A stretch of DNA of 64,000 nt from Haliotis rufescens. Taxonomy: Eukaryota. Positions 1 through 64,000 of this stretch are shown here, piece by piece. Made by a program: the position numbers and the translations under genes. The stretch is taken from positions 26,536,001 through 26,600,000 of the forward strand of contig NW_025963846.1 of NCBI RefSeq assembly GCF_023055435.1, in the 5' to 3' direction. The notes under the pieces were generated by a model. It made no database searches. It worked only from the letters and a program-made list of their open reading frames with translations, and was not told where the DNA came from. The number at the start of each line of letters is the position of its first letter. The stretch's first letter is position 1.

Positions 1-10600: not shown

Positions 10601-13600
10601 ACCATACAGCCAAACACTAACTATCATACAAGTAGTCACATCTACCATACAGCCAAACACTACCTATCATACAGGTAATCACAATCTACCATACAGCCAA
10701 ACATTAACTATCATACAGGTAATCACAATCTACCATACAGCCAAACACTAACTATCATAAAGGTAATCACAATCTACCATACAGCCAAACACTAACTATC
10801 ATACAGGTAATCACAATCTACCATACAGCCAAACACTAACTATCATACAGGTAGTCACATCTACCATACAGCCAAACACTAAATATCATATAGGTAATCA
10901 CAATCTACCATACAGCCAAACACTAACTATCATACAGGTAATCACAATCTACTATACAGCCAAACACTAACTATCATACAGGTAGTCACAATCTACCATA
11001 CAGGCCAACACTTACTGCCTTACAGGTAATCACAATCTACCATACAGGCCAACACTAGCTGCCTTACAGGTAATACAGGTAAAAATATGTATATATATAT
11101 CTATATATGTTGTGGTAAGCAATATATTTACATTAACAACAACAGGTAATGGATTACAAGAAGCACACAGATAATTGGATGAAGCCAGATGTACAATCAA
11201 ATAACAGACAGGCAATAAAGACAGGTGTGCAGTGAGGATTAAAATGTTGTAACAGGCTAAGAGAGAGTATATATGGATGTCAATTTTTATTCCGAGAAAC
11301 ACAACGTTTCTGGGTAAGAAACTACAAGTGGCCATTGGAATCATAAGATATCAGCCAGCTTTGAACCGTGACCAGGGAACGTATCTGCCTTGTGCTTGAC
11401 TTATTGATTAATTAATCTGTGCCGTTGCATTATGCCCCTATGAAGACTAATTACTCCTGCTGGCTGCCATTTGTCCAGGCATAATACACCCCTGCCCTCC
11501 ATTTGTCTATTGCTCATTACCAAGCAGTGCTAATTTAAATCCTTGGTTCCATCTGTTCATTGCTAAAGACCAATCAGCCGCTAATCAATTGTTGGCTTCC
11601 CTTGTTACGTTTCCACCATTATTATCTATTTATTTGTGTTGCTTTTTACATGTGCATATATATGCTCTCTGCATCCTAGCATTCATGCGATTGGTTACTC
11701 ATTATAAAGAGTATATTACTTGATTAGATCTTCATAGGCAGACTGGATGTAACACCCTTGATCTCTGTTGATAAAACGTTGATGACGGTGGATATTTATG
11801 TTTTATGAGAGTTTTTTGTGAAGACCTGATGTTTGGTAGAGAGGGTTTGAACTTTGTCAAACTGATGGCTGGAAAACTTTTGCCGGGGTTCTGAGAGGGC
11901 TTATTTGCTTTTGAAGTTTAAGGTTCTTTGATGCGGGTAACTACATAGCCACAATAAATCTTACAGATGACTTCGTGTTGGTGGAAGGGTTAATGCCATT
12001 GGCGTGGATGATTCTACATAGGGATGGGGAGCTAGTGAAGATGGTATCGATGACTGCCCGGTGCTTAAGTAATCTGCTAATTTGATGTTAAGTCTTGCCA
12101 ATGTAGTGTAGAGTGATTCTGATTGGGACGGATTTTGGTCTGGATTGTTTGGATTTGGGCTGGAGTGCAGTGGAGATGGTCCTCATGACAAGTTTGGTAG
12201 GATACTGGTTAAGGTTTGTTAAGACATGCTCCCGATGATTAGGCTCATGGTTAAGGTCAAAGTTGCAGGAGCAGATGTGTTCTTCTCTCTTGGTCAGTGT
12301 GAAGTTGATGCCGGACTTCGTTTTGGGATTGGTGAGAGTTGAAATGAATTTCCTGGTCAGAATTAGTAGACGTCCTGTGTGGTTGTGATCTTGTTACTGG
12401 GGTCTGTCGATTCAAGAACGTCAAGGGAGGGGAGTTGTTGCTTGTTCTCTGTCTCCATGGTGAATTAACTCCGGGGTGTTGAGGTGCTTGGGAGGTGAGG
12501 TGGGATCATGTCCTTTTGAACATGACAACTAACGTGTGCAAGCAAACGGGTTGGATGTGGAGAGGGTTTTTTCTATGTCTCTGTATTGGATCCATGTCTC
12601 TGTGTACGGGTAGTGTAGGTTCTACATACATGGGATCTATCTCTCTGTGTACAGGTAGTGCAGGTTGTAAATACATGGGATCTACCTCTCTGTGCACTGG
12701 TAGTGTAGGTTGTACATACATGTAATCTGTCTCTCTGTGTACAGGTGGCCAGTGTAGGTTCTACATACATGGGATCTATCTTTCTGTGAACAGGTAGCCA
12801 GTGTAGGTTCTACATACATGAGATCTATCTCTCTGTGTACAGGTAGTGTAGTGTGTACATACATGGGACCTATCTCTCTGTGTACAGATAGTGTAGGTTG
12901 TACATACATGGCATCTATCTCTCTGTGTACAGATAGTGTATGTTGTACATACATGGAATCTATCTCTCTGTGTACAGATAGTATAGGTTGTACATACATG
13001 GGATCTATTTCTCTGTGTACAGTTAGCCAGTGTAGGTTCTACATACATATGATTTGTCTCTGTGTGATCAGTTAGTGTAGGTTCTACACACATGGGATCT
13101 ATCTCTCCAACAGGACAGTATACTACAAGCAGCATGTGTGCAACTCTGGATACAGATCTACCGATAACCATGGCTGTCCGCACGGTAAAACTACCTTTAC
13201 GAAAAAATTGTATACTTTTAATCACAAATATATTTAAGGGACTAATCAGTACATTGATATGAATATGTAAGCTGAAAAAGGCTCTGTCATTGATAGACAT
13301 GTAGTTTATTAACTTCATCAATACATCCGTAGCCATCTGCGACAACGTCATTAACCCAAACGGCGCCTGCAACATTGACTATCCTACGTCCCACATCATC
13401 TACAGCAATGGCTTGACCCAATACAGTAGCGGGGGCACCTGCAGCCTCCCCGAGATATGCACTAACTGCAAGATGGGCTTCTATGCCAGCCTAAACAGAT
13501 GCCGGAGTAAGTGGTTAACTGTCAACTTATCTAATATGCACACGTATTCCTCAGTGACCGAGTGCTCACAGATCCACATACAGTCGGCTTAAATAACAAC

Positions 13601-16600
13601 GATAGTGGGTTGATTTGTAGAAATACATTTTGTTTCATTTTCCTGAAGAGAGGCTTGGCAAATTGGCATCTCTGACTGGTTCATGCAAATAAATCATTAA
13701 TAAAGTGCTGACATGTTTCAATAATCATGATACATATATCACAACTGGGTATCTTAATTACGTTGACAAAGTCTGAAATTCCTTCTGGTCACTTGGTTAC
13801 CTGCAGTTCTCAGGTCGGTAGTGTTTGTATGCCCTGTTTTCTGCGGACAGTGTGCTCGGCCATCTCCAACTGTGACCTGGAGGAATGTACGTCGCCCTCT
13901 GACCAGGTGTGTTCCCGTTGTGAAGGGGTGTACAGGGATCGGCCTGGGGAACGAGCGTACGCCGACACCACAGACAAGAAATCCTGTATCCGTAAGTATC
14001 GGGAATTGTGGACACCCACTCACCATCTTTAATATACTTGTTATTTAATACAATGCTGCATACCTCCATTTGGACGAGGTATTACAAAGGCCTTCTTTGC
14101 TCAAAGGATCTGCATAATTGATGACAATAACAACCTATTCAGAAATCAAATGTAGAAATTGTTGTAACAGTTGTTCATATGAATGAGTTTGAATATATGC
14201 ATGTTTTGACTTGTGACAACATTTAATGTTTCAAACAGACTGGTTTAAGAGGTTTTTATTAAGTGTGTTTGAAGATTTGTTGTCCCTGTTTAAGAAACCA
14301 CTGGTAAGAACAAGACTTTACTCTGTGTCATTGAAAGACATGTAACAACTGGCGCCGGTGGAGTAGGGTATAAACAGTAATAGGCAAAAGTATCGAACAG
14401 AGAGTATAGTACTTGATATTGCCTTGAAACATTTGGTTAAAGCAAAATCAGGTCCGTGCGTGTATTAACAACTTTGAGCTGAAGACATGTCCAGTTCTCT
14501 TTTGTACTACATTCCAAAGCTCCATAAATTTCCGTACAACGAAAAATATACACCTCATCAAAAGTATCTCACCAACAAAATTTGTTGAAAATCAGAAAAG
14601 AAAAGTGTAAAGAGAAGCTTGAAAGCAAAACAAAAGTGTTACTTAACGTCACAGAAGATGTTAATTCATGAATGAAAGGAAAAATGAGCATTTGCACAGA
14701 AAAGAAACAACATTATTCGCCAGCGACTACAAGGCCTGTAACTGTGTAAATATGATAACTGTCAGGAATGAGATAGACAGATCAAAATGTACATGTCTCA
14801 GGAACGTTTTACCCATGTCACAGTTAGATGATCAATAGTGTAAGCCCCATGCACGGATCACATCCACAAGACGCCTCCTCATCCCCAACTGAGGTATGTG
14901 TTGCCATTCCTGATGCAATTTAGGGCATCGTTGTCCACAGAGATAGGACGAGTTGCAAGTACATGGTTATCAAAATAAGGCATAACAAAACCGTTCAATA
15001 TGGTATCTTGTAACCTTTGTCCATTTAGAGCCCCCTGAACTGTCACAAAATCAAATTTACAGTCAAAGAAGCAGCATGCCTATACCATCCCGATCCTCCA
15101 CCTGAGGCCTCTGTTTCCTGGATGTTTTGCTGATGATAAGATGTTCCTCTTTGCCTCCACACAAGTCCTACCACCAGCGTAGACCTTCTCTCGTAAGTCC
15201 AATGAATCCCCCTCCATGACCTCAAGATCCAGTGTGCTCGATTCTGACACCAGGCTACAGAGCCCAGCATATAATGGGGTGAGAGCAGGGGACGTCTTAT
15301 TGGTGTTGTGGCCCTTAATCCTGCTGCATTCAGTCGACTCCTGATGGTGCTAGTAGGGATGCTCTGTTGTTGGTATGTCAGTGATGATGAAGAACAGTGC
15401 AAGTTTTGCCTGGCCTACAAGGACTGTGTCCTCTCTGTCACTGGTCTTCGTGGACGTCCTGATCTCGGCATGTCCCTCACATGTCAAGGCAAAGTGTGTT
15501 TTCTGATCAGTCTACAGATTACAGCATGATTAATGTTCGACACAGCAACAATATCCCGACATGTCATGCCAGTTCGGTGCATGCCAATGATTTGCCATCT
15601 TTGATTGTCTAGGACATTTCAGTTACAATCGTAATAATAGTTAGGAATAATAGTAATAGCATGAACTTTCCGTCATCAAACATGAATTTCTCTATTTAGA
15701 CCCCTTAGCTGTGCATACGGTTCACATTAACGCACCCACAAGGTGGGGCAGTTAAGGTGTTTACCATTCTACAAGCAGATGATGTGACAACACACAGGGT
15801 GCAATTTGAACATCTCTACATTGAAAATAAACTCGCAATAATACTTCCAATTTGGTGGTGCAATAATTTTGATGAGGTGAATATATTGCAGGGCTCAGCA
15901 AATGTACCACCAAAGATGGTCCCTATCTCAGAGATTGACCATAATCCTTAACACAGTTAATATAGTACCAGAGAGAGGACGTGGTGATGAAGGGGATTCA
16001 CAAAAGTCAAAGCTTTAGCATGAATCTGTGCAATTCTCTAAGAAGTTTTGATTTTTCAACTTCATACCACACTATTCCACTTGTCTCAGATATAAAGACG
16101 GTCCTCCCTCGATTGTATTAAGAATTATGGTTTATCACTGAGACAGGAGTTTCATGGTACATTGGCTGGACCAATAAACAAATGCTCAGGGAATAGGCTT
16201 ATTCGTCAGGCTCTTACCTTTCTTGCGATTACGGAAAGTGTTTGTTACCGTTATCAAACATTTAACGATGATCATGTATTTGAGTCATGCTGATTGTCAC
16301 TGGACACGTCCGTAAAAAGTAATCCTTGATCAGTGACTCGAAATACGAAAAATGAGCCATCTCTCTCATTTTAGCCATACCTACTTTTACATGTCAGAAT
16401 TATAAGTATGGCAAATGTAAGGAAGAAGAAAGCCCAAATGCCAGCCAATCGAACATGCCTGATTTATTTTGAGACCAACATTTCAAAATGTTTTCATAAC
16501 CTTTAAATTTGACTTAATACCTCGTCCATTTTTTTTAATAATAACCGGATTAATGTTTTAGCTTTTCTGCCTTAACTGACTGGTGCGGATATATTTTATG

Positions 16601-19600
16601 ACAAAAGTAGTGAGGTTCCAGGGTAAAAGTTATTTGGCGATTTTGAAAATTTAATCACATATATAATCTATTTCAGTTTACAGTTGTAATGGTGCCTGTA
16701 GTTATATAAAATGCGACCTAATTCGCCTGTATGACTGACACACGTATGCTGTGTGTTTTTCAGAGGCATGTTCGTGGCGCAGTGACAGTACACGGTGCTA
16801 CCCGGGAGTATGTGCAGAGGAATATGCAAGGAATTGTATCTGTACAACAGAGTTTAGCGGAAGACACTGCGAGAAAAGTAGGAACAAAATACACATACAC
16901 ACCAATGTTACACTCTAGATCTGAGAGGAAAATAATAACACAAATGTTAATTATAAAAGTATTACAATAGTTTCCAATCAATGGTTTTCTTCTTATCCTG
17001 AAAACATTAAATATGTCAATTACGTCCTGCAGACAGTATGGTGAAAGGTTTCCACTCAACCATCTCTATATCCTTGCTGCCTGGGTCAGAGTAGGACGCC
17101 AGTGCCCCAATCTTGTTGATCAGTGAGCAACTGGGTGACTTGGCTGATTGCAGGAACTCGTACGCCAGTGGCGTGGATAGTAACTGTTGGTGATGTCACG
17201 GGTTTGCCGGGTCCAGGCCGTTGATATATCTATTTCTGCCTGCTGTTTAAACAACATTCACTAATCCACTCTTATCTATAAATACTCTTAGGTTTGCTGC
17301 AGAATGTGATCCGGTTCAACATTGTTTTGTTTCTGAAATTACGTCACCACCTCCATCGCTCCTATCTGTAGCTCAGCACAGACTTTCTGTTGCTCATGAG
17401 AGGCTTTTTTGGTGTGTGTTATTCATAAAGGGTTTAAAATAAAGATATGGTTTCGAATGGGTGTAGAAAAACGTCAGAGAATAACCAATTGCTTATCCGT
17501 CGAAATAGATTCTTTGGGGCTTTTTTTTAACTGTGCCTTCCTGTCATCGGGAAACTGATGAATCTGGCGGTTACAGACCATGTCATCTGAAACATCCGCC
17601 TTCCACCTGATATATTTGTAACGGCTCGTTACAGTCTGACAGTTGCAGTTTTCTTTACCGCTTGCCTTGATTGACAGGTCCTATCAACTTTGTTAGATGC
17701 TACTCTTCGTTCATTGGCAGCTGACTTTGTGGGAGAAAGAAATGGATGTCTGATACACTGCATCATCAAAGATGTATTCACTCTCACGTTGTGTTTCCAG
17801 TCGACACGTTCCCATCTATTTTGTACAACACACTGAAGGTGACCGGCCCGGGCCTGGACAAGGTGGAAGCCCCAGACAATCCCAATGAAGGAGCTCCCCA
17901 AGACAAGTCCTGGACCAACATCAACGACACAAGGATGATCTACTACAAATTCGAGACCAAGTTCATCATGACTGCGACTCCACCGCCCAGACAGGCCTAT
18001 GTTGAGGGCTTTGCTGTTGGCATCATCAACGCCAAAGCAACATTTGAAGTTAAAAGAAGTATGAACTCTGTGTTCTGTGAAAGTGTATTCCTTCATGATC
18101 ATTGAATAATTTTATGCCCGATGTCAATGCTATTTTGACTGTATCACTTGAGAGTGATTCAAAAACACATTCTCATGATGTTTGCATGTGTTTTCTACTG
18201 GTGTCACCAATGTGACCGGATACGCTCAATGTTTCCAAAGCACTTGGTATCATCATCATTTGAGAGTGATTCAAAAACACTTTCTAATGATACAGAGGGA
18301 ATTGTACCATTGACTCTTATACTTCTTATGGTTATTTAAAGGGGTTTGTGGCTTCCATTGATATCATAAATTATCCATTGTTAGTTGCTATTTGCTAAAT
18401 ATGTTCACTTTGGTTTTATTCACCTTTGGTCCTTTCAAAAACTATGTTTTAAGTTGTAAGTATGTTTCAGACGACTGTGTCATAATGAGCACTGTACGAC
18501 CTTGCAATGGCCCCAGTAAGACGGCACCTCATCAAACTAAGTTGACCTGTGAGGAGGACGTGACTGCAGATACCTTTCTCTCCCATCATGTGGAGAATGG
18601 AGATATGTGAGTCACGTGGCATGAGAGGCCTTGAACAACCAACGTATTGTTACAATAATCAAGCTCAACTCATCGAATACCCATTGAGTAAATTTCCAAT
18701 GACAAATATAATAGCCGGTTACATATTATGCAAGCTAACTGAACTTCTCTGATTATCCGTGTTTTCCTCAGAATGGAATTCACATTTGAGGCAACTAATG
18801 GTGGCTACGTTAAAGTGAGGAACAAGGAGAGCGGCAGTCTCGTGACTTACTACTACGAAGGGAAGACACAAATCAATCGTTATAGCCTCGGGTTTGACTT
18901 CATAGACCCACATCACTGCAGTGCAGATCTGGAGGAGAAATGCACAGATGACATGATATCACTGGCCAAGACCCACACACAGGTCAGTTGTGAACGATTA
19001 TTATGCTTAACAATGAGTTCAACAATGAGTCCACTTTCTGAATCACTGTACATGTAAACCAAATAGGGATAGATGATTGATTATAGTTGCTTTATTAAAT
19101 AGTTTTATATGTTGCGAACCTGAGGAATTAAAACTTTGTAATTGTAAAATGCGAGAATAGTACTCTCGTTATTATTCTAGTTTTGTAAGACTGTAGAAAC
19201 ATATATATGTTATTTGACAGTCGACTAGATATCTATTGTAGGAATGACCTCATAGAAACCTTCTGTGAGGTCAAAGACTGTTGCTGAATATTGTAGTTAT
19301 TATCTAGTCTGTCAAAAGTATATGGCGTAACATGGTTATAGATGTATGTACTCTTGGTCTCCAGGGTTATGGACACAATGAATACAGGAACAAAATCTGC
19401 ACTGGATGCTGCTTGACTCGCCATTAATCGGCCTGATTGTTACATGATGTTTACTTGTCAGTGATGTCCATGTGTTGATGAGTGTCATATACTCATGTAA
19501 TGTATCCGTCTGTCTCCAGGCTCCGATCTGTATCACGTGGCAGGGATGGAGGGACGACGTCCTGGTGTTCTCCTACTTGGTGTCGATATTTGAACTTTAT

Positions 19601-22600
19601 GACCAACATCCCAACAGAAGTGACTCTCAACTCGTGGAGAAATCACTAGCCTTTGAATCTGACAGATACAGCGGCGAGGTATGCTATTGTGACAGATAAT
19701 ATGCCTTCACTCGGTCACAGAGAGTTGCGTCCCTCACAGGTGTCATGACCATTGAGTCGCTGATTGGAAGCGCAGATTCGCAACGAATTTGATCCTTGGT
19801 CTCGACACCTCGTCCAGGCTCGTGGGTTTTAAGACCCGTGTTCCCATCTGCTTTGCTCCCACATTTAGCTGGCAAGCTGTGATATCTGGTCATGGTGGAC
19901 TTTGCGTTATCATGCTACAAACATAACCGATGTTGTTACATGTCACCTCGCCAATCCAAATGTATGATCAACAAGTATACTAGGGGGAATTACACACATG
20001 CATGAAACAGTTAATATATCATGATCATTATGTGTGATTGTTTATTGTCAAGACAATATATTTTTGTCATCTGATCTTTCACATCTAAATAATACATCAT
20101 TCATCCTTGGTTTGCAGATATCCTCGAGTCAGTTTCATCTGTCACACCCCGGGGTGTATGCCCTTGTTTTAACCGCTTACGACAAGGCCGAAAACAGCAA
20201 GAGTGCTCAGCGAATATTCATCTATGACGAGGTGTCAAAAGTGGGCGTGGTCCATGACACGAGGCTGCTAGTGACGTCATCGGCTTCTAGAACAACCCAC
20301 CGCTGGCAGAGGAATACGACGGAAGTGTCTGTCGACTGGGAGAAGAGGTAAGGAAGCATGCATCCACCAACTCGTGCCATCTGCATCACTGTAGTGTTTC
20401 TCTTGGTGACTTTGTCTCTCAAGGCATGTGACTGTTCAAAATTGGTGCCTGCTCACCAAACCACGAAGAGGTACCCAGTCGGATAAGAAATGCCTGACAG
20501 GCAGCTTTGGTTGAATATTCCCCAGGTCGTTGAGGACGTAATTAAAGTGCTCAGTGATCCATTGACAGGGACATAATCGCTTCTAGAATATTTTAGGAAA
20601 TGAGTGAGTAAATTGGGTTTTACTCAGCCATCAACATTCCAACAATATCACGGCGGAGGACACAAAAAATAAGCGCAACACATTGTACCCATGTGGGTCA
20701 AACACTTTAACAACTTATCCTTACCACATCGAAAAAACGCAATATAACTTAACTTCACATAAATTTGTCAAATGCTCAAACAAAATGTAAATGTTTTTGT
20801 GACAGCATTTACGTATATTTGTATTTTAAGTGCATAACAATATAACATCCCTATACACTGTACAGGTACATCAACCCCCTCCATTACAACAAGGGGTGGC
20901 TGAAGCAAGCGGCCTCCACGCATGACGTTACCCAGGACTACGACGATAACAACCACTCCAGGGGAATAGACGCCATTGATCACGTGCAGGGTGAGGAAGT
21001 GCTTGTGTTTCTTATGCTTCATTTCCCCAATACCTGCCTATTATGGATGAACAATGAGTCGAAATATCACAATTCCCTCAAGGTTGATAGTTGTATAGTG
21101 AAGGCTTCGAGAAAGAGGATACCCGTGCCGTCAGGGTACCATCAGTGGTTGATATCATGAGCAGTAACAAATGCCATCGGGCAGACAATCAGTGGTTGGT
21201 TGACTATCAGTAGAATGTTGTATTCACTGTATGCGGTCAGCAAGTTTACAAACATTGCTACCAGACCCGATAGTTTTTCCCTATCCATGTTATAAGACAT
21301 CTATGGATGTCTTGAATCAAAGCAGATTCTTTTTAACCAGTTGATCAAATGTTTCCATTAAATTCAACATTACATTTGTGATAAGAGGAAGCCCCTTCTA
21401 TCCCGTTCCCGCTCCAGGATCTTGGCTCATGTGTTGATGTAAATCTGCTATCCTTACAACAGGAAGGTAATGATTAGGCTTTTCAAAAATATGTTTATAT
21501 TTACGATCCCATTAGTTACATGTGTTTTATGTCCAATTGTTAATCATGTCAATTTGTTTTTGAGTTTTATCCATCAATTGTTATTTGACTGAATAAGCAA
21601 TCACCTCTACAATTACTCAGTTGGTGCCTTGTATCATTGTTCTGATTATAATAGTTTTGTGTACCCACATTTATATAACGCATCAGTAAAAGACATGGTT
21701 TACATGTTCCAGGCATAGTGGAATACCGCACCGCCTTCCTGACTGACCACAGTGGCGGCAGCAGCATCCTCTCTCCCCCTCCTGACGCCGACTTCCAGAG
21801 CCAGGGTTTGACTCAGCACCAGACAGTCACACCGGTCCTCGTGGACGGAGACACCGTCAGATTCTGGGTCAGGGCGTACGACATCAGGCGCGAACTCCTT
21901 GAGGAGAGCGTGACAGTCCACGTGGACACATCGCCCCCAGTCATAGAGAACCTGTGGCTCACCAGGGGAGACAGACTCAACATCAGTGTGCATAGAGTAG
22001 AGGAATTCAATGAAATGACGTAAGTTCTCTTTTTCTCCATGTTAAGTAAGGAAACAGTACCTTCAAAGCAAAACCGTGGCAACGGGTGACTCACTCGTCT
22101 CATCCGCCGCAATTTACGGCTCTAGGTTGCGTGCCTTCGGCTTTCGTGAAATTTATGATCATGGGTTCAAATCAAACTTCTCATTAATTATGTTTCTAGG
22201 TTTGTCAGTACCATGCCGGTGCTCGTAGGATTCACATCACTCCGTGAATCAGACATGCCGTGGAAATAACTAAAATACTGTTCAAAGGCTCCTTAAACCA
22301 AACTCAACCACTCATACACCTTAGTACTATGTCTTGCATTTAAGATTTGAGTGGCTGGCGTTTGACGACCACAGTGGTCTAGAAACTGTGTCGTGGAGAC
22401 TCTACGACAACATCACCGGCTCAGACATCTACCACGGAGAAGAACATCTATCAGCTCAAGGAGACACGCAAGTACATACCTTCCTTCATTTATTCGTCTT
22501 AGGGAGGTCCAATCTTGTTGTAATATTGGGCACGGATACCTAAACAGGGCACGGATACCTAAGTATTTATTCAGTTGTGTTTAATTACCCCAGACACTGG

Positions 22601-25600
22601 CCAAGTGCACAGCGAGGTACGGCGACTATGCACGGGGTGCCAACTGCTACTGTACGCCAGGGACAGGGTGTTACCACAGACACTTCCAGATCAAACCACG
22701 CATAATCTCATCTAATCTCAGTCATGGTGGCCTATTCCACGACATGCACAAGGGCGTTCACGACTCCGACTACTTCATCGAGATTACAGTAATGAACCAC
22801 GCCAAACTAAACATGTCGCTTGCAATCAAGGTGAGGACAATACGTTTCTGTCTACATAAAGCATGAGTGAACAAAATGTGCAAGCACCTGATTCAACTAG
22901 TGCTCGACGGTGTTACGGTATTTATCTGTCTAGATTCTTAATGTAACGATGATACTACTAAACATACATGTAACTAAAGCCACCCTGACACTTGCACGAT
23001 TTTTGTCCCTGCAATGCCGCGCAAAGCGTCGTGGCAAGGCATGCCATTTCAGTGGTACGCAGCGGAGCGTGAAGCCGCTTTTGCACCCTGTTCGCGCAAT
23101 CTCTACGCAATGCACGGCCAAAAATGGGCCGCATTAGCACGCATTGACACGCAATGGCACGACTTGTTTACGTCTAGGTTAAGTATTGTTCGCGCATTGT
23201 TCACGTCTTCCGTACCGTCACATACGACACGCATAGTTCCCGCTGTTTTCCCGCATCTCCACGCATTGCCCCGACGACTTCGCGCTTTGGTCACGCTTGG
23301 CGGCACTCTTCAAATCTCGCTATTGGCGTATGTATATAAACTCAAAATAGAAGAGATTCTTCATTCCTCGACTCGCTGTGGACGATACAACATGCTGAAT
23401 ACCAGAGTTATTGTTATTGCAGAACAGAGAAGGTGTCTATATCTGGCAGCTGCAGGACTATTACTTCTTGAAGAGCAGGAGAAAAGGCAGCAAGAGCAAG
23501 AGGAAGAGCATGAGAAAGAAGAAGAGACAACCCTAACTAGAACAAGGAAAGCAAGGACAGTGTGGGTTAGGGAATGGTTGGCGAGAAGACATGAGTTCGC
23601 ACATTATAATCAGCTATTGACAGGACTCCATAAGGAAGATCCAAGAGGCTAAAGGAATTACCTGAGAATGACACCTGACCTGTTCCAAGAAATGGTGGAG
23701 AAATTAACCCCTCACCTTAAGAAAGAGACCACATTCATGAGAGAACCGCTTGAAGTTGGACTCAAGCTGGCTGCCACCCTCCGCTTCCTAGTCACTGGAA
23801 ATTCCTATCCAAGTCCACAGTACAGCTTCAGAGTTGAAGCAAGTACAATCTGCAAGTTCTCACCAGAGGTGTGCAAAGCCATCATTGAGGTCTTCAAGGA
23901 CGAAGTGCTCAGCTGCCCCAAAACTCAAGAAGAGTGGATGGGTGTTGCTGAGATGTTCAAGCACGTTGCTATGAGGACGCCACCCAAAGCAGGCTCCCTC
24001 TATTATAATTACAAGGGCTTCCACATCATTGTACTCATGGCAGTTGCAGATGCTTGGTATAAGTTCTTGTATGTTGATGTTGGGGCAGAGGGTGGTGCCC
24101 CATTGAGCCAGTCCTTCTGTCTCTTGTCATACAACTGTGGGTAGTCGTTTACATATTCTGCTAATTTCATGGTACCCTCATCTGTCCACTTATACTCAGG
24201 AATGTCTTACTTGGACACTCTTGGATTCTCTTCTTCTGTTTTACTGTGGGCTCTTCTTCACGTGACAGTTCTATTTAAGTCTCTGTGAAAACTTCAAGTT
24301 GTGTCTGTGGAACAACATCCACACTTGAGCAGGAGGAAGGAGGAGAAAGATTCCTCTCCCTATCAGTCTATTTCTTTGTTTCTGGACTGTCCTCTTCCTG
24401 TCTATTTTTGCACTGGTCTTCCCCTTCTTCAACGTACTTTCTCCTTGTAAGGCATGTTGTCCGTTTGCTGGCAAGTTGCAGACTTTCTCCTTGTAAGGCA
24501 TGTTGTCCGTTTGCTGGCAAGTTGACCAGGACCCGCTTACATACGTGCTGACGCGAGCGCCGTCGTCGCTCATTTGTCGGGAACTATGCGCGAACAATGC
24601 GTAAACACTTCGTGAGCAGTTTGTGCATTGCGGGAATGGTTCGTGACGTGTGCGACCTGTGCGTGAGCTGGGCGTTCCATGATTACGTGAACAACTCGTG
24701 AGAACACCCTAACAACCGCACGATCACTCCGCGACACGCGCCAACAACGTGGACAGTTCGTGACCAATGCGTGGCATGGCGTGTCAGAGCGTGTAGTGGA
24801 TTCCCATGGCACGCATTGACACGCACCGTCGGCAGTGTTCGCGTCGAGCTCGTACAGTGTTCACGTCGAGCTCGTACAGTGTTCACGCATGGTTCACGCA
24901 AGTGGCACGCACATGGCACGAAAATTGATGCGTGCCAAATTGTTGAACATTTTGCAATTCTCTCTACGACATGGCACGCATCCGCGCACCCTTCACACTC
25001 TCCTCACGCTCGGTCCCCAAAGACTTTAATCATTGGCATGCCGAAGAGCGAGGCATTGCGGAAACAAAAATCGTGCAAGTGTCAGGGTGTCTTTAAACAC
25101 ATTACACATTCTATGAAGTTAGTGTCTCTCTAGTTGACACATCCTATGATGTTACTGCCTCTCTAGTCGACACAATCCATGATGTTACTGCCCCTCTAGG
25201 TGACAAAAGCTGTGATGTTACTTCCCCTCTATGTGACACATTCTATCATGTTACTAGCAGTCTAGGTGACACATTTTATGATGTTACTGCCCCTCCAGGT
25301 GACATATTCGGTGATGTACCTGTCCCTCTAGGTGACATATTCTATGATGTTTCTGCCCCTCCAGATGACACATTCTATCATGTTACTACCCCTCCAGATG
25401 ACACATTTTATCATGTTACTACCCCTCTAGGTGACATATTCTATGATGTTACTGCCCCTCCAGATGACACTTTCTATGATGTTACTACCCCTCCAGATGA
25501 CACATTCTATCATGTTACTACCCCTCTATGTGACACATTCTATCATGTTACTGCCCCTCTAGGTGACACATTCTATGATGTTACTGCCCCTCTAGATGAC

Positions 25601-28084
25601 ACATTGTATGATGTTACTGCCCCTCTAGGTGACACATGCTATCATGTTACTGCCCATCTAGGTAACACATTCTATCATGTTACTGCCCCTCTAGGTGACA
25701 CATTCTATCATGTTACTGTCCCTCTAGGTGACACATTCTATCATGTTACTGCCCCTCTAGGTAACAGTAGATGCAAGTGCACCGCACCCTGGAGTTGTCC
25801 ACGATGGTCAGTCTGGATTCTCGGAAGTGGACTACCAGGACAGTCTGCAGCTCCACGCCCACTGGGACGGCTTCTTTGACCGGGAGAGTGGGGTCAAGTT
25901 CTACCAGTATCAGTTCTCTGACAAGTGTCTACAAAAGGAGAATTTCGGTTTGGATACGAGTGTTTTGAATGTACGTGTGTGACTTCCTTCGCGTGAGGGT
26001 TTATCTGGTTTTCTTCCAGGGTGCATATACCTTACGTGCGTCTCAAATCATTACAATTACAGGTGAAGGAAACCTACTCGACACATGCAGCATGGCCGGC
26101 ACCTTCCCCAGGGACGTATCACGTGACAGTGGTGGCCTACAACCAGGCCCTCGAGGCATCTGACCCTGTGTGTTCTGACGGAGTGACCATTGATGATTCA
26201 CCACCAGCAGTGGGACAGATTGCTGTAGCCTCGTCTAGCATTGCCCCGGGTCTGGTCACCACCTCATCAGGCACGGTCTGGTTCATAGACAATCGCCGCA
26301 GGAGAAGCAGAATTACTGAACCAGATACCCAATGCAGGTACGAACCAGCAAGATATTTAGATGTGTTAAAGTTATAACAATAAAATTCTTGTTGCCTGTA
26401 CATTAAGAAAAAGAACTTTCAAGATAATGTTTGACGTCTTTGTTTAGAAGGTTCCTATACGCCTTTGTGCACAAACGTCACGGAACAGCGGATAGACATA
26501 ATGGAGATCCCTCTGTATTTGTTGCCTGTACATTATGAAATCTTAAAGAACTTTCAAGATAATGTTTGACTTCTTTGTAAGAGCACCTTTTCGCCTAAGT
26601 GCACATGTATTAAAGAACAGCGCCAAGACATATCGCTATCCACCTGTTATTATATGATGGGTCCCAACATGTTTTTAGTAAGATCTCACGTTGCACAATC
26701 AACTGCCATCTTACAATCAGTATAATGCTCTAACTGTGGGAACAATGTGCTGTCCTTGTCATGTTGGAGGCATAATTAATGTCGTTTATCGGAGTTCCCC
26801 TTAATAAAACTAGATGGGGGATTGACGTATGGCTGTGTCTATGGTGTATAAGATAATGGATGGCTGCAGTGATCTCGCCACCGACTGTAATTGATTTATC
26901 TTTTAATATTTATATGTCACCAATTTTCAAAACAGAATTACCCTTAAGTTCGTATAGCTGTAGGTCCCACTCCGTGTTCATGGTATACTCTGACGAATCT
27001 TTCAGATCCAAAGGGACAGCAATCGACGCGGCAGAGTTAGAGAAGTTCCCCATTCACGTGATGAAAGATGGAACGATGGTGAAACGAAATGCAACATTTT
27101 GCATACAAGCCTTGTCAAGCTTCTACCAGATACACATTTCTGCAAACCACAATGTACGAGATATAAAAATACATTCTAAATCCTTCATGATTATGTCCAT
27201 ACCTGGTGTTAAATGCTGAAGTGTTGTAACGAGTCTCATGTGACAAAGGTTTTCAGTTTTTCACCACTTCTACGCCCTTTTCCTTCCCTTGATAGTAGTG
27301 GGAATTTTCACCCTTAATAAATCGACAAGTTTTTAAAAATGCCGTTTAAAGATCATCATAACTCGGTAGATTGAGACTCACGTATATCAATATCAGGATT
27401 CTGCGAGTGGCTTCTGTCAATGATATATTCCTCTTGCCAGATGTTTGTAAACTGGACCGGAACTGACGCGGAGAGCGGTATCCATGACTACGAGGTGGGG
27501 CTGATGTCAGATCCTTCTGGTGAAGCAGCTCCAGACATCCTGCCGTACACGTCCACTCATCATCATCCCCAGTATCAAGGCTACCACCCTTCTCTCAGTG
27601 AGGGGCAACAGTTCTACATAGCCATCAAGGCCATCAACAAAGCTGGGCTTACAACCATTCAGGTAAGTTGACACAAATGATATATCAATATGTTTTGTCG
27701 TGCATGAGTAAATTATATCAGTATCGAGTCAAACCAGGGACTGACAGCATGACATACTGTCCATGCAATCGTGGTTCCGTGACAATGAATCAGCCAGGTC
27801 ACAGTTCCTGACTCCCGATCCTTATATTGGCTACTTTGGCAAACAACCTTTTCCGAACCTGAAATCCAACAGGATCTCTCTGGGTTGTCCAAATATATTT
27901 ATATTCTGAGACTCTAACATATCTGTCCCTATATCTGTTTGAGCATATTTGATGATACATAACCTTTTGAACTACATGACCCATTTCTCGGAACCTCCAT
28001 GAACAACGCCCCTCATCTCGCGGCCATGTTTACTCCTTGTCTCTTCAGATCCTGGGACTTGTCCTCGTGCACACCTGCCTTTAA
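7583..28084 (+). CDS. Gene copy A: large secreted-type EMI-like/EGF/TNFR-like + FN3/Ig-like repeat protein, 19 exons, about 1,088 codons; exon 1 outside window, 3' end truncated
   Basis: Manually spliced at GT-AG junctions with consistent phases: 7583-7666, 13114-13184, 13333-13506, 13851-13991, 16764-16877, 17801-18058, 18471-18606, 18772-18982, 19520-19678, 20118-20347, 20866-20990, 21713-22019, 22345-22471, 22594-22830, 25761-25970, 26063-26337, 27006-27153, 27441-27662, 28049-28084. No internal stop before the last exon. Confidence 0.88.
7667..11075. repeat. 22-bp minisatellite (caggtaatcactaactgtcata) evolving into a 44-bp dimer, with a 1,097-bp higher-order duplication
   Basis: Begins at the exon 2 donor. 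Diagnostic variants recur at offset 1097 (8944/10041, 9661/10758). Confidence 0.95.
11140..12450. mobile_element. Penelope-like element remnant with inverted halves
   Basis: + strand AIGIIRYQPALNRDQGTYLP (GIY-YIG C-terminus) near 11330-11400; - strand RITLHYIGKT*HQISRLLKH (post-RT region) at 12061-12120. Confidence 0.75.
12570..13113. repeat. 45-bp minisatellite (catgggatctatctctctgtgtacaggtagtgtaggttgtacata) ending at the exon 3 acceptor
   Basis: About 12 units; the last unit catgggatctatctctccaacag supplies the AG. Confidence 0.95.
13114..13184 (+). CDS. Copy A exon 3 (RTVYYKQHVCNSGYRSTDNHGCPH)
   Basis: caacag|...|gtaaaa, phase 2-1. Confidence 0.85.
13333..13506 (+). CDS. Copy A exon 4, EGF-like (AICDNVINPNGAC...GGTCSLPEICTNCKMGFY...CR)
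   Basis: ccgtag|...|gtaagt, phase 1-1. Confidence 0.9.
13851..13991 (+). CDS. Copy A exon 5, TNFR/furin-like Cys module (CSAISNCDLEECTSPSDQVCSRC)
   Basis: ggacag|...|gtaagt, phase 1-1. Confidence 0.9.
14551..15879 (-). mobile_element. Tc1/mariner transposon, degenerate
   Basis: About 33-bp imperfect TIRs (cacctcatcaaaa... / ...ttttgatgaggtg) with TA at the left flank. Transposase remnants STIRSRLNAAGLRATTPIRRPLL...WRGIHWT. Confidence 0.85.
16764..16877 (+). CDS. Copy A exon 6, EGF-like (ACSWRSDSTRCYPGVC...CICTTEFSGRHCEK)
   Basis: tttcag|...|gtagga, phase 1-1. Confidence 0.9.
17801..18058 (+). CDS. Copy A exon 7
   Basis: ttccag|...|gtatga, phase 1-1; lies within ORF 17746-18105. Confidence 0.85.
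18471..18606 (+). CDS. Copy A exon 8
   Basis: tttcag|...|gtgagt, phase 1-2. Confidence 0.8.
18772..18982 (+). CDS. Copy A exon 9 (MEFTFEATNGGYVKV...)
   Basis: cctcag|...|gtcagt, phase 2-0. Confidence 0.88.
19520..19678 (+). CDS. Copy A exon 10 (APICITWQGWRDD...)
   Basis: ctccag|...|gtatgc, phase 0-0. Confidence 0.88.
20118..20347 (+). CDS. Copy A exon 11 (PGVYALVLTAYDKAEN..., FN3/Ig-like strand)
   Basis: ttgcag|...|gtaagg, phase 0-2. Confidence 0.9.
20601..20730 (-). mobile_element. tRNA-derived SINE remnant with (ACTC)n tail
   Basis: tgagtgagt tail followed by the aatatcacggcgg...cacattgtacccatgtggg body; related to the 57.4 kb pieces. Confidence 0.55.
20866..20990 (+). CDS. Copy A exon 12 (YINPLHYNKGWLK...DYDD)
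   Basis: gtacag|...|gtgagg, phase 2-1. Confidence 0.88.
21713..22019 (+). CDS. Copy A exon 13 (DGDTVRFWVRAYD...VHVDTSPPVIENLWL)
   Basis: ttccag|...|gtaagt, phase 1-2. Confidence 0.92.
22345..22471 (+). CDS. Copy A exon 14 (FEWLAFDDHSGLETVSW)
   Basis: tttaag|...|gtacat, phase 2-0. Confidence 0.88.
22594..22830 (+). CDS. Copy A exon 15 (NCYCTPGTGCYHRHF...HDSDYFIEITVMNHAKL)
   Basis: ccccag|...|gtgagg, phase 0-0. Confidence 0.9.
22978..25092 (+). mobile_element. PIF/Harbinger transposon with internal deletion: transposase (+) and convergent MADF/Myb gene remnant (-)
   Basis: About 40-bp TIRs caccctgacacttgcacgatttttgt flanked by TAA/TTA. Transposase motifs VWVREWL, NYLRMT, KLAATLRFLVTG, YYNYKGF, YKFLYVDVGA. 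Minus strand KLAEYVNDYPQLYDKRQKDWL at about 24100-24170. Confidence 0.92.
25100..25768. repeat. 33-bp minisatellite (ttctatcatgttactgcccctctaggtgacaca) ending across the exon 16 acceptor
   Basis: About 20 units; the last unit reads ...cctctag|gtaacagt. Confidence 0.95.
25761..25970 (+). CDS. Copy A exon 16 (VTVDASAPHPGVVHDG...EVDYQ...WDGFFDRESGVKFY)
   Basis: ctctag|...|gtacgt, phase 0-0; core FN3-like repeat motif. Confidence 0.9.
26063..26337 (+). CDS. Copy A exon 17 (PGTYHVTVVAYN...SDGVTIDDSPP)
   Basis: ttacag|...|gtacga, phase 0-2. Confidence 0.9.
27006..27153 (+). CDS. Copy A exon 18
   Basis: tttcag|...|gtacga, phase 2-0. Confidence 0.78.
27441..27662 (+). CDS. Copy A exon 19 (VNWTGTDAESGIHDYEVGL...FYIAIKAINKAGL)
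   Basis: tgccag|...|gtaagt, phase 0-0. Confidence 0.92.
28049..28084 (+). CDS. Copy A last visible exon, apparently frameshifted (ILGLVLVHTCL*)
   Basis: cttcag acceptor, phase 0. The +1 frame continues PAFNGGF, as expected after a deleted DxTPP motif. Confidence 0.55.
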   Translation: MLGLVLVHTCL

Positions 28085-28499
28085 CGGGGGATTCACTGCT
28101 GCCCTGCTGCCCAGTCTGAGTCGTCTCATAATAATATTTTATACTTTAAAGTTTACACTGTTTCTGTTGTGCTATTTGGCTGAATGCGTTGCCACGTAAT
28201 CTGATATTTGGAGTTCATACGCCTGTGAAATTCACGCGATGTTAACAATCTTTTGTGAGAAATTGATAGTGTGAACTTTTACCGAAACTACTCTCCGGGT
28301 TTTCCCCAAACTCTCGATCAGTGTTGACAATTGTTTTCTATTTTATTTTTCATTTTTATTCCCTGCATTTATCGGCATTTAAATCAATCATAGTATTTTT
28401 GCCTGATCTTATAACTCTATATCTGACTTCAAAATAAATACATGCTTTGATTCTGGTGTTTGTTGTTGTCTGCTACATGAAGGAAAATGGTTTGTCCTG

Positions 28500-30710
28500 A
28501 CTGTAATTTTGATATAGAATAGCTATCTATGAATACTTGTAACTCAAGTGAAGAAAATGAAATCTGCAAAACTACTGAGGTGAACGAAATTGATTGATTT
28601 GGCGATTTTGACTTTGATGCCCTGTTTTCGGAAATGACTGAGGATTCTAGCATCAAGGCAACTGTGACTGGCAACAATATTGTAGCCCCCTCAGATGTGT
28701 ACGCCGACACAGAGATTAAAGCGACCGTAAGTGATTAACCCAATTCACTATTGTTTCGGAATAAAATCTCCAAGATTTATAGTCAGTTGGCCACCAGCGG
28801 AAAAGAGGCTTAGTTTAGATTTTCGTTCCCACATTTTCCTGTATACCTTAAACCTTTTCTATTGCATAAAGGAGGTATCTGTACACAATTTCCATTGGGT
28901 AGTAAGCTTGCAAGTGTGTGCAGGAATTTTCAGGGGGTCAAAATTGCATAAATTGAAGGAAAAATGCATAATTTGACAAAATTGGGTGTAACATTGTTAT
29001 TAAGTCATTAAACTATCCAAATTATGTCTTTGATTACAGGTAAAATGTTCGGTTATCTGAATTTGGCAAACATTTTGTTTCATTTAACTGTTATTCTAAT
29101 TCTCAGTGGAAACATAGGTAAAAATCATGTTTTTTTACTTCATTTTCAAATCTTGTAATCAAAGACATAATTTGGATAGTTTAATGACTTAATAACAATG
29201 TTACACCCAATTTTGTCAAATTATGCATTTTTCCTTCAATTTATGCAATTTTGACCCCCTGAAAATTCCTGCACACACTTGCAAGCTTACTACCCAATGG
29301 AAATTGTGTACAGATACCTCCTTTATGCAATAGAAAAGGTTTAAGGTATACAGGAAAATGTGGGAACGAAAATCTTGTTTTTCACCCCTGGCCAACTGAC
29401 TATTAGAGAAACAGAGGCACAGCAAATCAACAATGAAAAACACTAAATGGGCTTTGAAAATGTTCAATGGTAAGTCAAATAAAATTAATTAATCTAGCGT
29501 CAAATAGATTAGACATTTAAAAGTGGGAAATAAAACTTCTGAAATTTGCTGAAAAGAACTTGCCTACCTCATCGGAGTCGGGAGAAATATCCATAGACTG
29601 GATACTTTTCTGGTTTCGCAATTTCACACGACACAATCCAAAAAACCACACTAGGGGTGGTGGCGGTGTGTGTGTGTGTGTGGGGGGGGGGGGGGGTGTG
29701 TCAGGAAACAAGACTACCTACAAACGCATGTATGCTTCTGTTACGTCACAGTGTCCCATCGCATCCATGAAACTTCTCATGTCAAAATTGCCCCCAAATG
29801 CAGAAAAAGTGTTTTGCATTCCCAAATCAAGTGCCCTGGTAAATAACTCGTACTCGAGTAAGCCCATGTCGGAACGTCAACTTGGTTTGATCATTTGCAC
29901 AATTTCCAAGGAAGCAGGTCTCAGTCGGGCCTATACTCCTCACTGCATTCCTGCAACTGGCAAGCTAGCACTAGCCGATGCAAATGTTGAATTGTGTCAC
30001 ATCTTGTACTTGTCAGGGCACAGAAATGAAGCTGGCATCAGATCACACAGTAGATCCATCTCAGGTGTCAAGAAACACCAGCTGAGCAAGGTATTACAGG
30101 CGATCACACACGACAAATCCCAAACTCCAAGCAAATCACACGATGTTAACAATATTCTGGTACGTCACAGTGTCCGGTCGCAACCTTGAAACTTCTCATA
30201 TCAAAATTGCCCCCAAATGCAGTTGTTTTGCATTCCTTAATCAAGTGCCCTGGTAAATAACACTGTTTGGTACTCGAGTAAGCCCATGTTGGAACGTCAA
30301 CTTGGTTTGATCATTTGCACAATTTCCAAGGAAGCAGGTCTCATACAGTAGATCCATCTCAGGTGACGATAAACAGCAACTGAGCAAGGTATTATAGGCG
30401 ATCACACAAGACAAATCACAAACTCCCAAAATCCCTAGCAAAACACACCCTGACGTTGGAACAAAACACACACGTTTCAGAGCACTCTGTAGAATCCCCA
30501 CCAGTCCAATCCACATCGTCCGAATTCGTTTGTGATTATCCAAACACAAGCAACACCTTTACAAATCCGTCATATTCCCAATTTGCTGGTGCCATGGGAG
30601 GGTTCGTGCCTCGGGGTATTTTCCATAACTGTTCCATTAACTCATTAAATTCCGTCCTCATGCTCCTGTACGACTTGAAATACACCTCTTCACAAACCTC
30701 TATGCTGTAA
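28500..30710 (+). mobile_element. Crypton-type tyrosine-recombinase element, degenerate, with partial internal duplication
   Basis: KSTMKNTKWALKMFN near 29425; RMYA...CPIAS, ISKEAGLSRAYTPHCIPAT and LSGHRNE in ORF 29560-30189. 30160-30430 repeats 29740-30130 with a deletion. Confidence 0.8.
28780..29402. mobile_element. Foldback MITE, Academ-like (TAG...CTA termini, TTA TSD), nested in the Crypton
   Basis: tta|tagtcagttggcca...tggccaactgacta|tta; inner 222-bp inverted arms at 28817-29038 and 29154-29375. Confidence 0.85.
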
Positions 30711-32000
30711 TATATAAGTACGCCCTTGAAGGTTGACCTCGCCTCAGTGCATCGGGTCATGTTTATATTTGTAATCACTTTCATGTTACCTTTTTGAAGA
30801 TAAGATTAAATCCAAACAGTATTTGTCCATTTGTTCAGAGAATGAAATTATGATGATGTTGACATATTTTCACCTATTGTTGCATATATTCAAAGAAATA
30901 TTTTTCTTTGCGTAACTGAGTATGAGTGGGGAAAAGTATGTGACCGAGGGCCAGCAAACACTGACAAAGTAGCATTGTAACAATGTTCTTCCATGAAACC
31001 AGAGAACTTCAAAGTAAGCAATCATTGTGTTGCAATATCATTCGGCGCGGAGGTTCACACAGTTTAAACAGCACTTTTAATCGTTCACACTTTAATGAAC
31101 CCATCCAAACTCACGTTCAATTCTTAAGTGACGTCACATATTACGGACCCTGATGCTGCTCAACTCAAGTACGAAGCTGCCGTCGGTAAGAAGTGGCAGT
31201 CTTGTCTTCGTTTTAACTAATCCTTCGATGTCTTAAATGCTTCAATTAGTCATTTATCTATTTATTACGTTTCTGACCGAGCAGACCTCTAAGGGTCGTG
31301 TTTGCATATTTTATCTTTGTTTGTTGGGTTGCTTGTTTAACGTCACACTCAGCACTATCAAAGTTATATGATGGTGGCCTGCAGCAGTTCGGTGTGTGAC
31401 AGCCTGTCTCTCGACCACATTGAATTCTATTGTAACAGCTCCACCAAATATGTGTGTGTGTGTGTGTGTGTGTTTGTGAGGGGGTGGGGGGGTGGGGGGG
31501 TGGGGGGTTGGGGTGAGGGGGGGGGTGCGTGTGTGTGGGGGGGTGCTGTTACTAGTCCGGATTATAATGCTGATTTTATAGTGCTAGCACGCTAAGATAC
31601 CATGCTTGGTATATCACGGCGTGTCAGTTTAATGTGTGATGGAAGCCTGAAGTGATGTAGGCCGTTTACCATGTTGATTAAAACCACAAGCACAGGTATG
31701 GTGCTGAAAAATCTGGAAACTTAATTGGGGAGAACCTGGATTCGGGCCCACAATCGAAGGTTTCTGATGTTCTCAAGGAACGCACCTCGGAACATTGAAT
31801 TGCCCCTTACCACATCAGAATAGCATCACTCACTTAAGCAATAAACGACGAGTTTATCATACAATGAAACCTATTCTTACCAGGAACCACAACGCGGGTA
31901 GTCATGCATTATTCATGTTGTAAACATTACTGCGCATAACTCAGATGTAACCGTCAGTGTAATCAAAGGTCCCAGTATGCCGCGACCTGGCAAGTTGCCC

Positions 32001-32054
32001 CTGGTAACGTCACAACTTCCTGGTGAGGGAGTTCGCGATCACGACTGTTCAGTT
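32001..32054 (+). promoter_or_regulatory. Putative core promoter: CRE-like + ETS motif and Inr
   Basis: ctggtaacgtcacaacttcctggt is identical in both modules; TCAGTT at 32049 lies 38 nt before the ATG. Confidence 0.5.
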
Positions 32055-32086
32055 GAGAGGAAAGAGGAGAGTTGTAAAGGACGTCG

Positions 32087-32160
32087 ATGAAGCTTGTACT
32101 CTGTGGTTTTGTCACATGTCTTCTCCAGTTCCACAGTGTTGATGGACTTGTGGAAAATGC
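32087..32160 (+). CDS. Signal-peptide exon 1, distal copy (MKLVLCGFVTCLLQFHSVDGLVEN)
   Basis: ATG, hydrophobic core, VDG cleavage-like site and gtaaga donor in phase 2, compatible with exon 2. Confidence 0.75.
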
Positions 32161-32939
32161 GTAAGAAGCAATCAAGTTAAGATAATGTTGAAGTGTAGTA
32201 GGTTTTTTAAAAGGATAAAGGAAAATTTAGCTTAATTTTAAGTGATGATTAATATAATTCGCTTTCCGTGTTTAATTGACATGTTTATCTCATCGTGTGA
32301 CCTCACAAAATCGACATCTATGAAGCAGCCAACTTTTTCAGGTCATAAGATTCGATGAACATTTGTTTGACAGGACTAATATTCTTTGTATTCTGTAACT
32401 GAATGAACCATCTGATCATTGAAGCATGTTGACAATACTTCAAGCATAAAGTGTTATTTCACTCGCATAAGATTTCAGTAATAAATTTTGAGATAAGTAC
32501 AATTGTTTCAACCAAAAATACATACTGCTGAACATTACATGTTTATTTTCTCTCTTATCACCTTGTGGAGGTCATCCACAGAAAATACACCATAATCCAA
32601 TATGTAGCTCTCGGCCCCCGTTTATTCTTTGTGCGATTGCCAGTAATATATAGGTCTTCACAGATACGGAGGCAATACCTGGGATCACTCCGGGTCAGGC
32701 CCATAATATGTAGGACCAATGTCAGATTTAATTATTGATGGCTACAACGTTGCTACAACACTACCAAAACCAAGAATAGTACATGCGAATTGACAAATAC
32801 AGAAAATAAGCCAGAGAATAACCGTCTCGATAGCTTGACGAAAGGACCAAAAACTGGAACGGGAACTGGAACTCATCCCAGTTTCCTATGGAAGGGGAAG
32901 GGGAAGCTTCCTTCATGTCTCAACCCCACAATAGCACAA

Positions 32940-33270
32940 TCACAAGAAAGTATCTGCTTCGTTCTTGTGTTTCACCACCCCGACCATTTGAAGGTAGAGG
33001 CATTGAGGGGACCACTTTTCGTGTTAAGCAAAAGATTGTCATGGGGTGCCCATCTTCTCAGCTGTATGTTCCATTGAAAACAATAACAACTATTTGTGCG
33101 CTTCGGAGACTGGCCCATCTGCATTCCTCAAACGAGGCTAGTCTTCTTTCAAAGTTCTGGTGGGATACAGGTGTTTGCTTTCTGGGCCTACAATCACAAG
33201 AATCCGTACTATCATTCATCATCCTGGGCTCCTCACAAGAATTTTTACATTTATCATTATTCTCCGTCAT
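32940..33270 (-). pseudogene. Intronless single-BIR-domain pseudogene
   Basis: Three frames join as NFERRLASFEECRW / SCYCFQWNIQLRRWAPHDNLL / HEKWSPQCLYLQMV, matching the BIR consensus RxxSF...CFxC...LxxW...D...EHxKWSPxC. Confidence 0.8.
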
Positions 33271-33302
33271 CTTGATGATTCACAAGTGAAACTGAACCAA
33301 AC

Positions 33303-34958
33303 CAACTTACTTACTTACTTTGGAGATTTAACGTGCGCTTTCCGACTGATGCGTATTTCGCACACGGGCCCGGCCAGGCCATTTAATGTGTTTCCGAAAG
33401 GGGCTTTAGGGGTTGCTTATATAGAATTTGGGAATTTTGAGATTTGGAATAGATGCCGATGGGATTGGGGAGGAGAACTAAGGGAGCTGGGTATGGTGGA
33501 TGTTCGTTTGTTTATGTAATTTTGATTTTGGGTTTAGTATTGCTTCTAGAGTGAGAGCCTTGTTTAGATTGAGGGTGGTTTGTAATGCAGTTCGATGTGT
33601 TAGGTAGTGTGTGCAGTGGATGAGTGCGTGTTCTGGGGTATCTAGTTGTTTGCAGTGTGGGCAGTTACCTGTAGTATGTTTTTTAATTTTGTTTAGGTGG
33701 TTATTTAGGTTGGTGTGTCCTGTTTGGAGTTTAGTGATTACTCTGTCGATTTATCCTAAGTCCACTTAGGGAGTCGGTAAGTATTAGGATTTTTTTTGTG
33801 TTTTTTGGATTCTTGATTATGGAGGGCTGAGGCCATGCCCATTAGTTCTGCCGTGAATATTGATTGGTTGTTTGGGAGTCAGAAGGATTGTGTGGTTTTA
33901 GTTGGTTGTGTGGTATGGACTCCGAAACCTGTGTGTTTGGAGATCGGATCTGAAGATCCATCCATGTAAATGTGACACCAATTTGGCCAATTTTCGTGTA
34001 TGTATGCTAGTTTTGTGGTTTTAGCTATGTTTGGGTCGGTTTGTTTATTTATTTGGCTAGCTAGTGTTGTGTCTGTTTTGGGTATTTTAAGTTTAGGGGT
34101 GAAGATATTTGATTGTTTGCAGTTTTATTTAAGATTTTTAATTTTGTGTTCATTTAGGTAGTTTGTTATTCTTCGGGATATTTGGGTAGGTAAGGGGTGT
34201 TTACGAGCTAGAGCTTGGTTTTTGGGGCTGATATTTTGGTTTATTAAGTTTTGGATGAGAGGGTTTGATTGGGACGCGGCCCAGAAATTTAAGCTTAGCT
34301 GTTCCCTGCGTAGACTTAGTGGCATTTCGCCTGTTAAGGCCTGAAGTGAAGTGTAGGAGGTGCCATGTTGGGTGCGTGTAATTAGTTTGAGAGCCTGATA
34401 TTGTATTGAGTCAAGTTTTTTAGATAGAGAGTTGTTTAGGGTGTTGTATATGGCGCAGCCGTAGTCTAGTTTTGATCTAATTAGTGATATGTAAAGAGAG
34501 AGAAGGGTATCTTTGGAGGCTTCCCAGTTAGAGCCAGTCAGGCATCTTAGGGTGTTTAGGTCTTTACTGCATTTAGTTGTTAGGTTTTGGATGTGAGCAT
34601 CCCAGGTGAGATGTTCATCGAAAATAAGTCCTAAGAATTTGGTTTGTTTTTGAAATTTGATTGTTTGGTTGTTTAGCTGGAGGATTGGGTAGGCGGGTTT
34701 CATGTTTTTATGTTTGAATACTATTCCTGTTGTATTTTCTGAGTTAAGGGAGAAGCCCATTTGTCAGCCCATTGTTGTATTTTATTAAGAGATTTTTGGA
34801 GTAAATTTTGGGCCATTTTAATGCTTTTAGTGCGGATCCAGATCCATTATCCGCGAATTTTGATGTGTTAGGGGATAGGCCCTCGAATAGATCGTTTATC
34901 ATTATATTGAAGAGGGTGGGGCTGAGGATACTGCCCTGGGGAGTGCCATTTTCTCGGG
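33303..34958 (-). mobile_element. I/Nimb-clade LINE, 5'-truncated (RT, RNase H, CCHC)
   Basis: GTPQGSILSPTLFNIMINDL, KFLGLIFD, LIRSKLDYG, HIYMDGS, SIFTAEL, CPHCKQLDTPEHALIHC; (AAGT)n tail near 33305. Confidence 0.9.
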
Positions 34959-36139
34959 GACATTGCTACGATAGTGTTGAACCAAACCAAGCTTTGCTCC
35001 TTTTTTTTATAGGAGAGGAGCAGATCGAAAATCTCTGCGCGCTGATTGGTCCATCGCGATGCGCGCTGATTGGGCGGTTTTGGTGTTTGGTCTGAGCCCA
35101 AATGGTTTCCGAACTGGCCCGACCCCAGTGCTTCTTTTTCATAGGAAGAGACATTTTCCATTGGAGAGAAAGCACAACACCCTATTCTGGCCTCTGAATA
35201 GTCGAAAACCTGAGCTTCTTGTTGGTGCATTTTCGATCCTGTTTTTCTCTGGTGTGCATTTTTCGATTCACGTCATAAAGACAACACTTATTTTCTCAAC
35301 TTTTTTAATTCCCCCGCTAACTTGAACTAACAAACAAAAGGAACAGTCTTCGGGCCGTCCCTGTGATTTTTGTGAACAGGAACTTTGTCACTAGGGTGTG
35401 AACGTATGTACACTCATAAAACTTAGTGGGCAGGAACTTTGTCACTGGGGTGAACGTAGGTTCAATGAACAAGTGTCAGGTCAATAAGGGCAGACAGGTT
35501 GGTTCTTTTGATGTAGGGTACGAGTCTGTGCACTCAGTCTCATCCACAGGAACAGAGGTAGACACTTTTGTATGAAACCATTCCAATACAGTGGCATCAT
35601 TCTTTAGTGTGTCAATCAAGTCCAAAGTATCTAACACTTGATAAAAAGTCCACCCAAGCACTCGATAGGTCAGCATGTAGAGACAGTACAGCCACACAAC
35701 GTGTATAAAGTCAGTTAACTCCCTTGGCTCGGGAGAATGTGAAGTGCGTTGCCTGGAGCAGCTGTGGTATAACTATATAGAATAAATAAATTAGTTCTAG
35801 ACATATGTATGTGGGTTTTTTGTGAACAACGATTGTGTTTATCCGCTATGGACTACCGAGGTTAGAAACGGACTATAGAAATCTAGAACATTAAAACGAG
35901 TATCTTCAACTTCAACACTAAAGTTGTACTATTTTTGTTCTTGGGTGCATGTAAAAGTTGGCTGTTAAGTAATTTGATTCTCAGTTTGATCTAAACCTTT
36001 CATGCAACTTTAGGAAGTATTGTGTACCAATATCATTATCGTTCATCTTTTAGAAACCTGTTCCTCTCTGAAGAGCATTCATCCCCATTGCGTTTACAGC
36101 TAACACTTTTTAAAAATTGTTAAAAAAAAATTATGCTAA

Positions 36140-36320
36140 CAAACAAGCTTGAATAAATGGAGCTTTGATGGCTAATTGGTTGAATTGCTTTAACAAGAAG
36201 AAGACAAGAGATGATCGACATGTGTTGTTACTGTTAGACAATGCCCCCAGCCATCTTATCCCTGAGCACGTGTCAAATGTCAAAATCCATTTCCTGCCAC
36301 CTACAACACCAAGTCACGAA
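36140..36320 (+). mobile_element. pogo/Tigger DDE_1 transposase fragment
   Basis: RHVLLLLDNAPSH...NVKIHFLPP motif. Confidence 0.75.
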
Positions 36321-37066
36321 TATCCCCATGCATACCGGTACAATTCATGCTGAGCTGGACTAGATCCAAAACGAACATTTTTTTCCAGTCACAACGGACG
36401 AGTGGAATATGCCATTGATAATCACGGCCATATTATAACCATACCCAGAACTGCACATATCCTACCTGATACCGAAAGTGACTTATAAGACAACAGGGAA
36501 AATTCCTTAATGGTAATACATAATGGTCATTAAAAACTCGATTTTAGCGGTTAAGTACTCTTTACAACCAAAGTGAGACATTGTGAATACACTTCCATAA
36601 ATGTAAACAAGAATCCGCTATTTTATTTCTGTATGTCAGGGAGCCTGCGTCGCTGCTTGCAACTACATCATTGATTTATTTGCTATTACAACTGCTACTG
36701 TATTTTGTACCACCATTGGAATTGTACTACCATTGAATTTTGTTCTAGCACTCTATTGTGTATGGCTTAACTTATTTAATTGTAATTACTTTACAGAAAT
36801 TTGTGTTCCTTGTAAACCTAGTTAATTTTGTAAAACAATTGTTCATCGTATAAGTCTTCCTGGTACACTTCCTGGTAGCTCAAGACCCCCACTGTAAACA
36901 CCGACCTTCTGTGAAGTGGAAAAGGGTTCTTTGTGAAACTGGTGTGCAACAGCCTGTCGCTCCAGCATATTGAATTGTAACAACTTCCCCCAATACGCTT
37001 TTAACATCAGAAGTGAGGTTAAATGGGGTCCAAGATGACTGCCCTTATATAGCGACGTTCATGAAC

Positions 37067-37077
37067 GTGTGTGTGTG

Positions 37078-37133
<56 letters not shown>

Positions 37134-37149
37134 TGTGTGTGTGTGTGTG
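37067..37149. repeat. (GT)n/(GCGT)n microsatellite
   Basis: Directly visible. Confidence 0.95.
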
Positions 37150-37714
37150 AAACCGAGATTGCTTCATGACATGAAAGACAGGCACAGATGCCAATTCATT
37201 ACTGATAAATTAAACCCTGAAACACCTGTAAAACATAAATATATGCTCTCATCAAATCGCAAATCGCAGCAATATTGCTACCAACAGATAGATTATGTTA
37301 TTGCAGAGTAAATTAAAACATTTCTAAAATATAATAGTAAAACCCTGATACATTCATACATTACACATTCATATGTATCAATATGTATCCTGGCAACACA
37401 TGTATTTCACATCCTTGCTTTCCTTGTTCACATGAGCATACATCAGCTTCATAGTACTTGAAGATTTAGTTTAATAATGATATATTATGTACCTTACTTA
37501 AATAATAGCACTTGTAATGCATACAGAAACACAACTTGTTACCGTGATGCAACCAATATTGACAAAACAGGACAAAACAGCCAAATGATCAACAACATAA
37601 ACATAATATCCCTACAAATCCTAGGAATGCGTACAAACTATAAAATATCAACAAAAAACTAACCTTTAGAAATGAATGAATCACAAGACTTGTCTAATTG
37701 TGAATACATTGTCC

Positions 37715-38053
37715 AACACTGTCAAATACTATATGTTTGATCTTCTTGTTGTAACATCAAATGAAATATAAACTGTAATATATCTAAACCCTTTAAACTG
37801 GACTGTCAAATACTATATGTGTGATCGTCTGGTAGTAACATCAAATGTGATATAAACTGTAATATAACTTAACCCTTTAAACTGGACTGTCAAATACTAT
37901 ATGTGTGATCGTCTGGTGGTAACATCAAATGCGATATAAACTGTAATATAACTAAACCCTTTAAACGGGACTGTCAAATACTATATGTGTGATCGTCTGG
38001 TAGTAACATCAAATGTGATATAAACTGTAATATAACTAAACCCTTTAAACTGG
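37715..38053. repeat. 84-bp tandem repeat, about 4 copies
   Basis: gactgtcaaatactatatgtgtgatcgtctgg recurs at 37801, 37885 and 37969. Confidence 0.9.
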
Positions 38054-38788
38054 AGACAGTAAGTTGCAACGTTGAACACAAAGGAGCAGTAAGGGGCGCG
38101 CCTAGGCTGGCTATTGTGTGATCGTGCACTAGGTGATTGAGGCTGTGGCAAATTACTCATGGAGTGCGCTTAAACAGGGAATTAGAAAATCTTAATACAA
38201 CATTAAAACAACATCAAAGCCCAGTGTACACATCATTAAGTGTCATATCATTCACTTAATGTTACTTTATCATATTCCAGCAAAACTATACAAGAAATAA
38301 AGTTAGCGTGACCAGAGGACGTTTTCTCTAAATATGTCGGACGTTTTCTCTAACGCAGCGGCGGTTTTCTCTAACTGACCAGCGGTCGTTTTCGCGGGCG
38401 GACGTTTTCTCCAGTTCCCTATCACGGCGTGTCAGTTTATGTGGGACGAAAGTCCAAAGTGATATGGGCCGTTTACAACATTGATTAAAACCACAGGCAC
38501 AGGAATGGTGCTGACAGATCTGGAAACATAATTGGGGGGAACCTGGATTTGGACCGACGAGGTCCGAAGGTTTTTTATGTTCCCAAGGTACGCACCTCTG
38601 AACAGCGAATTTCCCCTGATCACTTGACAATAGCATCACTTATTTAAGAAATAGACGGAGTTGTTTATCGCACAATGAAACTTATTCATGCCATGAACTA
38701 CCACGCGGGCAGTCATGCATTCATTTCTGCGCATAACTCAGATGTAACAGTAAATGCAGTCAAAGGTTCGGGAGCATGCAAGTCGACG

Positions 38789-38842
38789 CTGGTAACGTCA
38801 CAACTTCCTGGTTAAGGAGTTCTGGATCGTGGTTGTTCAGTT
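38789..38842 (+). promoter_or_regulatory. Putative core promoter of gene copy B (CRE-like + ETS, Inr)
   Basis: Same 24-bp motif as at 32001; TCAGTT at 38837. Confidence 0.5.
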
Positions 38843-38874
38843 GATGGGGAAGAGGTGAGTGGTGAAGGATGGCA

Positions 38875-38948
38875 ATGAAGCTGGTATTCTGTGGTTTTGT
38901 CTTAATTCTTCTCCAGTTCCACGGCGTTGACGGACTTGCGGAAAATGG
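38875..38948 (+). CDS. Gene copy B exon 1, signal peptide (MKLVFCGFVLILLQFHGVDGLAEN)
   Basis: gtaagt donor in phase 2; splices in frame to 51914 giving ...LAENGINVITNV. Confidence 0.8.
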
Positions 38949-40249
38949 GTAAGTGGCAATCAAGTTAAGATAATATTGAAATGTAGTAGTTTTTGTTAAT
39001 GGAAAAAGGACAATTTAACTTAATTTAAAGTGTCTGAGCGTTTGTTTTCTTATCGTGTTTAACTGGCATGTTTATCTCATTGAGTGACCTCACAAAATCA
39101 ATATTTATGGAGCAGCCAACCTTTTTCAGGTCACGAGATTGGATGAACAGTTATATGACAAGACGAATATTCTATTTATTATGTAGTTTTCTGACTCATG
39201 TGATCATTGAAGCATACTGAACATAGTTCCAGCATAAAATGTTATTTCACTCACATGAGAAGTCAGTTGAACATTGAGATAACCGCAGTGTTTCATCCCT
39301 AAACGCATACTGCCGAACATTACATGTATATTTTCTCTCTTATTACCTTGGGAGGTCATCCACAGATACGCAATAACCCAATACCTAGCTCTCGGCCCAC
39401 GTATATTCTTTGTGCATTTGCCAGTGATATATAGGTCAGTTGTATTTAACTCTGATGGAAAGTGCCTGTCGGTTGTGAGCTGTACTGCTTCCGTGTGCAT
39501 TGATACGTTCATACGACACTGGGTGGGAAAACGAGCAGTTTCCAAATACGGAGGCAATACATGGGATCACTCCAGATCATGCCCATAATATGTAGGGCCA
39601 ATGTCAGATTTAATTTTGCTACAACACTACCAAAACCAGGAATAGTACATGCGAGTTGATAAATACAAAACGTCGAAGCCTGTGAATAACTGCCTCGATA
39701 AAATGAGGAAAGAGATTCAATTGTGGGTGAAAGTCAAAACAAGCGTGCTTCTGTCAGCCCTCACACTTCTGTGGGCGAGTTCACCCGTATCCTTGAATAC
39801 ATGTAAGGCCGCCAGAGGGCTTTGTGTTGACACACTGCGGCATTATGGGTAGACCCTGGGTAAATGCAGAGAAATACCTTGTGTTAAATGAAGAGATGCG
39901 TTACCTTCGTGCAAGATATCGATTCAATGTATTACCGTCAAATCTTCATGTACGTATCTCGACATTGACAACACTTGGTTGCCTTTGACTATATTGCCCA
40001 CGTCCGTACAAAAGTCAATATACCTTTTCTTTAAGTTTATTATTTGAAAACTGACGTTTGATAAAGCTTTTATTGTACGTTCGTATGTATACTCACACGC
40101 AAAATAAACGCAAGTCGAGTATGCAGTATACATGTTATTTATTTTCAGCAGTTAAGACAAAAAATACTAATAGGGCAAGATTGACAACAAATTGACTGAA
40201 GACAGTTTAATGGATTAAAAGGCAGATGACATAATTGCTTTTTCAAATG

Positions 40250-41300
40250 TTAAGGGCTTACACAGTGTGACCACCAGCATTGATCAGTGCCACACAGCTC
40301 CTGTACATTGATTTGTGAAGGTCCTAGGGATCCTCCTGCTCACATCCAGAGCAACTGTGCGTAGTTCATCGGCAGTTGTAGGGACTGGGCGTACATTGTG
40401 CAGACGCCTTTGAACCTCATTCCACAAGTGTTCGAAGGGGTTCAGATCAGGGCTGAGGGCTGGCAACGGTAGAACACGTTTGTTGTGTTGTTGCAGGAAG
40501 GCCATGGTAGCTCTGGCAACATGGGGACGAGCGTTGTCCTGCTCGAAAATGTGTTGTTGATGCTGTGCAAAAAATGGAACAACGAGGGGTCTGATCACTT
40601 GGTCGATATACCGCTGAGCAGTGACGCCGTATCCCCGACCTTGACCAACATTCAGAAAGCACATGGGTCCAAGTCTCGCATTAAGTCCAATCCCTGCCCA
40701 TATCATGACGCTAGGTCCACCCCATGGATCCATTTCCACAACGTTTCAGCGAAACGATCACCTCGACGTCGCCAAATTCCGACTCTTCCATCTGCATGGG
40801 AGACACAAAAGCGACTTTCATCAGAGAAGATGATGCAAATTGTGATGACCCTGTGCCCACTGAAGTCCTGCTTGTCGATGCCGTGGTTGGAGAACAGGAC
40901 GACATGCTGGTCGGCAAAATCTGAGGTTGTTGTAACGGAGACGTCGGATCACAGTGTCCCGACTAATGTGTCGATTATGTGTTCCTATGGTCTGTCGAGC
41001 ACTTTCACTTGCAGTTAGGTACGGATGTCGTTGGTGTTGACGGGTAATCTGCCGATCTTGTCGATGTGTGGTGACCCTAGGAAGACCGCTCCAAGGAAGC
41101 TCATCTGTGGTCTGTGTAGCATTGTATCGATGCAGGAGACGGCAAATTGTGGTTATGTTAACGTCGAAATGATGGACAACATCTTGGACAGACTCTCCAG
41201 CTTCCAAACGTCCGATAGCCTGGTTTCTCTGAATTTGAGTTAGGCGTGGCATTGTTGACCAAGGAGTGGTAGGTCAAAGAATCGGCAACAGTTTTATACC
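40250..41300 (-). mobile_element. Tc1 transposase pseudogene
   Basis: MPRLTQIQRNQAIGRLEAG HTH start at 41252; FSDESRF in a shifted frame; QDNARPH and SPDLNPFEH; frameshifts. Confidence 0.92.
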
Positions 41301-41394
41301 CACTACAGTTCGTGGCATTTTCGATTTCGTGAGAAATGGGTGCATGATACCCACATATTCATTGAAATGGTGCGTTTTGGCGATTCGTTTTTTA

Positions 41395-44300
41395 TGTTGC
41401 CCACATGTCCCTACTGTTGCCGAGATGTCCCTTCTGTTGGCGACCTGTCCTTACAGTTGGCGACATGTCCCTACTGTTGCCGACATGTCTCCATACTAAT
41501 GCCGACCTTTACCAACTCTTGCCGACATGTCCCTACTGTTAAAGACATGTCCCCACTATTGCCGACATGTCCCTACTATTGCCACCATGTCCCAACTGTT
41601 GCTGACATGGCCCAAATGTGGGTGACCTATCCATACTAATGCCGACCTCTCCTAAATGCCTTCTGTGGCCAACATGTCCCATTTCTTGCCGACATGTCCA
41701 AACTGTTGCTGATATGTCCCAACTGTTGCCGACATATCCCAGCTGTTTCCGACATGTCCCAAATGTCACCGACATGTCCCATCTGTTGCCGACCTCTCCA
41801 TACCAATGTCAACCTTACCTACTGTTGCAGAAATGTCCCTACTGATGCCAACATGTCCCTATTGTTGTCCACATGTCCCTACTGTTGCCGACCTGTCCAT
41901 ACTGATGCCGACCTTACCTACTGTTGCCGAAATGTCCCTACTGATGCCGACATATCCCTACTGTTGCCGACATGTCCCTACTGTTCCCGACATGTCCCAA
42001 TTATAGCCGACATCTCCCTACTGTTGTCCACATGTCCCTACTGTTGCCGACCTGCTCTTACTGTTGCCGACTTGTCCATACTGATGCCGAACTTTACCTA
42101 CTGTTGCCGACATCTCCCTACTGATGCCAACCTGTCCTTACTGTTGTCCACATGTCCCTACTGTTGCTGACCTGCTCTTACTGTTGCCGACTTGTCCATA
42201 CTGATGCCGAACTTTACCTACTGTTGCCGACATCTCCCTACTGATGCCAACCTGCCCCTACTGTTGTCCACATGTCCCTACTGTTGCCGACCTGCTCTTA
42301 CTGTTGCCGACTTGTCCATACTGATGCCGAACTTTACCTACTGTTGCCGACATCTCCCTACTGATGCCAACCTGTCCCTACTGTTGTCCACATGTCCCTA
42401 CTGTTGCTGACCTGCTCTTACTGATGCCGAATTTTACCTACTGTTGCCGACATCTCCCTACTGATGCCAACCTGCCCCTACTGTTGTCCTCATGTCCCTA
42501 CTGTTGCCGACCTGCTCTAACTGTTGCCGACTTCTCCATACTGATGCCGAACTTTACCTACTGTTGCCGACATCTCCCTACTTTTGCCAACCTGTCCCTA
42601 CTGTTGCCGACATGTCCCTACTGATGCCAATCTGTCCCTACTGTTGTCCACATGTCCCTACTGTTGCCGACATGTCCCTACTGTTGCCGACCTGCTCTTA
42701 CTGTTGCCGACTTTTCCATACAGATGCCGAGCTTTACCTACTGTTGCCGACATCTCCCTACTGATGCTAACCTGTCCATACTGTTGTCCACATGTCCCTA
42801 CTGTTGCCGACATCTCCCTACTGTTGCCGACATGTCCCTACTGTTGCTGTCATGTCCCAACTGTTGGCAACCTTACCTACAGTTTCTGAAATGTCCCTAC
42901 TGATGCCGACATGTCCCTACTGTTGCCCACATGTCCCAACTGTTGCCGACTTCTCCCTACTGTTACCGACATGTACCTACTGTTGCCGACATGTCCCAAC
43001 TGTTGCTGATATGTCCCTACTGTTGAAAACATGTCCCAACTGTTTCTGACATGGCCGAAATGTTGGAAACCTATCCATACTAGTGCTGACCTTTACCTAC
43101 TGTTGCCGACCTCTCCCAAATGATGCTGACATATTTCTTTCTGTGGCCAGCTGTTGCCGACATGTCCAAAATGTTACCGACATGTCCCTACTGTTGCTGT
43201 CATGTCCCTACTGTTGCCGACCTCTCCATACCAATGCCAACCTCACCTACTGTTGCAGACTAGTCCCTAACGATGCCAACATGTCCCTTCTGTTGCCAAC
43301 ATGTCCCAACTGTCCCTGACATGTCCCAACTGTTGCCGACCTGTCCATACTGATGCCGACCTGCTCTTACTGTTTCCGACCTCTCCTTAATGATGCCGTC
43401 ATGTCCCATCTGTTACCGACTTGTCCTTACTCTTGTCAACATTTCACAACTTTTGCCGACCAGTCCTTACTGTTGCCGACATGTCCCTACTGTTGCCAAC
43501 ATGTCCCAACTGTTGCCTACCTGTCCATACTAATTCCAACCTTACCTACTGTTGCCGACATATCCCTACTATTACCGACATGTACCTACTGTTGCCGGTT
43601 TCTCCTTACTGTTACGGACATGTCCCCACTATTGCCGACATGTCCCAACTGTTGCTGACATGGCCCAATTGTGGGTGACCTAATGCCGACCTTTACCTAC
43701 TGTTGCCGACTTCTCCCAAATGATGCTGACATATCCCTACTGATGCCAACCTGCCCCTACTGTTGTCCACATGTGCCTACTGTTGCCGACCTGCTCTTAC
43801 TGTTGCCGACAAGTCCTTAATGATGCCGTCATGTCCCATCTCTTACCGACATATCCTTACTCTTTTTTTTCTTTTACACATGGGCTATACAATGTAATAC
43901 ATAGGCAGTAAACAAAAGTTGAGAACAGAATTATTGTGTGGGAAACAAAAGATGACAAGATGACCAAAATTTGAAGAATTTATCGATACTATTACTTATG
44001 AGAGCTGTGTATTTTGTAAGCATGTAATATTCGTAAATCTCTTTTTTAAGAAACTGGAAGTTCGGTACCTTTTTTGAATATCTATATTTAAAAATTACGA
44101 ATTTGCAAAGTAAGATAATTACATTTATAGGATCGTTGTGTCGCTGATCAGATCCAAGCAGAATGTTTTTTCTTGTTAATGTGAGTTTAACCTGAATCTC
44201 ATCTGATAGCCACTCTTCCAGTTTTTGCCATATGGGTTTCACTTTGCTACAGTCTGCCAGTGCATGGGAAACAGATTCTATACTATTTGAACAAAAACTA

Positions 44301-47300
44301 CATGACTCCGAATCAACCAGTCGCATTTTAAAAAGTCTTTTGTTTGTTGGTAGTATATGATGTAATACTTTATACTGGAACCATTGTAGTTCAGTATCGT
44401 TTTCTAAAATATGGTTCCATTTTGCACAATGTTGGTTATTGACATTAATTTTTTTCATCAAGGTTCTGTAGTATGACTGGCTATTGCCATTCAGTAGTTC
44501 AGACAGATATGTAGGTATGAATGGCTTTTGATAGGTCTGTATGTCCTTAAAGTCGAAAAAGTGTATTGAGCAATACTGTTTTAGTGCGCTTATTATTCCT
44601 CTATTTCTTAAAAAGGTGGTGTTCACATTGTATTTGTCTTTAAACTGTTCATATGATAGATAGTTTCCGTTTTTGTACAAAAGGTCATTGACATAGTGTA
44701 CACCCCTTTCGCTCCAATTTGGATAGTGAACTACTTTATTATCTATTAGAATATTTTTATTGTTCCAAATGACTTCTGAGGCTTTAGTATTAGTAACTAA
44801 CTTGGATGTGTTGACAATGGATGTAAAATCCCACCAGGCTGAGAGAAGATCGCTGTAAAATGTATTACGAATCAACGGACTGAGAGCATCTTTAAGATTC
44901 GAACAATTATATTCAAATATTTCTGCAGAACCTAGTTTCGGTAAATTGGCTTTGAATAATTTGCCCCATTTAGATGTCTGTTTATAATATCGTTTAATTA
45001 CTGTGATTTTTTGAGACTGTATAATTTCTTTAAGTTTAGGAGCGTTTAATCCTCCATCTTTCACACCGCAGGTGAGTTGAGTTCTTTTTATTTTATCTGG
45101 TTTATTTCCCCATATAAATCTAAAGCATGTTTTTTCAAATTTTTCAATTACACTTTCTGGGGGGTTAGGTATAGAAGCAAAAAGATGGTTTAGTTTTGGA
45201 ATGATTAGAGATTTTAATACAGTGATCCTTCCAAGAGGTGATAGATTCGACCAGACCAGATATGCATTTGTGACTCACAGTGTCTCAACTTCTCTTTCTA
45301 ATTAGAATCTATCATGTTTTCCAAGTTCAAAGTTACCTTGATCCCAATTTAGTTTCCAAGTATGGCATATTTTCATTCTACTGCGTTTTTTGGAACCAAA
45401 CCAAATAATTCTTGTTTTTTCGACATTGACTTTAAGTCCGGAGAATCTTGCAAAAAATGTTAGTACTTGTAGCACTGATTCTAGACTGCGTTCTGAACCA
45501 TCTAAGACGCATGATGTGTCATCAGCAAACTGATTCAATAGGTATTCAATATTATCTACCTTACTTCATTTTATATTTGCTTTGTTTCTTATCATAATTG
45601 CTAATATTTCCGCACAAAGGATAAACAGATAAGGGGATAAAGGGTCCCCCTGACGACAACCTCTAGAAATGTTAAAGGTAGCTGAGCCAAAGCCATTTAC
45701 GAGAACACTAGATTTAATATTGCTATAAAATATCTTTACCCATTTTTGTATAGATTGTCCAAAGTTAAAAAAACGTTAAAACCTTATGTAAGAAGGGTCA
45801 TTCAACCGTATCGAAAGCTTTCTCAAAGTCTACCAACAAAAGAAGGCCAGGAATTTGGTAGGTATCAGTATATTCTATTAAGTCATATATTTGTCTTGTA
45901 ATATCTCCTATGTTTCTACCCGACATAAATCCTTTCTGGTCTTCATTTATTAATAGGTCGAGAACCGATTTAATACGACGTGATATTGCTAAAGAAGCTA
46001 TTTTGTAAAATACAGATAGTAACGAAATTGGGCGCCAATTCTTGAAATACTGTTTTGGCTTATTCCCTTTAGGAAAACAGGTTATAAGTCCTAATTTTTG
46101 AGAAATAGAAAGTTCGCCTTTTTCAAAACCACAGTTAAGTGATCCTACAAGAAATTTTCCAATGTCTTTCCAAAAGAATTTTATAAATTCCGCCGTACAT
46201 CCAACAGGGCCAGGACTCTCTTCATTCTTAAGATATTTTAGAGCAGTAAGTACTTCAGTTTCTGTTAATTTGCCTTCGAGACAGTTGGAAGTGCTTTCGT
46301 CTAGTTTTGGAACGTCATATTCACTAAGAATCTGCCCAAGATTAACTTCAGAGACTTCCTTACTCTTGCCAACATTTCACAACTGTTGCTGACATGTACA
46401 TTCTGTTGCCGACCAGTCCTTACTGTTGCCGACATGTCCCTACTGTTGCCGACATGTCCCTACTGTTGCCGACCTGTCCCTACTGTTGCCGACCTGTCTC
46501 AACTGTTGCCGACATGTCCCTAATGTTGCTGTCATGTCCCTACTGTTGCCGACCTGTCCCTACTGTTGCCGACCTGTCTCAACTGTTGCCGACATGTCCC
46601 TACTGTTGCCGACATGTCCCTACTGTTGCCGACATGTCCCTACTGTTGCCGACATGTCCCTACTGTTGCCGACATGTCCCTACTGTTGCCGACATGTCCC
46701 TAATGTTGCTGACATGTCCCTACTGTTGCCGACCTGTCTCTACTGTTGCCGACCTGTCTCAACTGTTGCCGACATGTCCCTACTGTTGCCGACATGTCCC
46801 TACTGTTGCCGATATGTCCCTACTGTTGCCGACATGTCCCTACTGTTGCCGACATGTCCCTACTGTTGCCGACCTGTCTCAACTGTTGCCGACATGTCCC
46901 TAATGTTGCTGTCATGTCCGAACTGTTGCCGACATGTCCTTACTCTTGCCAACATTTCACAACTGTTGCCGACCTGTCCTTACTGTTGCCGACCTGCCTT
47001 ATTATTGACGGCCTGTCCTTACTGTTGTTCACATGTCCCCACTGTTGCCGACATGTCCCTACTGTTGCCGACCTGTCTCAACTGTTGCCGACATGTCCCA
47101 ACTATTGCCGACATGTCCGTAATGTTGCTGTCATGTCCGAACTGTTGCCCACATGTCCTTACTCTTGCCAACATTTCACAACAGTTGCCGGCCTGTCCTT
47201 ACTATTGACGGCCTGTCCTTACTGTTATCCACATGTCCCTACTGTTGCCAACATTTCCCAACTGTTGCTGACCAGTACCTTACTGTCGCCGACATGTACC

Positions 47301-50300
47301 TTCTGCTGCCGACCTGTCCTTACTGTTTCCGACATGGCCAAACTGTTGCCGTCATGTCCCAACTATTGTAGACATGTCCCATCTTTTGCTGACATGTCCT
47401 ATCTCTTACCGACATGTCCTTACTCTTGCCAACATTTCACAACAGTTGCCCACCTGTCCTTACTGTTGCCGACCTGTCCTTACTGTTGACGGCATTTCCT
47501 TACTGTTTTCCACATGTCACTACTGTTGCCAACATTTCCCAACTGTTGCCGACCAGTACCTTACTGTTGCCGATATGTACCTTCTGCTGCCGACCGGTCC
47601 TTACTGTTGCTGACATGTCCCTACTGTTGCCAACCTCTCAATACTAATGCCAACCTTACGTACTGTTGCCGACATGTCGCTACTGTTGCCAACATTTCCC
47701 AACTGTTGCTGACATCGCCAAAATGTTCCTGACATGGCCCAACTGTTGCCGACTTCTCCCTACTGTTATGGACATGTCCCCACTATTGCCGACATGTCCC
47801 TACTGTTGAAGACATGTCCCCACTATTGCCGACATGTCCCTACTATTGCAAACATGTCCCAACTGTAGCTGACATGGCCCAAATGTGGGTGACCTTTCCA
47901 TACTAATGCCGACCTTTACTTACTGTTGCCGACCTCTCCCAAATGATGCTGACATATCACATACCTACTGAGGCAAACATGTCCCAACTGTTACCGATAT
48001 GTTCCAACTGTTCCCGACATATCCCAGCTTTTGCCGACATATCCCAAATGTAACCGACATGTCCCAACAGTTGCCAACATGTTCCTATTGTTGCCGACAT
48101 GTTCCTACTGTTGCCGACACGCCCCAACTGTTGCCGACATGCACCAACTGTTGCCGACATGTCCCAACTGTTGCCGACAACTCCCTCCTATTGCCGACAT
48201 GTTCCAACTTATGCCCACATGTCCCTACTGTTGCCGACATGTCCCAGCTTTTGCCGACATATCCCAAATGTAACCGACATGTCCCAACAGTTGCCAACAT
48301 GTTCCTATTGTTGCCGACATGTTCCTACTGTTGCCGACATGCACTAACTGTTGCCGACATGTCCCAACTGTTGCCGACATGTCCCAACTGTTGCCGACAA
48401 CTCCCTCCTATTGCCGACATGTTCAAACTTATGCCCACATGTCCCAACTGTTGCCGACATGCACCAACTGTTGCCGACATGTCCCAGGTTTTGCCGACAT
48501 ATCCCAAATGTAACCGACATGTCCCAACAGTTGCCAACATGTTCCTATTGTTGCCGACATGTTCCTACTGTTGCCGACACGTCCCAACTGTTGCCGACAT
48601 GCACCAACTGTTGCCGACATGTCCCAACTGTTGCCGACAACTCCCTCCTATTGCCGACATGTTCCAACTTATGCCCACATGTCCCTACTGTTGCCGACAT
48701 GTTCCAACTTATGCCCACATGTCCCTACTGTTGCCGACATGTCCCAACTGTTGCCGACATGCACCAACTGTTGCCGACATGTCCCAACTGTTGCCGACAA
48801 CTCCCTCCTATTGCCGACATGTTCCAACTTATGCCCACTTGTCCCTACTGTTGCCGACATGTCCCTCCTATTGCCGACAACTCCCTCCTATTGCCGACAT
48901 GTCCCTACTGTTGCCGACATGTTCCAACTTATGCCCACATGTCCGAACTGTTGCCGACATGCACCAACTGTTGCCAACATGTCCCAGCTTTTGCCGACAT
49001 ATCCCAAATGTAACCGACATGTCCCAACAGTTGCCAACATGTTCCTATTGTTGCCGACATGTTCCTACTGTTGCCGACACGTCCCAACTGTTGCCGACAT
49101 GCACCAACTGTTGCCGACATGTCCCAACTGTTGCCGACAACTCCCTCCTATTGCCGACATGTTCCAACTTATGCCCACATGTCCCTACTGTTGCCGACAT
49201 GTTCCAACTTATGCCCACATGTCCCTACTGTTGCCGACAAGTCCCCTGCTGCCGACATGTCCCTCCTGTTGCCGACATGTCCCAACTGTTGCCGACAACT
49301 CCCTCCTATTGCCGACATGTTCCAACTTATGCCCACTTGTCCCTACTGTTGCCGACATGTCCCTCCTATTGCCGACAACTCCCTCCTATTGCCGACATGT
49401 CCCTACCGTTAACGATATGTTCCTACTGTTGCCTACATGTCCCTACTGTTGCCGACATGTCCGAACCGTTGCCGACAACTCCCTCCTATTGCCGACATGT
49501 CCCTACTGTTGCCTACATGTCCCAACTATTACTGACATGTCCCTACTGTTGCCGACATGTACCTTCTGTTGGCGACCAGTCCTTTTTCTTCCCAACATTT
49601 TCCAACTGTTCCCGACCTGTCCTTAGAGTTGCCGACATGTCCCTACCGTTAACGACATGTTCCTACTGTTGCCTACATGTCCCTACTGTTGCCTACATGT
49701 CCCTACTGTTGCCGACATGTCCGAACCGTTGCCGATAACTCCCTCCTATTGCCGACATGACCCTACTGTTGTCACATGTCCCAACTATTACTGACATGTC
49801 GCTACTGTTGCCGACATGTACCTTCTGTTGGCGACCAGTCCTTTTTCTTCCCAACATTTTCCAACTGTTCCCGACCTGTCCTTAGAGTTGCCGACATGTC
49901 CCTACCGTTAACGACATGTTCCTACTGTTGCCGAACTGTCCCTACTGTTGCCTACATGTCCCTACTGTTGCCGACATGTCCGAACTGTTGCCGACATGTC
50001 TCAACTGTTGCCGACATGTACTCACTCTTGCCGAACTGTCCCTACCGTTAACGACATGTTCCTACTGTTGCCGAACTGTCCCTACTGTTGCCTACATGTC
50101 CCTACTGTTGCCGACATGTCCCAACTGTTGCCGACATGTCCCTACTGGTGCTGACATGTCCCTACGGTTGAAGACATGTCCATACTAATGCCGACCTTTA
50201 CCTACTATTGCGGCCATTACCCTACTGTTTTGCAGACCTGTCCTTACTGTTGCCGACATGTCCCTACTGTTGCTGACATCTCCCAACTGTTGCCGATATT

Positions 50301-50745
50301 TTTCAACTGTTCCCGGCCTGTCCTTAGTGTTGCCGACATGTCCCTACCGTTAACGACATAATCCTTCTGTTGTCGACCTGTCCCTATTGTTGCTGACATG
50401 TCCTTACTGTTGCCGACATGTCCCAACTATTGTAGACATGCCCCAACTTTTGCCGACATGTCCCTACTACTGCCAACATCATGTCCCTACTGTTGCCTAC
50501 ATGTCCCAACTATTGTAGACATGTCCCAACTTTTGCCGACATGTTCTTTCTGTTGCACACCAGTCCTTTTTCTTTCCAACTTTTCCCAACTGTTGCCGGC
50601 CTGTCCTTACTGACGACGACATGTCCCTACTGTTGGCTACATGTCCCAACTATAACCGACCTGTCCCTACTGTTGCCGATATGTACCTTCTCTTACCGAC
50701 CAGTCCATTTTGTTGCCAACATGTCCCAACCCGTCGCCGACATGC
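41395..50745. repeat. 20-bp minisatellite (tactgttgccgacatgtccc), about 6.8 kb net, with higher-order blocks, interrupted by a LINE
   Basis: Hundreds of units; 120-bp periodicity near 42.0-42.4 kb and 220-240-bp periodicity near 48.0-49.2 kb. Confidence 0.97.
43865..46356 (-). mobile_element. L1/Tx1-clade LINE, 5'-truncated, inserted in the minisatellite
   Basis: NWRPISLL, DFEKAFDTV, RQGDPLSPYLF, QFADD, zf-RVT CSFC...H...C; A-rich tail; TSD tccttactctt at 43854-43864 and 46357-46367. Confidence 0.93.
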
Positions 50746-50885
50746 ACAAAAACAAGGTCTAAGGCCGCTTGCAGGTAGGGGCATCCCGATCAGCTGTAGC
50801 CATGTTTTTTAAGGAAGCGCCCAGCACCATCACGTGGCTATGGGATCGGTTGCAACAGCATGGGTCAACACGTCATCGGCTCAAC
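50721..50885 (+). mobile_element. Tc1 transposase N-terminal HTH fragment
   Basis: GRLQVGASRSAVAMFFKEAPSTITWLWDRLQQHGSTRHR aligns with the Tc1 start at 41252. Confidence 0.75.
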
Positions 50886-51913
50886 GATACATATTCTGTT
50901 ATTTTAGTATGTACGGTTTTGTTCAACACATCTATGGATGGAAACTGGTCAGTTTTCATAAAGTGAACTATTGTCGTCCATAATTCATACTTTTTTGCAA
51001 ATTGAGTGTGTTTCAGACTTACTTTTGTCACTCCCTTTTATATATTGAGCACACTTGAAATAGAACCCTTTCCATGGCATATCTGTGGTTGCTTCTACAC
51101 ATCCTCCCAAGGATTGAGTCAAAAGATACGATCATCTGTGTCATAATTAGGTCTGTGTTTAAAGATTCTTTCTAATAGTCAACTTTCCATTCATGTCGAG
51201 CAATATTTCAGACGCTCCTGCTGTTTGTGTTTTCATTTCCTAAGTTTTGAGGTACAATCGAGCATGCTCATTCTTCGAAGATTTCAAAGAGCATCCTACG
51301 ACTCTTGCTCAAAGCTGTTACAGCATCCAAGGCCTGTGGATGTGGAGGACATTTCCAAATTTGCGCATCAATGACAAAACTAATGTTCAATGCAATTTAC
51401 TTTTGTCACCTGTACAATATGTTTTTTTCAGGTAAAACATTGACTTGCCTTTGTAGTTACCACAGTTACCTTGTTTCACTGACATTTAGAAATAGTAAGT
51501 TGCCTGTGGACAACTGACTGACTTTGTATGTATTTGTGACGGGTGACACTGTTGGAGCAGGATACGTGAACCATTCTGCAAACACCTGGCTTCATCAATA
51601 TTTGATAATTGTGTAGAAAGGATTTTGTCACTTTTATTCGTTTTGTTCACTTGGATGGGCGAGGATATTCGTGAACGAACTTGAAGTATCTGAGCAATTT
51701 GCATGGACTATGGAAACCCCTCAGTGCCAGAATCAATAGGAAATTGGTTATGGTTTTTTTTACACGAGAAAAACTGCTTTGAACAGCATTGCCATGGCCT
51801 GTTAAATGAACTTGGAAATCTTACCTAATTATGTGTTAACTCATATATCAACAGACTCCTTTCTTGTTGTGCAAGTATGTTAGAAGTCACAGTCACGTTT
51901 ATCTTTGTTGCAG

Positions 51914-52003
51914 GATAAATGTCATCACGAACGTGAAGTCACGCAAGAAGACATCTTATACATCGTGCGGGTTCTTGTGGTTGAGTCGGTGCAGCAAATA
52001 CAG
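51914..52003 (+). CDS. Gene copy B exon 2, EMI-like tip (INVITNVKSRKKTSYTSCGFLWLSRCSKY)
   Basis: ttgcag|...|gtaata, phase 2-2; paralog of 7583-7666. Confidence 0.85.
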
Positions 52004-52835
52004 GTAATAGCCGGCTGTCATACAGGTATTGATCAGATGTAATACATGTATTCACTGCTTAACATATATTGTCATATATGTATTGACTAACTGCTATACA
52101 GGTAGTCAGCAACTGTTGTACAGGTATAGATCAACTGTCACACAGGTAATCACTAACCGCCATACAAGTAATTACAAACTGCCATACAGGTAAATCACTA
52201 ACTCTCATATGGATAATCTTTTACTGGCATACAGGTAATTACTAATTGGCATACAGGTAATGACCAACTGCCATACAGATAATCACCAACCGTTATGCAG
52301 GTAAATCACTAACTGCCATATAGATGTTCACTTACTGTCATACATGTAATCACAAATTGTGACTAACTTCAATACAGGTAATCACTAACTATCACGCAGG
52401 TAAACACTTACTGCCATATAGGTAATGACCAGCTGACATACAGGTAATCACAAACTGTTATACAGGTAACTCACTTACTGCCATTACAGATATGCACTTA
52501 CTGTCATGCAGGTAATCACTAATTATCACGCAGGTAATGACTAATTGTCACGCAGATAATCACAATCTACCATATATACGAACACTCTCATACAGGCAAA
52601 CTCTAACTGTCATACAGGTAAACACTAACTATCATACAGGTAACCACTAACTGTCATACAGTTAATCACCAATGGTCGTACAGGTAATCACTAACTGTCA
52701 TAAAGATAATGACCAGCTGTCATATAGATAACCACTAACTGGCATACAGGTAATGGTCAACTGTCGTACAGATAATCACTGGCTGCTATACAGGTAATAT
52801 CCAATTGCCATACAGATAATCACCAACTGTCATAT
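52004..52835. repeat. 22-bp donor-derived minisatellite, short version
   Basis: Same unit as 7667-11075. Confidence 0.92.
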
Positions 52836-52859
52836 ATATATTGTGGTACGCAACAGATT

Positions 52860-54250
52860 AACATTAACAACAACAGGTAATGGATAACAAGAAGCACACA
52901 GATAATTTGATGAAGTCAGATGTACAGTGAGGATTAAAATGTTGTAACAGGCTAAGAGAGAGTATTTATGGTTGTCAGCTTCTTTATTCCGAGGAACGCT
53001 ACATTTTCGGAGTTAGAAAGTACAAGTGAGCATTGGCATCAGAAGATACCAGCCGGCTCTGAACCGTGACCAGGGAACGTATCTGCCTTGTGCTTGACTT
53101 ATTGATTACTTCAGCTGTGCCACGATCTATCTGTCGCATTATGCCCCTATGCAGACTAATTAATCCTGCTGGCTTCTATTTGTCCAGGGGTAATTCACCT
53201 CTGCCCTCCAATCTGTCCATTGCTCGTTTACCAAGCAGTGCTAATTTATCTCCTGGCTTCTATCTGTCCATTGCTAAAGACCAATCAGCCGATATTCAAC
53301 TGTTGAATTGTTAAGTTTCCACCATTTTTATCTATTTATTTGTGTGGTTTTCACATGTACATATATATGCTCTCTGCATCATAGCATTCATTCACCAGGT
53401 GAAGGAATAAGCACGTACTCCGAAACGTGTGTTCCTCATAATAAAGAAGTTGACATCAATAAGTTATCTCTTGTGTGTGTCACCTCTAGATGCCATTCAA
53501 AGCCTTGTAACAAGTCGATTGGTTACTCATATGCATTAGAAAGTGTGTGTTATTTGATAAGATCGTCATAGGCAGACTGGATGTAATACTCTTGATCTCT
53601 ATTGATGAAACGTTGATGACGGTGGATGTTATTGTTTTATGTGAGAGTTTTTTGTGAAGACCTGATGTTTGGTAGAGAGGGTTTGGACTTTGTCAAACTG
53701 ATGGTTGGAAAACATTTGCCGGGGGTCTGAGAGGGCTGATTTGCTCAGGCTTTTGAAGTTTAAGGTTCTTTGATGCGGGTAACTACAGATCACATCGTGT
53801 TGGGGGAACGGTTGTGGCCATTGGCGTGGATGATTCTACTTAGGGATTGGGCGATAGTGAAGAGGGTATAAATGACTGCCCGGTGCTAAGGTAATCTGCT
53901 GATTTGATGTGAAATCTTGCTTAATCTAGTGTAGAGTGATTCTGATGGGGGCGGATCCTGGTCTGGGTTGTTTGGGTTTGGGCTGGAGTGTGACTAGTTT
54001 GGTAGGATACTGGTTAAGGTTGGGTAAGACATGCTCCCGATGATTAGGCTCATGGTTAAGGTCAAAGTTGCAGGAGCAGATGTATTCTTTTCTCTTGGTC
54101 AGTGTGAAGTTGATGCCGTACTTCGTTTGGGGGATGGATAGAGTTGAAGTGAATTTCCTGGTCAGAATTAGTAGACTTCCTGTGTGGTTGTAATCTTGTT
54201 ACTGGGGTCTGTCGATACAAGAACGTCAAGGGAGGGGAGTTGTTGCTTGT
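52860..54250. mobile_element. Penelope-like remnant, paralog of 11140-12450
   Basis: IRRYQPALNRDQGTYLP; retains an extra segment of about 130 bp at 53390-53520 that is absent in copy A. Confidence 0.75.
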
Positions 54251-54384
54251 TCTCTGTTTCCATGGTGAATTGACTCCGGGTGTTGAGGTGCTGGAGTAGT
54301 GAGATGGGATTCTGTTCTTTTGAACATGACGACTAACGTGTGGCAGTGCCAGGTGGCATTGGGGATGTGAAGAGGGCTTCTTCT

Positions 54385-57300
54385 ATGTCTCTGTATGGGC
54401 ACCATGTCTCTGTGTACAGATAGTGTATGTTGTACATACATGGGTTCTATATCTCTGTGTACAGATAGTCAGTATGTTGTACATACATGAGATCTATCTC
54501 TCTGTGTACAGGTAGTGTAGGTTGTACATACATGGGATCTATCTCTCTGTGTACATATAGTGTAGGTTGTATATGCATGGGATCTATCTCCCTGTGTAAA
54601 GGTAGTGTAGGTTGTACATACATGGCATCTATCTCTCTGTGTACAGGTAGTGTAGGTTGTACATATATGGGATCTATCTCTCTGTGTACAGATAGTGTAG
54701 GTTGTACATACATAGGATCTGTCTCCCTGTGTACAGGTAGTGTAGGTCGTACATACATGGGATCTATCTCTCTGTGTACAGGTAGTGTAGGGTGTACATA
54801 CATCGGATCTGTCTCTCTTTGTACAGTCAGTGTAGGTTGTACATACATGGGATCTATCTCTCTGTGTACAGATAGTGTAGGTTGTACATACATGGCATCT
54901 ATCTCTCTGTGTACAGGTAGTGTAGGTTGTACATACATGGGATCTATCTCTCTGTGTACAGATAGTGTAGGTTGTACATACATAGGATCTATCTCTCTGT
55001 GTACATATAGTATAGGTCGTACATACATGGGATCTATCTCCCTGTGTACAGTCAGTGTAGGTTTTACATACATGGGATCTATCTCCCTGTGTACAGGTAG
55101 TGTAGGTCGTGCATACAATGGATCTATCGCTCTGTGCACAGGTAGTGTAGGTTGTACATACATGCGATCTATCTCTCTGTGTACAGATAGTGTAGGTCGT
55201 ACATGAATGGGATCTATCTCTCTGTGTACAGGTAGTGCAGGTCGTACATACATTGGATCTATCTCCCTGTGTACAGGTAGTGTAGGTCGTACATACATGG
55301 GATCTATCTCCCTGTCTACAGGTAGTGTAGGTCGAACATACATGGGATCTATCTCCCTGTGTACAGGTAGTGCAGGTCGTACATACATGGGATCTATCTC
55401 CCTTTGTACAGGTAGTGTAGGTCGTGCATACATGGGATCTATCTCTCTGTGTACAGGTAGTGTAGGTTGTACATACATATGATCTATCTCTCTGTGTACA
55501 GATAGTGTAGGTTGTACATGGGATCTATCTCTCTGTGTACAGGTAGTGTAGGTTGTACATACATATGATCTATCTCTCTGTGTACAGATAGTGTAGGTTG
55601 TACATATGATCTATCTCTCTGTGTACAGGTAGTGTAGGTTGTACATATGATCTATCTCTCTGTGTACAGATAGTGTAGGTTGTACATATGATCTATCTCT
55701 CTGTGTACAGATAGTGTAGGTTGTACATACATGGGATCTATCTCTCTGTGTACAGATAGTGTAGGTTGTACATATGATCTATCTCTCTGTGTACAGATAG
55801 TGTAGGTTGTACATACATGGGATCTATCTCTCTGTGTACAGATAGTGTAGGTTGTACATATGATCTATCTCTCTGTGTACAGGTAGTGTAGGTTGTACAT
55901 ATGATCTATCTCTCTGTGTACAGATAGTGTAGGTTGTACATATGATCTATCTCTCTGTGTACAGGTAGTGTAGGTTGTACATATGATCTATCTCTCTGTG
56001 TACAGATAGTGTAGGTTGTACATATGATCTATCTCTCTGTGTACAGATAGTGTAGGTTGTACATGGGATCTACCTCTCTGTGTACAGATAGTGTAGGTTG
56101 TACATATGATCTATCTCTCTGTGTACAGATAGTGTAGGTTGTACATACATGGGATCTATCTCTCTGTGTACAGATAGTGTAGGTTGTACATGGGATCTAC
56201 CTCTCTGTGTACAGGTAGTGTAGGTTGTACATAAATGGGATCTATCTCCTTGTGTACAGATAGTGTAGGTTGTACATGAATGGGATCTATCTCCTTGTGT
56301 ACAGATAGTGTAGGTTGTACATGAATGGGATCTATCTCCTTGTGTACAGGTAGTGTAGGTCGTACATACATGGGATCTATCTCCCTGTGTACAGGTAGTG
56401 CAGGTCGTACATACATGGGATCTATCTCCCTTTGTACAGGTAGTGTAGGTCGTGCATACATGGGATCTATCTCTCTGTGTACAGGTAGTGTAGGTTGTAC
56501 ATACATGGGATCTATCTCTCTGTGTACAGATAGTGTAGGTTGTACATGGGATCTACCTCTCTGTGTACAGGTAGTGTAGGTTGTACATAAATGGGATCTA
56601 TCTCCTTGTGTACAGATAGTGTAGGTTGTACATAAATGGGATCTATCTCCTTGTGTACAGATAGTGTAGGTTGTACATGAATGGGATCTATCTCCTTGTG
56701 TACAGGTAGTGTAGGTTGTACATGAATGGGATCTATCTCCTTGTGTACAGGTAGTGTAGGTTGTACATGAATGGGATCTACCTCTCTGTGTACAGATAGT
56801 GCAGGTCGTACATACATGGGATCTATCTCCCTTTGTACAGGTAGTGTAGGTCGTGCATACATGGGATCTATCTCTCTGTGTACAGGTAGTGTAGGTTGTA
56901 CATACATATGATCTATCTCTCTGTGTACAGATAGTGTAGGTTGTACATACATGGGATCTATCTCTCTGTGTACAGATAGTGTAGGTTGTACATACATATG
57001 ATCTATCTCTCTGTGTACAGATAGTGTAGGTTGTACATGGGATCTACCTCTCTGTGTACAGGTAGTGTAGGTTGTACATAAATGGGATATATCTCTCTGT
57101 GTACAGATAGTGTAGGTTGTACATGGGATCTACCTCTCTGTGTACAGGTAGTGTAGGTTGTACATAAATGGGATATATCTCTCTGTGTACAGGTAGTGTA
57201 GGTTGTACATAAATGGGATATATCTCTGTTTTCACAGGTAATGTAGGTTGTACATGAATGGGATCTATCTCCTTGTGTACAGATAGTGTAGGTTGTACAT

Positions 57301-57968
57301 GAATGGGATCTATCTCCTTGTGTACAGGTAGTGTAGGTTGTACATACATTGGATCTATCTCTCTATGTACAGGTAGTGTAGTGTGTACATACATGGGATC
57401 TGCCTCCATGTGAATGAGTGAGTATGGTTTTACGCTTTAACCACTAGGCTACCCGACCGCCCCCTATCTCCTTGTGTACAGATAGTGTAGGTTGTACATG
57501 AATGGGATCTATCTCCTTGTGTACAGGTAGTGTAGGTTGTACATGAATGGGATCTATCTCTCTGTGTACAGATAGTGTAGGTTGTACATACATTGGATCT
57601 ATCTCTCTATGTACAGGTAGTGTAGTGTGTACATACATGGGATCTACCTCCATGTGAATGAGTGAGTATGGTTTTACGCTTTAACCACTAGGCTACCCGA
57701 CCGCCCCCTATCTCCTTGTGTGCAGATAGTGTAGGTTGTACATGAATGGGATCTATCTCTCTGTGTACAGGTAGTGTAGGTCGTACATACATGGGATCTA
57801 TCTCTCTGTGTACAGGAAGTGTAGGGTGTACATACATGGGATCTATCTCTCTGTGTACAGGTAGTGTAGGGTGTACATATATGGGATCTATTTCTCTGTG
57901 TACAGATAGTGTATGTTGTACATACATGGGACCTATCTCTCTGTGTACAGGTAGTGTAGGTTGTACAT
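54385..57968. repeat. 45-bp minisatellite, expanded version (with 41-bp variants)
   Basis: Same unit as 12570-13113. Confidence 0.97.
57410..57708 (-). mobile_element. Two copies of a 55-bp internally deleted SINE co-amplified with the minisatellite
   Basis: Minus strand ggggcggtcgggtagcctagtggttaaagcg (A-box head) is fused directly to a ccatactcactcattcac tail; copies at 57410 and 57654. Confidence 0.7.
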
Positions 57969-59138
57969 GAATTTACATATTGGCTGTAATATATACACGC
58001 TTACAAAGGAAAAGACTTGTGAAAACAACGAGAATCGCGCATCGAAGAACTTCCCAACCAAGACGTAGAGGAACAAGAATGAATCTGTTGAATGACACAA
58101 CAAATGAAGGAAAACAAAACGCAAATATCATAATAACAACCTACCAAATTTATATCTATAATTTTAGGCAGCTTCCTTGTTTGAGGAATGTATCCCTGAA
58201 TATCCACATAAAGGAACAATATACCACACATCTGCAGCTGTACAAAGAAACTTATTCGATGTCACATGTCTCTGTAACAATCAAATATTTTAAACTATAT
58301 ATATGTACATATATCGTGTCGGCATATTATAACCCGTGTTCGTTTCTCAACTGATCACTTAGTTTGTTTCAGGTGTTTTGTATCCGTGTCAAGTCTCAAA
58401 GGTCAGCTGAGAAAGCCCGCGTGACAGCTATTTTCATAATGTCCACGGTTCTTAAAAAATTCCATTGAGTTAGATAACAATTAGCAATCAATCAACGTAT
58501 TAACCCTTTGAACAAAGTATGTTGTTTTACATCGGCACTTCACGCCATGATATGAATGTATTCCCTTTGCTTTAGTAAACCTAGACATGTAAACACTTAC
58601 TTTTGACATATCCATCAACAGTGATTAATCCACCAACGTATTTTCTGTTAATCCTTTGATGGCTAGGAATGATCTGTTTATTTAAAAGAAAGAGTAAATT
58701 AACTGATCATTCATGCCCTGCCACGTGCATATTACATAACACACATTTCACCTCACTTCACACCTGGATTCAGATTGAATACTTACCCCAGACACAAGAT
58801 ATGCCAAATGGGAACCTTTATCACTAACTATACCTGTAATAAATTCATAAACTGGGCAGCAAATGAATGACGACAAATACCCAAGTGTAGAGTATACCAG
58901 AAAACGTGGATGGCAACAAGGGAGTAGGAATCTATTATTCAGGCAATCCGAAATCCGAAAATGCTTTCACTGCAGGGATGCTTTTTTTATATATTAATAA
59001 ACTATAACCATCAGGGGTATTTCCAAATGACGACATCCGATGAGCCTCGGCCGGTTTTTTTCTCTTTGTTTAGGTTGAATCAATTAATTAACATGCGCCC
59101 TTTGTTGATTTCTTTATAGATCACAGGTAACCAATCAG

Positions 59139-62100
59139 CCCAGCAAACACGAAACTGTTATATAAAACATTCCTAAAACATTTTCCAAAACGTTCCGGAA
59201 ATGCTTTAAAAAATGTTTTCTTCACGTGATTTTGTATGGTTTTAGAAACATTTTCCAAAAGTGTTTTTGTAAAATATTGCAGAAATCCTTTGAAAACGTT
59301 TTGTTCAGGTGAATTTGTCTGGTTCCAGAAACGTTTTTTAAAAAAAACCCCATTCTGTGAGCATTTGATTATATCGATTCTAAAATGTTTCTGTAAAATA
59401 TTCCAAAATACTTTTGGAAACGTTTTATTCACGTGAATTTGTATGGCTCCGGAAACGTTTAAGAGAACGTTTTCTGTGAACATTTGGTTATAACGTTTCT
59501 AAAATGTTTTGAAAACGAACCAGAGTGTTGGTAAAGCCCAGTGTTTTGCTGCCAATGTTCAAAACATACAACACCCAGTCACTGTTAACAAGATACAAAT
59601 AGTCAGGGACAGTACACCCTTCAGGCATGTACGGCAGAAAACACAATACCAATGACCGACCTGGTAATCCATGCCATGTCTTCAACATTCAATCAACAAT
59701 GAACTTCAAGACTCATTTCTGTGGAGATTTTAATATTTTTAGAAAAGTTTTACAACTTTCTAAATTATTGATTGTCAGAATCTTCTTTCTTTGGTTTTGC
59801 CTTGATCCACTTTTCTGAACCATAAAACAAAATCTGCAAAAATCTAAAGCAGGTATTTAATATATATATAAAAGTATCATGCATCATAATGAATAGAAAA
59901 AGTCGTACACAAGGAACACCCCAACCCACTTTACGGTCAGTGGCAGGTACAAATCCAATTCTTATCATTAATTTAAAGTCACAAAACCACCAAAAGATAC
60001 TTGATCTAGTAGCTCACAGTATTTAACAACAGTTTCTGCACCTACGTTTGCATCATTCACAGCCCCTGGTGTATTCGGTGTATTCCTCAATAACCTAACA
60101 TTTCCGTGTGTATTTCCTGGAATGCTGTTGTCTCCTTTTGCCTGAAGCAAAAACAAAAAATGTTCAACCTTATAACTTGAACTATATTCAACAAGCATCA
60201 AACTTTAATCCAAAGATGAAATATATTATGTAGGTTTATAACATTAATTTAATTCTGGAAACCCATTTGTCCAGAAACGCTCCATTCTGTGGCCAGGTTC
60301 GGTTAAAGGTATTTCCAAAATTCATCTTTGCTGATTTCATTGGGACCATCAGTGGTCCACACTAAGGAAGAAAACTGGAAAAAATAATGTTTTGAAATCT
60401 CGAAATTTGAACTATGTCGCCCATGGGCCTGCCCATACACATACATGCTGACATGGGCTATGAATACTAAAGTGACCGATTGCAAACGTCCTTTGTGAAT
60501 GTTTTCAAGGTCTTCATTGATGATATGAATTTAATTACGAGTTTCCCGTTGTCGTATGATCACATTCTCTTCTTTAGTCCCACCACATCAATCTTTACCT
60601 GTTGTGCGTGTGGGTGACAGGTGCAGTTGGTAAGACATAAAACATGTTCTGTACAGTATTCAAATATCAAGTGGTGTGTAAGTCCACGTGCAGCTACATG
60701 TAGTTTCATGGTTGTTTACACCAGGGCGTTTATGCATTGTGAACTTCATTTCAAAGCCACATTTAATAATGCGACTATTGCTAACAATAGATTGCAATGA
60801 CAGATCATGTTTGAAAAGAACTTGGTATCAACAAACCATGACATTAACATAACAAGGCCGGGATAAACACCTGGTTGTATTAGCCAACTTAAGTTTAACA
60901 GTGTCCCTCTACACAATATGATATGCCACAGGCTGACCCCTGGAATACCCTATAAATACACATTACGATCTGTATTCAACAGTCAAAGTCATTCATTGCT
61001 GATGTGAATTTGATGATTGCTCAAGTACATAAGGGAATATGATTTCTGCATATGCACATTGAAGTTTTCACTTCGATTATTGTGTAATGTGTTGGTTGGT
61101 TTCTGGTGCAGTTGTTAGGCTTTCAGGAATGTTATTGTGTAAACCCTCAGCCACCGAGGCTTCCACAAAAATGAAAATCCGACAAATGGTAGTGTAGGAG
61201 CGCGTTGTAAGCCACGAATCGCTTAGAGAAAGCAAATTAATCGCTTCAACAGTTCGAAGTGCATGTGCACTCTTCCAAAATGGCGGCGCAACTACCGCTT
61301 GGTTGCCTTGACGTAGAAGAACATAATAAAAGTCAGCCGCCATTTTGGTTTTAGAATGAAGCGACCTCAGCCAGTGATTGTTTCGCTTGCAAGCGTCTGA
61401 AAGTGAGGCACTGTTGTTAGGCGAATCGCTATACATCGCTTTTAAGTGATTCGCACTCTGCAAAGCACCCCGAGATCACATACGTTGTGTATCCCTCCCA
61501 TGGCCGAAAGCTATGAATACACAATGCCATTTAGAAAGTGGTCAAATGTAACAAATGTTATATTTACACAATGCCATTTAGATACTGCAAAGATAAGCGG
61601 ACACTGCTTTTGAAAATGAACTTAAACTGATGAAGGCATTTTGTCACAACATTTTAAAATTGTCTTCGAAACGTTTTTGTGATATAAGTCTTTACAAACG
61701 TTTTAAGAACATGTCAAAAACATATATTTTTGTGATACATTTTCAAAAACGTTTTAAAACATTTCAATAACTAGTCATGAAAAATAATTAATTGTGAGAG
61801 AATGCGTCTTTGACCATAGATCTGTATTTATTCACTTCTCAACGTCTCTCTCACGCCCCCGCAAAATATGTGCGACTAAATGTAATTGCCTGTAACACTG
61901 TGATCAGCAACAAACAACTCATGTGAAGTTTTGTCTTACTCATATTTGCTATATGTTCTTTAGACATTAAGTCTACAGATTAAACTGTAACTTCTGTGAA
62001 AATGTTTGATTACTGCATTACCAATCCACAGCCATAATCGGTACTCACTTAAATACATGGCGATACCATTTCATGAAAATATGTTCTAGCATAACATTTC

Positions 62101-62695
62101 TGCAATGTGTTGCAATAACAGTATCGCCTATGATATAGCATGATGTTCTTGAAAAACATTTCAACAACATTTTGAGTAATTATAAAACATTTACACCTTA
62201 TTCGAATGATTTTACATGTGTGTGCACAATGTATCTAAAACATGATGATAACATTTCGTGAAATATGTTCTGGCCAAACATTTCTGCAACGTGTTGAAAA
62301 CATTGTAATAACAGTGAAATAGTTTCGAACATGTTATAGCATGATGTTCTTGAAAAACATTTCAATAACATTTTGAGTAATTATAAAACATTTACACCTT
62401 ATTCGGATGATTTTACATGTGTTTGCACAATGTATTTAAAACATGATGATAACATTTCGTGAAATATGTTCTGGCAAAACATTTCTGCAATTTGTTGAAA
62501 ACATTGTCATAACATGTTATGAAATAGTTTCGCCTTTGATATAGCATGATGTTCTTAAATAAATTTTTGGAAACATTTCAATAACATTTTGAATAGATGT
62601 AAAATATTTCTAAAACTTTAATCAAATGTGTTGACGAAAATGTTTTTGAAAAACTACAATGAAATCTTTTTTGAAAATGTTATGAGTCAGCCGGG
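59139..62695. mobile_element. EnSpm/CMC-like DNA transposon derivative
   Basis: ag|cccagcaaacac...gagtcagccggg|ag (CCC/GGG termini, 2-bp TSD); dense subterminal aaaacatt/aaaacgtt repeats; 201-bp tandem unit at 62065-62600. Confidence 0.7.
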
Positions 62696-63404
62696 AGTGT
62701 TCAAAAATGCGTAAAACAAATATTGCCTCAAATTTTATTTATGCTGTCTTTACAGACGGCAGCTCACTCTCTTGTCACGCTCAGTTGCGTATGCGAGTAA
62801 ATCGACTCACGGCAGCTAGTGAGCCCCAGCGGCCAGTGTCAGACAGCCGAGGAAAGTTTTGCTCACATTGGGTCATTCCTGGTGATTGCAAATATAACGT
62901 TTTTCGTTCGCCAAATGTATGCTTTAGATAGTACAATTATGATTAAGCAGTCACCACCACTCATTTCTTATTATTTTACGAAGGAATATGCCCGATTTCC
63001 CCACACTCCACTTTCTATTTTGTGTTTTGTAAGAATAAGAGAAGGTGTTGTTTATCACTAATTATAAGAGGATATTGGAAATGAATATGAACAGCCATGT
63101 TGCCTGACTTTTGATCGATTTGAGATCCTCACAATCACCGTGACAGAATCTCGTTAGGTTTTGTGATTTTTACATTTGCCCGATGACCATAGTCAGTGTT
63201 GCTGGGGATACCAAAGTTAAGAGTTTATGATTAGAGGAAATTGGTTGCAATTAACTAGAATGCTTCATATTGACAAAATATATAAAAGCTAGATATGTGC
63301 CCATACCAAATATACACTGGTATTTGCTTAATAGTGCCAGTGTGGTTGATCAACAGAAGTATAACGCTTATTCACACTTGGTGTGGCAGAAATTGAACAT
63401 TATG

Positions 63405-64000
63405 GTCAGTGTAGGTTGTACATACATGTGATCTATCTCTCTGTGTACAGATAGTGTAGGTTGTACATACATGGGATATATCTCTCTGTGTACGGGTAGT
63501 GTAGGGTGTACATACATGGGATCTATCTCTCTGTGTACAGATAGTATAGGTTGTACATACATGGGATCTATCTCTCTGTGTACAGGTAGTGTAGGTTGTG
63601 TATACATGTGATCTATCTCTCTGTGTACAGGTAGTGTAGGTTGTACATGTATGGGATCTATCTCTCTGTGAACAGGTAGTGTAGGTTGTGTACACATGGG
63701 ATCTACCTCTCTGTGTACAGATAGTGTAGGTTGTACATACATGGGATCTATCTCTCTGTGTACAGATAGTGTAGGCTGTACATACATGGGATCTATATCT
63801 CTGTGTACATATAGTGTAGGTTGTACGTACATGTGATCTACCTCTCTGTGTACAGGTAGTGTAGGTTGTACGTACAGGACATCTATCTCTCTGTGTAGAG
63901 GTAGTGTAGGTTGTGTATACATGTGATCTACATCTGTGTGTACATATAGTGTAGGTTGTGTATACACGGGATCTACATCTGTGTGTACATATAGTGTAGG
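63405..64000. repeat. 45-bp minisatellite resumes to the window end
   Basis: Same unit as 54385-57968. Confidence 0.97.

Follow-up and report, generated by a model that had tools for sequence, protein, structure and literature searches.

Exon 2 of a family of tandemly arranged genes in the abalone Haliotis rufescens is a real, in-frame coding exon that diverges more than any other part of the 5′ gene, and the paralogs carry conflicting genealogies in this exon, in its flanks and in the exons downstream. Our favoured reading, to which we give a probability of about one half, is that diversifying selection on a loop encoded by exon 2 acts together with homogenisation of the introns by exchange between paralogs. 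An earlier note on this DNA had gone further, holding that the exon evolves far faster than its own intron and is therefore under positive selection. In that strong form the claim is not established, and positive selection on exon 2 is plausible but unproven.

A coding exon that diverges more than the surrounding non-coding DNA is a familiar sign of a fast-changing recognition surface. In the mechanism we propose, the gene product is a large type-I membrane protein in which Cys-rich modules at the N-terminus are followed by many FN3-like domains, and exon 2 supplies the ~30 residues that come directly behind the signal peptide. These residues comprise a conserved strand (INVITNV), then a basic stretch, then a loop closed by a disulfide, C-G-x3-7-R-C, in which W, F, L and Y are abundant. 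This loop is a putative recognition surface, at which the paralogs would be kept different or driven apart by diversifying selection. Gene conversion or unequal exchange among the paralogs would meanwhile homogenise the surrounding introns again and again, and the long minisatellites that flank exon 2 would probably aid this. Loop diversification and intron homogenisation combined would make the exon look faster than the intron.

Splicing, frame and position of exon 2

The window, by which we mean the whole 64,000-nucleotide stretch analysed (contig NW_025963846.1, 26,536,001 to 26,600,000), includes paralogs A and B; all features named below lie on its + strand. Four public contig sets that behave like transcriptomes were aligned to positions 7520-13519, and GT..AG joints were taken as evidence for spliced RNA. 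Contigs from three of the four runs (X2, X3, X4) splice exon 2 of A (84 nt, 7583..7666, assigned from these joints and its translation) to exon 3 (71 nt, 13114..13184, retained in all eight paralogs by alignment), skipping 5447 nt. In all four runs, contigs splice position 13184 to exon 4, a Cys-rich module of 174 nt (13333..13506), and contigs that run past 13506 continue into sequence matching 13851 onward, the start of a second Cys-rich module, exon 5 (141 nt, 13851..13991). Contig depth on exon 2 is similar to that on exons 3 and 4. Because exon 4 is open in one frame only, exon 2 is fixed in the frame in which it had first been read, and its status as a real coding exon in that frame is borne out on copy A. 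The equivalent exon of B (90 nt, 51914..52003, phase 2 to phase 2) is identified by its AG/GT borders, its translation and its homology to the RNA-confirmed exon of A. It encodes INVITNV, then a basic stretch, then the Cys-loop. In this frame the peptides are INVITNVKSRKKTSYTSCGFLWLSRCSKY for B and INVITNVLSRRVTYSTSCGWWGRCTRH for A.

Upstream of 7583, the contig letters match 32131-32159 and 38919-38947 with two mismatches each. At these two places end signal-peptide exons, both copies of exon 1 of B, and each is followed by a GT donor in the correct phase: one at 38869..38948, encoding the signal peptide MAMKLVFCGFVLILLQFHGVDGLAEN plus 2 nt and ending at donor GTAAGT, and a second at 32087..32160 with donor GTAAGA, both supported by contig match and translation. 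Since the 5′ ends of the contigs match the ends of signal-peptide exons, exon 2 directly follows a signal-peptide exon, and its proposed position at the mature N-terminus holds. Exon 1 of copy A itself falls outside the window.

Other interpretations of this region were considered and rejected. Frame 1 of exon 2 is tidy in six of the eight copies and is ruled out by the phases of exons 3 and 4 and by stops in c7 and c8. A signal-like ORF at 39703-39802 was set aside, its phase being incompatible with that of exon 2. A small macin-like or neuropeptide-like product is likewise ruled out, as the RNA joints and homology make exon 2 part of a large protein.

Eight copies of exon 2 were found on one contig of the genome, five at 26.54-26.92 Mb and three at 29.87-30.00 Mb, each with exons 3-5 located 3-22 kb downstream. 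The copy c2 is identical to B in exon 2, leaving seven distinct exon-2 sequences. As the earlier note had reported from A and B, cysteines and splice sites are preserved: both cysteines and the AG/GT borders are present in 8/8 paralogs. Exon 2 is 84, 90 (six copies) or 93 nt long with every indel in frame, and the frame stays open under this divergence in seven of eight paralogs, the eighth (c4) having an in-frame TAA; exons 3-5 of c4 are open despite it. The proposed cationic and aromatic character of the loop also recurs, the segment being basic, aromatic, disulfide-bounded and, in most copies, free of acidic residues.

These observations bear on the suggestion that exon 2 is non-functional, a decoy or poison exon or an annotation artefact, whose divergence is neutral drift. 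The exon is symmetric, with phase 2 on either side and a length divisible by 3, so that skipping it would leave the frame intact; c4 has its stop codon, and no contig of run X1 covers exon 2. Set against this, contigs of the other three runs include exon 2 at the depth of its neighbours, which largely refutes the idea; the frame is open in all copies but one; homologous residues occur in annotated proteins of four Haliotis species and of other phyla; and neutral drift would not outpace the intron rate. We therefore regard a non-functional exon as highly improbable.

Divergence of exon 2 and its yardsticks

Alignment of 51800-52300 against 7470-7970 gave the same counts as the earlier note for exon 2 of B against A: 17 substitutions in 84 nt plus a 6-nt in-frame indel, 10 of 27 aligned residues changed, and 3 differences in the first 82 nt of intron 2 (52004..52085 in B, 7667..7748 in A). 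By the Nei-Gojobori method (NG86), the exon differences divide into 4.5 synonymous and 12.5 non-synonymous. What changes on closer comparison is the neutral yardstick. The 82-nt flank (3/82 between A and B, 0/82 between B and either c2 or c4) is itself unusually similar, being less divergent between A and B than non-repetitive intron 2 (one-sided Fisher p=0.02) and than introns 3+4 (one-sided Fisher p=0.05). Exon 2 at 17/84 (0.20) exceeds non-repetitive intron 2 (151/1421, 0.106, p=0.009), introns 3+4 (47/490, 0.096, p=0.006) and the near flanks at -50..-1 and +1..+82 (8/132, p=0.0017; all one-sided Fisher). There is no excess over a wide flank set at -110..-1 and +1..+300 (65/384, 0.17, p=0.28), a set that takes in minisatellite units and a homology breakpoint.

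The size of the exon-2 excess over the intron thus depends on the yardstick chosen. With the 82-nt flank unusually similar and the wider introns at about 0.10, exon 2 differs between A and B at about twice the intron rate. The claim that it is far faster than its own intron therefore survives as an excess of roughly 2-fold against the wider intron, not roughly 5-fold. Synonymous divergence in the exon is also raised in this pair (dS 0.28, against about 0.10 for intron). Older ancestry or a higher mutation rate would account for such a raised dS in some pairs just as well as selection.

The contrast between exon and flank is stronger among closer copies than between A and B. Exon 2 differs at 12/90 positions between B and c4 while the flanks differ at 6/379 (p=9e-6), and at 16/90 between B and c5 with flanks at 21/390 (p=3e-4); exon 2 also stands above the wide flanks in c3-c4 (p=0.009) and c3-c5 (p=0.028). 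No excess over the wide flank set was seen in B-c3 (p=0.26) or in any comparison with A. Hand sums of maximum-likelihood branch lengths give a tree of 1.06 substitutions/site for exon 2, about double the 0.55 of its flanks and the 0.46 of the exon 3-5 block. Non-synonymous divergence of exon 2 (pN) exceeds divergence of introns 3+4 in 19 of the 21 pairs of distinct copies, 16 of them at nominal p<0.05, the 21 pairs not being independent. In pairs without c8, exon pS is 0.05-0.28, near the intron level, and pN is about twice that level.

Base composition would contribute to this excess. Exon 2 is CpG-rich, with 6-8 CpGs and an observed/expected ratio of 1.2-1.3, against 0-1 CpGs and 0-0.5 in the flanks. 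CpG context applies to 9 of the 35 variable exon-2 columns, 13 columns are pure transitions and the kappa estimated for exon 2 is about 1, so CpG decay could cover part of the excess, not all of it.

Intron 2 also carries tandem repeats. A 22/44-nt minisatellite occupies 52070..52834 in intron 2 of B (Tandem Repeats Finder, TRF, and sequence), and a 22/44/88-nt minisatellite occupies 7796..11077 in intron 2 of A (TRF). The 22-nt unit includes ..ATACAGGTAAT.., equivalent to the exon end plus splice donor (..ATACAG/GTAAT..). This array of splice-junction copies adjoins exon 2 in both A and B and starts within the first 82-170 nt of intron 2; the stretch 52004..52085 is its degenerate start.

Possible selection, weak constraint and exchange between paralogs

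Exon 2 has pairwise omega values scattered around 1, between 0.25 and 4.4. For exons 3-5, summing the counts of the individual exons puts 26 of the 28 pairs at 0.25-0.9; the two exceptions stand at 1.10 and 1.45. Codon models were fitted with our own maximum-likelihood implementation (F1x4 codon frequencies, fixed exon-2 topology) on 28-31 codons and seven distinct sequences. With all seven copies, M0 gives omega 1.06 (p=0.85 against 1) and M2a is preferred to M1a (2dlnL=7.8, p=0.020), with 31% of sites at omega 3.5; sites 8, 12, 15, 17 and 22, in the basic stretch and inside the loop, have posterior probability >0.8. Leaving out c4 gives M0 omega 1.18 (p=0.62 against 1) and p=0.016 for M2a against M1a; leaving out the very divergent c8, 1.53 (p=0.30) and p=0.089; and leaving out both, 1.68 (p=0.23) and p=0.10. 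Codon models had been named beforehand as the way to check for positive selection. M0 omega lies at 1.06-1.68 and the M2a comparison at p=0.016-0.10, but with M0 p=0.23-0.85 in all copy sets omega is at or above 1 and never significantly so. Recombination is known to inflate site tests of the M2a/M1a type, and here the M2a test is borderline.

Recombination among the paralogs is extensive. The exon 3-5 block rejects both other trees, one at AU p=0.001 and one at 6e-5; exon 2 in turn rejects the tree of the flanks (AU p=0.017) and that of exons 3-5 (AU p=2.5e-4), and the flanks reject the exon 3-5 tree (AU p=0.011) and, marginally, the exon-2 tree (AU p=0.048). B and c2 have 0-2 differences per 125 nt (~0.2%) along a tract reaching from ~300 nt before exon 2 to at least 1.7 kb past it; they are about 5.6% apart further upstream of this tract and 8-10% apart in exons 3-5 and their introns. 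Intron 2 of B matches that of c2 at 96-97% identity in a 2.3-kb and a 4.8-kb block, and that of c4 at 97-98% over 4.4 kb; all three copies have shared intron-2 blocks at 96-100% identity. The exon 3-5 block is about 87% identical, gaps included, against 96-98% in the intron-2 blocks. Gene conversion explains the young-looking introns and, given the conflicting genealogies and the near-identical intron-2 tracts, accounts for part of the contrast between exon and intron. Local gene conversion, raised from the outset as an outcome that would count against selection, is thus borne out in part; what it leaves standing is the exon-bordered contrast in c4. Around an exon with 12/90 differences, the B-c4 flanks differ at 0/60, 1/39 and 0/82 positions (1/181), a contrast that is beyond conversion unless tracts end at exon borders or selection sorts the tracts.

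The same data allow an account in which there is no positive selection: a weakly constrained tip keeps older divergence, the introns and downstream exons are homogenised, and CpG adds mutations. An M0 omega of 1.06 is indistinguishable from 1, exon-2 dS is as high as dN in A-B, B-c5 and B-c7, and the discordant genealogies and near-identical kilobase tracts between paralogs count in its favour, as do the CpG richness of the exon, the stop codon in c4 and the poor conservation of the signal peptide (0.42) and exon-3 segment (0.60) in Haliotis relatives. It requires conversion tracts to stop at both exon borders in the B-c4 comparison, and it sits less well with pS near the intron level and pN about twice that level in the pairs without c8. 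Indels are in frame only, the cysteines are kept in 8/8 copies and across phyla, and M1a already needs a constrained class, with M2a fitting better when all copies are included. We consider relaxed constraint with conversion a real possibility, ranking close behind the account based on selection.

A further alternative is exchange in short, exon-sized tracts, with or without selection, which would make exon 2 a patchwork of old blocks whose divergence is imported. The flanks of c4 are B-like while its loop block is common to c4 and c5, the 3′ end of exon 2 is common to A and c8, the exon-2 and flank trees reject each other (marginally in the direction of the flanks), and the four-gamete test fails in 43 of 105 informative exon site pairs. 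The flanks fail that test equally (95/253), so exchange is not exon-specific; the only identical exons are those of B and c2, every other copy having private changes, and a patchwork gives no reason for the blocks staying different. We judge this alternative unlikely. Diversifying selection on the loop with homogenised introns remains our preferred reading, and were it true, exon 2 would mark the working surface of a receptor-like family that extends from amphioxus to molluscs without a described function. The locus would then be a compact system joining diversifying selection, conversion between paralogs and splice-site-derived minisatellites, in eight genes with one 90-nt exon each. If only relaxed constraint and conversion are at work, the pattern is no more than is common in young tandem families.

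The protein family and comparison with known systems

The exons were searched one by one with blastp and phmmer. With one downstream exon, phmmer returned 263 proteins at E<=0.001, mostly of 1000-3500 aa with several copies of the domain; the named matches are all "uncharacterized protein" entries from amphioxus, hemichordate, sea star, nemertean, bivalves, Lottia, Patella, Pomacea and Haliotis species. The family profile matches titin and fibronectin at their FN3 domains, and long members contain fn3 according to Pfam; a Pfam scan of ten ORF pieces from the window gave no match above cut-off. Blastx of 13001-31500 gave 13 collinear HSPs to H. rubra P0161 at 36-72% identity, and the 11 further HSPs at 16763..27665 mark further exons of gene A, in its FN3-like repeat region. 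Judged by these sequence matches, the gene is a member of an uncharacterised family of large FN3-repeat membrane proteins (Haliotis LOC124141846/7-like; amphioxus LOC118405866-like). A limited collection, searched under six locus names and in the abalone literature, yielded no paper on this family.

At the N-terminus, the Haliotis relatives have a signal peptide, NV-x-T..Y, a C-G-aromatic loop and RC-T/S-R/K-Y-R, followed by Cys-rich modules; further on come a transmembrane helix and, in the tail, several Yxx(L/I/V) motifs. The framework of the N-terminal module is kept from amphioxus to molluscs. Among eight Haliotis proteins, mean pairwise identity is 0.53 in the exon-2 equivalent; it reaches 0.70-0.82 in the equivalents of exons 4 and 5 and over the next 600 residues, and is likewise low, at 0.42, 0.60 and 0.43, in the signal peptide, the exon-3 equivalent and the cytoplasmic end. 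The exon-2 segment is thus the least conserved and fastest-changing part of the ectodomain in these relatives. H. cracherodii and H. rufescens, which form the closest pair, agree at 27/31 residues of this segment and at 915/953 of the other six (a hand sum).

These features could describe a so far undescribed class of invertebrate variable surface receptors, with an EMI-like recognition tip, a long FN3 stalk, a transmembrane helix and a tail bearing Yxx(L/I/V) motifs of signalling type. Expanded in tandem in this gastropod, they would be diversified by selection and cassette-like exchange at the tip exon, which splice-site-derived minisatellites enclose, and would amount to a repertoire encoded in the germline and used in immune, allo- or gamete recognition. 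We hold this wider proposal to be doubtful. The exon-2 module takes up the position that the EMI domain has in MEGF10 / PEAR1 / Draper-type receptors, directly behind the signal peptide and before EGF-like modules, and the relatives' motif C-G-W..C-(T/S)-(R/K)-Y-R ... CC-x-G-W/Y resembles what we take to be the EMI consensus. A protein-language-model search with that part of nemertean P0050 placed a 97%-EMI cluster first (score 0.83), a lead only, and residues 96-122 of P0109 gave a weak EGF_2 match (E=0.0018, below cut-off). The Pfam EMI profile (PF07546) matched none of nine family proteins scanned (P0133, P0050, P0109, P0033, P0031, P0001, P0011, P0164 and P0161) at E up to 1 or 10, and the family profile matched no EMI-containing solved structure among PDB sequences. 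As EMI membership is supported by neither search and the profile is unmatched in all nine proteins, we do not file the gene as EMI. The copies in the window differ from EMI in having neither the first cysteine nor the CC pair, and the remainder of the protein consists of FN3-like repeats, unlike the EGF repeats of MEGF10 / PEAR1 / Draper-type receptors.

Snake-venom PLA2 isozyme genes and MHC class I/II genes are the classic cases in which coding exons differ more than introns. The former pattern is attributed to accelerated exon evolution, the latter to recombination that homogenises introns while the peptide-binding exons stay diverse. For both, dN>dS has been demonstrated statistically and the ligands have been identified, whereas the abalone exon 2 lacks a significant dN>dS and its ligand role is only putative.

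Among invertebrates, the Sp185/333 (SpTransformer) genes of the sea urchin form a tandemly clustered, highly diverse immune family in which exon patterns and intron types are mismatched (PMC1988830). The abalone genes resemble them as a tandem-clustered, diverse family with mismatches between exon and intron, and are opposite to them in direction, the Sp185/333 intron being described as about 3x more diverse than the exon overall (PMC1988830).

The conotoxin superfamilies of cone snails are reported to combine conserved, simple-repeat-rich introns with greatly unequal substitution rates among exons and positively selected sites in cysteine loops (PMC3862624). The variable exon here encodes the N-terminal tip of a roughly 1000+ aa FN3-like protein, unlike the small secreted conotoxins; its excess is about twice the intron level with omega not significantly above 1; and the signal peptide is not especially conserved in Haliotis relatives. 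The likeness to conotoxin genes lies in a gastropod family in which exon divergence exceeds that of the exon's own introns while the cysteine framework is kept, and the kind of pattern seen in abalone is already known from those genes (PMC3862624).

Signal-peptide exons and their joint to exon 2

Paralog B, one of the two tandem copies in the window, has a single exon 2 and, upstream of it, two intact copies of exon 1, the signal-peptide exon (32087-32160 and 38869-38948), both with GT donors in phase. Each copy lies within a duplicated block of about 1 kb (31612-32656 and 38420-39437), the two blocks sharing about 80% identity. A further ORF of 100 nt (MRKEIQLWVKVKTSVLLSALTLLWASS...; 39703-39802) ends at its 3' side in a GTAAGG donor and resembles a signal peptide by appearance, but despite this look its phase is mismatched to exon 2.

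Transcriptome-like contigs from two public runs, X3 and X4, disagree at the final nucleotide of the exon 1 that is spliced to exon 2 of copy A (junction 7582-7583), with C in one run and G in the other. This difference reflects either an allele or the use of two exon-1 copies.

Exon 2 of paralog c4 and the exon 4 acceptor of copy A

Paralog c4 (L004, G000:C68:26917917-26918156) carries an in-frame TAA within exon 2, the divergent tip exon, while exons 3-5 are open. As exon 2 is symmetric, with phase 2 at either end, the frame would survive its skipping. At exon 4, copy A alone has an additional AG (13303-13304), located 29 nt before the conserved acceptor; in the seven remaining paralogs the matching dinucleotide is AC or AT. 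The RNA contigs splice at the conserved acceptor and not at this upstream AG.

Intronic repeats and mobile-element-like ORFs

A 45-nt minisatellite (12588-13107, 54407-57968 and 63408-64000) extends to the exon 3 acceptor (13114), and its unit is similar to that acceptor region. It would be a 3'-splice-site counterpart to the donor-derived 22-nt array downstream of exon 2. Intron 1 of both A and B contains a 20-nt minisatellite (4180-4654, 41395-43861 and 46357-50744) reaching 4.4 kb in B. It gives rise to long repetitive reading frames, the largest 579 aa, which are almost certainly not genes. Transposase-like and reverse-transcriptase-like ORFs, taken from the ORF list only, occupy positions within intron 1 and in the interval separating the two copies of exon 1 (40284-41252, 43931-45064 and 34125-34760, all on the minus strand).

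C-terminal region of related proteins

Homologous family proteins from Haliotis and Patella (P0133, P0159, P0162, P0163, P0165, P0166 and P0120) have a C-terminal transmembrane helix followed by a tail that contains 3-6 Yxx(L/I/V) motifs, some of which fit ITIM/ITSM-like patterns. This arrangement of sequence features hints at a signalling receptor.
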